Assembly: GCA_016934595.1 (NCBI GenBank) | Contig: JAFGSM010000080.1 | Coordinates: forward strand, 1,000 to 64,999 | Reading direction: 5' to 3' | Origin: a bacterium | Lineage (GTDB): Bacteria; SZUA-182; DTGQ01; JAFGSM01 | DNA length: 64,000 bases | Shown here: in pieces, positions 1-64,000 of the stretch | How positions within the stretch are numbered: the first letter of the stretch is position 1 | Layout of the letters: the number at the start of each line of letters is the position of its first letter | Notes under the pieces: model-generated | Told to the model about the DNA's origin: nothing | Seen by the model: the letters and a program-made list of their open reading frames with translations, nothing else | Database searches by the model: none | Translations under genes and position numbers: made by a program

Positions 1-560
1 AGGAATTCCTCCAGGCTTATCGAGGTTTTTTGGGCGAGTGGATGGCTCGCATTCAAAGCAAGGGCCATAACATCCTCTATAAAATCGAAATATAAAAGTT
101 GATCTTCGTTGATCTTGCTGCCTATAACGCCCAAATCAAGGCCTCCATCTATAACCTCCTGTGCTATAGACAGGGTATCACCTATGCTGGAAAAAATCTT
201 TACACACGGGTTTTCTTTGCAGAATCTTTGAATAAAGGGCAAAAGGATATATGCCCCGGGGATATTACTTGAGCCCAGTTTAATTTCTCCCTTCCTGATC
301 CCCAGTATATCATTGATTGCCAGCCTCGCCTTTTTTTCGGATTCAACCATTATCCCTGCGTGCTGTAAAAGGATTTCTCCCGCCTTTGTCAAGACAATCC
401 TTTTGCCGAGACGGTCAAACAGTTTTGTTCCCAATTCCTTTTCCAATGCAATGATCTGGCAGCTTACTGAGGGCTGGCTTAGGTGAACTGCATTGGCCGC
501 CATGGAAAAGCTCTCCATCTCTGCGATCTTTATAAAACTTCTTAATTGTTCCAATGTCAT
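1..560 (-). CDS. LysR-family transcriptional regulator (partial; runs off window start)
   Basis: My translation of the reverse complement from the ATG at 560 gives MTLEQLRSFIKIAEMESFSMAANAVHLSQPSVSCQIIALEKELGTKLFDRLGKRIVLTKAG..., a typical LysR N-terminal wHTH followed by a substrate-binding domain. No stop codon before position 1, so the six-frame track does not list it. Confidence 0.7.
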   Translation of the reverse strand, partial: MTLEQLRSFIKIAEMESFSMAANAVHLSQPSVSCQIIALEKELGTKLFDRLGKRIVLTKAGEILLQHAGIMVESEKKARLAINDILGIRKGEIKLGSSNIPGAYILLPFIQRFCKENPCVKIFSSIGDTLSIAQEVIDGGLDLGVIGSKINEDQLLYFDFIEDVMALALNASHPLAQKTSISLEEF

Positions 561-575
561 ATATTCTTATCAATG

Positions 576-1451
576 TCACTTTATATCAGCCCAGGCATTT
601 TTTGTCTTTTCAATGGCCTCAGGCAAATATTTTATGATTTCCGAAATCTGTGTGGCAGGATTGGGATTAGCCAGCTTTCCAGCCCAGCGGTTGGCTTTTG
701 AGGCAAATGAGCAGGCTTCAACAATATTCATGCCCTTGTATATGAGGGCGGCGGCTATGCCCGTAATGGTGTCGCCTGTCCCGCCAATAGCCTCCAATAC
801 CTCCACAGAGGGGTCATCTACCTTCTCAACAATGGACCCATTGCAGCACACATAGTCTGTGCATCCCTTGACACATAAATATTTTGCCGAATTATTATAC
901 TTATAAGCCCTCTCTATCAGGGCAGCGGCCTCCCCCTCCAGGTGGCATATAAAACCCCTGGTGTAGGCAGGGTGGGAAGCCTTATCGTCAGCCAAAAACG
1001 CCAGTTCTCCAAGGTCAGGTGTAAAAAGGTCGTAAAGGGAGGCTTGTCCGGCAGCTTTGGCCACATACATTGATCCTGCGTCTGCTATCAGGCAAGGGAT
1101 TGGGTCAAGCCTTTGAATGACTGCCATAAGCCTTTTGTGATATTGAATGTTCGGCATAAGGTAATGAAGGACAAGCGTCTTTACCCTGTTTTTCTGAACA
1201 AACGCCTGTATTCCCTCGTATATATTGGCTCCACTTGTTTTTTGTCCTATATCGCCTGCCATTATAACATAGGGTGGGTCCAGATTAAAATACCGGCATG
1301 CTGCTGCAGCCGCCCCCACAAGGGAGGCTGTGCCACGAGTTAAAGGCAAATTCATTGCGTTTATCCTGATAATACCCTTTTCGCCAAAGTCTGCCCTCCC
1401 TGCTATGATCTCTCCAACATTACTTGGCACTGTGCCGGCAAGAAGAAGCAT
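576..1451 (-). CDS. YjeF C-terminal / NnrD-like carbohydrate-kinase-fold protein (ADP-dependent NAD(P)H-hydrate dehydratase family)
   Basis: Motifs LIADAGSM, FTPDLGELAFL, CVKGCTDYV and AIGGTGDTITG line up with the VlDADAL / LTPHpGE / vLKGsgT / GGsGDVLtG pattern of the YjeF_C/NnrD family. It is the last gene of the YeeE-TusA-DUF3343 operon. Confidence 0.5.
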   Translation of the reverse strand: MLLLAGTVPSNVGEIIAGRADFGEKGIIRINAMNLPLTRGTASLVGAAAAACRYFNLDPPYVIMAGDIGQKTSGANIYEGIQAFVQKNRVKTLVLHYLMPNIQYHKRLMAVIQRLDPIPCLIADAGSMYVAKAAGQASLYDLFTPDLGELAFLADDKASHPAYTRGFICHLEGEAAALIERAYKYNNSAKYLCVKGCTDYVCCNGSIVEKVDDPSVEVLEAIGGTGDTITGIAAALIYKGMNIVEACSFASKANRWAGKLANPNPATQISEIIKYLPEAIEKTKNAWADIK

Positions 1452-1454
1452 AAA

Positions 1455-2003
1455 TTAGGCCTCCGCTCCGCCCAGGAGATGTCTTATCTCTTCATAGGCC
1501 ACATTTAATGTGTAAGCGCAGAGGCTAAAACCGATCTGCGCTGGCCCTTCGCATTCATTAAGGGTTTTTCCTATCATCCGGTCAGCAAGATATGGGACAT
1601 CCGGACAACCACCTCCGGATATATTGACTATCTTCAGATTCCCTTTTTCAACGGTTATCTTCATGTTTGCTGCACGCACCATAAGATAACCGCCGAAGTC
1701 TTTTACCCTGCATAATTCCAGAGGGGACGTCGTTTCGTCCGACACAGGAACGATATTGAGCGGAGGGTTCCCGGATTCTTCAAGCTCCCTTGTCATAACA
1801 GTCTGCTCAATCAGATCGAAGGCCACGACAAGGTCGCACCCTGTCCTTATATGCGGAGGAGGCGCCATCAGGCGCACCTTAAAGCCGGCCTTTTTCAGTG
1901 TCTTCTCTGCCCTTATGGCCTGGCCTGCCTCCTGAAAAACAAAAAGCCCCCGTGCCTCTTCTCCTTTAGAATCAACCTTTTTCTTTAGAATATCTTTTAG
2001 CAT
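1455..2003 (-). CDS. DUF3343 (Pfam 'putative Se/S carrier protein-like') domain protein
   Basis: The N-terminal half (FVFQEAGQAIRAEKTLKKAGFKVRLMAPPPHIRTGCDLVVAF) matches the DUF3343 fold with its conserved Cys. The C-terminal half is uncharacterised and carries a GGGC motif. Only a 3-bp gap separates it from the downstream gene. Confidence 0.5.
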   Translation of the reverse strand: MLKDILKKKVDSKGEEARGLFVFQEAGQAIRAEKTLKKAGFKVRLMAPPPHIRTGCDLVVAFDLIEQTVMTRELEESGNPPLNIVPVSDETTSPLELCRVKDFGGYLMVRAANMKITVEKGNLKIVNISGGGCPDVPYLADRMIGKTLNECEGPAQIGFSLCAYTLNVAYEEIRHLLGGAEA

Positions 2004-2126
2004 GAAAAACCCGTGCCTTCATCTTTAAAATCCTGGGTTCCGGCTTTCGCCGGAATGACAGGAAAGGTTATTTTCATCTCCCTTTGTGAATCGGAGATTC
2101 ATGGGCGTTTCAAGAAAATCTACTTT

Positions 2127-2339
2127 CTACTTTTTAAGGGTAAGGATGAATTCGTCCCCCTCCTCTTTACATTCAATCTTCCATCCTTCATGTTCAGCCA
2201 ATCTGGAGATGTTGTCCCTCGAAGTGCCTGTGTCGACAATCACCTCAAATGTCCCCCTTCCCAATTCCTTCATCTTGTTCCTTGTCAAAACAACCGGTTG
2301 CGGGCAGGACAATCCCCTTGCATCAACTTTGTTAATCAT
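2127..2339 (-). CDS. TusA-like sulfurtransferase (CPxP motif)
   Basis: A 70-aa protein with the canonical N-terminal RGLSCPQPVV motif of the TusA/SirA family. The RBS aaaggagg sits just upstream of the ATG on the minus strand. Confidence 0.8.
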   Translation of the reverse strand: MINKVDARGLSCPQPVVLTRNKMKELGRGTFEVIVDTGTSRDNISRLAEHEGWKIECKEEGDEFILTLKK

Positions 2340-2450
2340 TATGTTTCCTCCTTTTTGTGGTTCCGGCTAGAGCCGTTAATTTCTTTGTAACCCCCATGAC
2401 CTTGCAGTCACAACGAAGCATAAAGTGGTGAACTATTACAATTTTTTAAT

Positions 2451-3521
2451 TCAAGCGGTTTGCCTCATGCCAAAGCCAATGCCTAAACAAACTATAATCC
2501 CTATTATTACAGATGCAGGGCCCCATACGGACGGACCTGTGGGGGCGCTTGCCATCGCAAAATTATGTGCAAAAGCGGCTCCGGCCAGCATCCCGAGTAC
2601 AAATATGGCTGCATCTCCATCCCCCTCGCCTGACATGAACAACTGCCTTCCAGGGCACCCCCCCGCAAGCGCAAATGCAAGGCCGGCCAGCACCATGCCT
2701 CCGAAATTCCATAAATGGTTGCTATGGGCTATTGGCTGGCCTGTTATTCCAGGTTGGAACTGCCTGAAAACAAGATTTGTAATAAAAGCTCCGGCTATCA
2801 AGGCAATAACCCCGGAAATAAGATGCGTGTCGCGAATCAGTATAATATCCCTGAATGCGCCCATTGTGCAAAACCTGGTCCTCTGTGCCAGGAATCCTAT
2901 GATTATGGCAATGCTAAGGGATATAAGAACAGGGGCATATTGCGCCCCTGGACCGCTTTCACTGAAAAAAAGGCCGCCTGTAGGGAGCTTTGGCCGGAAA
3001 AGAAGGAGGAGAAGGAATGCAATCATGGTGACAGGAAACAGCAGCCCTGCGAATGTGTTTGACTTATGGTTCCGGCCCAGACTATACCCCGATTTTATAA
3101 AAAGGACGCCGATCCATACCCCAACAACAAGACCCAATATCCCTAAAATGGCATTGCCATCCCCGCCAGCGAGCCTGAGCATGGCGCGCCATGGGCATCC
3201 AAGGAAAACAAGCGACCCTGTCATGGCAAAAAAGCCCAAGATAAACCTTGCGATGGGGGAAGATCCTCCTCTGGGCTTATATTCTTTAAAAAGCAATGCG
3301 GCGATAAATGCCCCAAGCACAAAACCGATGATCTCAGGCCTCATGTATTGCACAACCGCCGCACGGTGAAAACCCAGTGCCCCTGCAATATCCCTTTCCA
3401 TACAGGCCACGCATATCCCCATATTTTTGGGGTTTCCCAGCCTTTGTAAGATGGAGGCAAAGACGCCTATGATTGATCCCACAATGACAATGCCCTTCCT
3501 GGTTGTAAAGAATTTTGACAT
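2451..3521 (-). CDS. YeeE/YedE-family membrane transporter (thiosulfate/sulfur- or selenium-compound uptake)
   Basis: A 356-aa polytopic membrane protein with two repeated halves and conserved Cys-containing motifs (CVACMERDIAGALG and ALAGGCPGRQLF) typical of YeeE/YedE. It is immediately followed by a TusA-like gene, as in the known yeeE-yeeD pairs. Confidence 0.75.
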   Translation of the reverse strand: MSKFFTTRKGIVIVGSIIGVFASILQRLGNPKNMGICVACMERDIAGALGFHRAAVVQYMRPEIIGFVLGAFIAALLFKEYKPRGGSSPIARFILGFFAMTGSLVFLGCPWRAMLRLAGGDGNAILGILGLVVGVWIGVLFIKSGYSLGRNHKSNTFAGLLFPVTMIAFLLLLLFRPKLPTGGLFFSESGPGAQYAPVLISLSIAIIIGFLAQRTRFCTMGAFRDIILIRDTHLISGVIALIAGAFITNLVFRQFQPGITGQPIAHSNHLWNFGGMVLAGLAFALAGGCPGRQLFMSGEGDGDAAIFVLGMLAGAAFAHNFAMASAPTGPSVWGPASVIIGIIVCLGIGFGMRQTA

Positions 3522-3806
3522 ACTGTCGTAACCCCCCTTTCGTTTTAGATAAACAAGGCAGATTAGTAATTATTCAATATGCTGCTAATATGGCCCATAT
3601 AGCCTCTTTAGAAATTGCAGTTGTAAACTATTATATTATTAATAAAATCAATATGTCAAATTGAAATTTTAAATAATAGCCCCCTTTTGAATCAGAAATA
3701 ACTATATTTACGAGTCCATCAATATTTCGGTATGCGTGTTTCATTATTTTATAAATAGCAACCTTCAAATTGACAGATTTCCCTTCATATAGTAAGCTTT
3801 TCTGAT

Positions 3807-5870
3807 ATGATTTATATCCAGAACATCAAAAAACATTTCGGGCACAAAACCATATTCGATAGCGCTTCAGCCCATATACCCCCTAAGACTAGAGTTGGCC
3901 TGGTGGGACCCAATGGCTCTGGGAAAACTACGCTCCTTCGGATCTTAACCGGTGAAGAGGAACTGGATGGCGGCGGTATCTTTATAAATAAAGGAGCCCG
4001 GGCCGGTTATCTCAAACAGGAGGTATGGGATAATCCAGACCGCGGCATTTTGGCAGAGACGCTGTCGGGTTTTCCTGATCTTCAAAAGATTGAACAGGGC
4101 CTGATAGAACTGGAACGGCAGATGGAGGGCAAATTTCTGCCTGACACCCTTGAAAAATATGGAGAGTTGCGTCATCTTTTTGAGATACAAGGCGGTTACG
4201 ATATAGAACATCAGGCCAAGTCATTGCTTTGCGGCATGGGTTTCCGTCCGGAGCAATTCGCTCAGCCCCTGCACCAGTTCTCAGGCGGTTGGATGATGCG
4301 CGTCTGTCTCGCTAAATTACTATTGGCCAAGCCCGATGTGCTTTTGCTGGATGAGCCAACGAACCATCTTGACCTGGAGACTATATTATGGCTTGAAAAT
4401 TTTTTGCTTGAATATCCTGGCACCATCGTGTTCACAACACACGACCAGGTATTTATGCAGAATGTGGCAGGGCGTATTCTGGAAATCAGCCGGTGCAAGT
4501 TGTTTACATTTATAGGAAGCTTCGAGGAATATGTGGAGGAAAAGGCTTCCAGGCAGGAACAGATCGAGGCCCAGTATAAAAACCAGCAGAAAAAGGTCGA
4601 ACAGCAGGAGCGTTTTATTGAGCGCTTCCGGTACAAGGCCACCAAGGCAAAGCAGGTGCAAAGCCGTATCAAAATGCTTCAGAAAAAGGAACGGGTGGAT
4701 ATGATAGAAGACACCCCGCGTGCGATGAAGATTCGCCTGCCCCAACCACCCCGGTCAGGTCAAAAGGTGGTGCATGTCTCAAATGTTACAAAAAAATACG
4801 GCGAGAAGACGGTCTATGAAGGGCTAAACCTTATCATCGAACGGGGTGAGAAGGCGGTGCTGGTTGGGCCGAACGGTGCAGGCAAATCTACACTCCTCAA
4901 GATTATAGCCGGAGTAATAGACATCCAGGCTGGAACCGTATCTTATGGCCACCAGGTCACAATGGATTACTACGCCCAGCATCAGCTCGAAACCCTGAAT
5001 CCGGATTTCAGCATACTGGAGGAATTGACGGCTGTGACACAGGACTTCACTCTTGAGAAACGCCGAAAACTATTAGGGGCATTCCTGTTCTCAGGCGAAG
5101 ATGTTTTTAAGCGCATCTCCATTTTGTCCGGCGGCGAAAAGGCACGAATCGCCCTGGTTAAAATGCTATGCCGGCCAATGAATTTCCTGGTCATGGATGA
5201 GCCTACCAATCACCTGGATATCCTTTCTCGTCAGGTACTTGAGGATGCGCTGTCAGACTATGATGGAACACTTGTTTTTATCTCCCATGACAGGGCATTT
5301 ATCAATTCCTTCGCAAACCGTGTTATCGAGATCAGGGATGGCAAACTGCACAGCTATCCAGGAAATTACGATGACTATGAATGGAAAAAAGCCCAGGAAA
5401 AACCACAAACACCTCTTGATCAAAAAATAAAAAACCGGCTGTCACCCGAATGCGTGGCCCCGGATATTCACGGCTCAAATTCTAATGAAAAGCCCATGAA
5501 TCTTAGATTCACAAAGGGGAATGAAAATATACAGAAGGGATTTTCAGATAAAAAAATCCCGGGCAAAAAAGACGGGCGTCGCGTGCGAGCCGAAAGGATA
5601 CAGGAAAAATCCAGGCGTCTAAAACCGCTTAAGGAGAAACTGGCTATTCTGGAAAAAGATATAGCAGCCCTGGAAGCAGAAAAAGAGGTAATCTCATCGG
5701 CAATATGCGACCCTAATATCATAAGCGATACTTCAGTCTATCCGCAAAAACTCAAAAGACACCGTGTCCTTGAGACAAGACTCCAAATATATTATGACGA
5801 ATGGGCAGAAACTTCCCAGCAGATAGAGGAAACCCTTTCAGAGTTTTCAGAGTTACAACCGGGTGATTAA
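3807..5870 (+). CDS. ABC-F family ATPase (EttA/Uup/YheS-like, two ABC domains) with an extended C-terminal tail
   Basis: Two Walker A motifs ([18 protein letters not shown]), two ABC signature motifs ([19 protein letters not shown]) and no TMDs. The C-terminal roughly 150 aa is a coiled-coil tail that contains an in-frame copy of the dispersed repeat (aa ...[23 protein letters not shown]...). Confidence 0.85.
5496..5560 (+). repeat. One unit of the dispersed structured repeat family, inserted in-frame in the ABC-F tail
   Basis: ATGAATCTTAGATTCACAAAGGGGAATGAAAATATACAGAAGGGATTTTCAGATAAAAAAAT matches the units at 58878, 14803 and 8911. It contains two palindromes: TGAATCTtAGATTCA and GAAAATatacagaagggATTTTC. 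Confidence 0.7.
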
Positions 5871-5906
5871 GATCATCTTAAAAGTCAGACCAACACATTA
5901 ATGACA

Positions 5907-6308
5907 TTACAGATAATCGCAAACCATAAACTTATAACCATCCTCAAAAAGCACCTCCATTTTTTGTGGAGTGATTATATTAGTAACAATCCCTATGCCA
6001 AATTTACTATGATTGATTATCTCATCGATCTTATAAGAACCTCCCATAGTATATAATTTGGCCGAAGCAGAGTCCTTATTTGCCAGAATTTCCTTCCATA
6101 ATTCTGTCTCCTTTTCCTGTGTCCGCGCCAGTTTACCCCTTTTCTTCCTGGGCGCTTTTTCAGTCTTGGATACATCAGCGGACTCTTTCAGTTTAGCCTT
6201 TTTACGGATGCCTGGTTCGCTGGCTCTATAGATATGTTGAGCCTGGCAGGTAAGGCATTTCACCTTCTTGGGACGTCCATCTAAAATGGCCACTACAACA
6301 TGGTTCAA
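5907..6308 (-). CDS. Hypothetical small protein: N-terminal CxxC zinc-ribbon-like motif, Lys-rich linker, C-terminal UvrD/PcrA-C-terminal (Tudor-like) resembling segment
   Basis: A 133-aa ORF. KKVKCLTCQAQH and a basic low-complexity stretch are followed by KIDEIINHSKFGIGIVTNI, which resembles the GDxVxHxxFGxGxV motif. No confident family assignment. Confidence 0.35.
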   Translation of the reverse strand: MNHVVVAILDGRPKKVKCLTCQAQHIYRASEPGIRKKAKLKESADVSKTEKAPRKKRGKLARTQEKETELWKEILANKDSASAKLYTMGGSYKIDEIINHSKFGIGIVTNIITPQKMEVLFEDGYKFMVCDYL

Positions 6309-6662
6309 AACCAGTTTGCATTTTGTACAGTATGCGTCGATCTCATCGCCTGCTATTATTTCTTCTTTTATTTTAATTTTAATCTCCCCCTTCCCTTGAT
6401 AAAATATTTAAAATACAATATCGATCAATATGCCATTTGTGTTTACAGATTTTTCATAATGCCCCCAAATTTTAGATATTATATCAAAGATCAATCAAAA
6501 ATTGAAGTCGTGAAATAACTAATTGTAATCATATATAATAGGCAGAAACGCTTCAATTTTTGTGTCTAACTTTTTGATGAGTTTATAACTTCTAACCTCT
6601 AAAGTTTTAATTAATAAATACCGATAAATAATAGTAGATAATAAAATAAAGGAGGGGGGATA

Positions 6663-7076
6663 ATGAATCTCGTAGAAATAGGGGAAAGGGAAAAGGTTCA
6701 AAGGAAAAAAACCTTAAACCCGTGCCGGATATTGATCGTGGATGACGATCTTTCAATCCGTTCACTGCTGCAAAACTTGCTTAACATGAAGGGCTATGAT
6801 GTCTGGACAGCCGAAGATGCCCTTGCGGCATACCAGGAGATAGAAAGTATCAACCCTCAGTTAATCATTCTCGATATCAGATTGCCATCTGTGGATGGGA
6901 TTGATTTTTTGCATATACTCCAAAATAAGAATATCCATGCGAAGGTCATATTTATGAGCGCTTATGACGATATGGACATCGACAGGGCCTTTTATATGGG
7001 GGCGTATGATTATATAAAAAAGCCCTTTCACCCTGAAGAGATTATCCATTCTATAGAAAAAGTCCTGAATTATTGA
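6663..7076 (+). CDS. Single-domain response regulator (CheY-like receiver)
   Basis: ILIVDDDLSIRSLL...LIILDIRLPSVDGIDFL...KVIFMSAY...KPF carries the receiver-domain Asp pocket and the phospho-acceptor Asp in ILDIRLP. A strong RBS (aaggagggggga) lies 4 nt upstream of the ATG. Confidence 0.8.
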   Translation: MNLVEIGEREKVQRKKTLNPCRILIVDDDLSIRSLLQNLLNMKGYDVWTAEDALAAYQEIESINPQLIILDIRLPSVDGIDFLHILQNKNIHAKVIFMSAYDDMDIDRAFYMGAYDYIKKPFHPEEIIHSIEKVLNY

Positions 7077-7179
7077 GCGCCTTGATATTCCGCAGCTTTA
7101 AAAAAGGCACGAATCGTTCCGGCGCATCTGTCCCAAAGTGCATATTCAGCGGCTGTCAGATAAATTATCAACCTCGAAT

Positions 7180-8547
7180 TTAGATGCCTTTCATTTTCCT
7201 GGCAATGCCTTCCCATGTATAATTTTCTTGTATATTATTCCATCCTCTCTGGGCCATCATATGGGCATTTTGCCAATCAAACAAAATTTTCTCTACACCC
7301 CATACCATTGAACTCGTATTATCATAGATCTGAATGCCGTTTTCTTCATGATTTATCAGCCCACAACCTCCGGCCTGTGTGGCTACCACAGGTTTCTTTG
7401 CGCTCCATGCGGAAAGCACCTGAAATGGCTTAGCCCTTTTCCTATTCGGGATCACAACCATATCGGCAGTCTGAAACAGATCATAAAGGTCTCTTCCTTC
7501 CTTGTGACCGACTAAACGAATGGCATGTTCAAAATATAAATAATGGGCCTTAAGTCTCATAGTCCACATCAATTCGCCTTCCCCTACCAATAAAAACCGG
7601 ACCTGCGGATTATTCTTCAGCAAGGCAGGTATTGCATCCACTAAAATATCCGGAGCGTATGCATCATTAAACTCACCTACAAAAAGGGCCAAAGGGTCTA
7701 TAGGTCCTATCGCATATCTTCTTTTGATCTCCCCTTGATCTTTTATACCCTGAAAATCCTGCCAGTTAAATGGCTCTGAAACAACAAACAGCTTGTTATC
7801 AGGCAGTGAGAAACGTTCCTGGATGTCCGCTTTGACTTTCTGATCATGGAAGAAAATCTTTTGACTCCACTGGACTAATCCCTTCTCAAACAAAGCCGCC
7901 TGCCGGGCGGTCTCATCCGCTTTCTCAAATTCTATTAAATTATCATTCGAATGAAGGGTCAATACTATCCGCCTGGGTATGCCGTTTTGAAGGGATTCTA
8001 TCGCCTTTGCGGGCTGCCAATCATGACAATGAATCACATCAAAATGCCTTCCCTTTGCCTCTATCTCTTTTATTGTTTCATAGATACTGGCGCCAAAACT
8101 ATAACAGCTTTTCAACATTGAGAGGGAGGGATCGACCTGGATACGATGAAAATTTACTCCGTCTATTATCTCATTAGCGGCCTGACCCTGTTTTCTCCTT
8201 GTGAATACGTGGACCTCGTCACCTCCACGTGCCATGACAGATGCCAGGTTACAGGCATATACCCCTCTTGGCCCATTAGGTTCCCCATGTATACAATCCC
8301 AACTTAAAATGGCAACCTTCGACATCTTGGTTTGCAAAGCAACCGGGGTCAAGCTCAATACGGATTTCGGCTCTTCTGTCTCAATATCCTTTTTAACAGC
8401 CTGCTTATCTTCTTCACGGGGTTTGATAACCGTAAACTGTTCAAGCGACTTTTTAAAACCTTTACTCTTGGGATTTTTGACAGGTATTTTAACCTGCACG
8501 GGCTTTTGAGTTGAAGCCAACTCTCCTATTGGCGCCATCATATCCAT
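7180..8547 (-). CDS. Glycosyltransferase (GT1/GT5 glycogen/starch-synthase-like) with an ~80-aa Lys-rich N-terminal extension
   Basis: The central segment KVAILSWDCIHGEPNGPRGVYACNLASVMARGGDEVHVF resembles the GT5 N-terminal domain. The C-terminal segment FVGEFNDAYAPD...LVGEGEL...VVIPNRKRAKPFQVL matches the Glycos_transf_1 E-x7-E region. Confidence 0.65.
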   Translation of the reverse strand: MDMMAPIGELASTQKPVQVKIPVKNPKSKGFKKSLEQFTVIKPREEDKQAVKKDIETEEPKSVLSLTPVALQTKMSKVAILSWDCIHGEPNGPRGVYACNLASVMARGGDEVHVFTRRKQGQAANEIIDGVNFHRIQVDPSLSMLKSCYSFGASIYETIKEIEAKGRHFDVIHCHDWQPAKAIESLQNGIPRRIVLTLHSNDNLIEFEKADETARQAALFEKGLVQWSQKIFFHDQKVKADIQERFSLPDNKLFVVSEPFNWQDFQGIKDQGEIKRRYAIGPIDPLALFVGEFNDAYAPDILVDAIPALLKNNPQVRFLLVGEGELMWTMRLKAHYLYFEHAIRLVGHKEGRDLYDLFQTADMVVIPNRKRAKPFQVLSAWSAKKPVVATQAGGCGLINHEENGIQIYDNTSSMVWGVEKILFDWQNAHMMAQRGWNNIQENYTWEGIARKMKGI

Positions 8548-8910
8548 AGCAATCCTCCAATTTCCATAAAATTTAAGTGGATATTGTTTAAAGATAAATA
8601 AAAAAGGATATGCCCCCCCAACTTTTTAAACGGCCACCCTACCCTGCTAAAAATATTACTTACAAATCCTCATGCCGGATCGCGGCGATACAAGAATCAT
8701 AATAAACAACAAGATTTTTTCAAAACAAAGATAAACCAAAAGGGTTAAAAAATCAAATCGTATAAAAATTATATAATGTTTGGACTATTTAGATTTATAC
8801 CTAATTTGTAGTCGAATGTCAATCCGCTTTTTTGTCCATTTTTTTGTCATCCTGAAGACGTGAGGGGTTCATTTTCAATAGTTGGCGACCTTGGCTGGCT
8901 ATATGGCAAA

Positions 8911-8990
8911 TCAATGAAACACTCATGCCTAAATTCGACACAAAGGAGAATGAAAATCCAAAACTATTTTCAGGTGAAAATCAGCGCAGA
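8911..8990 (+). repeat. One unit of the dispersed structured repeat family (intergenic)
   Basis: AATGAAACACTCATGCCTAAATTCGACACAAAGGAGAATGAAAATCCAAAACTATTTTCAGGTGAAAA is nearly identical to one unit (rc) inside the ydbH-like gene at about 14880-14935. It is open-reading-frame-like (MPKFDTKENENPKLFSGENQRRKIEIPK*). Confidence 0.7.
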
Positions 8991-9173
8991 AAAATAGAAA
9001 TCCCGAAGTGATAACTTCGAGGAGTAAAGGTTGATATTTTAGGCTTGTTTATCTATAATTACACGCGTTAATTATCTGCTAAGATTCCTATTTAAACAGG
9101 GAGTTTCATGAAGGATGTTCGGGTGGAATTAAAGCTTAACTTAAATGACATTGGATTGCGAATTCATACGACT

Positions 9174-9246
9174 GCGCCCGTAGCTCAGGGGACAGAGCGC
9201 AGCGCTCCGGACGCTGAAGCCGAAGGTTCAAGTCCTTCCGGGCGCA
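9174..9246 (+). tRNA. tRNA-Arg (anticodon CCG)
   Basis: Hand-folded cloverleaf. Acceptor GCGCCCG/CGGGCGC, D-stem GCTC/GAGC with a G18G19 loop, anticodon stem CAGCG/CGCTG, loop CTCCGGA (U33, CCG, G37), T-stem GAAGG/CCTTC and T-loop TTCAAGT, discriminator A. No encoded CCA. The six-frame ORF 9108..9302 is an artefact over this tRNA. Confidence 0.85.
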
Positions 9247-9269
9247 TAATTATTTCCTTAATTAACAAT

Positions 9270-9391
9270 GATGGCCTCGTAAAAAGTCTAAAATGCCCTT
9301 AAAAATAAGTTTAATATTATAATTTTGATACATGTTTTGTCGATATAATCTTAGTTTTTCATCATTAAAAATACTTTTTACGAGGCCATCA
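9270..9391. mobile_element. MITE-like element: 18-bp perfect terminal inverted repeats (GATGGCCTCGTAAAAAGT / ACTTTTTACGAGGCCATC) flanked by a 6-bp direct repeat AACAAT
   Basis: Read directly: left TIR 9270-9287 is preceded by AACAAT (9264-9269); right TIR 9374-9391 is followed by AACAAT (9392-9397). The interior is AT-rich and non-coding. It lies 24 bp downstream of tRNA-Arg. Degenerate solo TIR-like copies occur at about 3697-3716 and 13683-13700. Confidence 0.6.
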
Positions 9392-9424
9392 ACAATGCCG
9401 ATAAGAAGATAGAACCTTTTCAAT

Positions 9425-11080
9425 ATGAAATTTAAGGGGGGAAATATGCATAAAAGATATCTATATAATAATAAACGCCCATGTCACCTTATATCGCCAC
9501 AAATAATGAGAATAAACAACGAGATTTATTTTAGGAACAAATATCCATGGCACTTTGGAGCCGCCACGAATCATGAAAATCGAACCTATTTTCGAGACAA
9601 ACGCTCATGCCGCTTCGCTGCGCCACGAATCATGAAAATAAACAACGATGTTTATTTTCGAGACAACAAGAATAAAAACCCTTTGTCCTCGATGTGCCTT
9701 TCTGTAATGATTGTAATGATGATGATAATATTGCCTTGTCTCATTTCTGGCCATGCTATAGCAGACGAAAACAGTGCATTCCCGTTCTATCCATCTTTAA
9801 TCATTCCGGCAGCAGACGGGGGAATAGGTCTGGATGCCTTTAAGGCCGCTATGTCCTGCAGAGGATGTCACCTTTCTACCTTCAAGGAATGGGAGGGATC
9901 AACACACTCCCTTGCCTTTAAAGACCCTGTATTTCTTTCGATGTGCAGATTAGGTTCCAAAGCAACAAACGGACAAACGGACAAATTGTGTCTTGGATGC
10001 CATACACCCATAGGGCTTATTACATCCGATATAACAACCCCTGATGATGAAACTAAGGCAAATCAAATCTCCAAAGATGGCGTTCAGTGCGATTTTTGCC
10101 ATGTCGTAAGCAATACGACCTATAACAAAGCCAAGACCGCTTCCCCCCAGAATGCGTCATTCCTTGTCCAGCCAGGGGAAATTAAATGGGGGCCGATAGA
10201 CAATTGTGAATCCACATTCCACAAATCGGAATTTTCCGAGCTTCATACCAGTTCCAAGTTTTGTGGCAACTGCCACAATATCTTCTTGACAGGCCAGGAT
10301 ATCAAGATTGTAAAGACCTACGACGAATGGGAAAAATCCGTTTACGCCCAGAAAGGTATAGAGTGCCAGGACTGCCATATGATGCCTGTTGAATTGGCAA
10401 AAATAGCGGCAGACAAACTGGAAAAACCTAAAAATTCCGGTAAGGCCGCATCCGTTGCGCCCTTGAGAGAAAATATACATGTGCACAGGTTTGTCGGCGG
10501 AGGATTCGATCTGGAAAAAGGCCCACGCGTAACTAATCAGCAGAAAGAGACGGAAAAAAGGCTAAAAAGCGCGGCAAGACTGGATATCGATGTTAAGCCC
10601 TCCCCTTCCTCAAAAGGCAGCCTGGTCTTAACGGTAACCGTACACAATGAAAGGGCGGGCCATAATCTGCCTACAGGGATCCCTGGCATAAGGCAGTTAT
10701 GGCTTGAGGTAATCATCTCAGACAAAGGCTCAAAAGAGGTGTTTCGTTCAGGCGGCCTGGATAAAGACGGAAATATCCAAAAAGACGCAAAGCGCCTTGG
10801 TGTTGCAGCCGTTGACAAATCAGGCGACCCTGTATATAAACCCTGGGAAATTGCGGCATTAAAGACAGATACAACCATCCCTCCGAAGGGAAAAGGGGGG
10901 TTCAAATTCGACGTAAGCCTTCCCGATGACATTGCGTGGCCGATGACTGCGAAAGCCATTCTTCACTACAGGGCATTCAGTCCATCATTGCTTAAGGATC
11001 TTTTGCCGGATGCCCCTCGTGAGATACCTGTCTTTGACATGGCAACATCAGAGATCGCCATACAAGGCCCTGTTCTCTGA
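9425..11080 (+). CDS. Multiheme c-type cytochrome (five CxxCH motifs), secreted
   Basis: CRGCH, CLGCH, CDFCH, CGNCH and CQDCH are present. A signal-peptide-like segment MCLSVMIVMMMIILPCLISGHAIA sits at about aa 90, which suggests the real start is near 9692. The first roughly 270 nt of the listed ORF are the tandem repeat units. Confidence 0.8.
   Translation: MKFKGGNMHKRYLYNNKRPCHLISPQIMRINNEIYFRNKYPWHFGAATNHENRTYFRDKRSCRFAAPRIMKINNDVYFRDNKNKNPLSSMCLSVMIVMMMIILPCLISGHAIADENSAFPFYPSLIIPAADGGIGLDAFKAAMSCRGCHLSTFKEWEGSTHSLAFKDPVFLSMCRLGSKATNGQTDKLCLGCHTPIGLITSDITTPDDETKANQISKDGVQCDFCHVVSNTTYNKAKTASPQNASFLVQPGEIKWGPIDNCESTFHKSEFSELHTSSKFCGNCHNIFLTGQDIKIVKTYDEWEKSVYAQKGIECQDCHMMPVELAKIAADKLEKPKNSGKAASVAPLRENIHVHRFVGGGFDLEKGPRVTNQQKETEKRLKSAARLDIDVKPSPSSKGSLVLTVTVHNERAGHNLPTGIPGIRQLWLEVIISDKGSKEVFRSGGLDKDGNIQKDAKRLGVAAVDKSGDPVYKPWEIAALKTDTTIPPKGKGGFKFDVSLPDDIAWPMTAKAILHYRAFSPSLLKDLLPDAPREIPVFDMATSEIAIQGPVL
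9473..9664 (+). repeat. Three tandem units (66, 60 and 66 bp) of the dispersed structured repeat family, immediately upstream of or inside the 5' end of the multiheme cytochrome ORF
   Basis: The three units are at 9473-9538, 9539-9598 and 9599-9664. Each contains CCACgAAtcATGAgAAT-loop-ATTTTcGAG-type hairpins (for example GAAAATAAACAacgaTGTTTATTTTC, an 11-bp perfect stem). All three are in-frame with the cytochrome ORF (…RFAAPRIMKINNDVYFRD…). Confidence 0.7.
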
Positions 11081-11086
11081 TGTATT

Positions 11087-11698
11087 TTAATCTTCCTCGT
11101 CTTCTTCGTTCAGGTCATTAAATATCTTTACCCAAAAATTCTGGATCCCCGTTAGATAGGCATCCATTCCCAGATCCACGGTAAATGCCTGAGGGTTATA
11201 ATAGACATTATAAGGATTTCCGGCATTCATATAACTGGTGGTTGTGGGAGGATAACCCCAAAACCCTGTGGCAGTGTTCATTTGGTTATTCCATGCACCC
11301 TGATCGACATAGGCATAAGGTATAGGATATCCGAATGTATCCACATCACGCCACCCATATCCGTTATAGTTGCCTGTATTATAAGAACCCAAAAAGTTCT
11401 GATTATAGCCTGCATTTACATTATAGGCCCCATTATATATGTTAAATCTGGTGTTATACGGATAATATACCCCCATAGCAGGCCCTAACATATATGGATC
11501 CGAAAATGCCTGATAACTGTTGTAATTCATATAATTGGATGGATTGCCCCAACCAATATTCATATTAGCAGTCCATGTGGGGATGTTATAATAGCCGTAA
11601 TAAGCCGATGCCTGGCCGGTCACACCCGCAGAAAATAAAACTATTATTGCAATAATAAAGATATGATACGATTTCATGTTTTTTGTGATGCCTTTCAT
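11087..11698 (-). CDS. Secreted Tyr/Asn/Gly-rich low-complexity (prion-like/amyloid-like) protein with an acidic C-terminal tail
   Basis: The N-terminal signal peptide is MKSYHIFIIAIIVLFSAGVTGQASA. The mature part is about 15% Tyr and 17% Asn with repeated YN/GY/NxY motifs, and ends in NEEDEED. It is convergent with the cytochrome gene with only a 6-bp gap. Confidence 0.5.
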   Translation of the reverse strand: MKGITKNMKSYHIFIIAIIVLFSAGVTGQASAYYGYYNIPTWTANMNIGWGNPSNYMNYNSYQAFSDPYMLGPAMGVYYPYNTRFNIYNGAYNVNAGYNQNFLGSYNTGNYNGYGWRDVDTFGYPIPYAYVDQGAWNNQMNTATGFWGYPPTTTSYMNAGNPYNVYYNPQAFTVDLGMDAYLTGIQNFWVKIFNDLNEEDEED

Positions 11699-11878
11699 TT
11701 TACTCCTCCAAATATTATTGTTATTGGCTAAAATCTCGATTTATAAGACGATAGAAAATAGAAAAAATTACTGCACCAGAATAAAAACCCAAGTAGATCG
11801 TTCAGTTATATCGATGCAATACATTTTGTTCGATCGATTCATTAACCTGGTATTTCCAATGCTATCTATCGGCAATGT

Positions 11879-11958
11879 GTAACTGCTCAATATCCTGTGG
11901 AAATAGTAACTCATTGCCATTTAGAAGCCTGATTGCCCATAACATATTGAGCAGTTAC
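11879..11958. mobile_element. MITE-like element: 15-bp perfect TIRs (GTAACTGCTCAATAT / ATATTGAGCAGTTAC) flanked by an 8-bp direct repeat GGCAATGT
   Basis: Read directly: GGCAATGT occurs at 11871-11878 and 11959-11966. The TIRs are at 11879-11893 and 11944-11958, enclosing a 50-bp non-coding core. It sits in the divergent intergenic region between the Y/N-rich protein gene and the MBL-fold gene. Confidence 0.6.
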
Positions 11959-12029
11959 GGCAATGTTATTTCATGAACGATCTGCTTGGGTTTGAAAATA
12001 TATCTCATTTCTGCTAATTACATATTATT

Positions 12030-13040
12030 ATGACACCTTGCTTTCACCCCAGGCTGGTCAATGGCCCTTTCCATGACCCTGCCTTATATATAGATTTCCT
12101 CTATCAAAACAGGGCCATCCTTTTTGATATAGGAGACATATCGGCGCTGACGACAAAACATATCCATAAAATCACGGATGTCTTTGTCACGCATACCCAC
12201 ATGGATCATTTCATAGGATTGGACTATCTGATAAGGCTATTTCTTGGCAGGGACAAGCGGCTTTCCATATACGGCCCCCCAAGGATAATCGATAATGTGG
12301 CAGGAAAGCTCTCGGCCTATACATGGAATCTGGTTGACAATTTTGAAAACAGTTTCGAGATCCATGTCTTTGAATCGCACACAGATCACATAGAAAAGGC
12401 GATTCTGAAATGCCATAACCTCTTCCAAAAGGAGATGTGCCTTGAAAAAGCGCCTTTCAAAGACAAACTCCTGGACGAAGATGAATTTAGCATCCATACG
12501 GCCTTTCTTGATCATTTTACACCATGCCTGACATTCTGTCTGAAAGAGAAGTCCCATATAAATATCAAAAAGGACGTATTGGACACACTTGGCCTGCCTT
12601 CCGGCCCGTGGCTAAACCAGTTGAAAACAGCGATAAGGCAGCAGGAGCCGGATAATTATCCGATAACGATCAAGGCCAAGAGTTCGGATGATTCTCAGGG
12701 GCAGAAGACTACCCTGGGCTGGGTCAAACAAAAAGGCCTTTTCACAATTTCACAGGGGCAAAAGATAGCCTATGTTACAGATATAGGGTACACACAGGAA
12801 AATATATCCAGGTTAACCTCTTTTGCAATGGATGCGGACTATCTGTTTTGCGAGGCCGCATTCCTTGAAGAAGACAGCCAATTAGCGAAAAAGAAATGCC
12901 ATCTTACAGCGCATCAGGCAGGGCTGATAGCCAGACAGGCAAATGCAAGGAAACTTATCCCTTTCCATTTTTCCCCAAGATATCAGGGCAGGGAAGACCT
13001 TATTTACAAAGAGGCTGAAAGGTCCTTTACTTCTTCATAA
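12030..13040 (+). CDS. MBL-fold metallo-hydrolase (RNase Z/ElaC-like)
   Basis: Contains the HxHxDH motif (VTHTHMDHFIGLDYL) and downstream His/Asp ligands (DHF..., H at TAHQAG) typical of the metallo-beta-lactamase superfamily. Confidence 0.65.
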   Translation: MTPCFHPRLVNGPFHDPALYIDFLYQNRAILFDIGDISALTTKHIHKITDVFVTHTHMDHFIGLDYLIRLFLGRDKRLSIYGPPRIIDNVAGKLSAYTWNLVDNFENSFEIHVFESHTDHIEKAILKCHNLFQKEMCLEKAPFKDKLLDEDEFSIHTAFLDHFTPCLTFCLKEKSHINIKKDVLDTLGLPSGPWLNQLKTAIRQQEPDNYPITIKAKSSDDSQGQKTTLGWVKQKGLFTISQGQKIAYVTDIGYTQENISRLTSFAMDADYLFCEAAFLEEDSQLAKKKCHLTAHQAGLIARQANARKLIPFHFSPRYQGREDLIYKEAERSFTSS

Positions 13041-13635
13041 CCCAAGCGCCATCCTCTTGCTGTATCCACCAACCGGCAGGAGTACTTTTTTGCCAGCTTT
13101 TGGAAAATATCCTTTGTATCTCTTCCATATGCTCTGGCCCTAAGTTGTTTGCCTTCAGTATCTCCTCATATAACAACTTGCGATCCTTGTTTTCATCATC
13201 AACCAGGCGCATCAGATTCGACTTTTCTTTTAATCCAAGCCCCTGCAACTCACGTGCTTCGATCAGTCCCCTGTTTGTCTCCCCTATCCTGCCTGACTCA
13301 TAAAAAGGCCTTAAGCCTGAAAACCTGTTCTTTAAAGACTCCTTTAAAGAACGGATTGCTGGCGTTGTCACCTCAATATCCATTGCAGCATACGCAGCCG
13401 TGACAAATATGGCAAAATCATTCGTCCTGTTGCGAAGCATTGTTTCCTTATCCCCGCCCCCTGAAGGGGCCTCATCTGTTCGTGTATTATCCGTTCCACC
13501 TCCCCTTACCTCACCTACGATCTCATCAGCAGCCTTCTGGACCTCTGCTGCCGGAAAATATATGTTGACAGTCACACATGCAGCCACAACAAACAAAAAC
13601 ATAACGCATAGGACAACAATCCTTTTCTCTGACAT
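13027..13635 (-). CDS. YdbL-like periplasmic protein (DUF1318)
   Basis: Signal peptide plus the conserved DDENKDRKLLYEEILKAN motif of DUF1318/YdbL. It lies directly downstream of an AsmA/YdbH-like gene, as in the E. coli ydbH-ynbE-ydbL operon (no ynbE is visible here). Confidence 0.55.
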   Translation of the reverse strand: MSEKRIVVLCVMFLFVVAACVTVNIYFPAAEVQKAADEIVGEVRGGGTDNTRTDEAPSGGGDKETMLRNRTNDFAIFVTAAYAAMDIEVTTPAIRSLKESLKNRFSGLRPFYESGRIGETNRGLIEARELQGLGLKEKSNLMRLVDDENKDRKLLYEEILKANNLGPEHMEEIQRIFSKSWQKSTPAGWWIQQEDGAWVMKK

Positions 13636-13740
13636 CTTCCAATCCCCCTTTCGATTTTTGAATCCATTATCTCTTCATTGATCGCCTCGTAAAAAGCCGA
13701 TATTACCCTTCCTGTCATTGTGAAATGAATAGACCTCCTG

Positions 13741-15192
13741 CTAATTGACCTTTACTGCCGTACCCCTGTCCTCGAAAATCCTGTTGATCCTTTCCCTCAT
13801 ATCCTTAAAGCTTATTATGTTATCAGGGTTCTGATTGACCATATCGATCCCGCGGAAAAGCCCTTTTCTTATAATAAACTCCTGGCCGTCCTCCTGAATA
13901 AGCCCCCTCAGTGAAAAGATATCGTTTCTTAGCTCGCACCTGAACCCTATTTTTGAGTATGGATAATAGGAAAAAAATCTGTTTAATCCGGAATTAAGAA
14001 CACTCTGAACACCGGAAGACCCTGTGCCGATCATGGAGAGGTTATTAATGGCATCCACGCTGATCTTCTGCCTTACCCCTTTCTGTTTAACCGATTCCAC
14101 CTCCATCAAAAACCTTGCAGGCTGACCATATTCTATCACAAAATCGGTCAACTTTCCTTTGATAACACCGCTGATCTTGCCGATGGGAACCCTTTCTGTC
14201 AGCTTATCAAGCCCTATGCCATCCCAAAAGATAGACCCGCCCAGCCTTCTCCCCTGGCTGAAGGGCATCTCAAGATAAATATCCTTGATATCTAAACCTC
14301 CTCCGAATATTTCAGCATAAAGCGAGCCTGTAAAATCGATCCTGTCATTCTTATATGTCAGATGAGGTATATCTCCATCCAATCGCCCGGATACAGGAAA
14401 ACCTGATCCCTTTGAAATCGTCATCAGATCCAATGCCTTAATGCCTATGGATGCCTGGAAAACAGCGTTTTTGGAGATTATCTCCGCGCCGCTCAGCTCC
14501 CTCAAAAAGACTTCCCCACCGAAGATATTTATATAGACAGGGTCCTTTATCTGGAAACGGTTTTGAGAAAACATGGGATGCAGCTCCAAGTCATCATAAA
14601 ATCCATTTAGCCAGGAAACCTTCTTGATACGGATGACCCCTGAACGTCCATCTGTGAATGGCCCCTGTTCACAGAATGAAGACGCTGCAAGTTCTAAAGG
14701 CAATTCTATAGTCAGTCCAGAGATGGAGATTTCACAGGCAGGTATATCTATTGATGGAAAAGATGCCTTCCATTCGCCGCTAAGCCTCCAACCGCCACTT
14801 TCATCTGAAAATCCCTTCTGGGTATTTTCATTCCCCATTGTGAATCTAAAATTCATGGGCGTTTCACCTGAAAATAGTTTTGGATTTTCATTCTCCTTTG
14901 TGCCGAATTTAGGCATGAGTGTTTCATCTATCATCGCCCTTAGTTTAAAAACAGAGCATCCCGATATATTAATCCCCTGTAAAGCAGGCGGTCCCTGTTC
15001 ATTGCCTTCCGCGATGATAAAACCGAGGAGAGCGGAATGGTTGATGCCAGACGTCTTTGTCTCTAAATCAAGAGACAATCCCTTTTGATCCATTTTTATC
15101 TGAAACCGCAGGCCCCCGATCTCTAAAATATCCAGAACCCCTTTAGACTCTAAACGCTGAAAGTTTGCAAAAAAAAACCGCTTAAATCCCAC
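13741..15192 (-). CDS. YdbH/AsmA-family protein, C-terminal fragment (same gene as 15150..16550 after a +1T correction)
   Basis: Inserting one T in the T9 run (plus-strand A9 at about 15170-15178) joins ...WDLSGFF to FANFQRLESKG... in one frame, giving about 940 aa, comparable to E. coli YdbH. It contains two in-frame repeat units (...MPKFGTKENENPKLFSGETPMNFRFTMGNENTQKGFSDE...). Confidence 0.6.
   Translation of the reverse strand: MGFKRFFFANFQRLESKGVLDILEIGGLRFQIKMDQKGLSLDLETKTSGINHSALLGFIIAEGNEQGPPALQGINISGCSVFKLRAMIDETLMPKFGTKENENPKLFSGETPMNFRFTMGNENTQKGFSDESGGWRLSGEWKASFPSIDIPACEISISGLTIELPLELAASSFCEQGPFTDGRSGVIRIKKVSWLNGFYDDLELHPMFSQNRFQIKDPVYINIFGGEVFLRELSGAEIISKNAVFQASIGIKALDLMTISKGSGFPVSGRLDGDIPHLTYKNDRIDFTGSLYAEIFGGGLDIKDIYLEMPFSQGRRLGGSIFWDGIGLDKLTERVPIGKISGVIKGKLTDFVIEYGQPARFLMEVESVKQKGVRQKISVDAINNLSMIGTGSSGVQSVLNSGLNRFFSYYPYSKIGFRCELRNDIFSLRGLIQEDGQEFIIRKGLFRGIDMVNQNPDNIISFKDMRERINRIFEDRGTAVKVN
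14803..14935 (-). repeat. Two tandem units of the dispersed structured repeat family, in-frame inside the ydbH-like gene
   Basis: The reverse complement reads ...TGAAACACTCATGCCTAAATTCGGCACAAAGGAGAATGAAAATCCAAAACTATTTTCAGGTGAAACGCCCATGAATTTTAGATTCACAATGGGGAATGAAAATACCCAGAAGGGATTTTCAGATGAAA... One unit is nearly identical to the intergenic copy at 8911-8990. Confidence 0.7.
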
Positions 15193-16550
15193 GAAACAGA
15201 GCGCCCGGACAAGTCTTTATATATTGTACCCCAAAGATATTCGCCGTTTTTAATATCTCCATGAGTTCTGAATGTAACCTTGTCATCCGTCGTCTGGGGC
15301 TGGGGATAAACCAGGTCCAGGTTAACATTCAGTTCGATCCCCTCGCCCGCCTTTGTGCCGTCATTGGAACTGAACCCTCCATCCTTTACCTTAATCTCCA
15401 GCCCCCCTTCGAATGTCCATTTCTCCTGCATCCTCATCCCTGTGAGTTGGACGCTGGCATCCCCTCTTCCCTTTACATCCCAAAGATTATTACCTTGGTC
15501 CAAAAACGGACCTATTATTTCAGTCAATCCTGTGATAAAAAAATCCCTTGTAAAAAGCGCAGCCCTGCTGGAACACCCCTCCTTAAAACAAACATCCATA
15601 TGCCCATCAATAACACCCATCTCCGGCGCTTCTGCCTTAAAACCTCTTATGCTCAAGGCCCCCCTTTGCAAATCATATACAATATCCGCATGGATATTAA
15701 TGCCTTTAAGCGCAGGGATATTACCCCCGTCGATCTGAATGCCATTTAACCCCATGTTCACGTCTGGAAGACTTATCTTCTGCGCATCGATAAAGACTCC
15801 GCAATCAAGGCGCATACCCTCTATTGATACGCCTTTTATTGTAATGCCAGAAAGGGATAAGGAAAAGTGCCCGCTGCCTGATAAAACCTGCGAAAGGGGT
15901 GCAAGATTGAGTGTCAACTCTATCTGCCCGGACGTACAGGATAAAAGCGAGGGAGGACATACCTGTAATGCCCCTTTTAAAAAGACCCTGCCCCCTGTGT
16001 CAGCGCCCATATCCCGAACCTCAACAACGGCGTCTTTCAGCTCCAAGATGCCCAGACTGTCGGAAATCTTGATGGAAAAGGCCCCGCCCTTTATATCCAT
16101 CTTCCTTATATACGGCATCTTTCTAATAATATCCTGCAAACGAGAAAAAGCCTGATTGGCATCTAAATGCCCATCACCGGAGGATCTGTCTTTTGAAGAT
16201 TTATTTTTTACAGCATCAGGCATTACATCCAATGCTATATCAGGCTTATAAAATACAAGGTCTACAATCTCGGGCCTGAAGCCGCTTCCGATCCTGCCGT
16301 CAAAGTTAACCGTCTCCACCTCTGCCCTTGCAGAGAGGCCGTCATCCCTCTTTATGGAAAGGCGTTCTATGTTCCCTTCCAATCCGGGTCTTAACGCAAA
16401 ACCTTTCGCATTCAGGGAAATACCGTATTTCAAACGCAGAACATATCCAAGGATATTGACAGGGATGGGGGTAAAGAAAAAAAGGGACACGCAAGCACAA
16501 AAAACTGCGGATAAAAAAATGGCTGTTATTACTATCTTTCTTTTATGCAT
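15150..16550 (-). CDS. YdbH/AsmA-family protein, N-terminal fragment (frameshifted; continues in 13741..15192)
   Basis: An N-terminal signal anchor is followed by long beta-rich repetitive sequence typical of AsmA-like/TamB-like lipid-transfer proteins. Its stop overlaps the next ORF at a T9 homopolymer. Confidence 0.6.
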   Translation of the reverse strand: MHKRKIVITAIFLSAVFCACVSLFFFTPIPVNILGYVLRLKYGISLNAKGFALRPGLEGNIERLSIKRDDGLSARAEVETVNFDGRIGSGFRPEIVDLVFYKPDIALDVMPDAVKNKSSKDRSSGDGHLDANQAFSRLQDIIRKMPYIRKMDIKGGAFSIKISDSLGILELKDAVVEVRDMGADTGGRVFLKGALQVCPPSLLSCTSGQIELTLNLAPLSQVLSGSGHFSLSLSGITIKGVSIEGMRLDCGVFIDAQKISLPDVNMGLNGIQIDGGNIPALKGINIHADIVYDLQRGALSIRGFKAEAPEMGVIDGHMDVCFKEGCSSRAALFTRDFFITGLTEIIGPFLDQGNNLWDVKGRGDASVQLTGMRMQEKWTFEGGLEIKVKDGGFSSNDGTKAGEGIELNVNLDLVYPQPQTTDDKVTFRTHGDIKNGEYLWGTIYKDLSGRSVSWDLSGFFLQTFSV

Positions 16551-16900
16551 AAAAAGGATTCAACTTTTTCTGATGTTTACCATTTCCCCTATTAATGGTG
16601 AAGTCCATGCTACTGAGATATATTTTACCATATTTTGTCGTTTTGTGCCTTACAAGCCCTGCCTCTATATCATGAGATGCTTGTTTTATTAATCTTTCGG
16701 TTGAATTAAGGTGGACAGCATAAACAACTTGATAAGAGGGTGATCTGGTGATATCTTTTCCGTCATTGTCTAATCCCTTTATAAAAATAGATTTGAAAAA
16801 AATCTGTTTCTATATATATTTGGCGTGTTATAATTGAAAATCCTTATTATGGATAAAATTTTTAATTTCAATTCGAATTCTAATCTTAAGAAAGAACCTT

Positions 16901-18511
16901 TTGAATGGATATGGGAAAAAGAGGTATATGTATCATATAAATAATAAGAGGACCCGGTTTTTCTGCCCTCTGGTTTTATATATCGCAGCCTGCCTTTTTG
17001 CGGGCTTTATATTCGGAGAGATAATGGGCGGGGTTTTCGTGGCAGAAAGCAACAGGCAGATACTTTCGGAACAGGAATGGCTGGAGTATAAGGGTTATTT
17101 AGCTGTGCCCGGTACAATTCTGCGTCCGGAGATAAAATCATGGAAGACATACCTCGCAGGAGGGCTGTTTTTTGCCCTCTCCATAGGGTTATGCTATGCC
17201 TTTTCCTGGGGGCTTTTCATCTGGCTTCTCAGCCTCTGGCCCAAGATATTGGCATATACTTCTGCAGGCATCCTCGGCACGATTCTGGCCCTTTTTGTAT
17301 CCACGCCTGGATATAGACAGGTATGGGCCTTTGGCCTTTTTCTCTTCACGCTCCCCCTCATCCTTTTAGCCATCCTTCCCATATTCAGTCCCGGCAAAGA
17401 CAGAAAAGCCGTTTTTTTCAGCGCTATCCCATTTGTCGCCGGGTTTCTGGCCGCCATGCTCGCCGTTTATATCTTTATAACCCCGTCCTTATCAAGCGAC
17501 GATTTTACAAGGATAAGAGATGGGCTGCTTGAAAGGACAAGCATGGGCAGAGCTGTAACCAGGTTTTACTATCAGTATACCCTCTATCCTGCGAGGGTTA
17601 TACAGTCTTACAGCCAGAGGCTTCAGGGATTGCTTAAGATAGAAGACCCGGGATTTACAGAAACAGAGATCAAACGTCTGAAGGATGCACTTGCATGGAG
17701 AGATATTTTTATCGGGGAGGATGCACCTGCAGCCACCATTTTAAAAAAAGACTCTAAGACCGGCAAACTGCTTTTCCTGGGTGATTCTCCACGGTTTCGA
17801 ATCGAGGCAGATATTGAGAGTTTCCTGTCAGATCCCCGCCCTTTATTAAAAGAATACTCTGGCAAGGCAGACCATGCCGTTTTTCTGAGAGAATCCGTAA
17901 AATGGAGCCTGTTCTTTGTATTGCCGGCGCTTCTGATCTTCCTGGTCTTCGGCCTTCTGAACATCCTGTTCAGTTTATTGTCGGGTCTGTTCTTTTCTGG
18001 TTTATTAGGTAAAAATATATCCCGGACAGGAGATATCCTTATGACATTCCTTTTGATGCTTTGCCTGATTGCTGGCCTTAGATTTCTTATTGCCCCCGGA
18101 GGCCCTGTTATCAAAACAGAGGATTTATTGGCTGTGATAGAAGGGAAGCGGCCTGGTGACAAGATAACGGCTGCCATCGAGGTATGGGGCAGGTTGAACG
18201 AGACCAGTGCAAAACCGGAAGATTTTACGCAACATTTTATGGGCATGCTGGGGGACTCCGATCCAAATATCCGTAAATGGGGCATCTGTTTTTTTGCGCT
18301 GGCAGGGGACAGGAAGGCATCAAGACCGCTTATCTCACTCTTGAACGATCCTCATATAGTTGTAGCCTATCATGCAGCCCGCGCACTGGGTACGATACAT
18401 GCCAAAGAGGCAAAGGCCCCCCTTTTAAAAGTGTTAAAGGGTGAGTATGGGTGGTATCTAAAAACAACGGCATATATCGCACTGAGAAAGATCGGATGGA
18501 GCCAGTCATAG
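16901..18511 (+). CDS. Polytopic membrane protein with C-terminal HEAT/PBS-lyase-type repeats
   Basis: There are about 8 predicted TM helices. The C-terminal cytoplasmic segment DSDPNIRKWGICFFALAGD...LLNDPHIVVAYHAARALGTIHAKEA...LKTTAYIALRKIG has the HEAT_2 repeat pattern. Confidence 0.45.
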   Translation: MNGYGKKRYMYHINNKRTRFFCPLVLYIAACLFAGFIFGEIMGGVFVAESNRQILSEQEWLEYKGYLAVPGTILRPEIKSWKTYLAGGLFFALSIGLCYAFSWGLFIWLLSLWPKILAYTSAGILGTILALFVSTPGYRQVWAFGLFLFTLPLILLAILPIFSPGKDRKAVFFSAIPFVAGFLAAMLAVYIFITPSLSSDDFTRIRDGLLERTSMGRAVTRFYYQYTLYPARVIQSYSQRLQGLLKIEDPGFTETEIKRLKDALAWRDIFIGEDAPAATILKKDSKTGKLLFLGDSPRFRIEADIESFLSDPRPLLKEYSGKADHAVFLRESVKWSLFFVLPALLIFLVFGLLNILFSLLSGLFFSGLLGKNISRTGDILMTFLLMLCLIAGLRFLIAPGGPVIKTEDLLAVIEGKRPGDKITAAIEVWGRLNETSAKPEDFTQHFMGMLGDSDPNIRKWGICFFALAGDRKASRPLISLLNDPHIVVAYHAARALGTIHAKEAKAPLLKVLKGEYGWYLKTTAYIALRKIGWSQS

Positions 18512-19182
18512 GCATAGGGCCTCAGCCTGAGAGATATGCCTTGCCCGCAGGCAGGGCGTTTATCCTTGTTTTATTGCTCATATCTCTGGAGATAATTGGG
18601 AATCTTGTATACCAAACCGTTCTAAGCGAATCAAGGATAGATCCACTCATTTTTACTGGCATCCTGAGGGCTATTGGGATGGCTGCAATCCTTGGCCTTG
18701 CTTTCAAATGGGGATACAGCCTTTCTCATATAGGGCTTTCCGCAGGCAGGCTTAAAAAGGGGCTCAAACACGGGCTCTTATGGTGTGCAGGATTTGGCCT
18801 GGCTGTAGGTATATCAGGGGCAATATTATTTTTGTCAGGGACAAATCCCCTATCCTTTTTTGGTCGTGCAGGGTCACGTAATACATCCGGAATAATCGCC
18901 TATTTTCTTATAGGGTGCCTGATAGGCCCGATAGTTGAGGATATGGCATTTATCGGGATCATTTACAACAGCCTCAGGGCCAGGTTGAATCTCGTCTTTT
19001 CTGTCCTGATCGTGGCAGGCATATTTGCAGCCGCGCATGGTTTAATCTCCCTTTCTCTGCTCATTCAGTTTACAGGCGCATTATTGTTCACACTATCGTT
19101 TGAGTTTTCAGGAAGCCTGCTTGCACCGCTAATAATACATTGCGCAGGCAACATGGCAATATTTGCCATTCAGTTTTTGTAA
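18496..19182 (+). CDS. CPBP-family intramembrane metalloprotease (CAAX protease/Abi-like)
   Basis: Contains the EExxxR-like motif (VEDMAFIGIIYNSLRAR) and FxxxH (IFAAAHG) plus 6-7 TM helices. The start was chosen at MEPVIG (the listed ORF starts at 18451). It overlaps the upstream gene. Confidence 0.6.
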   Translation: MEPVIGIGPQPERYALPAGRAFILVLLLISLEIIGNLVYQTVLSESRIDPLIFTGILRAIGMAAILGLAFKWGYSLSHIGLSAGRLKKGLKHGLLWCAGFGLAVGISGAILFLSGTNPLSFFGRAGSRNTSGIIAYFLIGCLIGPIVEDMAFIGIIYNSLRARLNLVFSVLIVAGIFAAAHGLISLSLLIQFTGALLFTLSFEFSGSLLAPLIIHCAGNMAIFAIQFL

Positions 19183-19248
19183 TGGGAATTGTCTTGCTGA
19201 AAAGCGCATTTGGGTTGAATAAAAGGGATTTGTCTGCTGAAATGAAAA

Positions 19249-20577
19249 TCAATCCAGTCCCAGGGTTTTTATCTTTTGATGGAGGAGGCTCCGTTCGATC
19301 TTCAACCTTCTTGCGGCCTGTGATATATTGCCATTGCATGCATTGATGGCCTTTGTAATAAGGCGGCGCTCAAACTCCTTTTTGGCATCCCTGAATGAAG
19401 GCTGTAGATGTTCTTTTCTTAATGATTCCGGTATGTCCATACGGGTGATATGTGAGCCTGGAACCATGATGACAAGACGTTCGACCATGTTCTTCAATTC
19501 TCTCACATTTCCTGGCCAATCGTATGCGAGAAGATCTTCCATCGCCTCTTTGGTTACCGTTCTTAAAGGTTTGCCAAGCTCATCGGAAAAAACCTTCAGG
19601 AAATGACCCACAAGGAGAGGGACATCCTCTTTCCTGTCCCTTAAAGAAGGGATATTAATAGGTATCACATGGAGGCGGTAGTAAAGGTCCTCCCTGAAAT
19701 TTCCCTTTTCCATTTCCTTTTTCAGGTCTTTGTTTGAAGCGGCAATGATCCGGACATCCACCGAGATGGTCTTGTTTCCTCCGATCCTTTGGAAACTCTG
19801 CTCTTCAAGCGCCCTTAAAACCTTGGCCTGGGTCTTCAGGCTCATATCGCCTACCTCGTCCAAAAAAAGGGTGCCTTGATCGGCCAGCTCAAACCTGCCC
19901 TTTCTTTTTACGGTCGCCCCTGTAAAGGAACCTTTCTCATGACCAAACAGCTCGCTTTCGATAAGATCTTCTGGTATGGCTGCGCAATTTAATCCGACAA
20001 AGGGTTTATCAAACCTCCGGCTCCTGTTATGGACCTCTCTTGCGACCAGTTCCTTGCCTGTTCCATTTTCTCCGGTTATAAGTATCCATCCATTGGTCGG
20101 CGCTGCAAGCGCTATCTGACGTTCCAGTTCCTTCACGGCCTTGCTGTCACCCACGATCTGATAACGGTTTGAGTCTTTATGCCTCAGCCTTCTGTTTTCA
20201 GTGCTAAGCCTCTGGGCCTCAAGCGCATGCTGGACTGTAAGCACAGTCTTTTCCAGAGACAAAGGTTTTTCTATAAAGTCATACGCCCCTGCCTTTATGG
20301 TCTTTACAGCAGTCTCTATGTTTCCATGACCTGAAATCATTACTACCGCAATATCAGGCCATTGCTCTCTTATCTTTTGAAGCGCCGCTATCCCGTCCAT
20401 TCCTGGCATCCAAATATCAAGCATAATAAGGTCGGGAGTGTCCTTTTCTATCATTTCCAATGCTTGACTGCCGTCTTCCGCAACACTGACCTCGTGTCCC
20501 TCGTCCTTGAGGATCCCTGCAAGGGCAGAGCGTATCCTTTTCTCGTCATCCACTATAAGTATATGTCCCTTTGTCAT
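19249..20577 (-). CDS. Sigma-54-dependent Fis-family response regulator (NtrC-like: receiver + AAA+ sigma54-interaction + HTH)
   Basis: The receiver is ILIVDDEKRIR...LIMLDIWMPGMDG. The AAA+ domain has GENGTGKELVAREVH, the GAFTGA-type loop (GSFTGA) and ESELFGHEKG. The C-terminal Fis HTH is GNISQAARRLKIERSLLHQKIK. Confidence 0.85.
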   Translation of the reverse strand: MTKGHILIVDDEKRIRSALAGILKDEGHEVSVAEDGSQALEMIEKDTPDLIMLDIWMPGMDGIAALQKIREQWPDIAVVMISGHGNIETAVKTIKAGAYDFIEKPLSLEKTVLTVQHALEAQRLSTENRRLRHKDSNRYQIVGDSKAVKELERQIALAAPTNGWILITGENGTGKELVAREVHNRSRRFDKPFVGLNCAAIPEDLIESELFGHEKGSFTGATVKRKGRFELADQGTLFLDEVGDMSLKTQAKVLRALEEQSFQRIGGNKTISVDVRIIAASNKDLKKEMEKGNFREDLYYRLHVIPINIPSLRDRKEDVPLLVGHFLKVFSDELGKPLRTVTKEAMEDLLAYDWPGNVRELKNMVERLVIMVPGSHITRMDIPESLRKEHLQPSFRDAKKEFERRLITKAINACNGNISQAARRLKIERSLLHQKIKTLGLD

Positions 20578-20599
20578 ATTTGCTAATTTAGTTGATTGA

Positions 20600-21937
20600 T
20601 CAACTGTATCTTTTACAAATCCAGTCTGTCAGCCTCAACGCAGAAAGGCACACCCCCTCCACGCCAAGGCATAGGGGAACACAATCTCCTGTTAAAAACA
20701 GGTTGCGATAGCATGTGAATTCAGAAAACGCCTTGTTGTGTAAAACAGAAAGGGTTTGAGGCACACCCTTTATCCGCCCTAACGGACGTCCGGTAAACCT
20801 CTCATAGGTGGCCGGTGTCGCAGATTCACAGAGACTTATGCCCTCATCAATGAAGGGCATCAGTCCCTTCAATCCATGGATTATCTCTTCCTCTATACGT
20901 TTTTTGCATGCAAAATATTCCTTGCCTTTATTCGCATGCTCATAGGGCTCATACTTGAATATTGACATGGCCCTATACCCTTCCGGCGCCCTCCCCATAT
21001 CCTCAGGAGGATTCATGGCTATAAAAAGAGGGGTTGCCGAATCATTTTCGCCTTTTGTAGGGCTTGGTATGTATAAGACCTCATGACACATCCGGGATGG
21101 TATGCACGACTCCTTAACCCCTAAAAATAAGGCAAAAACAGAGTTTGGGGTTGGCGTCTTTCTCATCCTGTGAATCATCCGCCGCATCCTGTGGCCGTCT
21201 GATATAAGCCTTTCATAGATTCCCCATGGGGTGGTATTTGCTATATAGCATCGCCCCTCCATAACCTCTCCGCTTTCAAGCCTGATGCCGACTGCGTCAT
21301 TTTTCTCCGTCAATATCTCTTTCACGCGGCAGCCCAGCCTGACCTCCCCTCTATGTGAACCTATGTATTCAAAAAGGGGGTTAGATATGGATCCACCCCC
21401 TCCCTTTAAACAAAACCCCCCTGTCGAAGGCAATCCCGCAACCTGGGATGCGAAAGGGATAGCAGTTTTTGTAAATTCTGTCTGTCCCCAAAACAATGTC
21501 TGAAGGTCGAATACAGGCAAAGCTGGGCTTTTTTTAAGTGAACGTGAAAGCGCCCTGCCTGAAGATTTATTTATTGATTTGAGCGCCTCAGGAAATTCCC
21601 TTGCCCATTCCTCCATCATGGCATCAGGGTTCCTGTAGAGGCTAATCCTGTGGCCTGGTATACAGACCTGATAGAATGTGTCCTGAAATATCCTTTCCAG
21701 ATCAAGCCCCAGTTCTCTGAATACCGAATCAAGGCCGCCCCACAGGATATTGGGGAAAAATGTCGGGCCGACATCGAATCTGAATCCTGACCTTGAAAAT
21801 GTCCCGCAGCAGCCGCCAATCCTTGAAGATTGCTCCAGCACAATGACCTTCCATCCCCTTTTTGCCAACAAGGCGCCTGTCGTCAAACCGCCGATTCCCG
21901 CGCCTATTATCAAGGCCAGATCATTCATCATATTCAA
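20600..21937 (-). CDS. FAD-dependent oxidoreductase, phytoene-desaturase (CrtI/amine-oxidase) family
   Basis: N-terminal dinucleotide-binding motif LALIIGAGIGGLTTGALLAKRGWKVIVLEQSSRIGG. Length and C-terminal architecture fit the CrtI-like family; substrate unknown. Confidence 0.65.
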   Translation of the reverse strand: MNMMNDLALIIGAGIGGLTTGALLAKRGWKVIVLEQSSRIGGCCGTFSRSGFRFDVGPTFFPNILWGGLDSVFRELGLDLERIFQDTFYQVCIPGHRISLYRNPDAMMEEWAREFPEALKSINKSSGRALSRSLKKSPALPVFDLQTLFWGQTEFTKTAIPFASQVAGLPSTGGFCLKGGGGSISNPLFEYIGSHRGEVRLGCRVKEILTEKNDAVGIRLESGEVMEGRCYIANTTPWGIYERLISDGHRMRRMIHRMRKTPTPNSVFALFLGVKESCIPSRMCHEVLYIPSPTKGENDSATPLFIAMNPPEDMGRAPEGYRAMSIFKYEPYEHANKGKEYFACKKRIEEEIIHGLKGLMPFIDEGISLCESATPATYERFTGRPLGRIKGVPQTLSVLHNKAFSEFTCYRNLFLTGDCVPLCLGVEGVCLSALRLTDWICKRYS

Positions 21938-22626
21938 TTGAAGAGGCCAAGTCTGACCCTTTTTTTCTTAAAGATGGAAACAAGAAACATGCCCGCGAAA
22001 AAACCTCCGATGTGGGCAAACCAGGCGACTCCGCCATGTCCTGCACCGCCTGCAAGGCTGAGGGTGCCGCTCATAAATTGAATAAAGATCCAGAAGCTCA
22101 ACAAAACCAAGGCAGGCAGTTTTACTATCCTTATGAAATAAAAAAACGTTATCAGGGTCAGCACCCTGGCGCGGGGATAAAGCAGCATGTATGCCCCAAG
22201 CACGCCTGATATGGCGCCGCTTGCCCCGATCATGGGCGTCATTGAATTCGGGTTGACAGCCATATGAGCCAGACTGGCAAAGGCTCCGCAAAGTATATAG
22301 AATATCAAGAATCGGAATTTGCCCATGGCGTCCTCAACATTATCTCCAAATATCCAAAGATATAGCATATTCCCGACAAAGTGCAAAATCCCTCCATGCA
22401 TGAACATGGAGGAAAAGATGGTCAGAAATGTGGGAAAAGGCACCAGCGGGGGTATGTCGGCAAAATTGGTTATTTCAAAAGGGATTGCCCCATATGCAGC
22501 GACAAAACCCTCTGCGTGTTTCCCCAGCGATATCTGAAAAAGAAACACCAGGGAATTGATAATCAGTATGCCAACTGTGATAAATGGGAAACTGCTTGAA
22601 GGGATGTCATCCTTTAGCGGGATCAA
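21934..22626 (-). CDS. Rhomboid-family intramembrane serine protease
   Basis: Catalytic GASGAISGV (GxSG) on TM4 and AHIGGFFAG (His) on TM6, with six TM helices. Start and stop overlap the neighbouring genes by 4 nt (ATGA coupling). Confidence 0.8.
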   Translation of the reverse strand: MIPLKDDIPSSSFPFITVGILIINSLVFLFQISLGKHAEGFVAAYGAIPFEITNFADIPPLVPFPTFLTIFSSMFMHGGILHFVGNMLYLWIFGDNVEDAMGKFRFLIFYILCGAFASLAHMAVNPNSMTPMIGASGAISGVLGAYMLLYPRARVLTLITFFYFIRIVKLPALVLLSFWIFIQFMSGTLSLAGGAGHGGVAWFAHIGGFFAGMFLVSIFKKKRVRLGLFN

Positions 22627-23057
22627 TTCTCGGTATCTAACTCCTTATCTAAATATCCCTTGAGTGTATTAAATACCAACTCTGCCTGAGCCAATGCCTC
22701 CTTTGCCTCCTCATCCCCATAGACTTTGGATGGAACCCATAATGGAAGGTCCGTTCGTTGATAAAGGGGGAACCTGGCCCTTGCTCCGTGTTTTTCCAGG
22801 CTTAACATCGCTTGATATATATCTTCCGCATTCGGAATCAGAGGGGTAAAAACCGCCTTAAACAAGGTTGAAGTCTTATGATCCCTTGTATAAATGCCTT
22901 TCGAAGCAAGGCAGGACTTTGCTATTTTTTCGACAGCCTCCTGCGCAAAATGGATGGTCCTGCTATACAGACCATTTACATGAGTCAATCTTGCCGTTTG
23001 GATATCTACGCTGCTTTCCAAAAGGTACGCCTCTGATATGTCTTTAGGATTGTGCAC
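22623..23057 (-). CDS. Small alpha-helical protein, HEPN-domain-like (tentative)
   Basis: The pattern ...FAQEAVEKIAKSCLASKGIYTRDHKTSTLFKAV... plus a C-terminal helix resembles non-catalytic HEPN domains. No partner nucleotidyltransferase is present. Weak assignment. Confidence 0.35.
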   Translation of the reverse strand: MHNPKDISEAYLLESSVDIQTARLTHVNGLYSRTIHFAQEAVEKIAKSCLASKGIYTRDHKTSTLFKAVFTPLIPNAEDIYQAMLSLEKHGARARFPLYQRTDLPLWVPSKVYGDEEAKEALAQAELVFNTLKGYLDKELDTEN

Positions 23058-23149
23058 TGTTATACCCTCCTTTTGTACGTTATTCTATCTTATTTTGTAA
23101 TGTCTCGTCAAACTTCATAACAAACTCTTCAAAAAACTTCAAAAAATTA

Positions 23150-24127
23150 TCATGAAACCAGATGACAGGCGACCTGGTGGCCGTCTTTCACCTCTTTCAT
23201 AACCGGCTCCTCTATTGAACATATCGGCATTTTTTGAGAACATCTCGTATGAAAACGGCAACCATCCGGAGGATTTACAGGAGAAGGCATATCCCCCTTC
23301 AGGATAATCCTGCCGGATTTGACGTCAGGATCAGGGATCGGCACGGCCGATATCAGACTCATGGTATAAGGATGTAAAGGTGAATCAAAGATCTTATCCA
23401 CACCGGCTTTTTCAACCAGTTTCCCTAGATACATCACTGCCACATAATCACTGATGTAGCGAATCAGGCTCAGATCGTGGGTTATAAACAGGTAGCTTAA
23501 TCCAAACTCCTTTTGAAGATCAAGAAACAGATTAATCACTTGCGCCCTGACAGAAACGTCCAGGGCAGACACGGGCTCGTCCGCCACAATCAATTCCGGA
23601 TCCACGCTCAGCGCTCTTGCAATGCCGATCCTCTGCCTTTGCCCGCCGCTAAACTCATGAGGATACCTCTTCATTAAATCTGAGGAAAGCCCGACCTTCT
23701 CCAGAAGAAAGGCCACCTTTTTTCTCCTCTCATCCTTGCTTAGGCAAATCCTGTTAACAATTAAGGGTTCTCCTATGATAGACTCGACGCTCATCCTTGG
23801 ATTCAGGGATGCATAGGGATCCTGAAATACTATCTGGAGCTTTCTCCTTGCTGCCCTCATACTATCGGAATCAAAAGCGAGCAGGTCATCGCCCTTGAAA
23901 AAGACATGACCTGACGTAGGCTCAACGAGCCTTATAATCCCGCGCGCAACGGTGGATTTCCCGCATCCGCTCTCCCCGACAAGCCCCAATGTTGAGCCTT
24001 TAGGAACAGAAAAACTCACTCCATCAACGGCCTTCAGCCTTTCTTTCACCCTGGAAAAGATTCCCCCCCTTATTGGGAAGTGCTTGACAAGGGCCTCTAC
24101 ACGAAGCAATTCCATGTTCCCGTTCAA
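23150..24127 (-). CDS. Oligopeptide/dipeptide ABC transporter ATP-binding protein (OppF/DppF-like)
   Basis: Walker [10 protein letters not shown], signature [12 protein letters not shown], Walker B LIVADEP, plus the C-terminal oligopeptide-transporter Cys-rich extension ([14 protein letters not shown]). Confidence 0.85.
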
Positions 24128-25101
24128 GGTTTAGCCTCCCAGCAGCTTACAAGATGGCCCGGCCCGATCTCAACAAGCCTTGGCATATCTGTAATGCAAC
24201 GCTGCCTTGCCCGCTCGCATCTTGATGCAAAAGGGCACCCTATAGGCATGTCAAAGAGGTCGGGAACCGTGCCTTTGATCGTCTTCAGCCTGCCGCCCGC
24301 GATTTTCCTGTCATCAAGCCTCGGCAATGAATCAAGAAGCGCGATGGTATAAGGATGTAACGGGCCGTGAAAAAGATCCCTTACCCCCGCCTCTTCAACC
24401 ACATACCCTGCATACATAACCGAGACCTTCTGAGCAGTTTCCGCAACCACGCCGAGGTCATGAGTAACCATGAGAACAGACATACCCAAGCTGTTTTTCA
24501 GGCTGTCTATAAGCTCAAGTATCTGGGCCTGTATAGTAACATCCAGTGCCGAAGTGGGTTCATCTGCGATCAAGAGATCAGGCTGGCATGAAAGGGCCAT
24601 GGCTATCATCACCCTTTGCCTCATACCCCCGCTCATCTGATGGGGATAATCCTTGATCCTTTTTGAAGGATCTGGAATGCCAACCATGTCTAAGATCTCG
24701 ACAGACCTTTGGACCGCCTTTTTGTGGTCAACCCTTTGATGCAGGCGGATAGCTTCGGCTATCTGTTCTCCGACAGTGAAGACCGGATTCAAAGATGTCA
24801 TAGGTTCCTGAAAGATCATGGATGTTTCGTTTCCCCTGATATCGCGCATCTCATCCGGATCGAGACCGAGCAGGTCCCTGCCGTTAAAAGTGATCCTGCC
24901 TGACATAATCCTGCCCGGCGGGTTTGGGACAAGCCTCATGATTGAAAGGGAAAGCACTGTTTTACCGCATCCGGACTCTCCAACCAAACCCAGCGTTTCG
25001 CCTTTTTTTATCTTAAGGTCAACCCCGTTCACAGCCTTTACAACCCCGTCAGAGGTAAAGAAAAAGGTGTGCAGGTCTTCGACAGCAAGCAGGTACTTCA
25101 T
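24124..25101 (-). CDS. Oligopeptide/dipeptide ABC transporter ATP-binding protein (OppD/DppD-like)
   Basis: Walker [10 protein letters not shown], signature [12 protein letters not shown], Walker [13 protein letters not shown], and the C-terminal [14 protein letters not shown] motif. Confidence 0.85.
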
Positions 25102-25161
25102 CTGAAAATCCCTTTCATGTGTTTTTCATCCCTGTTTGCAGATAGAAAATTAATAAGGGTC

Positions 25162-26769
25162 TCATCTCACCCATACACTGTCCAGAAAAAGATCGCCAAG
25201 AGAATTCGTGAAATCGCCTTTGACCCAGCTTCTGGCTGCCCATATCCTGTGAGGATAACAAAGATAAATGGCCACCACTGCCTTATCGATCACGGGGGAC
25301 AGGATGCTGAATGACATATCCCTGACATTGGGATCACACTCCTTGAGAGCCGATGAAAGGTCTTCTTCCCATGTATATGTAGATGCCCCCAGCTTGTTCT
25401 CTAAAGATGAATGGTGATAAAGCCGCCATGTGAATTGATCCGCCCCTCCACCTCCCCTCCAGTCCTCCCAGTCCTCGAGCGCCGCCTGAAAAAAAGCCCT
25501 GTCTTTCCCGCCCCGTCCATACACAAAGTCAAAAAGCTCATTTTTAGACATGGGAAATAAGTCCACAAGGACATTGATATGTGAGAGTTGTTCCTTGATG
25601 ATTTGGGCAATTGCACGGAAAGGCTCATCATCCGTATACATAAGGGAAAAAGAAACCTGCAAATCTGAGGTAAAACCCTCATCCGCAAGCAACTTTAACG
25701 CAAGATTCGGGTCAAAAAACTGCCCGCCGGCGCCTGCGTCATAAAGCCTGTGCCACTGAGGGAGACAAGACAGCGCAGGGGTTGCAAAACCGTCAAATGC
25801 CTTCTTTGCTATCTCCTCCCTGTTTATGCCCAATGAAATGGCCTTCCTGATGTTTGGCCTGTCAAATGGGGACCGGTCTGCATTGAGGTATATCTGGCAT
25901 ATTCTCTGTCCAGGCTTATGAACAAGCCGGATGTATGATCTTGAGGCAAGCCCGGATGCCTCGTTTGTGGAAAGATTTGCAGCGATATCTATCCTTCTTC
26001 GTCTGAGGTCTTGAACCACATCGCTGCCAGGCTCTGGAAAATGGAATATTATCCTGTGGAGAAAGGGATTGTTGGCCTTGTCTGTCTTATATGAATAGTT
26101 TCTTTCAAGGATTACATCCTTTCCCCTTTCCCATTCAATAAATCTGAAAGGGCCTGTGCCAACGGCTGCAACCTTGCCGTAAGAAGACCCATACCGGGTC
26201 ACAGCCTTAATGGAAAGGGGGCGCATCTCATGCCTGGCAAGCAATTCCAAAAGATCAGGGCAATCATGACCTAAAGTGATCTTTATCTGCATCGGAGCAA
26301 TTACCTCAACAGAGTTAATGCCTTGAAATATTTGTCGTGAAGGGCATTGAGTGGCCGGATCAAGCAGCCTCTTTATGGTAAATACAACGTCATTGGCATC
26401 AAGCGGCTTCCCATCATGAAACTTTATATCATGCTTAATCTCGAGTATATATTCATGATCGCTTATTCTCACAGGCATGGATGCTGCAAGCACTGGAACT
26501 ATTCTGTCGTTTTGGTCGTACTCAAGGAGGCCGTCATAAATTTGTTCTATTAACCATTTATCGGACAGGGTTTCCGCCTTTTGAGGGTCTAGTGTATAAA
26601 CATGATCAGGACATGCTAGGACAAGCGCGCCCCCCTCGTGTATTTTGACTTTGTGCGGCTCTTGATGGGTTTTCTCTGGGTAGACAGATAATCCAGCGCC
26701 TATCGTAAGGGAAAATATTACAGATGCTAAAAATACCGTCCTCAAACTAAAAACAAACGGATTCCTCAT
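25162..26769 (-). CDS. ABC transporter substrate-binding protein, family 5 (peptide/nickel/opine type)
   Basis: A signal peptide plus about 510 aa with the SBP_bac_5 pattern (…YTLDPQKA…, …GTGPFRF…). It is followed directly by the two ATPase genes, but no permease genes are adjacent. Confidence 0.75.
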   Translation of the reverse strand: MRNPFVFSLRTVFLASVIFSLTIGAGLSVYPEKTHQEPHKVKIHEGGALVLACPDHVYTLDPQKAETLSDKWLIEQIYDGLLEYDQNDRIVPVLAASMPVRISDHEYILEIKHDIKFHDGKPLDANDVVFTIKRLLDPATQCPSRQIFQGINSVEVIAPMQIKITLGHDCPDLLELLARHEMRPLSIKAVTRYGSSYGKVAAVGTGPFRFIEWERGKDVILERNYSYKTDKANNPFLHRIIFHFPEPGSDVVQDLRRRRIDIAANLSTNEASGLASRSYIRLVHKPGQRICQIYLNADRSPFDRPNIRKAISLGINREEIAKKAFDGFATPALSCLPQWHRLYDAGAGGQFFDPNLALKLLADEGFTSDLQVSFSLMYTDDEPFRAIAQIIKEQLSHINVLVDLFPMSKNELFDFVYGRGGKDRAFFQAALEDWEDWRGGGGADQFTWRLYHHSSLENKLGASTYTWEEDLSSALKECDPNVRDMSFSILSPVIDKAVVAIYLCYPHRIWAARSWVKGDFTNSLGDLFLDSVWVR

Positions 26770-27210
26770 TTACAGCCCCTTCACAATCTTCCAGCCTCCA
26801 TCCTCCTTCCTAAGAAAGATCTGTTCCTTTCCCCTGGCGCGGTCTCTTTTAGCGCCGGCAAAAAAAACAATCTCATAATCCTCAACAAGCATGGCCTTTT
26901 GACCTTCCAAATAGACCGTCCTTTTTGATGTCAAAAAATCTATCATTTCAAAGACCTCAAAGTTTTTCTGCATCCTTTCCCTTACCACATCAAAGGAGTC
27001 TTCTCTGTCTTTGTAATCTTTGGATATGCATGTCATATAAAGGTCTATGTCCTTTTCCCTTATAGCCTTTTCTCTGATGGACATAACTTGATTTATCGCC
27101 TTTTCCGCCTCTGCGCTTGATCGATCTGTAGATGCGCAGCCTGCAAAAAAGGCCACAAAAAACATGAGGGGGATGGTTATGGTATTTATTCGGGCTCGAT
27201 ATCTTTGCAT
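26770..27210 (-). CDS. Hypothetical lipoprotein (NTF2/SnoaL-like fold plausible)
   Basis: Signal peptide with lipobox FFAGC. Small alpha+beta protein; no confident family. Confidence 0.35.
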   Translation of the reverse strand: MQRYRARINTITIPLMFFVAFFAGCASTDRSSAEAEKAINQVMSIREKAIREKDIDLYMTCISKDYKDREDSFDVVRERMQKNFEVFEMIDFLTSKRTVYLEGQKAMLVEDYEIVFFAGAKRDRARGKEQIFLRKEDGGWKIVKGL

Positions 27211-28019
27211 GAAACCTTGATCTTTTCCGTGAAAGGGCTTTCTGGAAACTCCCGGCAGAGGTATGCCTGAACGCCCCTCGCCTCGTCTAACATGCCCTCC
27301 ATCATGTATGTCTGGGAAAGCAGATAAAGGGTCTCATCCCTCCACGGGACTTCAGGATAAAGCGACCATATCTTCTGAAGCCTGCCTCTTGCCGCCTTGT
27401 ACGAGCCGGTCTTCAGGTAAAACCTGGCCACATAGAGGTCATGCTCAGAAAGCCTCAAACGGCATTTGGATACACTATCCTTTGCCTCTTCTGTCATCTG
27501 GCTCTGCGGATATTCCTTGAGGAATCTCTCGAATGATTCCAGAGCCTTGATCGTATAAGTCTGATCCCGATCCGGCCCCAATATTTGCTTAAAAAATGTC
27601 TGCCCTATCCTGAACCTAGCCATGTCAGCCTTTGAATGGAGGGGGTGAAGATTAAGGAATCTCTCGTATTCCGCCCTTGCAGAATCAAATTCTTTGAGTT
27701 GAAAATAACAATCGGCCCTGTTCAGTCTGGTCTTGGCCATCAAAGGGCTCTCAGGATACTCCTCTGTCAGCCTGCCAAAGACCTCCTCCGCCTTCCGGAA
27801 TTTGTCCTTGCCCAGATAATCCATGGCCTGATTATATAGCTCCTGATCCGTAAGCACTCTTGCCTTTTTGCTGCAAGAAGGCAAGGCTGGGGACATGATG
27901 ACAAGGAGGCAGATAACCCATAGAGAAAATATGGTACGTCCTTTTTTATTTTCAATAAATATTTTCGTCTGAAAATCGTTTATGATTTTCATCCTCCTTT
28001 GTGCCAATTTTATTGGCAT
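27186..28019 (-). CDS. bamD: Outer-membrane protein assembly factor BamD-like TPR lipoprotein
   Basis: Lipobox ALPSC after a signal peptide, then TPR repeats with BamD-like motifs (YNQAMDYLGKDKFRKAEEVF..., ...YVARFYLKTGSYKAARGRLQ...). The true start is probably an internal Met. Confidence 0.65.
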   Translation of the reverse strand: MPIKLAQRRMKIINDFQTKIFIENKKGRTIFSLWVICLLVIMSPALPSCSKKARVLTDQELYNQAMDYLGKDKFRKAEEVFGRLTEEYPESPLMAKTRLNRADCYFQLKEFDSARAEYERFLNLHPLHSKADMARFRIGQTFFKQILGPDRDQTYTIKALESFERFLKEYPQSQMTEEAKDSVSKCRLRLSEHDLYVARFYLKTGSYKAARGRLQKIWSLYPEVPWRDETLYLLSQTYMMEGMLDEARGVQAYLCREFPESPFTEKIKVSCKDIEPE

Positions 28020-28091
28020 GGTTGTTTCATTATAATTTGTAAAGGTAAATTAAAAATCCATTAAATAGTTTTGCCGAAAGATTGTCGCTTG

Positions 28092-28235
28092 TCAGCGCAA
28101 GCATTCCAAAAAACTTTGTCTCACGCCAGGGACGCAGGGCATGTCGGGCATAAGACATCCGCAACCGGAGATGAACAAAAAAACAAGGGCGATACAAAGG
28201 AAAAAAGCAAACCTCTTTTTTAACCATATCATCAT
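28092..28235 (-). CDS. Small Cys-rich lipoprotein-like ORF (47 aa), translationally coupled to trpA (ATGA overlap)
   Basis: My translation is [47 protein letters not shown]. It has a positive n-region, a hydrophobic core and an ISGC lipobox, and its ATG overlaps the trpA TGA stop. The listed six-frame ORF 28030..28281 is in a different frame and looks spurious. Confidence 0.3.
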   Translation of the reverse strand: MMIWLKKRFAFFLCIALVFLFISGCGCLMPDMPCVPGVRQSFLECLR

Positions 28236-29083
28236 GATATCCTGTCCTCCATAGCATGTTTAATCTTGGCGGCAAAATCACCTGTCAGGTCAAGGGCGTG
28301 TTCAGAAAAGCCGTTTTCTTCGAGGATATTAATAATGGCGCTTCCAACTATCACCCCGTCTGCCCACTCCGCTATCCGTGCTGCATGTTCCGGAGTGGAC
28401 ACGCCAAAACCTACTGCGACAGGCATGTCAGTGACCGACCTTATCTCTTTTATGTGGTCTCTTATTGACAATGGCAAATCATCCCTTGCACCGGTAACCC
28501 CTGTGACGGATACATAATAGATAAAACCTGTGGCCTTTTCAGCAACGAGACTTATCCTCTTCATAGTGCTGGTCGGGGCAAGGAAAAAGATGACAGCGAT
28601 ACCGTGCCTCTGCCCCAGGGAGATCAATTCCTCACCCTCCTCTGGCGGAAGGTCGGGACAGATCAGGCCATCAACCCCTGCGTCAACCATCCATCTGAAT
28701 GTCTCGTCAAGACCAGGCCTCAGGACAGGATTATAGTAGCTCATCAAAGCTATAGGAATTTTTATATCCTTGCGAATGCCCTCTATGAAATGGCAGATTT
28801 TCCTGAGTGTCGCCCCTTTTGCAAGGGCACGATGGGATGCCCTCTGGATGACAGGCCCGTCTGCAAGAGGATCTGAAAACGGGACGCCAAGTTCTATGAT
28901 GTCGGCCCCATTTTTCTCAAGGATCGTGACGAGGCTTCTGGTCATCTCAAGATCAGGGTCGCCTGCTGTGACAAAGGGGATAAAGACCTTTCGCCCATCC
29001 TTTCTTGCCGACTGGAAGACCTTGCTAATCCTGTCCATCTGCTGCTCCCAGGATTTGCGTGGCCTGCTGGACATCCTTGTCAC
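28232..29083 (-). CDS. trpA: Tryptophan synthase alpha subunit
   Basis: ...[47 protein letters not shown]... is the canonical TrpA active-site region. The likely start is MDRISKVF (internal Met) because the listed ORF overlaps trpB by 59 nt. Confidence 0.9.
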
Positions 29084-30233
29084 CCCTTCCGGACAGGCAG
29101 ACTATTATGATTTTGTCCTTTTCCAGGGCAGGGGCGAGTTTTTTAAGATATGCCAGCGCGTGGGCGCTTTCAAGGGCGGGTATGATCCCTTCCTTCACAG
29201 AGCATAACTGAAAAGCCTCAAGGGCCTCATCGTCCGTGATCACTTCGTATTTAACCCTGCCTGAATCCCTAAGATAGCAATGCTCAGGGCCGACTCCGGG
29301 GTAGTCAAGGCCTGCTGACACTGAATGGGCTATCTTTATCTGTCCATCCTCATCCTGAAGGAGATACCCTTTGCTGCCGTGGAGCACCCCTATGCTTCCA
29401 TGGCATATAGAAGCGGCATGTTTTCCTGTGTTCACTCCAAAGCCCCCGGCCTCGATTCCTACCATCGAAACCCCTTTGTCATCCAAAAAACGGTAGAAAA
29501 GCCCCATGGAATTGCTTCCGCCTCCGACACATGCGACAAGAAAATCAGGCCCCCTCCCTTCGGCCTCCATAACCTGCCTTTGAGTCTCATTGCCTATAAC
29601 CGTTTGGAAATCCCTAACCATCATGGGATAAGGGTGTGGTCCGGCAACAGACCCTATCACATAATGGGTCGTCCTGACCGTCGTCACCCAGTCACGAATG
29701 GCCTCATTCATGGCGTCCTTCAGGGTCTGGCTGCCTGATTTAACAGGCGTCACCTTCGACCCCAGAAGATTCATACGGAAGACATTCAGGCGCTGCCGCC
29801 GGATATCTTCCACCCCCATATAGACCTGGCATTCAAGTCCAAACATGGCGGCGGCGGTCGCAGTGGCGACCCCATGTTGTCCTGCCCCTGTCTCTGCAAT
29901 GACACGCCCCTTGCCCATCCTCTTTGCAAGCAGTACCTGCCCTATGGTATTGTTGATCTTGTGGGCGCCTGTATGGCACAGGTCTTCCCTTTTCAGATAG
30001 ATCCTGGCGCCTCCAAAGTGGTCTGTCAGCCTCCTTGCAAAATACAAAGGCGTAGGTCTTCCGACATACTGACGAAGGTAGTATTCCAATTCCTCATGAA
30101 AACGCCTGTCCTTTTTTGCATCGCCGTAAGCAGCCTCCAGCTCTTCCAGTGCAGGCATAAGGGTCTCCGGGACATATTTGCCCCCATAAGGCCCAAAATG
30201 CCCATTGGCGTCAGGCATGATCTCAACCATCAA
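29025..30233 (-). CDS. trpB: Tryptophan synthase beta subunit (TrpB1)
   Basis: The PLP-lysine motif HTGAHKINN and GGGSNAMG-like GGGSNSMG are present; length is about 400 aa. Confidence 0.9.
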
Positions 30234-30287
30234 TCCATAACCCTTTATTATTTTGCGATATCAACGCGATATCAATATGAATAGGTC

Positions 30288-31649
30288 TCAATACGATTCG
30301 ATCAGGGGCAGCCTGCTTAACGCCTCCCTGATCTTTTCCTCCGGATGTTCATAGTCTTCAAGCTTATTTGCGAGATATGCATCATAGGCGGCAAGGTCAA
30401 AATAACCGTGACCGCTAAGATTAAAGGCTATGACCTCTTCCTTCCCTTCCTCTTTGCATCTTTTGGCCTCTTCAACAACGGCCATTATAGCATGTGCGGC
30501 CTCAGGGGCAGGGATTATGCCCTCTGCCTTTGCAAATAGCACAGCATTGTCAAACACAGGGTTCTGATGATAGGCAGCCCCTTCGACTATCCCTTCCTTT
30601 ACAAGATGACTCAAAAGCGGGGAATCCCCATGGTACCTGAGTCCTCCCGCATGTATCCCTGCAGGCACAAAATCGTGCCCAAGTGTATACATCTTCATCA
30701 GAGGCGTCAACTCGGCAGTGTCCCCGAAATCATAGCGGAATTCACCTTTTGTGAAGGTTGGACAGGCTGTAGGCTCAACCGCCACGAACCTTATATCCTC
30801 TCCTGCCATCTTATCCCTTACGAAGGGTATCATAAATCCGCCATAATTGCTCCCGCCTCCGCAACACCCTATTATGACATTCGGTTTGACGCCTGCCTCT
30901 TCAAACTGCTTTTTCGATTCAAGGCCGACTATGGTCTGATGCAGGAGGACATGATTAAGAACGCTCCCCAGGGAATAATTAGTCCCTTCGTGGGTCGCTG
31001 CATCCTCCACTGCCTCGCTTATAGCTATACCAAGGCTTCCCAGGGATTCTGGATCCTTGGCGAGTATCCTTCTGCCTGCCTCTGTATCCCTGCTTGGGCT
31101 CGGCACAACCGTGCTTCCCCAGACCTGCATCATGGAACGGCGGTAGGGTTTTTGCTGATAACTTACCTTGACCATATATACCTTGCACTCAAGGCCAAAA
31201 AAACTGCACGCAAAGCTTAGTGCGCTTCCCCACTGGCCTGCGCCTGTCTCGGTAGTCAGGCGTTTCACACCCGCCTTTTTATTATAGTATGCCTGTGCCA
31301 CGGCTGTATTTGGTTTATGGCTGCCAGGAGGGCTCACCCCTTCATATTTATAATATATCTTTGCAGGGGTGCCCAATGCCTTTTCCAGATTGTAGGCGCG
31401 AAACATCGGCGTTGGTCTCCACAAGCTATATACGTCCATCAATTCTTCAGGGATGGGGATTTCAGATTTGGGGCTCATTTCCTGCTCGATAAGGGCCATT
31501 GGAAATATGGCGGCCAAGTCTTCAGGATTGATCGGTTTTTGGGTCTTGGGATTGAGAGGCGGCGCCAATGGTGTTTTCAGCTCAGGCAATATGTTATACC
31601 AATATCTTGGAATATCCTTTTCTCCTAAAAGTATCTTGCGGTCTTTCAT
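30288..31649 (-). CDS. Tryptophan synthase beta-like protein, TrpB2 type
   Basis: A roughly 450-aa TrpB paralog with the characteristic TrpB2 N-terminus ([24 protein letters not shown]...) and [14 protein letters not shown] around the PLP-Lys. Confidence 0.8.
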
Positions 31650-31744
31650 CTTCTTCCTCCTGAGTTATTAATATTTAACTGTTCGTAATGATTTTCTTGC
31701 CCCCTGCCTCGGGTCAAAGTTTAAATAATTGCATATGCACACGG

Positions 31745-32074
31745 CTAATTTTCAAAGGGACTGTTATCGTTATCTATGTTCAGCCTCAAATTTAACTCAT
31801 TCAGGAACGCCCTGTCCTCTGTTGTCAGCTCAAACCTGATTTCTTCATTTGGTATGGCGCCGTTGCCTGAATCTTTCTGCATTAAATCAGTATTGCAATA
31901 AAGGCCAAGGCCGATTACCATAGAAAGATCAACCCCCAGCCCCCATTTTCTCATTTGCCTCAAAACCTCCTGCACGTCATCAGAATGAGACAATGTATCG
32001 TTTATCACATCTCCCAGTTTTTTAAACAACAGCTTCAGCTCTTCTTTTTTTTCCTTGGATTCTCCTTCAATCAT
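31745..32074 (-). CDS. Hypothetical protein
   Basis: A 109-aa ORF with reasonable codon usage in a 3-gene-wide gap. No recognisable motifs. Confidence 0.3.
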   Translation of the reverse strand: MIEGESKEKKEELKLLFKKLGDVINDTLSHSDDVQEVLRQMRKWGLGVDLSMVIGLGLYCNTDLMQKDSGNGAIPNEEIRFELTTEDRAFLNELNLRLNIDNDNSPFEN

Positions 32075-32093
32075 TTCAGCAATAACCCCCTTC

Positions 32094-33887
32094 TTATAGG
32101 ATAGATTCCAGTTTGGAATCCGCTGTCCTTTTCTTGTCTTCTATCATGTTTCTGACCTTGGCCGCTATATGGGGCAATCCCTCCCTGACCACATCCTTTG
32201 AATCCCGCCATTTCATCTCCACCATACCTTCTCTCAGGGATTTAATGCCCACAGTAACCCGAAGAGGGATGCCTATAAGGTCAGCGTCCTTAAATTTGAT
32301 TCCCGGGCTTTCATCACGGTCATCCAGCAAAACCTCTATTCCCTCCTTCTGCAAATCCTGATAAATCTCCTCCCCTGCGCCGGAAACGTCTTCGTTGTCC
32401 ATGTTAACCGGAAGTATATGCACCTGAAACGGCGCAATTGGAAGGGGCCATATAATGCCATCCTCATCATGATTTTGCTCGATCGCAGCAGCCATAGTCC
32501 TTCCAATGCCTATACCGTAACAACCCATTATCATGTATTGTTCCCTTCCGTCCTCATCCAGAAACACGGCCTTCATGGATTTGCTATATTTCGTCCCCAG
32601 CTTGAATACATGCCCGACCTCAATGCCTCTATGAAAATTAAGGATCCCTGAGCATCTTGGACATTTATCCTTATCAGTTATGTATCGAAGGTCGGCGTAA
32701 CGGTCAACCTTAAAGTCACGATCCAGATTCACGTTCAAGAGGTGTTTATCCGCCTCATTTGCCCCAACGACAAAATTCACCATCCCTTTTAAAGACAAAT
32801 CCGCCAGTATAGGCAACCCTTTTAGGCCGACCGGCCCGGAAAAACCGCTGGGGCCGCCGGTGGCGTATTCAATGGTTGACTCATCCGCCAATATCACTTC
32901 AGAAACCCCGCCGAGGAGGTTCTTCAATTTGATCTCATTGACCTCATGATCCCCTCTTACCAGAACAGCCAAAGGTTTCCCCTCCTGAATGAATATCATT
33001 GTCTTCACCAGCTGCTCCGGCCTGCAGCCGAGAAATTCACAAACATCTTCCACAGACTTCCTGCCGGGTGTCTCAACCTCGGCCATATCCTTCATGCAGG
33101 GACCCTCAGGCAGTTCATTCATCCGTGGCCCGACGCATTCCGCCTTTTCCAGATTGGATGCATAATCACACTCTGTACAGCTTGCGATCGAATCCTCCCC
33201 TGATTCGGCCAGCACCATAAACTCATGCGAGAAGCTCCCTCCAATAGGGCCCGAATCTGCCTCAACCGCCCTAAAATCAAGGCCGCACCGTGCGAATATA
33301 CGATTGTATGCCTTATACATCATAGAATAAGCCCTCTGCGCGCCCGCCTCATGCCTGTCAAAACTATATCCGTCCTTCATCATAAACTCCCGCCCCCTCA
33401 TAAGACCGAAACGGGGCCTGATCTCGTCCCTGAACTTGGTCTGTATCTGATAAAGGTTAATGGGAAGCTGCCTGTATGAACGCACCTCCCTTCTCACAAG
33501 GTCTGTAATCACCTCCTCATGGGTAGGACCTAAACAAAAATCCCTGCCGTGCCTATCGGTGATCCTCATAAGCTCCTTGCCATAGGCATCCCACCTGGCG
33601 CTTTCATGCCATAACTCTGAAGGACAAAGCACAGGGAGAAAGACCTCCTGCGCGCCTGCCAGTTCCATCTCCTCGCGGACAATCTGCTCGATCTTTTTCA
33701 TAACCCTCCACCCAAGGGGCAGAAAATTGTAGACGCCCGCAGCCAGTTTTCTTATCAGCCCTGAGCGCAGCATGAGGCAATGGCTCACTATCTCCGCCTC
33801 GCCAGGATCTTCCCTGAGCGTAGGGATAAGCATTCTTGAATATCTCACAACCGCCTCCAAGATATACAATGGGTTTTTAAATTTCAA
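32094..33887 (-). CDS. proS: Prolyl-tRNA synthetase (bacterial type with INS editing domain)
   Basis: Class II motifs: ...PTLREDPGEAEIVSHCLMLRSGLIRKLAAGVYNFLPLGWRVMKKIE... in the N-terminal catalytic core, with an anticodon-binding C-terminus. The true start is probably MLIPTLRE. Confidence 0.9.
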   Translation of the reverse strand: MKFKNPLYILEAVVRYSRMLIPTLREDPGEAEIVSHCLMLRSGLIRKLAAGVYNFLPLGWRVMKKIEQIVREEMELAGAQEVFLPVLCPSELWHESARWDAYGKELMRITDRHGRDFCLGPTHEEVITDLVRREVRSYRQLPINLYQIQTKFRDEIRPRFGLMRGREFMMKDGYSFDRHEAGAQRAYSMMYKAYNRIFARCGLDFRAVEADSGPIGGSFSHEFMVLAESGEDSIASCTECDYASNLEKAECVGPRMNELPEGPCMKDMAEVETPGRKSVEDVCEFLGCRPEQLVKTMIFIQEGKPLAVLVRGDHEVNEIKLKNLLGGVSEVILADESTIEYATGGPSGFSGPVGLKGLPILADLSLKGMVNFVVGANEADKHLLNVNLDRDFKVDRYADLRYITDKDKCPRCSGILNFHRGIEVGHVFKLGTKYSKSMKAVFLDEDGREQYMIMGCYGIGIGRTMAAAIEQNHDEDGIIWPLPIAPFQVHILPVNMDNEDVSGAGEEIYQDLQKEGIEVLLDDRDESPGIKFKDADLIGIPLRVTVGIKSLREGMVEMKWRDSKDVVREGLPHIAAKVRNMIEDKKRTADSKLESIL

Positions 33888-34057
33888 AAAAATAGACGAT
33901 CGATTCTAACAAAATGACAGCCATATTGCAATATTGTTAACTCCCCCCCCATGACCTTACAATCGCAACAACATGAGAATGATTGAAAACAAAGTATTGT
34001 CCGATCGTTTTCATATAAATCCCAAAATCATTGACCTGTTCAATCTTGCATTGCTTA

Positions 34058-35389
34058 TCAACCTAAAACTGCAGTAATCTTACCCCAGGTTCCTTCCTCC
34101 GCAACCTTTTCCACCCTTACCATAACCATTTTATTAAACTTGTCAGCGCCGGCCTTGATATAAACAGGTATATAATTTCCTGTTAGAGCGACCTTATAAC
34201 CTGGTTCAGGAGCAGACTGGTTCAGCACCAGCCCTTTAAGTTCTTTACCGATAAACCTGCTTCTAAACATACCCCTTTTGATGCGTCCAATCCTTCTTAA
34301 ATAAAGGCTCCTTTCCTTCTTTGTTTGAATATCCACCTGATCCGGCATAAGCTCTGCAAGAGTGCCCGGCCTGGGAGAATAACTGAATACATGAAGATAG
34401 GCCAATGGAAGGGTATCTATAAGCCTGCAAGTCATCTCAAAATCGCTGCCGGTTTCACCAGGAAAGCCTGTCATTACATCAGCACCTATCGCAGATAAGG
34501 GATTCCGCTGGTTTATCCTGTAAATTACATCAGAATATTCCTCAGGGGTATATGGCCTTCCCATACGCTCCAATATCCTTTTGCTTCCGCTTTGCAAAGG
34601 GACATGAAAGTGAGGGCATAAATTTGGGGCAGAACCTATAAGATCAAAAAGCCTTTCTGAAAATTCACTTGATTCGATTGAGCTCAAACGCAATCTGTTC
34701 TGTCTGTTATCTGATAAGAGCCTGTCCAGCAATCCACAAAGATCATTCCTCGGGTGCAAGTCCTTCCCGTATTGCCCCAGATGTATGCCCGTAAGAACGA
34801 TTTCCCTGTAGCCAGATCCCCATAATGTGAGCACCTGGCTGACGACCTCATCAACAGGGACGCTGCGTGCAGGCCCTCTTGCCTTAGGGACTATACAATA
34901 TGTGCAATGGGCGTCGCATCCCTCCTGAACCTTAATGAATGATCGTGTATAGTCAGTGAATCTTTTGATTGACATAGGAAAAAGCGGGATGTTTTTTTGC
35001 CCCCACCCGCAGACCTTGACCCTGAGGGGCTCTCCTTTTTTCAAACCATCCAAAAAACTTAAAATATGCGCCTTTTCCCTGTTGCCAACCACCAAATCCA
35101 CGCCGGATATAGAGCCAAAACCATTCGGATCAACCTGAGCCGCGCAGCCGGTCACTATAACTATCCCATCGGGATTCCCCCTTATCGCCCTTCTGACCGC
35201 CTGATATGAATGTTTTTGACTTTTTGATGTCACGGCGCATGTATTGATCAGATAAACATCCGCCTTTGAAGGAAACGGCGCCTGCTCATATCCCATATCC
35301 TTAAAGAGATCTGCTATGTAAGCCGTTTCAAACTGGTTGAGTTTGCAACCAAGCGTAAATAAAGATACCTTTGACATACTATCCTTCAT
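34058..35389 (-). CDS. MiaB-family radical-SAM methylthiotransferase (MtaB-like, tRNA modification)
   Basis: The N-terminal UPF0004 domain (VSLFTLGCKLNQFETAYI) and the radical-SAM motif CDAHCTYC are followed by a C-terminal TRAM-like domain. Confidence 0.8.
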   Translation of the reverse strand: MKDSMSKVSLFTLGCKLNQFETAYIADLFKDMGYEQAPFPSKADVYLINTCAVTSKSQKHSYQAVRRAIRGNPDGIVIVTGCAAQVDPNGFGSISGVDLVVGNREKAHILSFLDGLKKGEPLRVKVCGWGQKNIPLFPMSIKRFTDYTRSFIKVQEGCDAHCTYCIVPKARGPARSVPVDEVVSQVLTLWGSGYREIVLTGIHLGQYGKDLHPRNDLCGLLDRLLSDNRQNRLRLSSIESSEFSERLFDLIGSAPNLCPHFHVPLQSGSKRILERMGRPYTPEEYSDVIYRINQRNPLSAIGADVMTGFPGETGSDFEMTCRLIDTLPLAYLHVFSYSPRPGTLAELMPDQVDIQTKKERSLYLRRIGRIKRGMFRSRFIGKELKGLVLNQSAPEPGYKVALTGNYIPVYIKAGADKFNKMVMVRVEKVAEEGTWGKITAVLG

Positions 35390-35449
35390 GTTAAACCGAC
35401 TTCACCGGTAATCTTTTTCTTTTTTTTAGTTTTTTATAATATTTTTGCC

Positions 35450-35478
35450 TTGACAGGATTTATAACCAATGATAATAT
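35450..35478 (+). promoter_or_regulatory. Candidate sigma-70 promoter (TTGACA-17nt-TAATAT) upstream of the pilin gene cluster
   Basis: Read directly: TTGACAggatttataaccaatgaTAATAT. The orientation is toward the pilin genes, about 410 bp upstream of the first ATG. Confidence 0.3.
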
Positions 35479-35886
35479 CATTTCGAATATCTATAAGTAC
35501 AGAGTCAAAGCGGCCTTGATTTGGGTTGCCGGTAATCAGGCTTTTGCTTGCAAACACCAGGGCCTCTTCAGAAATAGTCATTCTGAGGCGTCCGGGAGGG
35601 GGGTGAGTATATAGCAAGTCGGATTTTTTCTTTTTAACACATACCTTATATAAACATATACAGAGACTACCATTACAAACAGGGTTTATGAAATATGCGC
35701 CAGTTCTTGCTCATCCTTATATGTTTCTTGTCTAACTAACAGTATACAGTATTTAGAAATCCGTCAATAAGATTGATACACAGATCGATCGTTATTATTT
35801 TTTATCCCTATGGATTATTATTTATTTATTTTATTGTCTATTATTATACGAAATTGCCAACAGCTTAAACGGGGGAGGTCAAAGAA

Positions 35887-36369
35887 ATGATTAAGATTCT
35901 TGGTTCTTTAAGAAAAAACGAGACAGGCTTTACCTTGATCGAGGTAATGGTTGTGATAATCATGGTGGGTATCCTTGCGGCAATAGCCGTGCCCATTTAC
36001 ACCAATTATGTATACAGGGCCAGAACCAGTGAAGCTGTCTCAACACTGGGCGCAGTCAAGACTTATGTCCTGGAAAGACGCAATGCAACAGGCCGTTGGC
36101 CTACCGTTGATGAAATTAGAGCCGAATTTAGAGGCTTTAACGAGCTTTATTACTTCAACAACTCCACAATTAGACTCATTGAATCAGGGGATCGTTTGGC
36201 TGTACGTCTTGAGGCATCGGCCAATTTTGACGCGCCAAGCTCTATTACCGAACAATGGGTACAGTTAGATATCGATTTGAATGGGAATGATGCGAATATG
36301 GGATGGAGCGGGGGGATAGTAACCAGCTATGCAAGCCATCTCAAAGGATGCACATCCCCTTTAACATAA
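35887..36369 (+). CDS. Type IV pilin / pseudopilin (prepilin N-terminal methylation domain)
   Basis: ...NETGFTLIEVMVVIIMVGILAAIAVPIYTNYV... has the prepilin peptidase cleavage site (G|F) and the conserved Glu at position +5. Confidence 0.75.
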   Translation: MIKILGSLRKNETGFTLIEVMVVIIMVGILAAIAVPIYTNYVYRARTSEAVSTLGAVKTYVLERRNATGRWPTVDEIRAEFRGFNELYYFNNSTIRLIESGDRLAVRLEASANFDAPSSITEQWVQLDIDLNGNDANMGWSGGIVTSYASHLKGCTSPLT

Positions 36370-36427
36370 GCGAGTATCTGTATTCTTAATCTAAATAATA
36401 TAACAAGATATAAAGCGTGTTAACATA

Positions 36428-36901
36428 TTGAAAATTAGAATATTTTCAGGTTTAAAAGATCAGAAGCCGTCTTATGGTTCTATATTGATCGAGGTCCTGA
36501 TCTCTATTTTATTGCTGAGTTTTTTTATAATCGGATCTGTTTATTCTTATAGTTTTGTGCACCAGAGGATTCGCCGGCAACTGCATCGAAGAGTACTTTT
36601 AAGCGCCGCGCAGGGATGGATAGAGCAGACAAGGTTTCATTTAGTTAATATTGCCAGGGATACTACCTTGGATCCAAACCAGATCATGACCTCTTCGTTT
36701 CAACGAACCCAGGAAGGTTTGCTCAAGGCAAGATTCGATAAAGAATCCCAGGATATGTTAAACCTGGAACCTGATATGGCGACTATTGATATACATTTAA
36801 GCAATTCTGAGAATAATTTTGTAAATATTTTGATAACTGCGGAACTGGACGGATCGCCAGTAATATTATATACGCAGATCAGCCCGGATATACACAGATA
36901 A
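36428..36901 (+). CDS. Minor (pseudo)pilin, PilV-like
   Basis: Atypical prepilin N-terminus ...PSYGSILIEVLISILLLSFFIIG with the Glu at position +5 relative to the putative cleavage site. Confidence 0.5.
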   Translation: MKIRIFSGLKDQKPSYGSILIEVLISILLLSFFIIGSVYSYSFVHQRIRRQLHRRVLLSAAQGWIEQTRFHLVNIARDTTLDPNQIMTSSFQRTQEGLLKARFDKESQDMLNLEPDMATIDIHLSNSENNFVNILITAELDGSPVILYTQISPDIHR

Positions 36902-36927
36902 ATCAAGAACAGGTAATAAAAAGGCCA

Positions 36928-37539
36928 TTGGTATTAAAAGCTATCCGTAAAAAAAATATACATGGATTTACCCTGATAGAGATTTTGGTTGTTGTCGGCA
37001 TCATTGGCATATTGTTCAGCGCCGGCTTTGGATATTTTTTTAGCGGAGTCTGGCAAGAGCATCGAATATCTGAACAAAAACATTACCTGCAAAGGGAAGC
37101 CAGGTTTGCCATGGATTTTATAATCAATGGAACCATGCAGGCAAATAATCAGGGGTATTTTCGTTTTGGAGGTATCATCGGTTCCCACTTTGTTGAAATC
37201 AGCAATGACCCGAACAGCCAAGGGGGTAATGTGATAACGCTGAAGGACAAAGATAATAATCTGACCGGCCGCATCATGGGTTTCCCCGCGGAAAATCCTG
37301 TGTCTTTGATATTTGATGTAGATCAGGTATCGGGCAATGGCAATGAATTTGTTATAATCCCTCATCAGGTGCAGGATGAACCAGGCGCATTTGGTGTGAC
37401 TGTGAATTTTAGCCAGGACCCAAACAATCCTTCCCTGATCGGCATTGGCATCCAGCTTGACCGGCAAACACCGCAGGGCAGAGATTTAACTGTCCGGTTG
37501 TATTCATCTGTTGCATTAAGGAATGTAGGGGGCATTTGA
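36928..37539 (+). CDS. Minor (pseudo)pilin, PilW-like
   Basis: ...NIHGFTLIEILVVVGIIGILFSAGFGYF... prepilin-type N-terminal domain. Confidence 0.6.
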   Translation: MVLKAIRKKNIHGFTLIEILVVVGIIGILFSAGFGYFFSGVWQEHRISEQKHYLQREARFAMDFIINGTMQANNQGYFRFGGIIGSHFVEISNDPNSQGGNVITLKDKDNNLTGRIMGFPAENPVSLIFDVDQVSGNGNEFVIIPHQVQDEPGAFGVTVNFSQDPNNPSLIGIGIQLDRQTPQGRDLTVRLYSSVALRNVGGI

Positions 37540-37583
37540 ATACCCTTTGAAATGTTTATTTAGTTAGATATCTAATAAAAACC

Positions 37584-38969
37584 ATGGCTAACATAAACGA
37601 TATTAAAAATAATGATGACGGGGCTGTTCTTGTCCTTACAATGGTAGTTTTGCTTATCATCTCGATCCTCACATTATCCTTCTTCTATCTTCAAATCATG
37701 GAGGTAGATTTAATAGCCTATGAAACGGATTATATCCAGGCGTTTTACCTTGCAAATGCCGCTTTAGAGCATGGAATTAAACGCCTTATCGATGACCCAA
37801 ATGGTATTTCCACACAGTGGATATCTCTCAATCTCGAATCTGATATAGTAACGGCGCTAAATCTTGAGGAACCTCCTTTTATAGATTACAGGCATATACA
37901 AAACCAGGATGGAACTATCACAGTTCTGGCCAAGGCCAGGGTCAATAATATAGAAAGGAGAATCCAGGCAGGCATCATCCCCCCCAGCCGTTTTGGAAGC
38001 CAAAGCAGCGATTTCAATAAAAAAATATATGAAACAATCGAGGATCTAAAGGGTGATATACTAAAAGATGCAACCTTTACATCCATAAATAAACTGACAG
38101 GCGAGGTTCCCCTCAAATTGGTAGACATAGAGGCTAATCCCTATGGGATAAAGTTGTTGACGACAGATGATGCATACAAGGACGAATACGCCGCTGATAT
38201 TATAGAAGCATCCCCAAATGATGAACGTTATGCGGCTCTTTATATTGATCCCGAAAACACAAACTCCCTTGTCAAGGGATGGACGTATAAGATAAGCAGG
38301 GTAAGCGCTAACGATTATAACAACAACGAGCTTCTTTTTTACAAGGATGACGGCATCAGGGATTGTTATGAGTGGTGGACTAAAACTATCGATTGGGCAG
38401 ATTACAGTGAGTTTAACTTTAGCGAAAAGCGCGATGCCAAAACCAGCGCAGGGATTCCGGTTCATCCGATTTTGACACTCAAGGAGGGGAAAACACTTGT
38501 CCTTGTGCCTGGAACGTACTTTTTTGAAGAACTGACCCTGATGAAAAACTCAAGATTGGTCACAAACGGAGAGGTCATATTATTTGCCACAAAATGTATA
38601 ATAAACGAGGGCGCAAAGATGATGGGAACGGATCCGGATGACCTGAACAAACAGGTTCCTGAAAACCTGATAGCCATAATTGCAACGACAGTCGGCTCCA
38701 ACCTTACCCCCCAGATAGAAATAAAGGGAAGCGCAGAGGTGCATGGACATATTTTGGCTCCGGATGGCAAAACAACCCTCTATACAGGCACAAACTCCAA
38801 AACCCTTGTCAATGGTTCAATCTTTACAAAGGATTTTGCCTCGACATATACAAAAAACTATTATTCTTATACCTATCAAATTGGTTACGAGGGATGGCCT
38901 AATATGGGACGGCTGCAAACAATACCTGGATCTTGGAAAGAGATAGGGGACCCTAATGGAATATTATGA
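37584..38969 (+). CDS. PilX-like large minor pilin / pilus tip-associated protein
   Basis: An N-terminal hydrophobic helix following ...DDGAVLVLTMVVLLIISILTLSFFYL... matches the PilX_N pattern. It is a large, 461-aa beta-rich protein. Confidence 0.5.
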   Translation: MANINDIKNNDDGAVLVLTMVVLLIISILTLSFFYLQIMEVDLIAYETDYIQAFYLANAALEHGIKRLIDDPNGISTQWISLNLESDIVTALNLEEPPFIDYRHIQNQDGTITVLAKARVNNIERRIQAGIIPPSRFGSQSSDFNKKIYETIEDLKGDILKDATFTSINKLTGEVPLKLVDIEANPYGIKLLTTDDAYKDEYAADIIEASPNDERYAALYIDPENTNSLVKGWTYKISRVSANDYNNNELLFYKDDGIRDCYEWWTKTIDWADYSEFNFSEKRDAKTSAGIPVHPILTLKEGKTLVLVPGTYFFEELTLMKNSRLVTNGEVILFATKCIINEGAKMMGTDPDDLNKQVPENLIAIIATTVGSNLTPQIEIKGSAEVHGHILAPDGKTTLYTGTNSKTLVNGSIFTKDFASTYTKNYYSYTYQIGYEGWPNMGRLQTIPGSWKEIGDPNGIL

Positions 38970-39861
38970 ACTGTTCGGTTTAAAAAGGGAACCTTTTTCC
39001 TTATCTCCGGATCCGGATTTTTTTTATCATTCCCTTCACTATACCGAATGCCTGCAAAGGCTTGAAATATCCATCAGGCTTAGGCGCGGACTGAACCTTA
39101 TACTGGGGGATATGGGCACTGGAAAGACAACCATCAGCAGGATACTGATCAATAGATTTAAAAACGAAAAGGACAGGTTTCTATTCTTTCTAATCCTTGA
39201 CCCGTCATATAATTCGGAATTTCAATTTCTCTCTGCCTTGCTGCGGCTTTTTGATATAAAGCCAAAAAGGAGAAGCAGCCTTGATTATAAAGAGGCGTTG
39301 CAGGACTTTCTTTTCACCAAAGGCGTGCAGGAAGGAAAGGTTATAGTGCTCTTAGTGGACGAAGGGCAAAAGCTGGGGTCAATCCAGATCGAAATATTGC
39401 GAAGCCTTCTCAATTATGAGACAAACGAATACAAGCTGCTCCAACTTGTCATACTTGCCCAGCTTGAATTTCTGAATTTAATAGTGGAACATAAAAATTT
39501 TCTTGACCGTGTAAATTTCAATTACACAATCAGGCCGCTTACCCTGGAGGAGGCCAAATCTCTTATAGAATACAGGCTTCAAAAGGCAGGGCAGCCTGAA
39601 GGCAAATCCCTTTTTGCAGACGAGGCTATACGCCTGATCCATTTACATACAAAGGGATATCCCAGAAAAATAATCAAGCTGTGCCATCATTCTTTGATCT
39701 CCATGTACGCAAGGGGGAAGCAATGTGTGGATATCGGGATCGTGCAATCCCTTCAAGAAAATCAGGTTGTATTGGATAGCGACCTTTTCGCATTGAAACG
39801 AAATCTTCAACAATTCGGCAGGAGATGTTCACGCCCCTGGGCTCAGGCAGGCATTAAATGA
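38956..39861 (+). CDS. ExeA/GspA-like AAA+ ATPase
   Basis: Walker A GDMGTGKTTISRIL, Walker B VLLVDEGQKL and an overall AAA_22-like organisation. Confidence 0.7.
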   Translation: MEYYELFGLKREPFSLSPDPDFFYHSLHYTECLQRLEISIRLRRGLNLILGDMGTGKTTISRILINRFKNEKDRFLFFLILDPSYNSEFQFLSALLRLFDIKPKRRSSLDYKEALQDFLFTKGVQEGKVIVLLVDEGQKLGSIQIEILRSLLNYETNEYKLLQLVILAQLEFLNLIVEHKNFLDRVNFNYTIRPLTLEEAKSLIEYRLQKAGQPEGKSLFADEAIRLIHLHTKGYPRKIIKLCHHSLISMYARGKQCVDIGIVQSLQENQVVLDSDLFALKRNLQQFGRRCSRPWAQAGIK

Positions 39862-39884
39862 AAACTTACGGGTATTAATCAAAA

Positions 39885-41222
39885 ATGGAAGATAAAGATA
39901 AAGAGATCGCTGCCACAAACAGGCTCCTTAATATTATCAGGGGAGATGAAGGAGATTATAGTCCACAGCAAAAAGCAGTTAAGACATCTTCCAATGATGA
40001 GCAGAAGGAAGCCCAAAAAAAAGAGACAGGCTGGAAGACTGGAGGAAACCAGGACAATTCTGCATCGGCTATCAAGGTCCAAGAGAAGTTTTCACCTTTG
40101 CCCCAAAGTGGTTCGCCTCCTGCACAAGCCATATTCCAAAAAAAGGAAAAGAGACCGTCATGGCTCTCATGGATAAGAAACAGTGAAAAAAAGGCATTGG
40201 GTGTTGATATAGGTTCATACAGCCTTAAATATGTGCTTGTTCAAAAGGGTATTGGCGGCATTAAGTTGCTGGATTATAATATAGTTGACCTGCATCCAGA
40301 GGGAGGCGGCGATGCAGATGGCGGGATGTCGCCAGAAAAGGCCCTGCGGTCAATGGTTTCAGGAATCGATCTTGATTCCACTAAAGTAATTAGTTCGGTA
40401 AGCGGGCCATCTGTTATCGTCAGGCACGTCCAGTTCCCCCAGATGAGCGAAAAGGAGCTAATGTCATCATTAAACTGGGAGGCAAGGAGCTATATCCCCT
40501 TCCCGCTTGACGAAATCAACCTGGACTATCAAATCCTGCCCAGAAAGGAAAAGGACCGAAGGCTGGATGTCATTCTGGTGTCCGTCACAAAAAAACTGCT
40601 GCGCTCTCACCTGGATCTTTTGGAAAGCGCATATATAGAGCCTGCTATTGTGGATATAAATCCTTTATCCATGATAAACACTTATATGATGACCTGCAAT
40701 GACAATGAGGCCAAGACAATCGCCCTTCTTAATATGGGCGCCCAGTCTTCTTCATTGAGCATATATAGGATTGGAAGTCTATTTTTTACAAGGGATATCC
40801 GGATCGGTGGCAATTCGTTCACAAAACTGGTTCAATCAAAATTCAAGATTTCATATGCGGAGGCGGAATCGATAAAAAAGGGGGCATCCGGCAATGATAC
40901 CCCGACGGAAAAAACCCAGGATATGCAGAACATCTTCAAACCATTGCTTGATGAATTGATTTTGGAGACAAGGAGGTCATTGATTTATTATGACAACCAG
41001 ACAGGGAAAAAGGGCTTCAGTTTTATCGTATTGACCGGAGGCGGATCCCTGCTTAATGGCCTGCCTGAAACCCTGGAATCCGAGCTTGATATCCCTGTAC
41101 AATTTCTGGAACCTTTTAGAAAACTGCGCTTAGAGGGGGTCGTCTCCCCTGCGCTTTTGAAAAAAGAGATATCAGAAAGACTATCATTAAGCATCGGCCT
41201 TGCGTTAAGGGGGATTTCATGA
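39885..41222 (+). CDS. pilM: Type IV pilus assembly protein PilM (actin-like) with a ~100-aa disordered N-terminal extension
   Basis: LGVDIGSYSLKYVLVQK... (actin-fold phosphate-1 motif) and ...IVLTGGGSLLNGLPE... (phosphate-2 motif). Confidence 0.8.
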   Translation: MEDKDKEIAATNRLLNIIRGDEGDYSPQQKAVKTSSNDEQKEAQKKETGWKTGGNQDNSASAIKVQEKFSPLPQSGSPPAQAIFQKKEKRPSWLSWIRNSEKKALGVDIGSYSLKYVLVQKGIGGIKLLDYNIVDLHPEGGGDADGGMSPEKALRSMVSGIDLDSTKVISSVSGPSVIVRHVQFPQMSEKELMSSLNWEARSYIPFPLDEINLDYQILPRKEKDRRLDVILVSVTKKLLRSHLDLLESAYIEPAIVDINPLSMINTYMMTCNDNEAKTIALLNMGAQSSSLSIYRIGSLFFTRDIRIGGNSFTKLVQSKFKISYAEAESIKKGASGNDTPTEKTQDMQNIFKPLLDELILETRRSLIYYDNQTGKKGFSFIVLTGGGSLLNGLPETLESELDIPVQFLEPFRKLRLEGVVSPALLKKEISERLSLSIGLALRGIS

Positions 41223-41842
41223 AAAAAACCTTATTCAACATAAATCTGTACATGCCTGAGAAGAAGAAAAAAAAGGTGATTAAACCTCCCCGCGACGGCA
41301 GGTTCATGGGCATCGTTGCCTTTTTCGCGGCCATTGTGCTTATTCTCGTTATCGGATACCTTTTCTTTGGCATATATATCCCGCAAATGCGTATGATCGA
41401 GGATGCCCATTCCGAGGAAGAAAGGCTGGAATCGCAGCTTCAGGGGATAAAGGCCGTTTCACAAAGGCTGGCAAGGAAAAAGGGATTATATTTAGATATA
41501 AGGGGCGAGGCCGTTTCCTGGCCTGAAAAATTGCTTGCGATTATGGATGCCTTGCCTGAAAGCATCTGGCTTCACAAGCTCGACTTTCAGGGCCGGTCTG
41601 GAGATGTCAAAGGGGGACAGACCCTTACTATCTCCGGATTTACATTCTCAGGCGCAATGAAAGGCAACCTTGATCAAATCGGGATATTTTTAACAAACAT
41701 AAATCAATCCGCCGAATTTGAAGCAGAATTCGACCCGCTGCGGCTGGATTTTACCCGCAAATCGAAATCTGAACAGGGCACAGTCGAATTTCAGCTCACG
41801 GGAAAGGCCAGGGATTTGGCTTTGTCGGCATACACCCGATAA
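41219..41842 (+). CDS. pilN: PilN-like inner-membrane pilus assembly protein
   Basis: A short cytoplasmic N-terminus, one TM helix (MGIVAFFAAIVLILVIGYLFFGI) and a periplasmic coiled-coil domain. Position after pilM, with a 4-nt overlap. Confidence 0.6.
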   Translation: MKKTLFNINLYMPEKKKKKVIKPPRDGRFMGIVAFFAAIVLILVIGYLFFGIYIPQMRMIEDAHSEEERLESQLQGIKAVSQRLARKKGLYLDIRGEAVSWPEKLLAIMDALPESIWLHKLDFQGRSGDVKGGQTLTISGFTFSGAMKGNLDQIGIFLTNINQSAEFEAEFDPLRLDFTRKSKSEQGTVEFQLTGKARDLALSAYTR

Positions 41843-41856
41843 GGAATTAATAAAAT

Positions 41857-42822
41857 ATGAAAAAGGCCGGTTATTACTTCATTTTTATTTGCCTGTTTTT
41901 GGTTGTCGCTATATGTTTCGTCTTTTATTATACCTTGTATAGACCCAATCAGGTTGAATTGACGCGAACCGAAAACAAGATCAATGCCCTCAAGGAAGAA
42001 ATCCGGTCAAACGAAAAGACTATCGACGCGATAAGAAAAGATATATCGGGTTTTGACCTCAGTCCGGTGAACATCAACTATTTTAACCGTAACAAGGGCA
42101 AAGGAGAAGAAAGGTCCGCCCTTTTTCTCAAATCTTTAAATGACCTTTCAAACAAACTGGGTGTAAGGTTGATTTCTATAACACCAGGTCCTTCCAAACA
42201 AAATCCGGATTACACAAAAGACACCTTCGAGGTACTATTGACATCCGATTTTCAGAGATTGATACACCTCCTTTTTTATTTGAAAAACACCATCGGCCTC
42301 AATATGGACCGTTTGAACATCGTCAAGGAGGATAATAAAGGCATTTCCGACCTGACCGTCCTTTTATTGCTGAACACATTGGAAATGACAGAGCCTGAAG
42401 AACAAAAAGCAGGCAACCTCGAAGAGCTTAGGGCCTTGCATATTGAAAGCGAGCCGAACCTTAGCGATATAAAACCTGCAAAAACAAAAGATCCCGACAA
42501 TTTTCTTGCATCCCTGGGCGTTGCGCAGGACAATGCGAGGGACCCCTTTGCAAAACCCGAATTTATAGCGCAAGTCCAGGAAAAATTAAATCAGATCGAA
42601 AAGGATTTACAGGCAAGCAGGCTTCTAGGCATAATCGATTTTGACGGACAAAGGCATGCCATAATCGGGAATCATACAGTAAAAAGGGGTGAAAAAATCT
42701 TCAACATGGAGGTTCTGGAGATATTGCCGGATGCCGTAGTCCTGGGAAACAACAATTTAAGGTTTACATATCAGCTTAAAGAAAACGAAACCAATTTAAA
42801 CAAAAAACAAGGAGAACTCTAA
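41857..42822 (+). CDS. PilO-like protein with a C-terminal PilP-like beta domain (apparent PilO-PilP fusion)
   Basis: TM helix plus coiled coil (PilO-like). The C-terminal ...LLGIIDFDGQRHAIIGNHTVKRGEKIFNMEVLEILPDAVVLGNNN... resembles the PilP beta-sandwich. No separate pilP ORF lies before the secretin gene. Confidence 0.5.
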   Translation: MKKAGYYFIFICLFLVVAICFVFYYTLYRPNQVELTRTENKINALKEEIRSNEKTIDAIRKDISGFDLSPVNINYFNRNKGKGEERSALFLKSLNDLSNKLGVRLISITPGPSKQNPDYTKDTFEVLLTSDFQRLIHLLFYLKNTIGLNMDRLNIVKEDNKGISDLTVLLLLNTLEMTEPEEQKAGNLEELRALHIESEPNLSDIKPAKTKDPDNFLASLGVAQDNARDPFAKPEFIAQVQEKLNQIEKDLQASRLLGIIDFDGQRHAIIGNHTVKRGEKIFNMEVLEILPDAVVLGNNNLRFTYQLKENETNLNKKQGEL

Positions 42823-42823
42823 T

Positions 42824-44371
42824 ATGAAGGATCATCATATATCTGCATCATGCAGGGTGTTATTGTGTATATCCTTGATGCTCACAATGGTCTTGTTTGC
42901 CAACATGACATCATACGCTCAATTCAGACGCAGGTATCATGGAATAGATCTCGATTTCCCCGGGAAAAAATGCTCTATGAAATTAGTGGGCGCAGAAGTC
43001 TCAGATGTCCTCCGCACATTTGCCAATCAGTACAAGCTCAACCTTGTTGTCGGGGCTGACGTATCCGGCAAAATCGACCTGACGTTAAAAGATGTGGATA
43101 TCAAGGATGCCTTTTTGACTATACTTCGTTCTGCCAAACTGGCATATATAAAAGAGGGAAAGATTTACAGGATCATGCCTCTGGAAAAACTGGCAGAGGA
43201 AAACAGGCTGGAAGAAAGCTCGCTTGATATGGAAATAAAGATATTCAGCCCCCAATATGCAAGCGCTCCGAGGCTTGCAAAAAGCATGCAAAATCTTCTG
43301 TCAAAAAGGGATGGCACTTTCATAGATGCCGATGAAAGGACCAATTCCATTGTCGTCAAGGACATTCCGCAAAAACTTTATGAAATGGAGAGACTTTTCA
43401 GATTATTGGATGTGGAACAGGTTACAGACGTTCGCTCTATAGACACAGAAATCATAGAATTAAAATTTATAGATATAAAGGAGATGGGCAAAAATGTGGG
43501 GTCAATGATATCAAACGCAGGGAGGGTTGACATCAATGAAAAAACCCATTCCTTGATAATATCGGATATAAGCGAAAATCTTGTGCAGATCAAAAACCTG
43601 ATAAACAAACTGGATAAACCTTCAAGACAGGTATATATAAAGGCGAAGATAGTTGAGGTCACAAAGAACTTTAGCAGAGACATTGGCATACAATGGGGGG
43701 GACATTATACAGACGGCCCCCCGTCAGGCAAGACGTTTCCAAAGGTTACCCTGACTGGGATGGGTGATATCCAGAATTTCGCCGTGAATTTGCCTACGAC
43801 CTTAAACCCGGCATACGGCGGAATCGGCCTCTCCCTCGGACACATTAATAATAAAGCGCAATTGGATGTTCAATTAAAGGCGCTGGAAGACAAGGGCGAG
43901 GCCCATGTCTCATCCTCGCCTGAAATAGTCACCCTGGACAATACAAAGGCCGTAATAGAAACGGGGACACGGGTTCCATATAGAACCTTAGATTTGGGCG
44001 CAGGAACAGCCGAAGCCGCCACTGTTAAATATTTTGATGCCTTTACACGGCTGGAGGTCATACCCCACATCACCTCGGATAACCGTATAAAGATGAAAAT
44101 CATAGCAGATAAGGATTGGGCTGATATTACAAAAGGGGTGGATGGCAATCCATTGATATTCCGGAAGGGGGCTGAGACAGAACTAATAGTCAAGGATGGC
44201 GAGACAACTGTGATAGGGGGTCTCTCTATAAGTGAATCCAAGGAATCCCGGAAAAAGGTGCCGTGGTTTGCCGATATACCCTTAATCGGCGCCCTGTTTA
44301 AAAATAGTTTCAAATCCAAAAACTATGATGAGGTCCTGATCTTCATCACGCCTCATATTATTGAAAATTGA
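42824..44371 (+). CDS. pilQ: Type IV pilus / T2SS secretin (PilQ/GspD family)
   Basis: Signal peptide, secretin_N repeats and the conserved C-terminal secretin domain (...TTVIGGLSISES...VPWFADIPLIGALFK...VLIFITPHII). Confidence 0.85.
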   Translation: MKDHHISASCRVLLCISLMLTMVLFANMTSYAQFRRRYHGIDLDFPGKKCSMKLVGAEVSDVLRTFANQYKLNLVVGADVSGKIDLTLKDVDIKDAFLTILRSAKLAYIKEGKIYRIMPLEKLAEENRLEESSLDMEIKIFSPQYASAPRLAKSMQNLLSKRDGTFIDADERTNSIVVKDIPQKLYEMERLFRLLDVEQVTDVRSIDTEIIELKFIDIKEMGKNVGSMISNAGRVDINEKTHSLIISDISENLVQIKNLINKLDKPSRQVYIKAKIVEVTKNFSRDIGIQWGGHYTDGPPSGKTFPKVTLTGMGDIQNFAVNLPTTLNPAYGGIGLSLGHINNKAQLDVQLKALEDKGEAHVSSSPEIVTLDNTKAVIETGTRVPYRTLDLGAGTAEAATVKYFDAFTRLEVIPHITSDNRIKMKIIADKDWADITKGVDGNPLIFRKGAETELIVKDGETTVIGGLSISESKESRKKVPWFADIPLIGALFKNSFKSKNYDEVLIFITPHIIEN

Positions 44372-46110
44372 TTGACATGTCCCAGAAAAAGTACCGATCA
44401 GGATATACACAGATAGGAGAGCTGCTAATACAGGAAGGGCTGATTACCCAGCCCCAATTAGAGCAGGCTTATAATAAACAAAAACATACAGGCGAACGAA
44501 TCGGCGTGATCCTGGTAAACATGGGTATCATTTCGGAGCAGAGTCTTCTAAAAGGTTTGGCCAAACAGCTCAATATAGATTACATCCCTGCCCCTGATCT
44601 TGCTAAAATAGATAGTGACACTGCCGGTATTATCCCTGAGCATCTGGCCCGCAAACACCTGGCCATACCTTTTAAAAAAGTCCATGATTCCCTAAAGGTG
44701 ATTATGGCCGACCCCTTCGATCTTCTCTCAATCGATGATTTACAGCGAATCACAGGCATGGATATCAAGCCTGCCATCAGTTCAGGAAAGGATATCGAGG
44801 CAGCCATCGCCCAAATCTATAAACCAAAAGAGGAGAAAAGGATACTCGAAGTGCTCGAGAACCTCCAATCCACACAGATGGAGGTCGAAAAGAAGACAGA
44901 CGAAGAAGGCCCGGACCTGGAAACAATAAAGGAACAGGTTGAGGATGCGCCTATTGTCAAGCTTGTCGATTACATAATCACCAATGCCGTCAATAAACGG
45001 GCAAGCGACATACATGTAGAACCGCAGGAAGGCAATGTTCTAATCCGGTACCGGATCGACGGCGTGCTCTATGACATAATATCGCCTCCCAGAAATCTCC
45101 GCATGGCTATCACTTCCAGGATAAAAATCCTTTCCAATCTTGATATAGCGGAAAGAAGGCTCCCTCAAGACGGGCGTTTTACAATCAAATACAACAACAG
45201 AGAGATAGACCTGCGCGTATCATGCGTGCCAACTATATTTGGAGAAAAGATTGTCTTGAGGCTGCTGGAAAAAACGGTGTTCGGTTTTCAGTTTGAAAAA
45301 CTCGGATTGGATACAAACCAGCTTGAGATAGTCAAACATTACATGTATCAGCCATACGGGATGATCCTCCTTACAGGGCCAACAGGAAGCGGCAAATCAA
45401 CCACCCTTTATGCTATACTATCGAGGATCCGTTCCCCTGAAAAGAATATTATTACTATTGAAGACCCCGTTGAGTATCAAGTCAAGGGAATAAATCAGAT
45501 TCAGGCAAATTTCAAGATAGGGCTGACCTTCGCGAATGGCCTTCGGTCTATTCTGCGTCAGGACCCTGATACGATTATGGTGGGAGAAATCAGGGACCAG
45601 GAAACGGCTGAGATAAGCATCCGTTCAGCGCTAACCGGTCATCTGGTCTTTTCTACTTTGCATACGAATGATGCGATCGGCACAGTGGTGAGATTGATAA
45701 ACATGGGAATCGAACCTTTTCTGGTATGCAATTCCCTATCTCTTGCAATAGCCCAAAGGCTGGTGCGCCGTATCTGCGTTGAGTGCCGCGAGGCATATAC
45801 GCCCAGCTCCACCCTCCTCGAAAACTTCGGCCTTAAACCCGACAAAAGAGAAGAGATACTCTTCTATCGCGGCAAAGGCTGCAACGCCTGTAATTATACC
45901 GGTTATCTGGGCCGTGTAGGTATCTTTGAGGTCATGGTCATGACACAGGACATTCGGAACCTTGTGTTACAAAACGCACTTCCCAGCATTATAAAACGGA
46001 AGGCCCAGGAAAATGGGATGACAACGCTCCTGGAGAGCGGCCTTCATAAGGTCATCCAGGGCGTGACCAGCATAGATGAGGTCATGAGCACTTGTATTGA
46101 GGAAGAATAG
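44368..46110 (+). CDS. pilB: Type IV pilus assembly ATPase PilB / GspE family
   Basis: N-terminal GSPII_E_N domain, Walker A GPTGSGKSTT, Asp box, Walker B ...IMVGEIRD, His box, and a tetracysteine motif CVECREAY...CNAC. Confidence 0.9.
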   Translation: MIDMSQKKYRSGYTQIGELLIQEGLITQPQLEQAYNKQKHTGERIGVILVNMGIISEQSLLKGLAKQLNIDYIPAPDLAKIDSDTAGIIPEHLARKHLAIPFKKVHDSLKVIMADPFDLLSIDDLQRITGMDIKPAISSGKDIEAAIAQIYKPKEEKRILEVLENLQSTQMEVEKKTDEEGPDLETIKEQVEDAPIVKLVDYIITNAVNKRASDIHVEPQEGNVLIRYRIDGVLYDIISPPRNLRMAITSRIKILSNLDIAERRLPQDGRFTIKYNNREIDLRVSCVPTIFGEKIVLRLLEKTVFGFQFEKLGLDTNQLEIVKHYMYQPYGMILLTGPTGSGKSTTLYAILSRIRSPEKNIITIEDPVEYQVKGINQIQANFKIGLTFANGLRSILRQDPDTIMVGEIRDQETAEISIRSALTGHLVFSTLHTNDAIGTVVRLINMGIEPFLVCNSLSLAIAQRLVRRICVECREAYTPSSTLLENFGLKPDKREEILFYRGKGCNACNYTGYLGRVGIFEVMVMTQDIRNLVLQNALPSIIKRKAQENGMTTLLESGLHKVIQGVTSIDEVMSTCIEEE

Positions 46111-47356
46111 GGAGAGACAAGACTTGCCTTTTTATACATACAAAGCTAGAGAATTTAATGGCAAAACCTTTAGCGGCATTATGGACGTGGAAAATGAGGA
46201 TGCCTTGATAGAAAGGCTGCACCGGAGGGATGCGGTGCCCTTAAATATCAATATTGTCAATGCGCCGCCCAAAAGATCCTCCTTCTTTGAAAAACTTAAG
46301 ATAGGGATCAAACGCACAACCAATCCTATAAGGCTGCATGAGATCCTCATGTTTACGCATCAGTTGTCGGCGATGTTCAGCTCCGGCATACCACTGTCAA
46401 GGAGCCTTCAATCGATCGCCATAGACTCGAAGAACAAACACCTCCAGGAGATCATCACAGAAATATACCGCTCCATTGAGGCAGGGGAAGACCTGTCCCA
46501 GGCCATGTCCCGATATCCGGAGGTCTTTGATGAATTATATGTTAATTTGATCCGTTCAGGGGAGATAAGCGGAACCCTGGCGATAGTCTTGCCCCAACTC
46601 GTATCATATATTGAAAGGTATTTAGAGGTCAGGGGTAAGGTTAAGGCCGCCATCACATATCCTTTTGTCATTATAAGTTTCGCCATACTGGTTATAGCCT
46701 TTCTGGTTCTTATCATCGTACCCAAGTTCGGCATCATATATAATCGCCTTAAGGCCCCGCTTCCATTGCCGACCAAGATACTTCTTACAGGGAGCCAGTT
46801 GATCAGACAAAATTTTTTTGCGATGATATTTTTATCGCTGATGATCCTGTTTCTGCTTTATCTATGTTTTCAAACCGAAAGGATAGAGTTTTTATGGGAC
46901 AGAGCAAAGCTAAGAATCCCCATATTTGGCCCCCTTGTTCTAAAAAGCATTTTTGCCAAATTCTGTAAAACACTGTCCGTTCTTCTCCAAAGCGGATTGC
47001 CCATTATTCAGTCTATACAGATTGCTTCCAATACACTAAACAACCGCTATTTGCAGCATGTCCTTGAAAAATGCAATCTGAGCATACAGAAAGGGGCATC
47101 GATATCAGAGGCATTTGCGGAATCCAGCGCCTTCCCTGATTTACTGATCCAAATGGTCTCTTCAGGCGAAGAATCTGGCACCCTTCATATAATGTTAGAG
47201 AAGACATCAAATTTTTATCAGCAACAGGTCAATAGCACTGTCAACGCATTAACCTCTATAATAGAGCCCATATTGATCATCATTATCGGAGTGATAGTCG
47301 CCGGGATAGCCATAGCCGTTTTCCTTCCGATCTTTAAAATGGGAGAGGCGTTGTAA
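46097..47356 (+). CDS. pilC: Type IV pilus / T2SS platform protein PilC / GspF family
   Basis: Two T2SSF repeats (…FTHQLSAMFSSGIPLSRSL… and …FCKTLSVLLQSGLPIIQSI…) with three TM helices. Confidence 0.85.
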   Translation: MRKNRERQDLPFYTYKAREFNGKTFSGIMDVENEDALIERLHRRDAVPLNINIVNAPPKRSSFFEKLKIGIKRTTNPIRLHEILMFTHQLSAMFSSGIPLSRSLQSIAIDSKNKHLQEIITEIYRSIEAGEDLSQAMSRYPEVFDELYVNLIRSGEISGTLAIVLPQLVSYIERYLEVRGKVKAAITYPFVIISFAILVIAFLVLIIVPKFGIIYNRLKAPLPLPTKILLTGSQLIRQNFFAMIFLSLMILFLLYLCFQTERIEFLWDRAKLRIPIFGPLVLKSIFAKFCKTLSVLLQSGLPIIQSIQIASNTLNNRYLQHVLEKCNLSIQKGASISEAFAESSAFPDLLIQMVSSGEESGTLHIMLEKTSNFYQQQVNSTVNALTSIIEPILIIIIGVIVAGIAIAVFLPIFKMGEAL

Positions 47357-47390
47357 AAAAGCGCTCAGATTAAGGAGATTTCAACCGCTC

Positions 47391-47702
47391 ATGGTAGAGT
47401 TCAAAAAATTTTCATCAAAAATGAAGAAGGCCAACATCAGGGTAATAATCTATGTGTCAGGCTTTAAAATTTTTGGCAACATCCACCTGCCCATAGGTGG
47501 CAGGCTGACTGATTTTCTTAATACCAAGGGGCTTGGCGCAGAAGGCGAAGTTTTTATACCCGTCACCGATGTCAGCATTCACGACATCTCCGATGGAAGG
47601 CTTCTGCATTACACATCCTTTCTCAATGTGAACAAGGATAAGATTTTATTCATTTTCCCATTCGAGGATGTTAAGGATTCCAAACCAGAGAAAAAGGATT
47701 GA
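47391..47702 (+). CDS. Hypothetical small protein (possibly degenerate PilZ-like)
   Basis: A 103-aa ORF directly after pilC. ...HDISDGRLLH weakly resembles the PilZ DxSxGG motif. Low confidence. Confidence 0.3.
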   Translation: MVEFKKFSSKMKKANIRVIIYVSGFKIFGNIHLPIGGRLTDFLNTKGLGAEGEVFIPVTDVSIHDISDGRLLHYTSFLNVNKDKILFIFPFEDVKDSKPEKKD

Positions 47703-47765
47703 GGAAAAAACTTGACACCAAAAACATTATAGCTTAGGATCAAAAGCCAGAAAAAGGAAAACATC

Positions 47766-48590
47766 ATGGACAAAAACTTGCTTAAGATATCCTTCTCTGT
47801 CATCTTTATCCTGTGTGTATTATTATCTTCAGGATGTCAGTCTAATGATCTAAAAAATACCGTTCAAAAGGATCTGGATGACATCCAGAAACAAATATTT
47901 GAGATGCAGCAGGATCAGGCATATATAAACACAAAAGTCGAGCAGACATCCGCAAAGATTTCCCATATCAATGAACTTATGGATACTCAAGACAAGCGGA
48001 TAATGGAGATTTTACAGAGACAGGATGACATTGATAAAAATATAAAAACCTTGAGGGAAAAACCTGCGGCGCAATCAGCAGCGCAATCAGCAACGCAATC
48101 AAAAAAGTCAGAAATGCGATCAATAGATATGGATAAAGATATTGACGCTTATAAAAAGATCGCTTTTGACGCAAACCAAGATATGGATGTCTCAAAGGAG
48201 ATGTATTTAAGCCCAAGAAAGCTGTATGACAAAGCATTGGAGATGATATTTTCAGGGAAGATCGACCCTGCCATCCCTCTTCTAAATAAATATATCGAGC
48301 TTTATCCACGCACTGAGCTTGCAGACAATGCACAGTACTGGCTTGGGGAATCCTATTACAAGAAAGGAGATATTCAGAAGGCTATTCAGGAATTCAAAAA
48401 GGTTATGACCGATTATCCGAGTGGAAACAAGACCCCTGCGGCGCTTCTTAAATTAGGCTATGCATATTACGAAATCAAACAAATACCGCAATCCCTGGAA
48501 ACATTGGAGAGGGTCGTTAGGGAATTTCCAAATGATCCATCCAAGGTTTTGGCTCAAAAAAAGATAGACATTATTTTGTCAGAAAGGTGA
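47766..48590 (+). CDS. CpoB/YbgF-like TPR lipoprotein (coiled-coil + TPR)
   Basis: Signal peptide with lipobox LLSSGC, an N-terminal coiled coil, and C-terminal TPRs (AQYWLGESYYKKGDIQKAIQEFKKVMTDYPSGNKTPAALLKLGYAYYEIKQ) typical of YbgF. It contains an AAQSAAQSATQS tandem repeat. Confidence 0.55.
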   Translation: MDKNLLKISFSVIFILCVLLSSGCQSNDLKNTVQKDLDDIQKQIFEMQQDQAYINTKVEQTSAKISHINELMDTQDKRIMEILQRQDDIDKNIKTLREKPAAQSAAQSATQSKKSEMRSIDMDKDIDAYKKIAFDANQDMDVSKEMYLSPRKLYDKALEMIFSGKIDPAIPLLNKYIELYPRTELADNAQYWLGESYYKKGDIQKAIQEFKKVMTDYPSGNKTPAALLKLGYAYYEIKQIPQSLETLERVVREFPNDPSKVLAQKKIDIILSER

Positions 48591-48594
48591 ATAT

Positions 48595-49692
48595 ATGTTG
48601 GAAAAACTGCCTTTTAAAAATCTCATCAAGACGTTATCCGCTTTGTTTTATGTTTTTGTTCTATCCATCCTTTTCGTTAATTCGTTAAATATCGCCCGAG
48701 CCCAAGAAGCGAAATCAGTTTCAGACATATATATCGTGACGGAAGGAGACACCTTATGGGACATATCAGCCAGATTTTTTGGCGATCCCTTCCTTTGGCC
48801 AAGCCTGTGGCAAAAAAATCCACAGGTCAATGACCCTCACTGGATATACCCAGGACAAATCATCTACCTGAAAGAATCTCCCCTGGCGGTTTCTAAACCC
48901 AGCCCAATCAAGCCCCTTAAAACATCCCTTGAAAAAGAGGCTATTGAAACAAAGGCCGTGGCCATCGAAGATTCTCTAACTGCCAAAACCCGTTATGATA
49001 TCTCGCAGGACAAGATGGATAGCTGCAGCTATATAATCCCTGTCTCGGTTTTTAATCAAAGGCAGAAAGAAGAAGGTTCCGGCAAGATCACCAACAGCAA
49101 AGAAGAAAAAATAAGCCTCAGTTATCTTGATCATGTCTATATAGATTTGGGTGAAGGAAAGGTCAAACCTGGGCAAATCATGAGCATATTTAGGGCCGAA
49201 TATGACACAAATGGCCTTAAAGGACTAAATGAGCCCCATTGCATGATACGCATCCTTGGAAAGGCAAAGGTATTAGAGGTGCAAGATAATATGAGCTTGG
49301 CCGAGATCATAAAATCCTATCATGCAATATCCATAGGGGATATGCTAACGCCTTATCAAGCGATGCCCAAACCCGTCCTTAAACCTCCGAAGGTAAAAGA
49401 CCTGGATGGTTCAATAGTTGCGAGCGAGGAACCAAAGGAATATCTTTCCGATTTTGATACCGTTTTTTTAAATTTAGGGAAAAGGGATGGATTGGAATCC
49501 GGAAATCCTCTTGAAATATACCGTCTGAAGCAAATTAAGACGGGAGCAAACGATAAAACGGGAGATTTGATTGTTGTTCCGCTTGGCGAAGTCCTTGTAT
49601 TAAAAACCGAGGATGGCACTTCAACAGGGATGGTCACCAAAAGCATTCAGCCTGTCCTGCTTGGAGACAGAATAAGGGTTTATCAGGATTAA
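48595..49692 (+). CDS. LysM-domain peptidoglycan-binding protein
   Basis: Signal peptide, then the LysM motif IYIVTEGDTLWDISARFFGD...LWQKNPQV...PGQIIYL. Confidence 0.65.
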   Translation: MLEKLPFKNLIKTLSALFYVFVLSILFVNSLNIARAQEAKSVSDIYIVTEGDTLWDISARFFGDPFLWPSLWQKNPQVNDPHWIYPGQIIYLKESPLAVSKPSPIKPLKTSLEKEAIETKAVAIEDSLTAKTRYDISQDKMDSCSYIIPVSVFNQRQKEEGSGKITNSKEEKISLSYLDHVYIDLGEGKVKPGQIMSIFRAEYDTNGLKGLNEPHCMIRILGKAKVLEVQDNMSLAEIIKSYHAISIGDMLTPYQAMPKPVLKPPKVKDLDGSIVASEEPKEYLSDFDTVFLNLGKRDGLESGNPLEIYRLKQIKTGANDKTGDLIVVPLGEVLVLKTEDGTSTGMVTKSIQPVLLGDRIRVYQD

Positions 49693-49726
49693 ACCCTCAT
49701 GAACAAAAGTTGTTCGCACCAGAGGA

Positions 49727-49762
49727 TGAAAATGTATTTTCATGGTAAAAGGCGTGGTTCAA
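49727..49762. promoter_or_regulatory. Short member of the structured repeat family, placed as a bidirectional terminator-like hairpin between convergent genes
   Basis: CACCAGAGGATGAAAATgtATTTTCATGGTAAAAGG contains an 8-bp perfect palindrome (ATGAAAAT/ATTTTCAT). It shares the CAC.A..GG.ATGAAAAT-ATTTTCA.G..AAAA frame of the repeat family. Confidence 0.45.
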
Positions 49763-49766
49763 TCAC

Positions 49767-51767
49767 CTAATTTTTTGTATCCACTCCGTCACTATCAAAT
49801 ATGATTGCCGGACTTTTATCCATTTGCCGATCCAAGACCTGTATAAATGCATGAACAACCTTGGGGTCAAATTGGGTACCTGCGCATCGCCTGAGTTCCT
49901 CTATGGCAGCTTCATGACTTTTTGCCTTTCTATAAGGGCGATCGGATGTCATCGCATCATATGAGTCAGCCACGGATAATATCTTTGTTTCTATAGAAAT
50001 ATCCGAAGGCCCAAGGCCGTCTGGATAGCCTTTGCCGTCATATCTTTCATGATGGTGACGGATACCGTCCTTTACATCCTTTAAAAAGTCTATATGGTCT
50101 ATAATCCTGCTGCCTATCTGGGAATGCTCACGAATAATCTTGATCTCTTCAGGAGTCAGGTTTATAGTCTTGTGAAGGATATTCAGGCTTACGCCGATCT
50201 TGCCTACATCATGAAGAATGCCTGCGTGCCGAATGACCTCCAGGCTTTTTTCGCCAAGATTTAGAGACCTGCCGACTTCCAGCGACAGGCGTGTAACCCT
50301 TTCGGAATGTCCATATGTATAGGGGTCTTTTGCTTCTATGGCATTTACCAGCGCCCTTATCGCATCAAAATAACTCTTCTTAAGATCTCTGTACAGATTG
50401 GAGTTTTCAAGGGCCACCGCCGCTTCACATGAAATAGTAGTAAGAAGTTCCAAGTCGCTTACAGAAAAGGCGCATCCGTCATCCCTGTCTATCATCCCAA
50501 TGATCCCTATTATCTTTCCCTTGGCCTGAAGGGGGGCATAGAGTACAGTTTTAGGGATGTATGTCCTGTCACCGTTACCTAAAAACCGGCCGTCTGCTTT
50601 GAAATCCGGCAAAAGCAACGCCTTTTCACTTTCAAACACATATTTCGCTATCTTTCTGTGTATCGAATCCTCCCAGAATTCCTTTCCTTTATCTGCGCAC
50701 ACCAGACATTTCAGTTCTATCTCGCCTGTGTTCCTCTCAACTACCGATATGAGCCCCGCCTTTGCATGCACAATAGCCGATGTCATCTTAAGGATCGAGT
50801 CCAAAAGGGTGTCTATATCCAGCACCGAATTTATATCTTTGCCGATATTATTAAGCGTCGTCAAGATGTTTAATGTCCTCTGTAACAAACGGTTTTTTTC
50901 TTCTATCTGAGATTTATACTTTAATTCTTCCTCTGCTTTTACAAGGGCATTCTCCTTCTTCAGGTCTTCTTCGTGAAGGCTGTTTATCTCCTTGATCATA
51001 AAGTTGAATGTATTGCCTAATTCTCCGATTTCATCTTCGGTATCAACCTTGACCCTTGCATGCCAATCGCCGTTCCTAACGATATCCATAATCCTGATTA
51101 ATCTTCTAACCGGACGGTCAACTAAATGCCCTAAAATGAAGTATATGGATATAGAAATAAGCAACAATGTGAAGACTGCGGAGATAATCATAAAGACGCG
51201 TGTGGCGATTATCGGAACGCTCATCCATGCAATAGACACATTGACATCCAGGACGCCCATTATGTTTTCATCTTTTGTATGGCACTCATAGCATGGAGGC
51301 TTGCCTTCAATAGGCTTGAGCATGGATATGAGCCTTCTTTCGAGATCGATATGAACGACCTCCCGCTGCCCGTTTCTGATCATATTTAAATTAGGCAATT
51401 CTGTCTTCTGTCCTTCTTCATCCATCTTTGCAGAGATCAATATAAGCCCATCCTCAGTAACTATACGAAGATCCCTCATATCGCTCTCAGATCCGATAGT
51501 GAACAACAGGTCCCTTACATCATCATGTTTGCCTATCAACATTGAATGGACAATACTGTTCTCTATTGTCTCAGTTAAAAGGATTGCCCTGCGGCGGGAA
51601 TTGTCCAAAAATTGCCTGGTCTGCATGTATATGCTGATATAGGTCGAGGAGCCTATCCATATAACAAGAATAAGAAACATGAAAAGGATCACTTTGAGAT
51701 AAAGCCGCCTTTTTATATAGTTATGAAGGGAAAAGATAAAATGTCTGATTGTGTTTTTAATCTTCAC
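49767..51767 (-). CDS. Membrane sensor protein: periplasmic domain with a c-type heme-binding CxxCH motif, then HAMP, GAF and an HD-GYP c-di-GMP phosphodiesterase domain
   Basis: Two TM helices bracket a roughly 150-aa periplasmic domain containing PPCYECHTKDEN. HAMP-like coiled coils and a GAF domain follow. The HD-GYP motifs are HDVGKIGV, HHERYDGKGYPDGL and a conserved metal-binding HD. Confidence 0.75.
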   Translation of the reverse strand: MKIKNTIRHFIFSLHNYIKRRLYLKVILFMFLILVIWIGSSTYISIYMQTRQFLDNSRRRAILLTETIENSIVHSMLIGKHDDVRDLLFTIGSESDMRDLRIVTEDGLILISAKMDEEGQKTELPNLNMIRNGQREVVHIDLERRLISMLKPIEGKPPCYECHTKDENIMGVLDVNVSIAWMSVPIIATRVFMIISAVFTLLLISISIYFILGHLVDRPVRRLIRIMDIVRNGDWHARVKVDTEDEIGELGNTFNFMIKEINSLHEEDLKKENALVKAEEELKYKSQIEEKNRLLQRTLNILTTLNNIGKDINSVLDIDTLLDSILKMTSAIVHAKAGLISVVERNTGEIELKCLVCADKGKEFWEDSIHRKIAKYVFESEKALLLPDFKADGRFLGNGDRTYIPKTVLYAPLQAKGKIIGIIGMIDRDDGCAFSVSDLELLTTISCEAAVALENSNLYRDLKKSYFDAIRALVNAIEAKDPYTYGHSERVTRLSLEVGRSLNLGEKSLEVIRHAGILHDVGKIGVSLNILHKTINLTPEEIKIIREHSQIGSRIIDHIDFLKDVKDGIRHHHERYDGKGYPDGLGPSDISIETKILSVADSYDAMTSDRPYRKAKSHEAAIEELRRCAGTQFDPKVVHAFIQVLDRQMDKSPAIIFDSDGVDTKN

Positions 51768-51993
51768 TAACTTGTCCTCTTATCTTTATAAATCGGCTTT
51801 TTGCCCGTTGATGAACTAAAATCAGGATAATATGACATATAACTTTTTCTATTTGACATTATGGATAGACAAAACTATACTGTCAAATGGAATAAGTGTT
51901 TTCATTTAAAGCGACCCTGTTGTTTTTTGTTTTCAAAAATATCTCATTAAACATCCAAGACTATAAATATTTAAAATAGTCATAAACAAGCAC

Positions 51994-52038
51994 GAAAATA
52001 GATTTGATGCTGTTCTGGACAGGATCAAATCTATTTTC
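51994..52038. promoter_or_regulatory. 15-bp perfect inverted repeat (GAAAATAGATTTGAT-15nt-ATCAAATCTATTTTC) with a palindromic loop, 13 nt upstream of the HIT gene start
   Basis: Read directly. The loop GCTGTTCTGGACAGG is itself palindromic (CTGTTC/GGACAG). The flanks (CAC..., ...AAATTAAAA) resemble the dispersed repeat family frame. Confidence 0.4.
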
Positions 52039-52050
52039 AAATTAAAAAAT

Positions 52051-52548
52051 ATGAATATTGCCTGGGCGCCCTGGCGGATGGATTATATCCAAAGTGAATC
52101 ACCTGATGGATGTATATTCTGCAGTAAATTTTCCGAATCCAAAGATAGAGAAAATTTTATACTCTATCGGGGCGATTCGGGGTTTGTTATGCTTAATATC
52201 TATCCGTATAACAACGGCCATATAATGATTGCCCCGATAAGGCACATAGGGGATATAACCCTTTTGGAGAAAAAGGAGATTTGCGAGATGATGTGTCTTG
52301 TCCAAAAATGTGTTGCTATTTTATCCCTGGTTTATAAACCAGGGGGTTTTAACATAGGCATGAATCTTGGGACAGTCGCGGGGGCAGGGATAGCGGATCA
52401 TTTGCATATACATATAGTTCCCAGATGGCAAGGGGATACTAATTTTATGCCTGTGTTGGCCGACACAAAGGTAATGCCGCAATGCTTAAAAAACACCTAT
52501 GAGTGCCTGTTTGGGCACTTTTCCAGTATAAATAATCTAAATAAATAA
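52051..52548 (+). CDS. HIT-family hydrolase (histidine triad)
   Basis: The histidine triad DHLHIHIVPRW is present, with an N-terminal CxxC. Confidence 0.75.
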   Translation: MNIAWAPWRMDYIQSESPDGCIFCSKFSESKDRENFILYRGDSGFVMLNIYPYNNGHIMIAPIRHIGDITLLEKKEICEMMCLVQKCVAILSLVYKPGGFNIGMNLGTVAGAGIADHLHIHIVPRWQGDTNFMPVLADTKVMPQCLKNTYECLFGHFSSINNLNK

Positions 52549-52566
52549 AGATAAGGAGATAATTCA

Positions 52567-52899
52567 ATGCAAGTTCTAAAGATGATATTATTTATACTCC
52601 TTGTGGTGCTTGTAGTCACCTTCGTGCTTCAAAATCAATGGATAATACAGGAAAGATTCTCTGTGAGATACTTTTTATATGAAACTGTCCCCATATCTTT
52701 GTCTATTATACTGCTGATCACCTTTTCCCTTGGCGCGTTTCTTTGCGCATGCTGTTATATTATAAAAAACAACAAATTGAAAAGGCTCCTAAATCAGCAT
52801 AAAAAAAAGATAAAACAGATGGAGAAGGAGCTTGTCTCTCTAAGGAACCTTCCTATAACTGAAGATCAAAAAAGGGAAACGCCTATCCAGGCTGGCTGA
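52567..52899 (+). CDS. lapA: LapA-like inner-membrane protein (DUF1049)
   Basis: Two TM helices followed by a basic coiled-coil tail. It lies directly upstream of a LapB-like gene with a 2-nt gap. Confidence 0.55.
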   Translation: MQVLKMILFILLVVLVVTFVLQNQWIIQERFSVRYFLYETVPISLSIILLITFSLGAFLCACCYIIKNNKLKRLLNQHKKKIKQMEKELVSLRNLPITEDQKRETPIQAG

Positions 52900-52900
52900 T

Positions 52901-54070
52901 ATGTCGTTTTATATTTTATCAATCATATTCGCATGCATAGCCCTTTTTATCGGGATATTAGTGGGCCGTTATTTGATTCCATCATCATCACAACCAGAGC
53001 CACTTGATGCCCTTGAAATGGAAAAGGGGGCTTATATCAAGGGTTTAAAATACATCATCTCCAACGAGCCTGATAAGGCCATTGCGGAATTCACCCGCGC
53101 AGTTCAAATAAACTCTGATACGGTTGAAATCTATATCAATCTTGGAAATCTCTTTAGGGAAAAGGGTGAAATTGAGAGGGCTATAAGGATACATCAAAGC
53201 ATACTGCTCAGACCCAAACTCAGTCAATCGGTCAAAGAATCCGCTCTTATGGATCTGGGCCTTGACTACTCGGCTGCCGGTCTTTTTGACCGGGCTATCA
53301 GCACGTTTCAACAGCTCATATCCCTGAATCCCGACAATCCTCAAGCACACAGAGAGCTTGAAAAACTCTATGAGGAAGAAGCAGAGTGGGAAAATGCCTT
53401 TGATGAGGCCAAAAAATATAAAAGAATGTCCGGTTCCGATGCCTCTTCTCTGTTGGCTCATATTATCACAGAGCTGGGAAAAGAGTTGTATAACAAAAAT
53501 GAAAACAATCAGGCTATTAAGGAACTAAAACGGGCTATAAGCATTAATAAAAATTCCACAGAGGCATATCTGATACTTGGCGATATATTTTTTTCCGAGG
53601 GAAAACTCGGCCATGCCATAGCTGCGTGGGAAAAGATCATACATCTTAACCTCCCTTTTAGCTATTTTGCGTATGAAAAATTGGAGAAGGCATATCTAAA
53701 AAAAGGGGACTATGATCATATAGAACAAATCTACAGAGAGGTTCTTGCCAAAAGGCCTGATGATTTTACCACCCGAATCATACTTGCGGAATATTATCAA
53801 AAGAAGGGGCTAAGCAATAAGGCCGTCAAAGAACTACGGGATGCCATAAGGTTTAAGCCCAAATCCTTAACCATTAGAAAAAAGCTTGGCGAGATATTGT
53901 TGAAGGAAGACCTCAAAGACGCAATCCGCAATGAATATCAGGCTTTGATTGAAGAAATGAAAGGGCAAAGGATTTACTCCTGCAGTAAATGCGGTTATCA
54001 GGGAATAGATTTTATATGGAAGTGTCCCCAATGCAAAGAATGGGACACCTTTGTTGAAGAAGATACATGA
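52901..54070 (+). CDS. lapB: LapB/YciM-like TPR protein with a C-terminal rubredoxin-type zinc ribbon
   Basis: N-terminal TM, multiple TPRs, and C-terminal CSKCGYQGIDFIWKCPQCKEWDTF (CxxC...CxxC), as in LapB. Confidence 0.8.
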   Translation: MSFYILSIIFACIALFIGILVGRYLIPSSSQPEPLDALEMEKGAYIKGLKYIISNEPDKAIAEFTRAVQINSDTVEIYINLGNLFREKGEIERAIRIHQSILLRPKLSQSVKESALMDLGLDYSAAGLFDRAISTFQQLISLNPDNPQAHRELEKLYEEEAEWENAFDEAKKYKRMSGSDASSLLAHIITELGKELYNKNENNQAIKELKRAISINKNSTEAYLILGDIFFSEGKLGHAIAAWEKIIHLNLPFSYFAYEKLEKAYLKKGDYDHIEQIYREVLAKRPDDFTTRIILAEYYQKKGLSNKAVKELRDAIRFKPKSLTIRKKLGEILLKEDLKDAIRNEYQALIEEMKGQRIYSCSKCGYQGIDFIWKCPQCKEWDTFVEEDT

Positions 54071-56690
54071 AATGGGCAACAGTGAAACCCCTTTGATGAA
54101 GCAATATGCCTCCATCAAGGCCGAATATCCTGAGCATATATTATTTTTTAGACTTGGCGACTTTTATGAGATGTTTGATCAGGATGCAGTCACGGCCTCA
54201 AAAATACTCAACATCACGCTTACAACAAGAGACAAGAAAAAAGAGGATGCAGTCCCTCTATGTGGAGTCCCTTATCATTCTGCCAATACATATATAAAAC
54301 GGCTCCTTCAAAATGGCTTCAGGGTAGCCATATGTGAACAGATAGAAGATCCCAAGATTTCAAAGGGTATCGTCAAACGCGATGTTGTCCGCCTGGTAAC
54401 ACCGGGCACCGTTTTTGAAACCGACCTGCTAAACGAAAAGGAACACAATTTCCTTGCAGGCATTTATCTTGAAGAAAACGGCATGGGGATATCCTTTTTA
54501 GACCTGACTACAGGAGAGTTCAGGACAACTCAACACACGGGCAAAGACTATCTTGCCCGGCTGAGGGGCGAGATAAGCCGAATGGACCCAAAAGAGATAG
54601 TCATACCCCGGGATTATAAAACCGATAAAAATATAGCGACAATCCTCGATTCGTTTTCCATTCAATTAAGCCGTATTGATATTGATAGCCTTGGGTTTGA
54701 AGAAGCAGCCGAAAGATTAAAATCCTTTTATGGAATACCACAGGCAGAAGGGATGGGCCTGAATGACAAGCCTTTTGCTTGTATTGCCTCGGCGTATCTT
54801 ATTGAATACCTTAAGATGTCGCAAAAGAGGCCCCTTTTTCATATCAAACCCCCTCATCTTTACGGCCTTGGTGACATCATGATCCTTGACCATACAACTC
54901 TTATGAATCTTGAACTGGTAAGATCCATGGACCCAGGGACAAAAGGTGGAACGCTCTTAGAGATAATCGATCAGACATCCACCCCTATGGGGGCCAGATG
55001 CCTTAAAGACTGGGTACTGCATCCATTGATTGATTGTGATTCCATCCAAAAAAGGCTCGATGCAGTAGAGGAATTGTTATGCAATCAAGACACAAGATCG
55101 AGGATCAGTGGCCTTTTAACGGGCATATTCGACCTGGAAAGGATATGCGGACGCATTTCCCTTGGAATCGTATCGTCACAAAACATGCTTGCTTTAAAGT
55201 CAAGCATCCCTCTAATACAGGAAATCCGGAAAGAGGCTTCTGCATTTGAGTCGCCCCTTCTTAAGGAAGAAAATGAAAGATGTCATCCTCTTCAGGAGGT
55301 TTATGACCTGATAAACAATACATTGGCTGACGACAATCCATATAGCCAGCAAAAGACCGGCCTTATAAAAAGAAACGTAAATGAAGAACTTGACCGGCTT
55401 TACGATATTTCCCGGAATGGAAAGGAATGGATTTCACGCCTTGAGGCAAAGGAGCGAAAAAGGACGGGAATAACCTCCCTTAAAATCGGTTATAATAAGA
55501 TATTCGGCTACTATATTGAGGTTACCAAGGCCAATCTGCCTTATGTCCCTAATGAATACATACGCAAACAAACCATTGTAAACGGCGAACGATATATCAC
55601 GGAGGAATTAAAAAAACTCGAATACGAGATCCTGGGAGCTGAAGAAAAAATAATGGGGCTCGAAAAGGAAATCTTCGGCCAGCTCGTAAATGCCCTTATT
55701 ACATATCTATCTCTGATTCAGGAAACCGCTCAATCATTATCCAATTTGGATTGCCTTGTTTCGCTGGCTGAGGTGGCTGCAAAACACAACTACACCAAGC
55801 CCCAGATTGATTTGTCTTTGGAACTGGATATCAAACAGGGAAGGCATCCTGTTCTGGAGGCCGCAGAAAAGGAAAGGCCGTTTGTTCCTAATGATATCTT
55901 CATGGATTGTAAAGGGCAACAACTAATAATCCTTACAGGTCCAAATATGGCAGGGAAATCTACCTATATGCGTCAAGTCGCGCTTATAGTGCTTATGGCG
56001 CAAATAGGTTCATTTGTGCCCGCAAAGAAGGCCAAAATTGGCCTGGTAGACAGAATATTTACCAGAGTTGGGGCATCTGACAGGCTTTATAAAGGGCAGA
56101 GCACCTTTTTGGTAGAAATGATAGAAACAGCCAGTATTTTACACCAGGCCACACATAGAAGCCTTATAATATTGGACGAAATAGGAAGAGGTACAAGCAC
56201 CTATGATGGGATAAGCATCGCCTGGGCCGTTGCTGAATACATACATGATGATGAAAAGCTGGGGGCCAGAACACTTTTTGCCACACATTATCATGAGCTG
56301 ACCGAACTGTCTAATTGCCTCGAAAGGGCCAGAAATTTCACTATTGACGTCCATGAAGAAAACGGCAAGGTAATCTTTTTATACAATGTTATAGAAGGTG
56401 GAAGCGACAAAAGTTATGGGGTGCATGTCGCCGAACTGGCCGGCCTTCCAAGAAATGTTATAGAAAATGCCTACTCTATTTTGAATGAAATGGAATATAG
56501 AAGGGGCGTTGAGATTACCCAAATTAAATCGATACATAAGTATAAATTTGCCTCAAAACCTAAGCAGTTGGCCCTTTTTTCTGACCCCAAAGCAAATATA
56601 ATAAGAGATATCAAAGATCTTGATCCAACCAGACTATCTCCGCTTATGGCGCTAAAAAAAATAAACTCCTGGAAAAAAAACCTGACTTAA
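54051..56690 (+). CDS. mutS: DNA mismatch repair protein MutS
   Basis: Mismatch-binding N-terminus TPLMKQYASIKAEYPEHILFFRLGDFYEMF, ATPase Walker A GPNMAGKSTYMRQ, and STFLVEM...DEIGRGTSTYDG. The likely true start is MGNSETPLM (about 54072). Confidence 0.95.
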   Translation: MLKKIHEMGNSETPLMKQYASIKAEYPEHILFFRLGDFYEMFDQDAVTASKILNITLTTRDKKKEDAVPLCGVPYHSANTYIKRLLQNGFRVAICEQIEDPKISKGIVKRDVVRLVTPGTVFETDLLNEKEHNFLAGIYLEENGMGISFLDLTTGEFRTTQHTGKDYLARLRGEISRMDPKEIVIPRDYKTDKNIATILDSFSIQLSRIDIDSLGFEEAAERLKSFYGIPQAEGMGLNDKPFACIASAYLIEYLKMSQKRPLFHIKPPHLYGLGDIMILDHTTLMNLELVRSMDPGTKGGTLLEIIDQTSTPMGARCLKDWVLHPLIDCDSIQKRLDAVEELLCNQDTRSRISGLLTGIFDLERICGRISLGIVSSQNMLALKSSIPLIQEIRKEASAFESPLLKEENERCHPLQEVYDLINNTLADDNPYSQQKTGLIKRNVNEELDRLYDISRNGKEWISRLEAKERKRTGITSLKIGYNKIFGYYIEVTKANLPYVPNEYIRKQTIVNGERYITEELKKLEYEILGAEEKIMGLEKEIFGQLVNALITYLSLIQETAQSLSNLDCLVSLAEVAAKHNYTKPQIDLSLELDIKQGRHPVLEAAEKERPFVPNDIFMDCKGQQLIILTGPNMAGKSTYMRQVALIVLMAQIGSFVPAKKAKIGLVDRIFTRVGASDRLYKGQSTFLVEMIETASILHQATHRSLIILDEIGRGTSTYDGISIAWAVAEYIHDDEKLGARTLFATHYHELTELSNCLERARNFTIDVHEENGKVIFLYNVIEGGSDKSYGVHVAELAGLPRNVIENAYSILNEMEYRRGVEITQIKSIHKYKFASKPKQLALFSDPKANIIRDIKDLDPTRLSPLMALKKINSWKKNLT

Positions 56691-57628
56691 CGAAATATCT
56701 TTTTCCCCAGAATGGTCATCATAACCCAGAACATAAGGTTGCCAAACAATACCTCGGTAATGACCAGACACATGCCAAATATAGTTCGGGGCAGGATGTC
56801 TCCAAAACCCAGAGTTGTAAAGGTAACAACGCTGAAATAATAGCGCTCGACGACCCTGCTGAATCCGGTAAGTCCGCGATCCGTTTCAAGATATGTAAAA
56901 TAATAAAAACTTGCATAAAAAGTTATGACAAAAAGGCACCAGAGAACCCACCGTCCTACGCTTGTACCATAATTGCTGGTAAGCCCCCAAAACCAATACC
57001 AAACCTTTTTGATAGTGCTCGCATTTATTTTTGCCTTCCATTTGATATGCTCTATTGTAATGCTGTCGTATTCCTTAGAAAAATCCCTTTCATTCAGCAT
57101 GCGTAAAATCTTTTTATATTTTATATCTATAAGGTGGACACTTAATTTCTCAGCCTCGTCCGTTAGATTGCTCATGACCCCCGCTTGCCATTTTGGAATC
57201 AATTTAAATTGCCTGATCCCCTTGTTAAAAGCCTCGCGATGAAAATAGATGTCCTCGGGATTATTGAGATAACATTCCACTGCCCTGCAATATTCCAATC
57301 CAGCCAATTCATGCCAATTTTGTCCTGGCTGATTATTTTCGGCACATGCGACAAAGCACTCCGCTGATATAAAGTGAAAATTCCCTGCCCTGTCCCATTT
57401 GTTTCTGAATATCGACTCGTTTTGGCCTTCATGCCAGTTGGCTAAATTATGAAACAATCTTCCAGCCGATTCAAAATTTCGTAAAAGCTTTTCTCTTCTT
57501 GCTAGATCTTCCAATTCCCTGACTTCTTCAGGAATCACAGGTTCCAGATTTGAGCCCAAATAACTATCCGCCGGCATAAATTTACTGGTCTTGGTTATCC
57601 CCTGGCTTTTGACATCCATTTCGCTCAC
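56687..57628 (-). CDS. Two-TM potassium-channel-like pore protein (TTLGFGD selectivity filter) with a ~210-aa uncharacterised cytoplasmic N-terminal domain
   Basis: The C-terminal segment is ...WVLWCLFVITFYASFYYF...YYFSVVTFTTLGFGDILP...MCLVITEVLFG... (an Ion_trans_2-type pore). The N-terminal domain has no recognisable motif. Confidence 0.55.
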   Translation of the reverse strand: MSEMDVKSQGITKTSKFMPADSYLGSNLEPVIPEEVRELEDLARREKLLRNFESAGRLFHNLANWHEGQNESIFRNKWDRAGNFHFISAECFVACAENNQPGQNWHELAGLEYCRAVECYLNNPEDIYFHREAFNKGIRQFKLIPKWQAGVMSNLTDEAEKLSVHLIDIKYKKILRMLNERDFSKEYDSITIEHIKWKAKINASTIKKVWYWFWGLTSNYGTSVGRWVLWCLFVITFYASFYYFTYLETDRGLTGFSRVVERYYFSVVTFTTLGFGDILPRTIFGMCLVITEVLFGNLMFWVMMTILGKKIFR

Positions 57629-57773
57629 AGCCTCAATCCTCTCGATTATTGTTTATATCAATTATGGATTAGATTGATATCATCATAAGATTTATCGGTC
57701 AAAAGCCTAATATTCAGCGGCAAATTGCCTGACACAAATTACCTTGCTTGGCTATCCGATTGAGACGCTAAAA

Positions 57774-58745
57774 TCATATTGAATAGTCTAATCCAACATT
57801 GTGTCTGGCCTTGGAAAGATACTCCCCCGCGATATTTCTGGCCTTCTCGGAACCCTCCATCAGGATTTCCTTGACAACATCTATCTCTTTGATTAAATTT
57901 TCCCTTTTTTTGCGAAATGGGGCAAAATATTCCCAAATGACCCCTATAAGCTCTTTTTTTATATCGCTATATTTTAAGCCCGGCGTAAGATAACGGTCCC
58001 TGAGCTTTGATCGCTGTTCGTTGTCAATAAACAGTGAATAAAGGGCGAAGAGAATGCATTTGTCCGGGTCTTTAGGCGCCATTACAGGGGTAGAATCTGT
58101 CTTTATGGATAATATCTTCTCTTTTAATTCAGTTTCGCTACAAAAAATCTGTATTGTATTATCGTAAGACTTTGACATCTTTTGTCCATCTATCCCAGGT
58201 ATGACAGCCACATCCTCTGGTATCTCTGCCTCAGGTATGACAAATGTATCACCATAAGTATTGTTGAAACGAATAGCGATATCCCTTGTCATCTCAACAT
58301 GCTGTTTTTGGTCTTTACCTACAGGTATCTTTTCAGAGCCGTATAAAAGAATATCAGCAGCCATAAGAACAGGATATGAAAATAGGCCATGATTAGGCAC
58401 CATCCCTCGGGCCAGTTTATCCTTGTAAGAATGCGCCCTCTCCAGGAGACCGACATTAACCACATTAGAAAGAATCCATGTCAATTCTGTAACCTCAGGA
58501 ACGTCTGACTGGACCCAGAAGACAGATTTTTCAGGGTCTATGCCAAGGCTGAGAAAATCACACGCAGCATTAATTGTGTTTCCTCGAAGCCGTTTTGCAT
58601 CAAATACAGAGGTGAGGGCATGATAGTTAACTATAAAACAAAATAGCTCATGATTTTTTTGATACTCTATCATCCTTTTCATCATAGCAAAATAATTACC
58701 AATATGCAGAGACCCTGAGGGCTGGATGCCTGAAAGAATGCGCAT
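57774..58745 (-). CDS. trpS: Tryptophanyl-tRNA synthetase
   Basis: Class I HIGH (SGSLHIGNYF) and KMSKS motifs are present. The length of about 320 aa is typical for bacterial TrpRS. Confidence 0.9.
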   Translation of the reverse strand: MRILSGIQPSGSLHIGNYFAMMKRMIEYQKNHELFCFIVNYHALTSVFDAKRLRGNTINAACDFLSLGIDPEKSVFWVQSDVPEVTELTWILSNVVNVGLLERAHSYKDKLARGMVPNHGLFSYPVLMAADILLYGSEKIPVGKDQKQHVEMTRDIAIRFNNTYGDTFVIPEAEIPEDVAVIPGIDGQKMSKSYDNTIQIFCSETELKEKILSIKTDSTPVMAPKDPDKCILFALYSLFIDNEQRSKLRDRYLTPGLKYSDIKKELIGVIWEYFAPFRKKRENLIKEIDVVKEILMEGSEKARNIAGEYLSKARHNVGLDYSI

Positions 58746-58877
58746 TTTTTCTCCTCTCCTTGTCTTTTGTTAATTTATAAATATACCTTGAAAGGTCATA
58801 ACCCGAATATTCATAGATTATAAGTGAGATATTCAAATGAATCAATTAAATATGGAAAAAACTTTGATGATAGGATA

Positions 58878-59035
58878 AAATGAAACACCCATGAATCTAC
58901 GATTCACAAAAAAGGATGAAAATACCCAAAGGGGATTTTCAGGTGAAAAAATAAAATGAAACACACATAAATCTCTCGCCTCACAAAGAAGTGTGCGAAT
59001 ACCCAAACAGGGATTTTCATGTGAAAAAATAAAAA
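58878..59035 (+). repeat. Two tandem units of the dispersed structured repeat family (intergenic, upstream of an epimerase gene)
   Basis: Unit 1 is AAATGAAACACCCATGAATCTACGATTCACAAAAAAGGATGAAAATACCCAAAGGGGATTTTCAGGTGAAAAAATA. Unit 2 is AAATGAAACACACATAAATCTCTCGCCTCACAAAGAAGTGTGCGAATACCCAAACAGGGATTTTCATGTGAAAAAATA. Unit 1 is itself a mini-ORF: MNLRFTKKDENTQRGFSGEKIK*. Confidence 0.7.
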
Positions 59036-59132
59036 ATGCCTACTTTCACAAGCTATTAAGCATTTATGATAAATCCTTTTTCCGGGACATTAGGCATTTA
59101 TGACAAATCTTATAAAGACATAAGGCAAAGGG

Positions 59133-60053
59133 ATGCGAAAACGAAAAATACTAATAACAGGAGCAAGTGGATTTCTGGGTAATCACCTGACAAAATTATA
59201 CTTAGGGGAAGCTGAAAAATTTGAGGTTTTTGCGACCTTCTATAACAATCATCCTCACGGTTTGCAAGGTATAAAGCTTATTGGCATTAATCTTGGCGAT
59301 TCCAATACAACTAAGGACCTAATCCAGAAAATACAACCCGATATCTGTTTTCATTTGGCAGCGCTGTCAAGCCCTGATAAATGCCATACAAACCAGGAAC
59401 TCGCAAAAAGTATTAATATCCTCGGGACAAAAAATCTTGTAGACTCTTTGCCTGTGTCCTGCAAATTAATTTTCACCTCCACGGATTTGGTATTTGATGG
59501 AGAAAAGGGCTGGTACTCTGAATCCGACTCCCCTAATCCAACCAATTATTATTCTCAAACAAAATTAGAGGCTGAAAAAATAACAAATAATTTTAAAGGC
59601 ATTTATTGCATCGTCAGGCTCTCTTTGATGTTTGGATGGGGAGATGATAATCATCAAAGCTTCTCTGACTGGATAATAAATTCGATCAGGGGTGAAAAAA
59701 CCATCGGTCTATATACTGATCAATTCAGGACCATGATTTATGTAAAACATGCTGCACTTATTTTAAAATGGATTAGCGAATCCAGCATCAAAGGGACAGT
59801 TCACCTGGGGGGCTTCGACAGGATATCAAGATACAATTTTGGCATTCAACTTTGCGAGGCATTTGGCTTATCTAACAGGCTATTGAGGCCAGTTAAAATG
59901 GGCATTTGTAATGGAAAAGCCGTCAGAGGGAGGGATTGCTCCCTTTCAACCACAAGGTTGATCCATGAATTAGGGATTAAACCTTATACCATAAAGATGG
60001 GCTTGGAAGATATGAAAAGAGATGACAGTTTTTCATCACAACAGGCATTTTGA
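59133..60053 (+). CDS. NAD(P)-dependent sugar epimerase/reductase (SDR family, RmlD/GDP-sugar-reductase-like)
   Basis: Rossmann motif ILITGASGFLGNHL and catalytic YSQTK (YxxxK). Confidence 0.7.
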   Translation: MRKRKILITGASGFLGNHLTKLYLGEAEKFEVFATFYNNHPHGLQGIKLIGINLGDSNTTKDLIQKIQPDICFHLAALSSPDKCHTNQELAKSINILGTKNLVDSLPVSCKLIFTSTDLVFDGEKGWYSESDSPNPTNYYSQTKLEAEKITNNFKGIYCIVRLSLMFGWGDDNHQSFSDWIINSIRGEKTIGLYTDQFRTMIYVKHAALILKWISESSIKGTVHLGGFDRISRYNFGIQLCEAFGLSNRLLRPVKMGICNGKAVRGRDCSLSTTRLIHELGIKPYTIKMGLEDMKRDDSFSSQQAF

Positions 60054-60098
60054 CATTTTTTATTAAAGCTCGACATTCAGATTGACATGATCTTTGAC

Positions 60099-60131
60099 AT
60101 AATCTTGGTATAATCTTGGTATAATCTTGAT
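60099..60131 (+). promoter_or_regulatory. Three tandem 11-bp repeats (ATAATCTTGGT x2, ATAATCTTGAT) carrying TATAAT-like hexamers, preceded by two TTGACA hexamers, about 100 bp upstream of ispH
   Basis: Read directly: TTGACATGATCTTTGACATAATCTTGGTATAATCTTGGTATAATCTTGATG. Spacings to the -35-like hexamers are non-canonical (9, 20 or 21 nt), so the promoter assignment is tentative. Confidence 0.3.
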
Positions 60132-60235
60132 GATTTATGGATATTGTGTTAAAATATTTAGCAATATTTAAGGCAATAGCCTGCCTTGAGATTATATCTT
60201 ATCTAAAAAATAGACCGTAAATCATAAGGGTTTTT

Positions 60236-61078
60236 ATGGAAATCGAAATAGCAAGCAAATCGGGTTTTTGTTTTGGCGTACAAAGGGCTGTTGATATAGC
60301 CTTTAAGCTGGGATGCAAGTACTCTAAAGGGGTATATACTCTGGGGCCTATAATACATAATCCCAAGGTTGTTGAACAACTTGAAAAAGCCTCTGTCCAC
60401 ATGCTTAACGATATAGACAACATAAAATCAGGGATACTTATTGTTAGATCTCATGGATTGCCGCCAAACATCATAGACGAGGCAAAAAAAAAGGGCCTTA
60501 AGGTTGTAGATGCTACGTGTCCTTTTGTTAAAAAGGTTCAAACCTATGCAATATCGCTCAAGGAAAAAGGTTATCCTGTATTGCTTATCGGTGATAAAAA
60601 TCATCCGGAGGTCATAGCCATAAGAGGATATGTTAATGATGAGATCATAATCTGTGAATCCGTCAATGACCTTAACAAATTGGATATTCCTCCCAAACTG
60701 GGTGTTGTTGCGCAGACCACTCAAGACTATGAAAAATTCAAAACGATAGTCACTAATTTGCTTGATTGTGTGAGGGAACTAAAGGTTTACAACACTATTT
60801 GTGATTCTACAGTTGTTAGGCAGCAGTCCGCTCTCAAACTTGCCAAAAAGGTAGACTTGATGTTCGTGATAGGAGGGAAAAACAGCGCCAATACGAACCG
60901 GCTATCAAATATATGCAGCATTGTAAATCCAAAAACTCATTTAATAGAATCTTCGGAAGAGATCGATGAAAAATGGCTTGATAGCATTTCTAAGATAGGA
61001 ATTACCGCAGGGGCATCAACACCAAAATGGATTATAGATGATGTTGTTGAAAGGCTTAAAAATATTTCTATAAATTAG
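60236..61078 (+). CDS. ispH: 4-hydroxy-3-methylbut-2-enyl diphosphate reductase
   Basis: MEIEIASKSGFCFGVQRAV (first Fe-S Cys), and later conserved Cys at ...DATCPFV... and ...YNTICDST..., the canonical three-Cys pattern of IspH/LytB. Confidence 0.9.
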   Translation: MEIEIASKSGFCFGVQRAVDIAFKLGCKYSKGVYTLGPIIHNPKVVEQLEKASVHMLNDIDNIKSGILIVRSHGLPPNIIDEAKKKGLKVVDATCPFVKKVQTYAISLKEKGYPVLLIGDKNHPEVIAIRGYVNDEIIICESVNDLNKLDIPPKLGVVAQTTQDYEKFKTIVTNLLDCVRELKVYNTICDSTVVRQQSALKLAKKVDLMFVIGGKNSANTNRLSNICSIVNPKTHLIESSEEIDEKWLDSISKIGITAGASTPKWIIDDVVERLKNISIN

Positions 61079-61155
61079 CGATATATTTTTATTAAAGCAT
61101 AAAAGGCTGTAATAAATATGGCCTATATTATTTATATCAGGGGGTATAAAATCAG

Positions 61156-63108
61156 ATGAGTTCGGACAAAAAAACAAGAAAGGAAGAAACCCTTAAAGAG
61201 GCGGTCAGCGACAAGGCAAATGACAAAATGCCTGACATAAGGGATTCAGAAACAGTTAGTGTTCAGTTAAAGGAAGAAAGGGAATCGCAAAACGATATGT
61301 CATATGATTATGAAGCTGAGACGGAATTTGATTATGATGAAATGTGTTCATTGTATGAAGAAACCCTTGTAAATATAGAAGAGGGCGAGGTTGTAAAGGG
61401 TAAAGTTATAAAAATCTTGGAAAACGATGTCCTTGTTGACGTTGGCTATAAATCAGAAGGCACTATACCTATTGAAGAATTTCAAAAACAAGGAAAAGAG
61501 ATGGCCCTGAAAGAGGGAGATGTCATCGATGTTTTTTTGGAAAACATCGAAGACTCAGACGGACTTGTTGTACTATCAAAAGAAAAGGCTGATAAGATAA
61601 AGATATGGGATGATCTAAACAAGGCATACGAAAATGAAACCGTGATAAAGGGGAAGGTTGTAAAAAGGATCAAAGGCGGCTTAACTGTTGACATAGGCAT
61701 ACCCGCTTTTCTTCCCGGCTCTCAGATTGATACAAAGCCTATCCGGAATCTTGATCTTATGATAAACGAAGACATAAAGGTCAAAATTATAAAGCTCAAC
61801 CGCAAGAGAGGAAATATTGTTGTCTCCAGACGTTCGATCCTTGAGGAAGAAAGAGAAAGCAAGCGGATTGAGACGATAAAAAACATCGCTGAGGGAAACC
61901 TTGTCAAGGGCATTGTAAAGAATATCACAGAATATGGGGTTTTTATCGATCTTGGAGGAATAGATGGATTGCTTCATATCACTGATATGTCCTGGGGCAG
62001 GATACGTCACCCGTCGGAACTATTTATGATCGGTGATGAGGTAGAGGTCAAGGTATTGAAGTTCGATCCAGAAACAGAAAAGGTTTCATTAGGCCTAAAG
62101 CAAAAAACTGTTGACCCGTGGGAAAAGGCTGATGAAAGATACGTCATCGGAAACAGAATCAGGGCAAAGGTTGTCAGCCTTACTGATTATGGCGCTTTTG
62201 TTGAACTCGAAGAGGGCGTTGAGGGTCTGATACATGTGTCTGAGATGTCCTGGACAAAAAAGATCAGGCACCCATCGCGCGTTGTTGCCATCGGTGACGT
62301 AGTTGAGGTTATAGTGCTGGATGTTGACAAGGAAAGGAAAAGGATCTCGCTTGGCATGAAACAGACCGAACCTAATCCATGGCTTATTATCGAAAATAAG
62401 TATAAGATAGGTTCGAAAATAACAGGCAGGGTTAGAAATTTAACAGATTTTGGCGCTTTCGTTGAATTAGAAGAAGGGGTCGATGGATTAATACACATAT
62501 CTGACATGTCATGGACTCAAAGGGTCAAACACCCTTCTGATGTTATAAAGAAAGGAGAACGGATCGAAGCGGTTATATTAAACATTGACAGCAAAAATGA
62601 AAGGTTGTCGATGGGTATAAAGCAGCTTACACCTGACCCATGGTTGAGTGTTCCGGAGAAATATCCGATAGGTTCAAATTGCAAATGCAAGGTGGTCAAA
62701 CTAATCGAAAATGGCGCTATCGTTGAGCTTGAGGAGGGGATTGATGGTTATATACATATTTCTGAAATCTCAGAGGAGGATATTAACTCACCAAAAGACG
62801 TCTTAAAGGAAGGTGATTTCATAAGGGCTAAAATCATAAGACTCGATCCTGAAAACAGAAAGATAGGTCTTAGCATAAGGGCTCATAACAAAGAGCAATC
62901 TGATCTGGAACTTTCAAACTACAACAAGAAGGGAGAAATGCTTAACACATTAGACTCTGCCCCCTTAAAAGAAATCATAGAGGCCCATGCAAAGGCCAAG
63001 CAGCCGATAATATCTGTAGACGAAGATTTAACTGTGGGTGAAGAAAGTCACGAAACTGAATCATCAGGCTCTGATGATATTTCAGACTCTGATGATGTTA
63101 AGGATTAA
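61156..63108 (+). CDS. rpsA: 30S ribosomal protein S1 (multiple S1 domains) with acidic N- and C-terminal extensions
   Basis: At least five repeated S1 OB-fold domains (GxV...G.FV.L..GV.GL.H.SE.SW). The ispH-rpsA adjacency is a common conserved arrangement. Confidence 0.85.
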   Translation: MSSDKKTRKEETLKEAVSDKANDKMPDIRDSETVSVQLKEERESQNDMSYDYEAETEFDYDEMCSLYEETLVNIEEGEVVKGKVIKILENDVLVDVGYKSEGTIPIEEFQKQGKEMALKEGDVIDVFLENIEDSDGLVVLSKEKADKIKIWDDLNKAYENETVIKGKVVKRIKGGLTVDIGIPAFLPGSQIDTKPIRNLDLMINEDIKVKIIKLNRKRGNIVVSRRSILEEERESKRIETIKNIAEGNLVKGIVKNITEYGVFIDLGGIDGLLHITDMSWGRIRHPSELFMIGDEVEVKVLKFDPETEKVSLGLKQKTVDPWEKADERYVIGNRIRAKVVSLTDYGAFVELEEGVEGLIHVSEMSWTKKIRHPSRVVAIGDVVEVIVLDVDKERKRISLGMKQTEPNPWLIIENKYKIGSKITGRVRNLTDFGAFVELEEGVDGLIHISDMSWTQRVKHPSDVIKKGERIEAVILNIDSKNERLSMGIKQLTPDPWLSVPEKYPIGSNCKCKVVKLIENGAIVELEEGIDGYIHISEISEEDINSPKDVLKEGDFIRAKIIRLDPENRKIGLSIRAHNKEQSDLELSNYNKKGEMLNTLDSAPLKEIIEAHAKAKQPIISVDEDLTVGEESHETESSGSDDISDSDDVKD

Positions 63109-63116
63109 ACATTTAA

Positions 63117-63234
63117 CTCTACTTTCGCACTTTTTTGTGTAACCCTATGAAAATATTGATAAAATATGTTGTTTTGTTTAATAAGATATCTTATTGAAAA
63201 ATATGGCTTTTTATAAAAAAGTGCAAAAGTAGAG
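63117..63234. mobile_element. MITE-like element: ~19-20-bp TIRs (CTCTACTTTCGCACTTTTTT / AAAAAAGTGCAAAAGTAGAG, one mismatch) flanked by a 6-bp direct repeat ATTTAA
   Basis: Read directly: ATTTAA occurs at 63111-63116 and 63235-63240. The interior is AT-rich and non-coding. It lies between rpsA and sppA. Confidence 0.55.
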
Positions 63235-63245
63235 ATTTAATATTA

Positions 63246-64000
63246 ATGAATATTTATCGAATTATTAAAGGGATAATTTATTTTACTATAACCATACTGC
63301 TTGTATATTTGATAACGCTTGTCTTTTCTTTGTATTTTGGCAACAGAATAATAACCGGCAAAGAAGGCAAAATTGGTTTGATAAATGTCGAAGGTGTTAT
63401 AATCTCATCAAAATCTTTTATAAAACAACTTGAAAGATTTTCTGATGATGACTCGGTAAAGGCCATTGTAATAAGGATAGACAGCGGTGGAGGCGGCGTG
63501 GCGCCATCACAGGAAATGTATGAGGCGGTTATCAATTTCAAGAAAGAAACAAAGAAAAAGGTGGTAGTTTCTTTTGGTAATATAGCCGCCTCGGGGGGCT
63601 ATTATGTCGCATGCGCCGCAGACAAGATCGTATCAAATCCTGGGACTATAACGGGAAGCATTTCTGTAATAATGAGAATCCCTAATCTTCAATCCCTGTT
63701 CAAAAAGTTAGGATATGAAGAACAGATTGTGAAAAGTGGAAAATTCAAAGATATTGGATCTATTTCAAGAGCCATGACAAAAGAAGAAAGGGCAATATTA
63801 GAAGATATGATGCTTGACGTGCACGAACAATTTATAGAGGCTATTTCACGGTCACGAAATATAGATTTAGAATATATTAGAGAGATTGCTGACGGAAGAA
63901 TATTTTCCGGCAGGCAGGCAAAGGAACTCAACCTGGTTGACAATCTTGGAACAATGGAAGATGCTATTGATCTTGCCGGAAAATTGGCAGGCATCTCAGG
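63246..64000 (+). CDS. sppA: Signal peptide peptidase SppA (36K type), partial (runs off window end)
   Basis: My translation from the ATG at 63246 is MNIYRIIKGIIYFTITILLVYL...KAIVIRIDSGGGGVAPSQEMYEAVINF...GNIAASGGYYVACAADKIVSNPGTITGSI..., matching the ClpP/crotonase-fold S49 peptidase with catalytic Ser in AASGGYY. Confidence 0.8.
   Translation, partial: MNIYRIIKGIIYFTITILLVYLITLVFSLYFGNRIITGKEGKIGLINVEGVIISSKSFIKQLERFSDDDSVKAIVIRIDSGGGGVAPSQEMYEAVINFKKETKKKVVVSFGNIAASGGYYVACAADKIVSNPGTITGSISVIMRIPNLQSLFKKLGYEEQIVKSGKFKDIGSISRAMTKEERAILEDMMLDVHEQFIEAISRSRNIDLEYIREIADGRIFSGRQAKELNLVDNLGTMEDAIDLAGKLAGIS

Follow-up and report, generated by a model that had tools for sequence, protein, structure and literature searches.

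A dispersed family of structured repeats at gene boundaries and within genes of a putatively KSB1-related bacterium

We confirmed that the 64-kb window (the whole stretch of DNA that was analysed) harbours a real and dispersed family of structured repeats, comprising 12 loci and at least 15 units as detected by repeat search, nhmmer and a covariance model (Table 1). The units, 60-66 nt long, are probably small, non-autonomous and modular repeats that were put into the chromosome, that land on start and stop codons, and that are tolerated because they do translation no harm. A preliminary description of this DNA had reported at least seven loci, and the family turned out to be larger than that. 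The five full loci of that description were recovered by three independent methods at the same positions or a few bases away, while three loci on the reverse strand (2014-2122, 25093-25168, and 27960-28033) had been missed. Of two copies listed there as truncated to a hairpin, one (49727-49762) is actually hairpin 2 of the complete unit at 49685, which nhmmer alone missed, so that the covariance model was required. The other (51994-52038) does belong to the family, but just as a weak and degenerate member.

Table 1 Repeat units in the window (CM, covariance model)
Positions	Strand	Feature	Support
2014..2122	-	Unit with a ~38-nt extra insertion, bearing its own hairpin, in the hairpin-2 loop	CM 45.3 bits, E 1.4e-8; nhmmer
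5482..5556	+	Single 63-nt unit inside the ABC-F gene (3807..5870), in frame	CM 76 bits
8911..8982	+	Intergenic 60-nt unit	Repeat search, CM
9467..9670	+	Three diverged units of a variant subfamily, cytochrome N-terminus	Repeat search, CM
14859..14930	-	First (5′) unit of the YdbH-like ORF (13741..15192), in frame	CM, alignments
14796..14870	-	Second unit of the YdbH-like ORF	CM 81 bits; protein and DNA alignments
25093..25168	-	Unit filling the gap between the SBP gene (25162..26769) and the OppD-like ATPase gene (24124..25101)	CM 57 bits
27960..28033	-	Unit at the bamD 5′ end	CM 67 bits
49685..49752	+	Complete unit between convergent genes	CM 44 bits, E 2.7e-8
51943..52049	+	Weak, degenerate member with long hairpin 51994-52038	CM 22 bits, E 0.007
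58877..58951	+	Best-scoring unit, intergenic	CM 89 bits; TRF
58953..59029	+	More degenerate second unit of the 58877 locus	CM 49.6 bits

Architecture and placement of the units

Units span from RTGAAAC to ATTTTCAG, with another RTGAAA after, and their parts follow the order RTGAAAC, CATG, a variable hairpin 1, CACAAAGGRG, a conserved hairpin 2 (ATGAAAAT-loop-ATTTTCA), and then G-RTGAAA. The lower stem of hairpin 2 (UGAAAAU/AUUUUCA) is invariant, which at external loci was forced in part by the search patterns. In hairpin 1, the pairing is kept and the sequence is variable. The core pattern ATGAAAAT-N6-13-ATTTTCAGRTGAA had four matches in the window and none in 100 dinucleotide-preserving shuffles. 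Paired cells made up 91% of the repeat alignment, versus 82% in shuffled alignments and at most 57% when the partner was slid. Compensatory changes were found in four of the six hairpin-1 pairs, and the covariation score (0.225 versus 0.09) was reached by none of 500 shuffles. The loop of hairpin 2 measures 8, 11, 12, or 13 nt, and this variation shifts the reading frame. GC content ranges from 31 to 40%. Arrays run head to tail, with two to three units each at 9467-9670, 14796-14930, and 58877-59029; in the last, the period of 77 nt found by TRF corresponds to 63-nt cores plus a 14-nt spacer.

By inspection, the units have no terminal inverted repeats. Their ends (5′ RTGAAACNC and 3′ ATTTTCAG-RTGAAA) are thus direct rather than inverted, which sets them apart from MITEs, and no parent IS with matching terminal inverted repeats was seen in the window. 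Nor was any transposase, recombinase, or autonomous parent element found in the window or adjoining copies. Inspection of the alignment also revealed no integron attC signature: GTGAAAC fits RYYYAAC at five of seven positions, the 3′ end of the unit lacks GTTRRRY, and the two ends are not complementary. Rfam 15 at gathering thresholds returned only tRNA and no match for the repeat, and a permissive Rfam scan of 58850-59060 returned nothing below E 0.2.

Eleven of the 12 loci are co-oriented with the gene that they touch or precede. The exception is the unit at 8911, which adjoins no co-oriented gene and lies upstream of a promoter-like site (9031-9059) and of tRNA-Arg(CCG) (9173-9247). The unit at 2014 sits ~10 nt upstream of the start of a DUF3343 gene (2003), the degenerate member at 51943 ends in ATTTTCAAATTAAAAAAT followed by the ATG of a HIT-family gene (52051), and the best-scoring unit lies between divergent genes, a class-I (W/Y-type) aminoacyl-tRNA synthetase-like gene (57774..58745, -) and an RmlD-like gene (59133..60053, +). 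Two AAGTAGA heptads (2122-2135), the only heptads of the window, precede the unit at 2014.

At 49685, the TAA stop of a LysM gene (48595..49692) falls within the 5′ TTAAAC motif of the unit, which ends 15 nt before the stop of an HD-GYP gene (49767..51767). It had been proposed that the repeats double as terminators or sRNA-like hairpins, one copy being placed between convergent genes; that copy in fact overlaps a stop codon. The units are unlikely to act as terminators, as no U-tract follows either hairpin. The one hairpin picked out by a terminator scan of 8500-9800, which included the unit at 8911 and the array at 9467, is at 9002-9021 and belongs to no unit.

Insertions relative to orthologous genes

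Comparison with orthologues identified the units as insertions at five loci of the window, namely the ABC-F, YdbH-like, cytochrome, bamD, and SBP/OppD loci. The covariance model found no unit in the orthologous contigs of the latter two. At bamD, an insertion of ~118 nt (27978-28095) is absent from the syntenic orthologues (contigs L124 and L125), which read ATGCTTATG/GATTGCGAAATAAAG or ATGCCTGCG/GATTTCGAGATAAAG at this site (a slash marks a junction); where the window has GATTTTCAGACGAAA, the orthologues have GATTTCGAGATAAAG or GATTGCGAAATAAAG. The left junction of this insertion bears no copy of the core, and ~55 nt of it are not recognisably unit sequence. The start of BamD annotated by PGAP (ATG 27992) is in the 5′ arm of hairpin 2 and is preceded by AAGGAGG, and the ancestral ATG now leads to a stop. 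At the SBP/OppD locus, the orthologue (L127) displays a bare 4-nt ATGA overlap and no unit. The window unit bears ATGA at both ends: the TGA of the SBP gene overlaps the 5′ ATG of the unit, and the 3′ ATG of the unit is the annotated start of the ATPase (PGAP 25101).

The preliminary description had placed units in frame within the ABC-F, YdbH-like, and cytochrome genes. All three placements hold: the insertions are stop-free and the added segments are missing from the orthologues. The ABC-F protein has 687 residues versus 652-657 in its orthologues, and alignment assigns ~32 extra residues to a variable linker that separates ABC domain 2 from the C-terminal coiled-coil domain (Pfam ABC_tran 2 extends up to about residue 500 and the C-terminal domain covers residues 609-668). 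The YdbH-like protein has ~41-44 extra residues that are absent from seven of eight homologues. Its two units share GTGAAAC and are flanked on both sides by the direct repeat AGATGAAA; in the DNA alignment, an orthologue (L129) has ATAGATGATAAT once at this site. Residues 10-74 of the cytochrome have no counterpart among 4110 homologues. This array lies between a strong SD with ATG (9434-9448) and the signal peptide (ATG 9692), and the CDS annotated by PGAP starts at 9446, thus including the three units. Its CATG anchors are 66 and 60 nt apart, and its 195 nt are stop-free in the cytochrome frame only. The variant subfamily of this array, in which the junction is ATTTTCGAGACAAAC in place of ATTTTCAGRTGAAAC, is also present in the related MAG JBLIRP01. 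An element-derived N-terminus, MKI(I/N)ND, is common to two signal-peptide proteins.

The units were previously thought to be open in one shared frame, to have lengths that are multiples of 3, and to encode a consensus peptide. These properties do not extend to the family. In the cytochrome array, ATG-AAA is in phase in units 1 and 3, unlike the insertions in ABC-F and YdbH, which read xAT-GAA-A. Among the units listed for JBLIRP01, lengths of 60, 63, and 64 nt occurred 13, 12, and 8 times; as 64-nt units are common there, we rejected length in multiples of 3 as an intrinsic trait. The peptide varies across subfamilies (NLRF, SLRL, PKFG, PIKLA) and it is the hairpin that stays; a conserved peptide was rejected because both the frames and the translation of hairpin 1 differ. 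The ATG start and terminal stop that had been noticed are indeed seen, but they follow automatically from the repeated RTGA motif. Intragenic copies account for 3 of the 12 window loci versus essentially none in a related MAG. Since units of 60, 63, and 64 nt coexist in this relative and essentially none lies in a real CDS, in-frame copies are best regarded as survivors.

The insertion sites in the sequences compared resemble the element's own junction, ATTTTCAG/RTGAAA, typically as a start codon followed by AAA. A pair of metagenome contigs that are 93-96% identical provided a filled and an empty site: relative to L107, L111 has an extra unit of ~155 nt flanked by the 13-nt direct repeat TATTTTCAGGTGA. 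In L023 and L102, ATGAAAGGC is found on both sides and a native AGGAGG SD precedes the 5′ copy. The flanking repeat is 12 nt long in L049 and 8 nt in L055. The direct repeats of 8-13 nt at L111, L023/L102, L049, L055, and YdbH all contain the RTGAAA core, and many other copies share only 6 nt. In JBLIRP01, most copies have different bases at positions 1 and 7 of their 5′ and 3′ RTGAAA, hence a simple target-site duplication cannot explain every copy. Meanwhile, in the three arrays in which the seventh base of the 5′ RTGAAAN is not the usual C (G, G, and T), the 3′ base agrees in all three (p ~0.04), which is suggestive only. A contig with an ABC-F homologue (L128), examined for an empty site at 2014-2122, displayed no synteny, and only repeats align between the DNA of the window and that of JBLIRP01, so this MAG provides no orthologous empty sites.

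Signs of recent activity were also observed. The units at 8911..8982 (8914) and 14862-14927 are 98% identical, and non-orthologous copies in two MAGs are 96.5% identical versus 92.4% for orthologous flanks.

Translation signals within the units

An SD-like purine tract lies directly 5′ of ATTTTCAG, 8 nt before the 3′ RTG of the unit, in 54 of 63 units, and each unit contains three to four RTGA motifs as possible overlapping stop/start signals. Copies in which a gene starts at the 3′ RTG are, as we show here, in excess. Of the 52 units examined in the window and in MAGs JBLIRP01 and JBLIRN01, which together form the KSB1-like set, 7 have a 3′ RTG from which an ORF of 200 codons or more begins (in the bamD unit at 27960, this triplet is ACG). 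Outside this set, the ORFs opened by the 3′ RTG include a RimO/MiaB-like ORF of 440 codons (L002), a FabF-like ORF of 427 codons (L053), a 358-codon ORF with a signal peptide (L107), a nucleotidyltransferase ORF of 114 codons (L101), a 15-codon ORF that reaches the contig end (L062), and an HTH ORF on the viral contig (L123). Complete ATGA/GTGA relays are readable in 25093-25168, L107, L101, L062, and L033. Of the gene-start copies, only about half contain a full stop/start relay, a share that does not clearly exceed the 1 in 3 expected by chance. We infer that these built-in translation signals are actually used.

Occurrence in other genomes

Related copies are present in other MAGs from four to five phylum-level lineages and in one viral contig. 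Full-length copies were detected in KSB1-like MAGs, Elusimicrobia, Omnitrophota, Desulfotomaculum, Desulfallas, and the viral contig, whose scan yielded one true member and no obvious parent element. The part of one MAG that was examined contains at least ~45 units; the copy numbers per genome, obtained by profile search of genome contigs, are lower bounds. In related MAGs, crude ORF calls gave about 10 sense versus 3-4 anti-oriented copies among same-direction gene pairs, and in JBLIRP01 three or four copies lie antisense to the genes on either side. Many JBLIRP01 units are immediately preceded on their 5′ side by GTAG-containing heptads, (AATGTAG)n, and GTAG is found in this heptad module only. 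A Desulfobacterota-like host had been suggested for the window. By its sequence, the host is instead apparently KSB1-related, the ABC-F protein being nearest to candidate division KSB1 (68-69% identity). The locus tags of the window MAG are JXL19_.

Discussion

Based on these findings, we propose that new units would enter at sites like the unit-to-unit junction ATTTTCAG/RTGAAA, with a shared stretch of 4-15 nt. Genes commonly begin with ATG-AAA and commonly end with TGA, so that copies would build up on starts, on stops, and on ATGA operon junctions. The design of the unit, with its SD-like tract, its RTGA motifs, and one stop-free frame when its length is 3n, would leave translation unharmed. 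Through the SD and start codon of the element, or through a termination-reinitiation relay, a gene hit at its start could still be translated, and a gene hit internally would survive an insert of length 3n that is read in the open phase. As for the chemistry of mobilisation, it could be site-specific recombination at the junction core, and the candidate enzyme would act on a circular or ssDNA intermediate.

A more far-reaching version of this proposal is conceivable but doubtful. The units would represent a cross-phylum class of mobile elements that a recombinase, acting on a circular or hairpin ssDNA intermediate, brings to start codons. The site-specific recombination would take place at ATTTTCA-GR-TGAAA, the palindromic junction, and hosts would already have co-opted some copies. 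A portable translation-initiation region would then keep the genes that are hit expressed.

We consider it unlikely that the unit is primarily a cis-acting RNA of translational control, in which hairpin 2 holds the SD by the start codon, copies are multiple because they are useful, and mobility is secondary. The unit might sense temperature, or a CsrA-like or S1/Csp-like protein might bind it via the ACAAGGA-type linker and the loop GGA. The compensatory changes in the hairpins, the SD-like tract in the loop or upper stem of hairpin 2, the preference for sense orientation, the occurrence exactly at gene starts in other phyla and on the viral contig, the core that is kept across MAGs whose genes no longer align as DNA, and the parallel with the TAACTGA heptamers upstream of start codons (PMC4679880) are all consistent with such a role. 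However, the downstream genes are functionally unrelated, orthologues work without the unit, and there is no Rfam match. Many copies are also far from starts, between convergent genes, upstream of a tRNA promoter, or within CDSs, and the tandem arrays and mosaic modules with heptad runs resemble proliferating DNA.

It is distinctly improbable that the units are REP/BIME-like or derived from IS200/IS605 (PATE-like), their hairpins being recognised as ssDNA by an HUH Y1 transposase (RAYT/TnpA) encoded elsewhere. The conservation of structure over sequence is as expected for ssDNA recognition, and such an origin would also accommodate the lack of terminal inverted repeats, the insertion beside a short specific sequence, and the GTAG of the JBLIRP01 heptads. 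The two hairpins, however, are unlike each other, the units are AT-rich rather than GC-rich palindromes, and arrays are head-to-tail and not inverted pairs. The target sequence is found on both sides of insertions, unlike in IS200/IS605, and no Y1 transposase was found in the part of one genome examined. A replication-strand bias of the IS200/IS605 type was rejected, as the 0-30 kb part of the window contains units of both orientations, which follow the strand of the genes.

That the units are selected for their encoded peptide, as an RPE-like module or as a small secreted or leader peptide, is very improbable and is largely refuted by frame heterogeneity. The three in-frame placements, the shared MKI(I/N)ND, and the single open frame of the cytochrome array would fit this reading, but most copies are non-coding, frames differ between genes, loop length varies, 64-nt units are common, and the translation of hairpin 1 differs per subfamily while base pairing is kept. 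Finally, the notion that the units are immobile, having been left behind by local duplication or gene conversion or representing ancestral gene ends of low complexity, is essentially refuted: although some boundary sequence is ancestral (the bamD GATTTTCAGACGAAA and the SBP/OppD ATGA are common with orthologues), twelve loci are dispersed over both strands, copies 5.9 kb apart are 98% identical, the family recurs in further MAGs and phyla and on a viral contig, orthologous sites are empty, and there is a filled/empty polymorphism.

In the more far-reaching version above, bamD would now depend on the SD and ATG of the element, and the multihaem cytochrome and the ABC-F protein would carry element residues. 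bamD is a concrete and testable case, as the start codon and RBS of an essential gene have apparently been replaced by repeat DNA. Gene starts and N-terminal extensions annotated in such genomes may likewise be repeat-derived, and the conserved junction core offers a handle for finding the mobilising enzyme.

Comparison with known repeats

Like REP/BIME, ERIC, BOX, Correia, and MITE-like repeats (PMC3184786, PMC10969869), the units are small, non-autonomous, structured, and multi-copy, and are found mostly in transcribed intergenic DNA with occasional in-frame intragenic copies; the mosaic or modular organisation is also reminiscent of BIME and BOX. In contrast to this group, they have no terminal inverted repeats, their ends are RTGAAA direct repeats, and their insertion is linked to a junction-like core at start and stop codons. 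The GC-rich imperfect palindrome of 20-40 nt with a 5′ GTAG, often in inverted pairs, that typifies REP/BIME was not found in the units. The TAACTGA heptamers of Beggiatoaceae, cyanobacteria, and Bacteroidetes (PMC4679880) form runs that contain stop codons, a few bases upstream of the starts of unrelated genes, and their patchy phyletic distribution points to horizontal spread. In the composite elements of JBLIRP01, the (AATGTAG)n module looks analogous, but TAACTGA heptamers form pure arrays without the two-hairpin unit.

RPEs, to which the family had been likened, are ~150 bp long, comprise ten families restricted to Rickettsia, and are intragenic in about half of the cases, with the peptide of each family conserved (PMC10969869). 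What holds of this likeness is a hairpin-forming repeat that sits in frame within housekeeping genes of unrelated kinds, leaves these genes intact, and falls in linkers or at the surface of the proteins, as seen for ABC-F, the YdbH-like protein, and the cytochrome against their orthologues. The units differ from RPEs in their length of 60-66 nt, in a peptide that is not conserved, and in a host other than Rickettsia. Most copies are on gene boundaries, at starts, at stops, or at operon junctions; this is the main location here and brings the family closer to MIRUs.

In behaviour, the closest analogue is thus the family of mycobacterial interspersed repetitive units. As far as they are summarised in PMC12548453 (after Supply et al. 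1997), MIRUs insert at start codons and contain an ORF that a 4-nt ATGA overlap (-4 nt spacing) couples to the gene, and this coupling makes insertion nearly neutral. The MIRU traits that we looked for were all found here, namely short direct repeats, tens of bases long, that often form small head-to-tail arrays; a coupled insertion at start codons; and a position between the genes of operons with the orientation of these genes. The host being a KSB1-like MAG, this likeness is one of functional class, and neither a sequence relationship nor membership in the MIRU family proper is claimed. The units differ from MIRUs in their hosts (KSB1-like MAGs and others), in their two covarying hairpins and own SD-like tract, in their in-frame copies inside coding regions, and in their mosaic modules with heptad runs; MIRUs are not known to have dyad symmetry. 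Collectively, these findings would extend far outside mycobacteria the principle of a selfish repeat that settles on start codons and keeps translation going, and they join it to RPE-style in-frame insertions, both outcomes being displayed here by one family.

Repeat units in the window

The recurrence of a short repeat across the window, which the preliminary description had proposed as an in-frame family resembling the Rickettsia palindromic elements (RPE), was upheld by several approaches. Direct reading found one unit, about 70 nt long, recurring at every locus that had been claimed. A repeat search recovered these loci and three more (2066-2119, 25097-25164 and 27961-28012), TRF reported a repeat pair at 58875-59034, and the core ATGAAAAT-N6-13-ATTTTCAGRTGAA occurred four times in the window, compared to none in 100 shuffles. 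A covariance model built from 33 diverse copies and run on the window without filters returned 11 units with E < 1e-4 and two weaker ones, bringing the total for the window to 12 loci and at least 15 units. Two copies had been regarded as hairpin-only. The one at 49727-49762 proved under the model to be a complete unit, while the one at 51994-52038 does belong to the family, as a degenerate unit.

Repeat units located in the window by the covariance model
Feature	Position	Strand	E-value
Repeat unit	2014-2116	-	< 1e-4
Repeat unit	5482-5556	+	< 1e-4
Repeat unit	8911-8982	+	< 1e-4
Weaker repeat unit	9467-9544		0.12
Repeat unit	9593-9670	+	< 1e-4
Repeat unit	14796-14870	-	< 1e-4
Repeat unit	14859-14930	-	< 1e-4
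Repeat unit	25093-25168	-	< 1e-4
Repeat unit	27960-28033	-	< 1e-4
Repeat unit	49685-49752	+	< 1e-4
Weaker repeat unit	51943-52049		0.007
Repeat unit	58877-58951	+	< 1e-4
Repeat unit	58953-59029	+	< 1e-4

On the sense strand, the unit has the consensus RTGAAAC-N3-CATG-(hairpin 1)-CACAAAGGRG-N-ATGAAAAT-(loop of 8-13 nt)-ATTTTCAG-RTGAAA, in which RTG is ATG or GTG, with three or four RTGA motifs per unit. The sequence of hairpin 1 differs among subfamilies (GAATCT/AGATTC, GAGCC/GGCTC, TGCCGA/TCGGCA) and is replaced by long GC stems in the copies from Firmicutes and Elusimicrobia, with pairing kept in all of them. Paired cells in one alignment (A4) amounted to 91%, compared to 82% when shuffled and at most 57% with the partners slid. 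Double changes affected four of the six hairpin 1 pairs, and the covariation score (0.225 versus 0.09) was equalled by none of 500 shuffles. Hairpin 2 has a lower stem that does not vary, an invariance that in the external loci is partly forced by the search pattern. Its upper stem and loop are variable and usually terminate in a run of purines (GGGG, GGAG or GGAGG) immediately 5' of ATTTTCAG, and this run lies 8 nt upstream of the 3' RTG in 54 of 63 units. Consecutive units meet at the junction core ATTTTCAGRTGAAA, a small palindrome (TTTTCA-GR-TGAAAA). No Rfam family matched the unit.

Other features were observed alongside these copies. A 29-nt piece at 8692-8720, 810 nt upstream of the array, resembles hairpin 2 of a variant subfamily (AAGAATCATAATAAACAACAAGATTTTTT) and is probably a decayed unit. 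The tRNA-Arg(CCG) gene (9173-9247), preceded by a near-consensus promoter-like site (TTGATA-17-TATAAT, 9031-9059), lies between the units at 8911-8982 and 9467-9670, which share one orientation. At 1455-3521 (minus strand), a DUF3343/Se-S carrier-like gene adjoins a sulphur-transport gene (PF04143), and the gap of about 450 nt between them contains a unit with an expanded loop. An 11-nt sequence (ATAATCTTGGT, about 3-4 copies) is repeated in tandem at 60082-60129, about 100 nt ahead of ispH (60236..61078), and a 12-nt sequence (GCGCAATCAGCA, 2.8 copies, 95% match) at 48069-48101, within the ORF 47766..48590. An inverted repeat at 63104-63247 (33-nt arms, 78 nt apart) lies immediately 3' of the gene for ribosomal protein S1 (61156..63108).

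Insertions relative to orthologues

Comparison with orthologous sequences shows that the copies at five window loci are insertions. The ABC-F protein measures 687 aa versus 652-657 aa in its homologues, and its extra residues, a 24-residue unit included, fall in a variable linker preceding the C-terminal domain. The YdbH-like protein displays about 41-44 extra residues (with the predicted peptide ETLMPKFGTKENENPK) between conserved blocks, absent in seven of eight homologues. The syntenic relative L129 reads ...TTGATAGATGATAATGGGGGTTGG at this site and the window ...ATGATAGATGAAAC(two units)CAGATGAAAGTGGCGGTTGG, so that the insert is flanked by AGATGAAA.

The YdbH/AsmA-like gene, a single ORF of about 839 aa in more distant homologues, is divided in the window (13741-16550, minus strand) into two ORFs (15150..16550 and 13741..15192) that overlap by 43 nt in different frames. 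The nearest relative, L129 (143-2817), has the same split (143..1528 and 1501..2817), so that it represents a conserved arrangement or a programmed frameshift rather than a sequencing error.

PGAP places the start of the multihaem cytochrome gene at 9446, after a strong Shine-Dalgarno (SD) sequence. The best homologues of 4110 (447-474 aa) align only from query residue 79-89, which corresponds to the signal peptide at ATG 9692. Residues 10-74 are exactly the 195-nt array (predicted extension peptide HKRYLYNNKRPCHLISPQIMR) and have no counterpart in these best homologues. The array is free of stops only in the cytochrome frame, and such a run over 65 AT-rich codons has a chance of less than 1%, as estimated from base composition, which argues that translation would pass through it.

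At bamD, two orthologous contigs with conserved synteny lack the unit; their gene order is trpA, the gene for a small lipoprotein, bamD, an ORF of 146 aa and the SBP gene. The orthologues read ATGCTTATG|GATTGCGAAATAAAG and ATGCCTGCG|GATTTCGAGATAAAG, and the window has about 118 additional nt between ATGCTTGCG and GATTTTCAGACGAAA. The ancestral ATG now meets a TAA, and BamD is annotated as starting (27992) at the ATG that lies in hairpin 2 of the unit, with AAGGAGG upstream. The junction between the SBP and OppD genes is a 4-nt ATGA overlap in the orthologue, compared to about 64-66 extra nt in the window, which are the unit itself with ATGA at each end. The annotated OppD start is the 3' ATG of this unit.

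The small conserved lipoprotein-like ORF between trpA and bamD (28090-28234, minus strand; about 340-470 in the orthologous contig L124) extends about 25 nt past the bamD start in orthologues, and in the window the repeat insertion sets the two genes apart. BamD (27992) and the cytochrome (9632), unrelated secreted proteins, have the common N-terminal motif MKI(I/N)ND(F/V), encoded by hairpin 2 (ATGAAAATNANAAACGAT) in frame preceding both signal peptides.

Repeat units and gene starts

Many genes start with ATG-AAA, and repeat copies accumulate at such starts for this reason. Of 52 units in the KSB1-like set (the window and the MAGs JBLIRP01 and JBLIRN01), 7 have a 3' RTG that begins an ORF at least 200 codons long; in the bamD unit at 27960, ACG takes the place of this RTG. 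Outside this set, the 3' RTG is the start of RimO/MiaB-like, FabF-like, nucleotidyltransferase, signal-peptide and HTH genes, and in locus L062 the ORF at the 3' ATG meets the contig end after 15 codons. At 25093, 49685 and the JBLIRP01 locus L004, the upstream gene's stop is the unit's 5' TGA or TAA.

A unit of 60 or 63 nt has no stop in the frame xAT-GAA-A, the one used in the ABC-F and YdbH genes, and the remaining two frames are shut by RTGA, except in subfamilies without CATGA. The internal ORFs of 64-nt units form a continuous chain of ATGA/GTGA overlaps from upstream stop to downstream start, a chain also present in several gene-start copies (25093-25168 and the external loci L107, L101, L062 and L033). 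Since this relay is complete in only about half of the gene-start copies, we infer rather than assert its use in translation. The cassette of SD and RTG is better supported. For mycobacterial MIRU, insertion at start codons has been described, with an internal ORF coupled to the gene at -4 nt spacing (PMC12548453).

Target sites and mobility

In all resolvable cases the target already resembled the unit-to-unit junction ATTTTCAG|RTGAAA: AGATGAAA in the YdbH-like gene, GATTTCGAGATAAAG in bamD and ATGA at the SBP/OppD junction. A natural polymorphism gives direct evidence of this: L107 and L111, two metagenome contigs, share 93-96% identity, and L111 has one additional hairpin-rich unit of about 155 nt where the existing unit meets the gene start, bracketed by the 13-nt direct repeat TATTTTCAGGTGA. 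The same composite occurs in L110 in another genomic context, with common sequence from AAGGAAATGAAAC to CAGGTGAAAAA and the 3' GTG again adjoining a signal-peptide ORF. In L023 and L102, ATGAAAGGC stands on either side of the element, and its 5' copy is preceded by a native SD (AGGAGG); the flanking repeats measure 12 nt in L049 and 8 nt in L055.

The extra unit of these lake-sediment contigs (L111, 571-725; L110, about 116-290) has the family termini GTGATTAAAC ... CTATTTTCAG and a different interior, a much longer and near-perfect hairpin (AAATGACAAATG/CATTTGTCATTT). Thus, the family may be defined by its ends, not its interior.

Mobility of the family is well supported. The junction pattern is what recombination inside a short shared core would give, for example by circle-by-target integration, and it also fits target-specific insertion accompanied by duplication; the mechanism of mobilisation and any benefit to the host are what we infer beyond this. 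A TIR transposon, an attC site and an IS200/IS605 insertion each fail to fit the junctions and targets.

Host and wider distribution

The proteins closest to the window's ABC-F come from candidate division KSB1 (68-69% identity), hence the host does not belong to Desulfobacterota, contrary to the first suggestion. The window contains housekeeping genes, and no transposase was seen among its encoded proteins. A pattern scan in which each species was represented by one genome, and in which copy figures are lower bounds drawn from the matches listed, gave at least about 31 loci in JBLIRP01, at least four in JBLIRN01 and at least one in the MAG JBLIRO01. Full-length members (at least 54 bits) among the matches listed were found in JALXFI01 (at least two copies), Elusimicrobia, Omnitrophota, a Desulfotomaculum MAG, Desulfallas and one unclassified bin. 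A metagenome scan with a different anchor added 10 loci, and a scan of viral contigs one clear member.

DNA alignment between the window and JBLIRP01 is confined to the repeats. Copies at non-orthologous sites in JBLIRP01 and JBLIRN01 share 96.5% identity, compared to 92.4% for the orthologous flanks. The element takes a mosaic form in JBLIRP01, running from a truncated module through an AATGTAG heptad run to a main unit, in which every module starts with RTGAAAC.

Across the JBLIRP01 loci (L004-L097), most main units are immediately preceded by a run of 2-6 heptads (AATGTAG, AATGTCG or AATATCG); every heptad carries a stop codon, and the copy number varies (e.g., L007, 7400-7640; L033, 4100-4350). 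The window has only two (AAGTAGA, 2122-2135). These runs are similar to the arrays of TAACTGA heptamers reported to precede start codons in Beggiatoaceae (PMC4679880). In L051 of the same MAG (3940-4240, minus strand), a unit is flanked by two copies of a short repeat, GGACATGCTTT(C/T)(A/G)TTAATGAA, which points to a second family of repeats or to local duplication.

Comparison with known repeat families

The likeness to RPE is fair as an analogy, since the in-frame behaviour is real, and does not extend to size, peptide, frame or length. Units here measure 60-66 nt, whereas those of RPE are about 150 bp (PMC10969869). The conserved peptide in one reading frame that had been described does not hold, as the peptide is not conserved and the frame differs from gene to gene. 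Nor is unit length always a multiple of 3: other lengths are common in relatives, and a related MAG has essentially no copies within a real CDS. The in-frame copies are therefore survivors of insertions that were by chance 3n long and in the single open phase. The suggested role as terminators or sRNAs found no support.

These repeats form a genuine family of small structured elements, previously uncatalogued. They are reminiscent of MIRU in their insertion at start codons and operon junctions with translation preserved and, occasionally, of RPE in their in-frame protein inserts. To both they add two covarying hairpins, an SD of their own, a defined junction core and a distribution across phyla.

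Follow-up and report, generated by a model that had tools for sequence, protein, structure and literature searches.

The window analysed here, that is, the whole stretch of 64,000 nucleotides, carries on its reverse strand an ATG-initiated open reading frame for a 203-aa protein that is identical to NCBI MBN2372978.1, designated 'hypothetical protein JXL19_04235 [bacterium]'. The features of the locus are collected in Table 1. This reading frame is a real and conserved gene, as it has a ribosome-binding site, approximately 20 homologues and dN/dS values of 0.13-0.19 (pairs with unsaturated dS). A ribosome-binding site of the GGAGG type is located 5' of the start codon in most of the related loci whose upstream sequence was read, and the bias-corrected homology search that the initial annotation had proposed was run with HMMER and yielded homologues with E-values from 1e-22 down to 1e-104. 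An origin of the frame as an opposite-strand artefact is ruled out by the same dN/dS values and by the opposite strand itself, which contains only ORFs of at most 68 aa.

Table 1. Features of the 203-aa protein gene and its surroundings (positions in the window)
Feature	Position	Strand	Basis or remark
Complete coding sequence	11087..11698	-	203 codons plus TAA stop at 11087-11089; purifying selection, homologues
Shine-Dalgarno GGAGGAG	11703..11709	-	6 nt 5' of ATG
Two-block promoter-like element AGTAATtTTT-N12-CGTCT	11746..11772	-	Comparison of upstream regions
Signal peptide, residues 1-32 (MKGITKNMKSYHIFIIAIIVLFSAGVTGQASA)	11603..11698	-	Sequence; -3/-1 rule; AlphaFold helix
Mature Tyr/Asn/Gly/Pro-rich body, residues 33-168	11195..11602	-	Composition, alignment
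Predicted C-terminal amphipathic helix, residues 169-196 (PQAFTVDLGMDAYLTGIQNFWVKIFNDL)	11111..11194	-	Most conserved segment; hydrophobic moment 0.48
Polyacidic C-terminal tail NEEDEED	11090..11110	-	Alignment
Hairpin at the gene/cytochrome junction	11045..11083		z = -2.7
PilQ-type secretin gene	42824..44371

Among the 78 proteins of 100 aa or more encoded by ORFs of the window, this one is the strongest compositional outlier, with 13.3% Tyr versus a median of 2.9%, and 37% Tyr, Asn and Gly combined versus 13.7%. Its signal peptide, modelled as a helix by AlphaFold, consists of a Lys-rich n-region, an h-region of approximately 18 residues and the sequence A-S-A immediately before Y33 (ASA followed by YY), and signal peptidase I is predicted to cleave after ASA. 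All 21 family members have small residues at positions -3 and -1, after which come two aromatic ones, and the signal peptide of the 203-aa protein has no lipobox Cys. Together, these features show a precursor of approximately 22 kDa that is predicted to be exported via Sec and cut by signal peptidase I to a mature polypeptide of approximately 19 kDa, Cys-free and almost uncharged. The mature part (171 aa) contains 15.8% Asn, 15.2% Tyr, 10.5% Gly, 6.4% Pro and 23.4% Tyr, Phe and Trp combined; Cys and His are absent, Lys occurs once and Arg twice, and the net charge is -10, of which -7 falls within the last 12 residues. Since a PilQ-type secretin is encoded elsewhere in the window, the host organism is taken to be diderm. 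The initial annotation had described a secreted protein with a Sec signal peptide, encoded at exactly these positions and of this length, with a nearly uncharged Tyr/Asn/Gly-rich body and an acidic end, and had assigned it to no described family. All of this is borne out by the signal peptide, the composition and the database scans given below, and the motifs it listed (YYGYYN, NYMNYNSY, GAYNVNAGYNQN, NTGNYNGYGW and the terminal NEEDEED) are all present in the protein.

The approximately 20 homologues (21-member alignment) constitute a tiny family that is restricted to a narrow group of uncultured sediment bacteria, probably belonging to Desulfobacterota. A scan of GTDB genomes detected one relative and a scan of JGI metagenomes two truncated ones. 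When the protein and three relatives were compared with Pfam and NCBIfam, no match at E ≤ 1 was obtained, and a profile search of PDB sequences likewise gave none at E ≤ 10. The alignment is nearly gapless, with a few short indels. The 21 sequences, whose identity goes down to 37%, share 17 invariant columns and a further 23 that are nearly so, mostly Pro, Gly, Tyr, Trp and Phe, and these columns take in 9 of the 11 Pro, 10 of the 18 Gly, 12 of the 26 Tyr and 3 of the 6 Trp residues. Conserved blocks in the body include IPTW, (S/N)PYxxGPAMGVYYPYNTxFNxY, GYNxNxxGFYN, GYPxPY, AWxNQ and GFxGxPP, and in the C-terminal helix segment P169, T173, D175, G177, G184, N187, F188 and W189 are invariant. 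Every member has 4-7 Asp or Glu in its last 10 residues, and the final residue is Asp or Glu in all members except three, which end in Lys. This is a well-defined orphan family, for which we infer a function.

New in this analysis is a conserved AGTAATnTTT-N12-CGTCT element upstream of the gene, which bears what appears to be an ECF-sigma-type signature. It comprises a -35-like block with a T-tract (AGTAATtTTT), a variable 12-nt spacer and a -10-like block (CGTCT), the end of which is 47 nt from the ATG. AGTAAT-N16-CGTCT occurs upstream, on the same strand, in 10 of the 10 lineages with at least 200 nt of upstream DNA, and the motif is present also at relocated gene copies (L007 and L017). AGTAAT and CGTCT are separated by 16 nt in nine lineages, and by 17 nt in L015. 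The nine aligned lineages all have an unchanged CGTCT, which L015 also possesses, and the TTT after AGTAATn is likewise invariant, the remaining 12 nt being variable in sequence. The motif is found once in the 64-kb window versus 0.06 expected, and a relaxed version gave 11 matches in 184 kb (both strands), 10 of which precede the 203-aa protein gene. Comparison with viral contigs yielded chance matches only.

No gene for an ECF sigma or anti-sigma factor was found in the window (small ORFs included) or in the retrieved related loci; ECF sigma factors are usually autoregulated from their own motif. In ECF promoters described in the literature, the -35 block contains 'AAC' and the -10 block 'CGTC', and a T-tract adjoins the -35 block, as in 'tGAAACnTTTt' (PMC5758882). 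CGTCT agrees with the -10 consensus CGT(C) of that work (PMC5758882). The element also has the fixed spacing of approximately 16-17 nt with a variable spacer, and the optional T-tract, of ECF promoters, whereas its AGTAAT has AAT, with a T that never varies, where AAC would be canonical; it is close to TGTAAC and TGAAAC without being identical to them. The element thus resembles the sigma-W/X/M/V ECF promoters of B. subtilis in its two blocks approximately 16 nt apart, its CGTC at -10 and the T-tract after -35, and differs from them in this AAT, in the other phylum and in a cognate sigma factor that is only putative. An alternative sigma factor of the ECF type probably drives transcription of the gene, which would make it part of a regulon for extracytoplasmic or envelope stress or for remodelling. 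Alternatively, the promoter may be a housekeeping one whose upstream site is unusual, as a sigma-70 -10-like hexamer (TAnAAn) follows CGTCT in most loci.

Where the gene has no cytochrome neighbour, it is followed by a strong predicted terminator hairpin of its own, which marks an independent transcription unit. On the evidence of the nucleotide sequence, the gene forms a stand-alone single-gene unit. A conserved terminator shared with the neighbouring cytochrome gene was considered and rejected, since the junction hairpin of the window is not conserved in other loci; a simple terminator scan found no terminator.

The interpretation that we prefer, albeit tentatively and with somewhat less than even confidence, is that the protein is a stress-induced, self-associating structural or matrix protein of the envelope, with an acidic tail that modulates its assembly or binds cations. 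In such a scheme, an ECF-type sigma factor would switch on the gene under envelope stress or remodelling, and the site of action of the mature protein would be the periplasm or the surface of the diderm cell. There, its dense, position-conserved pattern of Tyr/Phe/Trp, Pro and Asn-Gly would drive beta-rich or condensate-like assembly. While the protein is being exported, the acidic tail would keep it in solution; afterwards, the tail might bind to cations, to mineral surfaces or to a basic partner.

It is also possible, if doubtful, that the protein adopts a new, mainly-beta fold built on Tyr, Pro and Asn-Gly turns as a small, compact domain of the periplasm, does not self-assemble and serves as a binding or adaptor protein for polysaccharide, peptidoglycan or an envelope protein. 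The 17 invariant and 23 nearly invariant columns with few short indels would fit such a domain, as would the strength of purifying selection (dN/dS 0.13-0.19) and a divergence on par with that of the enzyme-like cytochrome encoded next door (45-58% identity versus 48-56%). The protein has no internal repeats (self-alignment Z ≤ 3; hhalign probability of 0.1% for the N-terminal versus the C-terminal half) and a Gln and Asn content that is not prion-like, both of which agree with a folded domain. Aromatic-rich surfaces are typical of carbohydrate binders, and the aromatic richness of the protein is in line with a role of that kind. However, AlphaFold2 gave pLDDT values of only 34 (7-sequence alignment) and 41 (21 sequences), with no confident globular fold, although the low values may reflect only the shallowness of the alignment (Neff ~2.3). 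Residues 28-173 are below 50, and only a C-terminal helix (169-201) is predicted, with pLDDT 62-66. The charge-hydropathy balance of the mature part is borderline disordered (GRAVY -0.70, FoldIndex -0.03), a content of 23% aromatic and approximately 6% charged residues is unusual for a soluble globule, and in P0005, a natural variant of 138 aa, 63 residues are missing from the middle although both ends are retained. With regard to self-association, the aromatic content, the GRAVY value, the borderline disorder, the universal acidic tail and the missing confident fold speak for it, whereas a small folded domain would account equally well for the position-specific conservation, the near-gapless alignment and the absence of repeats.

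The self-association that we prefer is not of the classical prion type. The initial annotation had labelled the protein prion-like and low-complexity, a label that does not agree with the position-wise conservation of Pro, Gly, Tyr and Trp, the absence of repeats or the maximum of 19 Gln and Asn per 80 residues (19% of the mature protein). Classical Q/N-rich prion-like domains have at least 30 Gln and Asn per 80-residue window (the Michelitsch-Weissman threshold), and the protein was rejected as one of them. Equally, the prion trait of a composition that is kept in a scrambled sequence is contradicted by the invariant and nearly invariant columns. The amyloid-propensity prediction that the annotation had recommended was divided in its outcome. 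A composition-based PAPA-like score, computed with a simplified double averaging, was positive and peaked at 0.24 near residues 75-115, and FoldIndex was below 0 in 62 of 131 windows (the PAPA criterion used was a score above 0.05 together with FoldIndex below 0); many aggregation hot spots were also obtained with the AGGRESCAN scale. The Gln and Asn content, on the other side, remains below the prion threshold.

Known functional amyloids and sorting signals were also considered. The hallmark of Curlin_rpt proteins is a series of tandem imperfect repeats of approximately 19-23 aa with a Ser-X5-Gln-X-Gly-X-Gly-Asn-X-Ala-X3-Gln ladder, and CsgA or a curlin repeat was rejected, as the protein has no internal repeats and no Pfam match at E ≤ 1 was found for four members. 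Curli subunits are moreover encoded together with a nucleator and their own outer-membrane secretion apparatus (csgB, csgEFG), whereas no CsgG-, CsgF- or CsgE-like genes were called among the neighbours in 12 lineages. Fap systems are characterised by a fapABCDEF operon, and FapC itself by three conserved repeats joined by linkers. The gene described here is monocistronic, repeat-free and without a Pfam or NCBIfam match, and FapC was thus rejected as well. No secretion, nucleator or chaperone genes lie alongside the gene. The C-terminus is no known sorting signal either (PEP-CTERM, GlyGly-CTERM, LPXTG, etc.). Such signals consist of a signature motif, a hydrophobic transmembrane segment and a terminal basic cluster, in that order, whereas the protein ends in an amphipathic helix and an Asp/Glu run, with no transmembrane segment or basic cluster.

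In the window, the gene lies tail to tail with a multihaem cytochrome gene, whose ORF ends at 11080, and the initial annotation was correct about this arrangement and its 6-bp gap. The cytochrome contains five CxxCH motifs, and among solved structures it is closest to the pentahaem cytochrome c552 in 5ze8. Its N-terminal haem domain matches c552 and the multihaem selenoprotein MccSep (E 1.5e-7), and its C-terminal domain is common to 5ze8 and 9wt8, with weak similarity. Among the 12 lineages with known downstream DNA, the convergent pair is found in eight (the window, L011, L012, L001, L013, L014, L016 and L018), with a gap of 6-7 bp in five paired lineages and of 16 or 22 bp in two more, but the cytochrome is not adjacent in the other four (L007, L008, L015 and L017). 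Neighbours in the 12 lineages include genes for an RNase Z-like MBL protein, the cytochrome, an AAA ATPase, an OmpA-like protein and PIN/VapB proteins, among others. As the AAA ATPase, RNase Z-like, 203-aa protein and cytochrome genes form one syntenic block, the adjacency may simply be inherited.

The suggestion of the initial annotation that the protein is an extracellular matrix, scaffold or nanowire-associated partner of this cytochrome appears unlikely. The eight convergent pairs, with their mostly short gaps, and the high aromatic content of the protein would favour it. However, the two genes are not co-transcribed, because they are convergent, and only the 203-aa protein gene carries the conserved promoter motif. 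Adjacency is lost in four lineages; in one assembly, GCA_975972645.1, both genes are present but on separate contigs, with the orthologous cytochrome gene among queuosine genes, and a more distant cytochrome homologue sits in a Fur / flavodiiron / nitroreductase row. The cytochrome family comprises at least 939 clusters, which lack this partner and are spread over several phyla and archaea (Thermodesulfobacteriota, Geothermincolia, Pseudomonadota and Methanoperedens), compared to approximately 20 members of the 203-aa protein family. The closest solved relative of the cytochrome is not an outer-surface conduit, and the cytochrome itself scored only 53 bits against the ExtKL model (cut-off 250) and bears no sign of an extracellular location, so that the idea of an extracellular cytochrome or nanowire is not upheld. 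The cytochrome is most probably a syntenic neighbour only, and its link to the 203-aa protein is weak.

In a further and quite improbable alternative, the protein is a Tyr-rich substrate that is oxidatively cross-linked or halogenated by secreted redox enzymes encoded nearby, which would yield a hardened envelope layer. Plants and animals have Tyr/Gly-rich wall proteins that are cross-linked by peroxidases, which provides a precedent. Tyr makes up 15% of the Cys-free mature protein, and the convergent neighbour is a haem protein in most lineages and a clear homologue of vanadium bromoperoxidase in L007 (1qi9, E 1.4e-70). On the other hand, the haloperoxidase occurs in one lineage only, the cytochrome has no known or predicted peroxidase activity, the hosts are anaerobes with little peroxide on hand and adjacency is absent in L008, L015 and L017. 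A more far-reaching version, which we regard as very improbable, would give a Desulfobacterota sediment clade an ECF-induced, self-assembling Tyr-rich envelope layer that is cross-linked or halogenated by neighbour-encoded enzymes (the pentahaem cytochrome in most lineages, the bromoperoxidase in L007) and whose tail binds metal or mineral; such a layer would be protective or adhesive, a bacterial counterpart of hardened Tyr-rich or amelogenin-type matrices. A small outer-membrane beta-barrel, which the Tyr/Asn/Gly richness and the ~170-aa mature length of 8-stranded barrels might suggest, is hardly credible and was rejected, considering that an acidic C-terminus takes the place of the aromatic beta-signal in all 21 members, that Pro amounts to 6-8%, that the mean beta moment at 170 degrees (0.226) equals that of shuffled sequences (0.211 +/- 0.024), and that neither a barrel from AlphaFold nor a Pfam outer-membrane-protein match was obtained.

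If the protein is indeed a self-associating envelope protein, it would represent a new, homology-free bacterial family of envelope or matrix proteins based on aromatic/Asn/Gly chemistry, and would add to the few self-assembling secreted proteins of bacteria, with an acidic control tail and an ECF-type promoter as a regulatory handle. The gene and its promoter would also provide a marker for an envelope-stress regulon in uncultured relatives of sulfate reducers, and the conservation of the promoter makes this regulon computable from complete genomes such as CP070700.1. As the protein is small and Cys-free, it would be easy to produce and assay.

Several known systems may be compared with this protein. 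Like CsgA and FapC, it is small, Sec-exported, Asn/Gly-rich and Cys-free, with aromatics, few charges and position-specific conservation. Unlike them, it has no imperfect repeats, no match to Curlin_rpt or another Pfam family and no csgBDEFG-like or fapABDEF-like genes nearby, and it contains far more Tyr and Pro as well as the acidic tail. With eukaryotic low-complexity domains of the FUS type, it shares aromatic 'stickers' with Gly and Asn between them, a low net charge, the absence of a confident fold and a positive composition-based PAPA-like score, but it differs from them in that Gln and Asn reach only 19 per 80 residues, positions are conserved, and the protein is exported instead of being cytoplasmic or nuclear. 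The charged C-terminal tail of amelogenin slows down assembly into amyloid-like nanoribbons and serves in lateral contacts and in contacts with mineral (PMC12983448). The comparison is one of analogy only, because there is no sequence homology: amelogenin is Pro/Gln/His-rich, whereas the protein described here is bacterial and Asn/Gly-rich, with a predicted amphipathic helix before the tail, and a role with mineral could be proposed for it only by analogy. Nevertheless, the two proteins are alike in layout, as both have a signal peptide, a mature length of approximately 170-175 aa, a Tyr-rich N-terminal part, a Pro-rich and charge-poor body and a charge that is packed into a short hydrophilic C-terminal tail.

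The Tyr-rich open reading frame is a real, conserved gene under selection, with dN/dS values of 0.13-0.19 (Nei-Gojobori, pairs with unsaturated dS only). Its product, recorded at NCBI as MBN2372978.1, 'hypothetical protein [bacterium]', agrees with the initial annotation in its length (203 aa), Sec signal peptide, Tyr/Asn/Gly-rich mature part and charge placed mostly in the tail, and it is predicted to be exported with its signal peptide cleaved. The mature protein has 171 residues, begins with YYGYYN and contains 15.8% Asn, 15.2% Tyr, 10.5% Gly and 6.4% Pro (23.4% aromatic); Cys and His are absent, basic residues number just three, and the last ten positions hold seven of the 13 acidic residues. 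The window holds 78 ORFs of 100 aa or longer, and none of the others comes close to this one in Tyr or in Tyr+Asn+Gly content.

Features in and around the Tyr-rich gene (window coordinates unless indicated)
Feature	Position	Strand	Remarks
tRNA-Arg(CCG)	9173-9247		Repeats lie between it and the cytochrome gene
Inverted repeat, 19 nt	9269-9287 / 9373-9391		Perfect
Direct repeat, 68 nt, two copies	9473-9540, 9599-9666		75% identical
Hairpin, 10-bp stem (CATCAGAGA…TCTCTGATG)	11045-11083		Last cytochrome codons, directly 3′ of the Tyr-rich stop
Tyr-rich ORF	11087..11698	minus	203 aa, ATG start
Shine-Dalgarno GGAGGAG	6 nt 5′ of the Tyr-rich start	minus	Read from sequence
Sec signal peptide (predicted)	residues 1-32 of the Tyr-rich protein		Typical, A-S-A at end
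Two-block element	11746-11771	minus	Single occurrence in the 64-kb window vs 0.06 expected
DUF1318 protein	13027-13635	minus	Within region 13027-16550

Three relatives emerged when the single sequence was run against 5.8 billion clusters, and four true ones when phmmer was run exhaustively against 1.84 billion representatives; a profile search brought the family to 18 database clusters. Only one member carries a taxonomic label ('Desulfobacteraceae bacterium', CP070700.1), whose assembly was a candidate for a Desulfatiglandales tree in one paper, and mangrove or mudflat sediment is the origin of one relative. The source of the window is therefore probably a member of Desulfobacterota. The protein was said to belong to no described family, which holds: Pfam and NCBIfam gave no match even at E<=1, and no PDB chain matched the family profile at E<=10. 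This is a narrow orphan family of uncultured sediment bacteria.

Family anatomy was derived from an alignment of 21 sequences, all of which have a signal peptide that keeps the -3/-1 rule and is followed by two aromatic residues. The mature parts (153-171 aa) are 20-25% aromatic, 10-16% Asn, 10-14% Gly and 5-8% Pro, lack Cys and contain 1-6 Lys+Arg. The alignment is almost gapless, with 17 invariant and 23 nearly invariant columns, and conservation is concentrated at Pro (9/11), Gly (10/18), Tyr (12/26) and Trp (3/6) positions. The best-conserved block is C-terminal, Y-x-P-x-A-F-T-x-D-L-G-x-x-A-Y-x-x-G-I-x-N-F-W-x-x-x-F-x-x-L-N-E-E-(D/E)n, which AlphaFold2 models as a helix (residues 169-201, pLDDT 62-66), predicted to be amphipathic (hydrophobic moment 0.48); residues 28-173 stay below pLDDT 50 even with 21 sequences. 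A natural 138-aa variant lacks the middle and keeps both ends. Across loci, the protein is 45-58% identical, a divergence similar to that of the neighbouring cytochrome (48-56%) and somewhat greater than that of the RNase Z-like gene (62-68%). A beta-barrel was also considered and rejected, as no beta-barrel-type alternation was seen.

The proposed prion-like nature was not borne out. No 80-residue stretch has more than 19 Q+N, which falls short of the classical threshold, and a search for internal repeats found none; the near-gapless alignment, positional conservation and lack of repeats speak against a loosely constrained prion-like domain that depends on composition alone. The peak of a PAPA-like composition score is 0.24, with Tyr, Phe, Val, Ile and Met as the main contributors, FoldIndex is negative in about half of the 41-residue windows and AGGRESCAN-type hot spots are many; these scores are leads rather than tests. 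The family features suit a well-defined core for assembly and a small new fold alike. As a whole explanation we tentatively propose the former, in which an ECF sigma factor would turn on the gene within an envelope programme, the aromatic, Asn/Gly- and Pro-containing body would self-associate in the envelope, and the amphipathic helix and polyacidic tail might either govern solubility or serve to bind cations, mineral or a partner. That the protein is instead a small folded binding domain is rather unlikely taken alone, and nearly as likely as envelope assembly.

The cytochrome adjoins the Tyr-rich gene in eight lineages (the window, L001, L011-L014, L016 and L018), usually in the order AAA ATPase, RNase Z-like MBL gene (divergent), Tyr-rich gene and cytochrome (convergent), and the reported tail-to-tail distance of 6 bp was verified from the stop codons. 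When co-occurrence was followed across genomes, this adjacency disappeared in L007 (a vanadium bromoperoxidase homologue instead), L008 (a terminator, then non-coding DNA), L015 and L017 (PIN/VapB genes next); the Tyr-rich gene of GCA_975972645.1 does not share a contig with the closest cytochrome orthologue of that assembly (55% identity). The cytochrome is indeed multihaem, with five CxxCH motifs, and nothing shows it to be extracellular. Among solved structures, pentahaem cytochrome c552 in 5ze8 is its best relative. The nanowire association is unsupported by these results. The cytochrome family is also about fifty times wider than that of the Tyr-rich protein, with 939 clusters or more spread over several bacterial phyla and Methanoperedens. 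Inherited synteny within a single clade best accounts for the pairing; that the two proteins are functionally linked is possible but unsupported. In L140, a more distant family member (43% identical) lies in a row with genes for a Fur-family regulator, flavodiiron protein, flavodoxin-like protein and nitroreductase (5634-10251), which hints at a role of the pentahaem family in oxidative/nitrosative stress rather than extracellular electron transfer.

The annotated cytochrome is probably too long at its N-terminus, since the 551-aa ORF (544 aa in NCBI) reads through the direct repeats and orthologues have 459-480 aa; translation probably begins at Met 9689 instead. A 19-nt unit also occurs in three copies between the tRNA and this gene (9250-9700). 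The hairpin at the gene junction is followed by a U-rich run on the cytochrome strand (101-nt fold z = -2.7) and has no conserved counterpart in other loci whose junction is equally tight.

The minus-strand genes at 13027-16550 stand where related loci have HTH_17/AAA ATPase genes beside the RNase Z-like gene; the two large ORFs after the DUF1318 gene (13741-15192 and 15150-16550) have no Pfam or NCBIfam match. A candidate sigma-54-like element, recognized by eye from its GG-N10-GC (-24/-12) layout, lies at 11848-11863 (+; TGGTATTTCCAATGCT), 167 nt 5′ of the RNase Z-like gene (12030-13040). A type IV pilus/MSHA-like cluster (35887-47356, +) comprises genes for PilN, pilin-like proteins that carry N-terminal methylation motifs, a PilB/GspE ATPase whose N-terminus is of the MshE c-di-GMP-binding type, and a PilQ-type secretin, which indicates a diderm host. 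L007, a mudflat MAG, may hold a group of unusual surface-protein genes around the family member (7161-8429 and 10762-11961): two secreted proteins with Tyr/Gly/Pro/Phe-rich N-termini and Thr/Pro/Val-rich bodies lie about 1.5-3 kb 5′, past an OmpA-like lipoprotein gene, and the bromoperoxidase homologue (1qi9, E 1.4e-70) is convergent. In L017, a secreted 1408-aa beta-propeller/HYR-repeat protein (65-4291, -), divergent from the family member, ends in a tail rich in aromatic residues, Gln and Pro (…QPLWQGGSYQPFWPSLIP…FPIWY), a further low-complexity, aromatic-rich segment from this clade.

Upstream regions, aligned in the orientation of the Tyr-rich gene's own strand, share two invariant blocks, AGTAATnTTT and CGTCT, with 12 variable nt between them (equivalently GTAAT-N16-CGTCT), in the window, L001, L007, L008, L013, L014 and L016-L018; L015 has one extra spacer base. 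Each related locus has one such element, always 5′ of the Tyr-rich gene, and 10 of 11 relaxed-pattern matches in 184 kb precede this gene. The remaining match (GTAAC-N17-CGTC, L139 9732, +) is in the assembly that also contains L015 (GCA_975972645.1) and precedes a 39-aa ORF and an FG-GAP-repeat gene; it may mark another regulon member or have arisen by chance. Because the neighbours in L007 and L017 are completely different, the element is taken to travel with the gene, whose relocated copies have their own terminator; the gene is thus a putative transcription unit with a private promoter. A sigma-70 promoter is the weaker reading because the invariant bases are not sigma-70 hexamers.

Published ECF-sigma promoters have 'AAC' at -35, 'CGT/CGTC' at -10 and a T-tract beside -35 (tGAAACnTTTt) (PMC5758882). 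The element resembles them in architecture, spacing, T-tract and -10 block, and differs solely in having AAT rather than AAC at -35; an ECF sigma gene was found neither in the window nor in the related loci retrieved. This conserved, apparently ECF-type signature is a new finding, and it makes the family unusually tractable by giving a good handle for study. For the protein itself, the nearest architectural analogue, by analogy and not homology, is amelogenin, which is secreted, about 175 aa long, Tyr-rich at its N-terminus and poor in charges along its body, and whose charged C-terminus prolongs the lag phase before amyloid-like assembly (PMC12983448).

Follow-up and report, generated by a model that had tools for sequence, protein, structure and literature searches.

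A putative non-autonomous transposon with IS66-family ISBst12-group-type ends in the intergenic region of a divergent gene pair

An 80-bp element in the 64-kb stretch of DNA analysed here (the window) is most likely, with a probability of roughly 85%, a non-autonomous transposon (MITE) whose ends match in type those of single-ORF elements in the ISBst12 group (IS66 family). A first-pass annotation of the same DNA had already called it a MITE, and that call is supported by a family of elements with the same ends and 8-bp flanks, by the absence of the element at orthologous sites and by ends that belong to a known group of insertion sequences (IS).

Anatomy of the element

The first-pass annotation had described an 80-bp element with perfect 15-bp TIRs and an 8-bp TSD at 11871-11966, and both the coordinates and the sequence proved correct (Table 1). 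The TIRs are identical at all 15 positions and continue imperfectly to 22 nt, at 86%. The 12-nt end GTAACTGCTCAA is the presumed recognition site of the transposase. Between the TIRs, the core is a degenerate palindrome, and the only ORFs overlapping the 80 bp are short mechanical ones (50 and 68 aa). Counting the final C of the right TIR gives an alternative reading of the direct repeat as 9 nt (CGGCAATGT); the 8-bp reading is the one that agrees with the rest of the family. The perfect TIRs and the perfect duplication suggest that the insertion is fairly recent.

Table 1. Coordinates of the MITE, its enclosing repeat and the two flanking genes in the window
Feature	Position	Strand	Remarks
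Left 8-bp target-site duplication GGCAATGT	11871-11878		8/8 identical to 11959-11966; directly abuts the TIR
MITE	11879-11958		80 bp, 39% G+C; too short for a transposase; aligns end to end with 12 others of 76-92 bp
Left TIR GTAACTGCTCAATAT	11879-11893	+	GTAACTGCTCAA, the first 12 nt, defines the family
Right TIR ATATTGAGCAGTTAC	11944-11958	-	Exact reverse complement of the left TIR
Right 8-bp target-site duplication GGCAATGT	11959-11966		8/8 identical to 11871-11878
Tyr/Asn-rich (Y/N-rich) protein gene	11087-11698	-	Signal-peptide-like N-terminus; no Pfam match
MBL-fold hydrolase gene (Lactamase_B_2)	12030-13040	+	GenBank protein MBN2372979.1, annotated as ribonuclease Z
Outer 20-nt inverted repeat AAACCCAAGTAGATCGTTCA, left arm	11785-11804	+	Encloses the MITE and is not part of it; absent in orthologous intergenic regions
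Outer inverted repeat, right arm (1 mismatch)	11974-11993	-	Ends at GTTTGAAAA, the conserved promoter-like sequence of the MBL gene

We estimate that a perfect 15-nt inverted pair within ~100 nt should arise about 0.006 times per 64 kb; requiring an 8/8 direct repeat that abuts the pair multiplies this by a further ~1.5 × 10−5. The octamer GGCAATGT is not rare by itself (three matches against 2.55 expected), and it is its placement, not its rarity, that carries the weight. For a perfect 15-nt inverted pair with the same octamer abutting both sides, chance is excluded.

Exact matches to the 15-mer GTAACTGCTCAATAT in the 64 kb are limited to the two TIR sites. Neither this search nor an nhmmer search with a profile of the family, degenerate copies included, detected a second copy of the MITE in the window. 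The profile matched the window copy with an E-value of 2.8 × 10−10, the window copy itself being among the 13 sequences from which the profile was made. The left junction of the MITE was recovered in Logan contig L002 and the right junction in contig L001, both from run SRR13394437, which may be the source dataset of the metagenome-assembled genome (MAG), and this junction evidence is perhaps not fully independent. Contig L001 starts and contig L002 ends inside the hairpin loop of the MITE (window ~11899-11903), with an overlap of just 5 nt. We rejected these breaks as a sign of repetitiveness, as the contigs are only 2-3 kb long, the assembly is fragmented and the break falls in the middle of the element, not at its borders. 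They probably reflect a drop in coverage in a fragmented assembly and are uninformative on copy number.

The window holds further repeats. A separate dispersed family of ~50-130 bp is present in at least seven copies in both orientations (8914-8979, 14799-14927, 5486-5553, 58881-58948, 2066-2119, 25097-25164 and 27963-28012); positions 8914-8979 and 14862-14927, for example, are 98% complementary over 66 nt. Because the 5' portion of the long ORF 13741-15192 contains one of these copies, the start of this ORF may be over-called. Just downstream of tRNA-Arg(CCG) (9173-9247) is a perfect 19-nt inverted repeat, TGATGGCCTCGTAAAAAGT (9269-9287 and 9373-9391), presumably the tRNA-adjacent MITE of the first-pass annotation. 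Because a related stretch of 35 nt, 80% identical, occurs at 13676-13710, the sequence next to tRNA-Arg is repeated as well. Three imperfect direct repeats of ~60-67 nt each, with CGCCACGAATCATGAAAAT-like and AATAAACAACGA..TTTATT hairpin motifs, occupy 9473-9666, a stretch that the ORF list assigns to the cytochrome gene as its ~80 initial codons. Since the cytochrome orthologue at locus L016 is 82 aa shorter, the true cytochrome start probably lies downstream of this segment, which would then be non-coding repeat DNA.

Same-ended elements and the parent transposase group

We scanned a collection of species-representative genomes, as well as metagenomes, for the pattern GTAACTGCTCAA-N40-70-TTGAGCAGTTAC. 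The genome collection yielded four loci, two in OW818666.1 (a 4.9-Mb metagenome-assembled chromosome) and two in a Spirochaetota MAG, and the metagenomes yielded seven, three of which came from sample Ga0055513. One of the OW818666.1 copies has a further, degenerate copy with one decayed end 3.7 kb away. Together, the family outside the window amounts to 12 elements of 76-92 bp from other genomes and metagenomes. Copy numbers were three in the sampled parts of OW818666.1, two in the Spirochaetota MAG and three in metagenome Ga0055513; one copy was seen in the 64 kb of the window. The interiors differ widely and are mostly G+C-rich, near-perfect hairpins. With 23 of 40 ungapped interior positions palindromic and 39% G+C, the window copy is much less palindromic and more A+T-rich than most of its relatives, and it resembles a subgroup of the family with the ends GTAACTGCTCAAAAACCGGTGG.

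Flanking octamers agree at all eight positions in four copies (the window copy, L007, L009 and L010), at seven in L004, L006a and L012, and at six in L005 and L008. When a shift of 1 nt is allowed, L003 reaches 7/8 and L006b 8/8. This comparison leaves out L011 and L013, two copies at contig ends. There, the sequences on the two sides of the MITE are exact reverse complements of each other up to the end of the contig (73/73 nt in L013, 2128-2349, and 6/6 nt in L011, 1225-1328); the hairpin element has seeded fold-back artefacts in the assembly. As the family was picked by its 12-nt ends, the conservation of the ends within it is circular; the flanking 8-bp repeats and the comparison with IS are independent of that selection. 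Because the flanks match at six to eight of eight positions in the informative copies, the GTAACTGCTCAA-ended elements are, judging from these repeats, a family of mobile elements that duplicates 8 bp of its target.

To our knowledge, only the IS66 family pairs ends that start with GTAA with an 8-bp duplication. Its canonical inverted repeat is GTAAGCGTCCGGCGAACTCACCTT in ISPsk01, and canonical ends read GTAAGCGTCCGG... (PMC12888890). One copy of an IS66/ISBst12 element was assigned by ISsaga to the Geobacillus plasmid pHTA426 (PMC8024623). The sole annotated IS66-family transposase of pHTA426 belongs to a 1635-bp single-ORF element with the ends GTATCTATTCAGCCC / GTAACTATTCAGCCC and a perfect 8-bp flanking repeat, GACGAGTT, and the protein matches Pfam DDE_Tnp_IS66 and zf-IS66 as well as NCBIfam NF033517. 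RefSeq names this transposase 'IS66-like element ISGka4 family' (NC_006509.1, our locus L137, 14107-15741). The Geobacillus paper puts ISGka4 in the ISLre2 family and gives a separate IS66/ISBst12 copy for pHTA426 (PMC8024623), a conflict in naming that could mislead annotation transfer.

Relatives of the pHTA426 transposase were taken from plasmids, viral contigs and metagenome/ENA assemblies, which provided 15 elements with clear ends (30 ends). The consensus of these ends is GTAACTATTCAG, with G1, T2, A3, C10 and A11 invariant, and the recovered single-ORF elements of the ISBst12 group end in GTAAYTRYTCAR. In all 15, the 8-bp flanking repeats read as perfect, in four of them only with boundaries set by hand and not from the top-ranked pair of the script. 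Every base of GTAACTGCTCAA was observed at its position among the ends of these IS. The closest ends match it at 11 of 12 positions and are of two kinds: GTAATTGCTCAAC, found in Pseudanabaena and in a very abundant subgroup, and GTAACTGCTCAGG (or GTAACTGCTCAGCG), found in L162 and on a Deinococcus plasmid. Four 1509-bp copies of the GTAATTGCTCAAC subgroup are dispersed in a single assembly, and their perfect 8-bp repeats all differ.

A MITE mobilised by another family that duplicates 8 bp, namely IS256, ISL3, IS1595, IS6 or canonical three-ORF IS66, is improbable when these ends are compared. Canonical IS66 ends share the GTAA start with the MITE and match it at only 6/12 by our count, whereas individual ISBst12-group ends match at 7-11/12, including all invariant positions. 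Because of this difference, the ends of the MITE family, together with its duplication length, appear to be those of the ISBst12 group of IS66. As far as is known, IS256, ISL3, IS6 and IS1595 have ends that start with GG or G(A/G) in place of GTAA. The duplication length by itself would leave room for other parents, as 8-bp direct repeats are not unique to one family and are tabulated for both IS6 and IS66 (PMC3281130), and the exact autonomous partner was not found. The first-pass annotation had proposed looking for an IS with the same ends and an 8-bp TSD. Such a search gave a near match in the ISBst12 group, at up to 11/12, but no identical ends, and by end match this group is the best candidate instead of the example parents named at the time (IS256, ISL3 and IS1595).

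The search for the partner covered several kinds of sequence. Neither the window nor the MITE-bearing loci contained an autonomous IS ending exactly in GTAACTGCTCAA; the only extra ends at these loci were those of one degenerate MITE, and tblastn gave no significant match to an IS66-family transposase in the window or in 16 related loci. A 15-mer scan of viral contigs returned at least 120 single, chance-like matches and no credible pair of the size of an IS; more specific scans of these contigs returned nothing. On plasmids, BLAST searches with one MITE and with ten concatenated MITEs found only chance G+C-rich matches or nothing. Past position 12, the similarity between the MITE and the IS was not convincing.

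We propose that a DDE transposase, probably of the ISBst12 group and either encoded elsewhere in the genome or formerly present, would bind both ends of the MITE and join them to target DNA cleaved with a stagger of 8 bp. Repair of the gaps would then leave the flanking duplication of GGCAATGT, and the MITE would be mobilised in trans through its TIRs, as is any DDE-type MITE. A further-reaching reading, which we regard as unlikely, is that the GTAACTGCTCAA-ended elements form an undescribed MITE family that spans several phyla and is mobilised by single-ORF IS66 (ISBst12-group) transposases, having kept ~12-15 nt of each IS end around unrelated interiors that are mostly G+C-rich, near-perfect hairpins. 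If true, this would suggest that such elements arose independently several times, or else that the hairpin itself is under selection, perhaps serving as a mobile terminator or structural module.

Orthologous loci and neighbouring genes

The MITE is located within the 331-bp spacer between two divergent genes, in agreement with the setting given by the first-pass annotation, and the surrounding genes, for a multihaem cytochrome, tRNA-Arg, a glycosyltransferase and a DUF1318 protein, are of ordinary chromosomal kinds. This divergent intergenic position, the strong palindrome and the presence of GGCAAT/ATTGCC four times in 96 bp would all fit an operator or other regulatory palindrome at which a dimeric regulator controls the pair of genes for a Y/N-rich secreted protein and an MBL-fold hydrolase. 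The loci of three relatives of the MBL protein (80%, 68% and 67% identity) were compared with the window. Locus L016 is syntenic, with the cytochrome, the Y/N-rich protein (50% identity) and then the MBL gene (67% identity); L015 keeps the divergent gene pair, and L014 is also an orthologous locus. Upstream of the MBL gene, the MITE is absent from all three, including the syntenic L016, where other short motifs are kept. Because of this absence, the MITE is not a conserved operator. Conservation in orthologous regions, which had been named beforehand, together with uniqueness in the genome, as speaking against a MITE, is clearly not found. The same ends, moreover, occur at unrelated loci in unrelated genomes, each time with an 8-bp flanking repeat of their own, and the internal ATTGCC motifs align with the CTCCGCC core of the family. 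An operator is very improbable on these grounds and is largely refuted already.

The empty-site form of the locus would read ...CTATC-GGCAATGT-TATTTCATG..., and a search of metagenomes for this allele with TCTATCGGCAATGTTATTTCATG gave no match. Two blocks of the intergenic region are conserved. At the start of the MBL gene is a promoter-like block consisting of GTTTGAAAA, ~16 nt, GnTAAT and 8-11 nt to the ATG (window 11990-12032; also in L014 and L016), and the spacing from GnTAAT to ATG suggests that the mRNA of this gene is leaderless or nearly so. The second conserved motif, AAGACG...GAAAAAyATTACT (window 11745-11773), lies nearer to the Y/N-rich gene. The gap between the two blocks measures 28-43 nt in L016 and L014 versus 216 nt in the window, where the extra DNA consists of the MITE with one copy of the duplication (88 bp) and the 121 bp around them, delimited by the outer 20-nt inverted repeat.

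Together, the outer inverted repeat and the MITE account for the ~175-190 bp by which the intergenic region exceeds that of the orthologues. In its place, the orthologues have just a 5-6-bp hairpin, immediately upstream of the -35-like hexamer of the MBL gene. The outer repeat has no clear target duplication, and searches outside the window found only three single, chance-like matches on viral contigs, none with a partner arm. The outer repeat may have arisen from another palindromic insertion, older than the MITE, or by expansion of a local hairpin. On the further-reaching, unlikely reading given above, the position of the MITE inside this lineage-specific 20-nt inverted repeat could point to a preference for palindromic target DNA.

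As for the neighbouring genes, the MITE lies ~33 bp upstream of the predicted MBL -35 hexamer and more than 100 bp from the likely promoter or conserved motif of the other gene. A consensus scan found no promoter-like or terminator-like sites inside the MITE, and for both flanking genes the conserved sequence near the promoter is outside it; the analysis yielded no evidence for the earlier suggestion that the element may supply promoter or operator sequence. A sigma-54 promoter reading of GGCAAT...TGC was rejected on inspection, as the GG-to-GC spacing is wrong. Because both promoter core regions are intact, the insertion is probably neutral, a tolerated passenger rather than a functional part of the region. 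A structured RNA gene, transcription terminator or attenuator is hardly credible, since the good RNA fold of the 96-nt stretch (z = −4.1) is simply the pairing of the TIRs, no Rfam family matched at the gathering threshold (with only noise at E-values up to 10), and the interiors are wholly different between family members whose ends and flanking duplications are kept.

Comparison with known systems

In the literature search, no published description of a MITE family derived from IS66/ISBst12 was found, which is weak evidence of novelty, and a search for the MITE end sequence returned only primers and barcodes. If ISBst12-group MITEs are truly undescribed, they would be a modest addition to IS catalogues. 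The MITE itself is an ordinary feature that matters little beyond annotation. Its presence indicates past exposure to transposition of the IS66/ISBst12 type in an uncultured bacterium that is known from a MAG alone. The combination of GTAACTGCTCAA...TTGAGCAGTTAC with an 8-bp duplication can serve as a signature for masking or annotating similar elements in metagenomes, where hairpin elements of this family lead to fold-back artefacts at contig ends, as in L011 and L013.

Classical bacterial MITEs such as Correia/NEMIS, RUP, Chunjie and Nezha are likewise short, non-coding and intergenic, with TIRs and a duplication of fixed length; they occur in several copies per genome, and the transposase of an IS is supplied in trans. 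They differ from the MITE described here in their ends, in the length of their duplications (TA for Correia and RUP) and in their parent IS families. With canonical three-ORF IS66 elements (tnpA-tnpB-tnpC, such as ISPsk01), the MITE shares the GTAA start (PMC12888890) and the 8-bp duplication (PMC3281130). The canonical ends continue as GTAAGCG versus GTAACTG in the MITE, and canonical elements have three ORFs versus one in the ISBst12 group. Single-ORF elements of the ISBst12 group (~1.4-1.7 kb, for example the pHTA426 element and ISAva2) have in common with the MITE the GTAA start, the GTAAYTRYTCAR pattern, TIRs of ~13-15 nt and the 8-bp target duplication, and the MITE end matches theirs at up to 11 of 12 positions. 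The MITE differs from them in having no transposase gene and in its length of 80 bp versus ~1.5 kb. At position 12, the MITE family has A and most of the IS have G; among the IS, only the GTAATTGCTCAAC subgroup has A.

Follow-up and report, generated by a model that had tools for sequence, protein, structure and literature searches.

We analyzed a window of 64,000 nucleotides from a bacterial contig, with 43.6% GC and an ordinary gene density. Its minus strand carries two overlapping ORFs that NCBI lists as separate hypothetical proteins. ORF1 (15150–16550, 466 aa; JXL19_04255), in the zero frame, encodes an N-terminal half and ends in ...SWDLSGFFLQTFSV, followed by a TAG stop at 15150–15152, 8 codons past the second T of a run of nine Ts. 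The downstream ORF, as called mechanically from a GTG start (13741–15192, minus strand, 483 aa; JXL19_04250), begins with MGFKRFFFANFQRLESKG... and lies in the −1 frame relative to the upstream one. The two share 43 nt (15150–15192), and within this overlap lies the T9 tract, the frameshift site (15169–15177, minus strand; A9 on the plus strand), read as GGT TTT TTT TTG CAA in the upstream frame and as CGG TTT TTT TTT GCA in the downstream frame. Inserting one T creates a 936-aa ORF with no internal stops (...WDLSGFFFANFQRLESKG...), of which the coding sequence in the −1 frame, starting with the T run and ending at the stop (13741–15177, minus strand), supplies residues 467–936. The peptide spanning the junction of the full-length product would be ...DLSGFFFANFQR, and the short product would end in ...DLSGFFLQTFSV. 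An initial annotation had described the 43-nt overlap at a run of nine Ts and the fusion into about 940 aa on adding a T, both of which we confirmed; its position for the run, about 15170–15178, is one base off.

A/T runs of this length are not rare per se: the window holds two, where base composition would predict about one by our own estimate, and it is the conservation of the T9 run that exceeds chance. The second 9-mer (A9, 60484–60492) is part of an ispH/lytB gene that is intact, with the run in frame, suggesting that 9-mers cause only modest slippage in this organism, or slippage that is tolerated. Only the AsmA-like gene described here is affected in the window; two other candidate split genes, the trpB/trpA overlap and a junction at 26770, were rejected as ordinary adjacent genes.

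After a gap of 105 nt (13636–13740) follows the gene for a putative partner lipoprotein of 202 aa (13027–13635, minus strand) with a C-terminal DUF1318 (YdbL-like) domain (PF07027, E 2.9e-16). BLASTP aligned this protein with E. coli YdbL at 30% over 87 aa (E 1e-9), and a DUF1318 gene also follows the AsmA-like gene in L001, L008, L011, L014, L016 and L017. The protein has an extra, highly conserved N-terminal module, C-VTVNIYFPAAEVQKAAD.IV. The gap contains no separate ynbE gene, and neither Pfam nor BLASTP gave a match to YnbE; the extra module may be a putative YnbE-like module fused to the DUF1318 protein. The likeness to the E. coli ydbH-ynbE-ydbL operon seen by the initial annotation is sound for the ydbL neighbor; it does not extend to ynbE, and YdbH orthology is not supported.

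Homologs of the fused protein are single chains of 839–876 aa that cover 95–100% of it and align continuously across the junction, indicating that each ORF is one half of what was ancestrally a single gene. The AF2 model places a helix at residues 3–26 and then β-strands up to residue 461, a predicted N-terminal membrane anchor with the first half of a β-groove. The −1-frame part comprises the second groove half and the most conserved, C-terminal block of the protein (IEYGQP...SVDAI...GTGS...FF.YPYSKIGF...NQNPDN.ISF.DM.ERI). The modeled fold as a whole is AsmA-like, with an N-terminal anchor and then a long repeating β-groove (“taco”), which bears out the AsmA architecture proposed earlier. 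Family assignment is less specific. Pfam and NCBIfam searches with each half and with the fusion gave no usable match, and a profile search of PDB sequences returned nothing. Among 12 homologs, Pfam matches were weak: DUF748 in eight (best 2.5e-5), and YhdP, YdbH-like, TamB and AsmA in one homolog each; PF11739 matched just one of the 12, plus the Syntrophus fragment P0172. Comparison of A1 with E. coli YdbH using hhalign gave an E of 0.17 and a probability of 0.4%, and with this value, no Pfam match in the window protein and no ynbE, the proposed identity as ydbH is not upheld.

The −1-frame part contains an in-frame insertion of about 42 aa that is specific to the window’s lineage (14818–14946, minus strand; fusion residues 544–586), absent from all homologs (A1 columns 829–870) and from L008, and predicted to be disordered (pLDDT <50 over residues 544–586). 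The two in-frame repeat units ascribed to this gene come down to a 19-nt imperfect direct repeat within the insertion (14824–14842 and 14884–14902, 89%, 60 nt apart); a 66-nt insertion segment (14862–14927) is duplicated at 8914–8979 on the plus strand.

The key relatives came from an exhaustive profile search, which yielded P0101 and put the family at roughly 3,000 representatives, and from a follow-up with P0101. A first word-indexed protein search had yielded only homologs at 24–38%, a scan of genome and metagenome contigs with the fused protein only distant Syntrophus loci (31–32%), and the N half of L008, used as a query, retrieved no further lineages. The resulting clade of uncultured bacteria (clade B), sampled through NCBI MAGs and through Logan assemblies of another four runs, comprises six lineages: the window, L008, L009, L010, L011/L012 and L013. 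It is monophyletic in 100 of 100 NJ bootstraps. In all six lineages the run at the homologous codon is exactly T9 and the second frame is −1 to the first, and the tract was T9 in all seven assemblies, which stem from different samples; the window’s own T9 was reproduced in an independent Logan assembly, 100% identical. The G preceding the run is likewise invariant and the base right after it is a purine in every lineage, while the flanks vary.

This conservation spans deep divergence. The five other lineages have 44–56% amino acid identity in the C part and 32–41% in the N part, and between lineages pS is 0.67–0.83 (saturated) and pN 0.27–0.43 in both halves; for the window and L008, pN and pS are 0.36 and 0.72 in ORF1, and 0.29 and 0.70 in the −1-frame part. 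Judged by these substitution patterns, both halves are under purifying selection. Outside the tract, Phe is encoded by TTT in only 74% of cases, and a T9 that stays invariant while synonymous sites are saturated points to selection on the nucleotides themselves. With T10 inserted in silico, each locus of the clade becomes a single ORF of 839–960 aa with no further stops, and none of the six lineages carries any other stop or indel. The space for a shift is narrow: a TAG closes the −1 frame immediately before the run in L013, and the zero frame of L008 stops immediately after TTG, leaving the run as the only shift window common to the clade. Because the six lineages descend from one ancestral frameshift, they are evidence of its long-term maintenance and not of repeated origin.

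A second clade (L014, L017 and L018) has the same T9, equally invariant, but in frame, which rules out systematic miscalling of T10 as T9. The NJ tree did not support clade A as sister of the window’s clade, monophyly of A and B being recovered in 0 of 100 bootstraps; T9 may be ancestral or convergent.

Taken together, the sequence comparisons make functional recoding of some kind at T9 very probable. As to its form, we lean towards a programmed frameshift via transcriptional slippage on T9. Runs of nine A or nine T are of established slippage length (PMC1088944; PMC5009743) and slip with high efficiency (PMC5009743), and the published criterion for functional use is a conserved overlapping-ORF organization together with a conserved 9-mer (PMC1088944); both the T9 and the overlapping ORFs are conserved here among six diverged lineages. 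During transcription of the A9 template, the nascent U tract would realign, so that a fraction of the mRNAs gain one U. On unslipped U9 mRNA, ribosomes would stop 8 codons on and release the 466-aa, inner-membrane-anchored N-terminal half; on U10 mRNA they would continue in the −1 DNA frame and make the 936-aa full-length protein (...SGFFFANFQ...), whose conserved C-terminal end presumably docks with the lipoprotein encoded downstream, in what would be a lipid-transport system. RNAalifold found 0 conserved pairs within about 110 nt on each side of the run, the single-sequence fold around it had a z of 0.5, and the region showed no hairpin or intrinsic terminator upstream of the U run and no Rfam family. 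This lack of conserved structure fits transcriptional slippage, which requires the homopolymer alone.

A possible but less probable alternative is −1 programmed ribosomal frameshifting on a faithful U9 mRNA, with tRNA-Phe/tRNA-Phe on U_UUU_UUU or tRNA-Phe/tRNA-Leu on U_UUU_UUR slipping back one base. It would give the same two proteins as slippage, and the sequence fits both mechanisms. The zero-frame reading xGU UUU UUU UUR offers two in-phase heptamers of the X_XXY_YYZ type (U_UUU_UUU and U_UUU_UUR), the base after the run is always a purine, and a zero-frame stop lies 3–10 codons past the second T of the run in all lineages; the HIV shift site is itself U_UUU_UUA (PMC5009743). A TGGGA/GGA motif 9–12 nt upstream in most lineages could be an SD-like stimulator of the dnaX type, but it sits in conserved codons (Trp-Asp/Glu) and in L009 it is spaced 3 nt differently. 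Downstream of the heptamers there is no stem-loop or pseudoknot that is conserved, and in E. coli U_UUU_UUU and U_UUU_UUA are far less shift-prone than A_AAA_AAG (PMC5009743). Moreover, a heptamer uses seven Ts, yet all nine are invariant, matching the 9-nt slippage threshold.

We consider it improbable that the locus is a naturally split gene whose C half arises by internal initiation or reinitiation, the two halves then joining by β-strand augmentation. Both ORFs are indeed conserved and under apparent purifying selection, and separate proteins can extend AsmA-like grooves, as in YdbH-YnbE (PMC11126948). A potential start, an NTG codon in the −1 frame that precedes the run by 5 codons, occurs in the window and L008, but neither a start codon nor an SD motif of the second frame is conserved across the six lineages, ATG, GTG and TTG are all missing from the 43 codons that follow the run in L010, and the −1 frame of L013 opens exactly at the run. 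Amino acid conservation of the −1-frame protein also starts at the run itself (FFF[AVT][NKQG][SF]...G.LDIL). The C half would begin inside a β-hairpin, with no signal peptide or membrane anchor to take it to the periplasm, and splitting offers no reason for an invariant T9.

Slimmer still are the chances of slipped-strand phase variation, with T9 as the OFF state, T10 as the ON state in DNA and all sampled consensuses OFF. Homopolymers of 9–10 nt are hypermutable, envelope genes are typical contingency loci, and T10 would restore the frame. However, T9 was found in seven of seven assemblies of six lineages, and if selection favors ON, an OFF consensus would not be expected throughout. The fused clade-B protein was absent from searches of 5.8 billion and 1.84 billion cluster representatives, and the in-frame state of the second clade is again T9, equally invariant. 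With an invariant tract length and no fused ON allele found, this suggestion of the initial annotation is disfavored.

A lone frameshift at a homopolymer most commonly reflects a sequencing or assembly error or a recent inactivation of the gene, neither half has a Pfam domain, and the family includes a sporadic case (L016, split at a G7 run absent from its relatives), but we exclude both: independent assemblers and samples gave the same T9, the second clade holds it in frame, the frameshift is common to lineages at saturated synonymous divergence whose halves are intact and constrained, family-conserved residues are kept as in the equally divergent intact P0009 (0.50/0.67 versus 0.51/0.72), and the other genes of the window, one with an in-frame A9, are intact. 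The initial annotation had raised error and pseudogene alike, and had held that orthologs that are naturally two genes would speak against its reading; the homologous loci of the clade are naturally two ORFs. Programmed frameshifting was not among the causes it listed.

Given transcriptional slippage as the favored mechanism, the in-frame T9 of the second clade allows a further, tentative reading, that in this AsmA-like subfamily the tract has long been kept by selection as a switch between isoforms, much like tau/gamma of dnaX, with both forms needed. The in-frame clade may then make the full-length protein by default and a truncated one by slippage, and the window’s clade may make the truncated form by default and the full-length one by slippage. 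The cell may need an inner-membrane-anchored half-groove alongside a full-length intermembrane bridge, in a ratio that might be set by RNA polymerase slippage and might respond to NTP pools or growth rate.

To our knowledge, dependence on programmed frameshifting or transcriptional slippage is established for few bacterial cellular genes once mobile elements and phages are set aside. The kind of recoding proposed here is already known; for an AsmA-like lipid-bridge gene, full-text literature searches turned up no reported case. If our reading is correct, annotation should treat each of these loci as a single recoded gene, in place of the current NCBI listing of two hypothetical proteins (JXL19_04255 and JXL19_04250), which is easily mistaken for a pseudogene. 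They would then offer a natural case of one gene encoding bridge proteins of half and of full length, with a bearing on the dosage and assembly of AsmA-like bridges, and the clades with in-frame and out-of-frame T9 would form a comparative pair for the evolution of slippage sites. More generally, lone homopolymer frameshifts in MAGs deserve comparison with relatives before they are dismissed.

A close precedent is mxiE of Shigella flexneri, where RNA polymerase adds a non-templated U at a T run, fusing mxiEa and mxiEb, and the longer product depends on this slippage (PMC1088944; PMC5009743). Here, too, two overlapping ORFs would be joined by one extra U, as we infer from the sequence. Whereas mxiE is a plasmid-borne transcription activator of one genus, the present gene lies on the chromosome and codes for an envelope protein of about 900 aa; its proposed slippage site has been kept across a deep clade of uncultured bacteria. 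In Thermus thermophilus dnaX, a conserved 9-nt homopolymer yields full-length tau and truncated gamma (PMC1088944; PMC5009743). The second clade, with its in-frame T9, would resemble this case, standard decoding giving the full-length product and slippage the truncated one; in the window’s clade the default and slipped products would be swapped, and the need for a short isoform is putative. An in-phase heptamer, a −1 extension and a nearby zero-frame stop are shared with E. coli dnaX, IS3-family transposases and HIV, but the absence of a conserved downstream structure, a heptamer that is weak in E. coli and the conservation of nine Ts depart from classic −1 ribosomal frameshifting.

Genes of Buchnera and Blochmannia broken at A/T homopolymers stay functional via slippage, and selection can maintain the frameshifts (PMC5009743). 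Those genomes are AT-rich and reduced, with many such sites, whereas the window has 43.6% GC and one affected gene. Tamas et al. in 2008 and Wernegreen et al. in 2010 reportedly described poly(A)-tract frameshifts in endosymbionts that are rescued by polymerase infidelity. With regard to the protein itself, the reference is the YdbH-YnbE-YdbL intermembrane lipid bridge of E. coli (PMC11126948). Both systems pair an inner-membrane-anchored AsmA-like β-groove protein of about 900 aa with a following gene for a DUF1318/YdbL-domain protein. The present locus differs in having no significant match to YdbH or YnbE and no separate ynbE, and its DUF1318 protein, unlike YdbL, bears an extra N-terminal lipoprotein module. 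Finally, E. coli ydbH is one uninterrupted ORF, whereas the gene in the window consists of two.

The AsmA-like gene on the minus strand is represented in the NCBI annotation of the window MAG by two genes, an upstream ORF of 466 aa (15150..16550, JXL19_04255) and a downstream ORF of 483 aa (13741..15192, JXL19_04250), whose 43-nt overlap contains a run of nine Ts (T9, 15169–15177, minus strand). Across the run, the upstream (zero) frame reads GGT TTT TTT TTG CAA ... TAG and the downstream frame, which is −1 relative to it, CGG TTT TTT TTT GCA AAC. Inserting one T at the run, or a −1 slip, yields a 936-aa ORF with zero internal stops, confirming the initial annotation, in which one added T fuses the two overlapping ORFs. 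An independent Logan assembly of SRR13394437 also contains T9 and is 100% identical to the window over 7.9 kb. A/T runs of nine occur twice across the 64 kb window, near the base-composition expectation; the T9 run by itself is unremarkable, and the real feature is the frame junction located there. The second run, A9 at 60484–60492 (plus strand), lies in frame inside an intact ispH/lytB gene (60236..61078, full-length Pfam match), so a slippage-prone run is tolerated within this normally essential gene of the window genome. Inspection of the window's other genes revealed no further split gene. One candidate, an apparent in-frame stop at 26770–26772 (minus strand), was rejected as a case of ordinary abutting genes: the TAA of a 146-aa SnoaL-like ORF directly abuts the ATG of a family-5 solute-binding protein (TAA ATG).

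The fusion aligns with single-chain homologues of 839–876 aa at 27–28% identity, with 95–100% of the length covered and no interruption across the junction, which is flanked by a near-invariant GEYLWG motif 25 residues upstream and an invariant Asp 10 residues downstream. An exhaustive profile search yielded 3,081 family representatives, the best of which are overwhelmingly full length, and conserved family residues are retained in the window protein as well as in an equally divergent intact homologue. Pfam and NCBIfam searches gave no match for the window protein; among 12 homologues, weak AsmA-clan matches were to DUF748 (8 of 12) and to YhdP, YdbH-like, TamB and AsmA (one each). The AlphaFold2 model of the fusion (pLDDT 73) comprises an N-terminal helix (residues 3–26) followed by ~45 β-strands. 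Since the junction residues FFF (467–469; local pLDDT ~77) start strand 467–474, just past the hairpin turn after strand 451–461, the junction is predicted to fall within a sheet rather than between domains. The model thus bears out the AsmA-like part of the AsmA/YdbH architecture initially proposed, whereas specific YdbH orthology is unsupported (hhalign against E. coli YdbH, E 0.17). The gene's lineage-specific 42-aa insertion includes a 66-nt segment (14862–14927, minus strand) that is 65/66 identical to an intergenic copy on the opposite strand (8914–8979, plus strand), ~200 nt upstream of tRNA-Arg(CCG) (9173–9247). These are the only two copies in the window, their flanks are unrelated, and the Logan contig breaks at the repeat; the pair may have arisen by recent duplication or gene conversion, or may represent a small dispersed repeat.

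Another hit of the profile search, P0101 (438 aa), begins with MGIKRFFFVNSKRL, an out-of-frame start shared with the second ORF of the window. On its contig (L008, from a different run), ORFs of 461 and 438 aa overlap at ...AAAGG TTTTTTTTT GTAAAC, with a DUF1318 gene next. P0101 as query retrieved four more proteins corresponding only to the C-terminal half, encoded on contigs L009 (GCA_043802115.1), L010 (GCA_975972645.1), L011/L012 (two runs, identical sequence) and L013. Comparison with orthologs thus showed the clade relatives to be likewise split, each with an upstream ORF and, past a run of exactly nine Ts at the homologous codon, a continuation in the −1 frame; with T10, every lineage has one ORF of 839–960 aa and no other stop. 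The six lineages, all from uncultured organisms, are monophyletic in 100/100 NJ bootstraps, and all inherit one ancestral frameshift event. Amino acid identity among them is 44–56% in the C-terminal part and 32–41% in the N-terminal part; pS is saturated (0.67–0.83), and pN is 0.27–0.43 in both halves. Aligned at the DNA level, the lineages all share the nine Ts and the G before them, amid variable flanks. Invariance of T9 amid saturated synonymous sites, together with the use of TTT for only 74% of Phe codons outside the tract in these genes, implies that the nucleotide run itself is under selection. In L009, the N-terminal ORF is shorter (385 aa), a Y1 (IS200-like) transposase ORF (2526–2837) adjoins the start of the gene or overlaps it, and an extra in-frame T8 run (3863–3870) lies 22 nt upstream of T9.

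A TAG directly before the run closes the −1 frame in L013, the zero frame of L008 stops at a TAA directly after TTG, and in every lineage a zero-frame stop lies 3–10 codons past the second T of the run. Judged from these sequences, T9 is the only candidate shift window common to all lineages. The reading we somewhat favour is transcriptional slippage inserting one U at T9, as in Shigella mxiE: RNA polymerase classically slips efficiently on runs of nine A or T, and the published criterion for functional slippage, conserved overlapping ORFs with a conserved 9-mer, describes the arrangement found here (PMC1088944; PMC5009743). Standard decoding would yield a ~466-aa membrane-anchored N-terminal half, and shifted reading the full-length bridge protein. 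The same two products would arise from −1 ribosomal frameshifting on U_UUU_UUU or U_UUU_UUR, which we consider rather unlikely, as in E. coli A_AAA_AAG promotes shifting far more readily than U_UUU_UUU or U_UUU_UUA (PMC5009743). No conserved RNA secondary structure was detected in the ~110 nt flanking the run on each side (0 pairs; z 0.5), nor was a hairpin found ahead of it, as a terminator would have. Independent translation of the second half is argued against by the −1 frame, in which neither a conserved start codon nor an SD motif was found across the six lineages (that of L010 has zero ATG, GTG or TTG over 43 codons), yet amino acid conservation and homology to single-chain relatives start at FFF. 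Slipped-strand phase variation, raised by the initial annotation, is disfavoured by the invariant tract length and the failure to find a fused allele. Its other two proposals, a genuine pseudogene and a sequencing or assembly error, are ruled out, since the frameshift persists in six diverged lineages and the Logan assembly with both halves intact and constrained. In contrast to the conserved T9, a homologous gene on the Syntrophus-like contig L016 (ENA contig_35, 166 kb) is split at G7 (2493–2499) into 386-aa and 488-aa ORFs; this split is absent from its relatives and is probably a sporadic frameshift or homopolymer error.

Another clade, monophyletic in its own right (L014/L015, L017 and L018; pairwise dS 1.1–2.1), carries exactly T9 at the homologous codon (L014 812–820, L017 483–491, L018 301–309) in uninterrupted ORFs, as AAT or AGT followed by TTT TTT TTG (x-F-F-L). 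These in-frame runs show that short-read assembly has no systematic tendency to turn T10 into T9. Alternative frames or slipped transcripts would terminate within 0–36 codons, and the run in this clade may be a slippage site yielding truncated isoforms. The in-frame T9 raises the tentative possibility that the run acts in both clades as an isoform switch like that of dnaX, the default product of one clade being the slipped product of the other. Since the two T9 clades joined in 0/100 NJ bootstraps and the run is absent at the homologous site of the Syntrophus relatives L001 and L016, T9 either dates back to a common ancestor, with loss elsewhere, or arose convergently.

Downstream lies the YdbL-like DUF1318 gene (13027..13635, minus strand; DUF1318 E 2.9e-16, likeness to E. 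coli YdbL E 1e-9). The initially suggested ydbH-ynbE-ydbL layout therefore holds for ydbL but not for ynbE, which is absent at the locus, with no similarity to YnbE found. At ~200 aa, the DUF1318 protein is double the length of E. coli YdbL (window 13027–13635, minus strand; L001 8293–8880; L008 4445–5056). The window, L008 and Syntrophus buswellii versions have almost the same N-terminal lipoprotein module (C-VTVNIYFPAAEVQKAAD.IV), although the adjoining AsmA-like proteins share only ~31% identity. The module's layout (lipobox Cys, short β-strand, helix) is reminiscent of YnbE, and the protein may be a YnbE-YdbL fusion, though a sequence match to YnbE was not found.

The E. coli YdbH-YnbE-YdbL intermembrane lipid bridge (PMC11126948; bioRxiv 10.64898/2026.03.16.712125) offers a parallel for the working of this putative lipid-bridge protein, although tests of YdbH-family membership did not place the window protein in that family. 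Full-text literature searches turned up no published case of recoding for AsmA-like genes. Mechanistically, the closest known system is Shigella mxiE, in which one U added at a T run fuses two overlapping ORFs into a longer product, followed by Thermus dnaX, in which a 9-mer yields two isoforms; long-maintained homopolymer frameshifts in insect endosymbionts are related to the T9 case.
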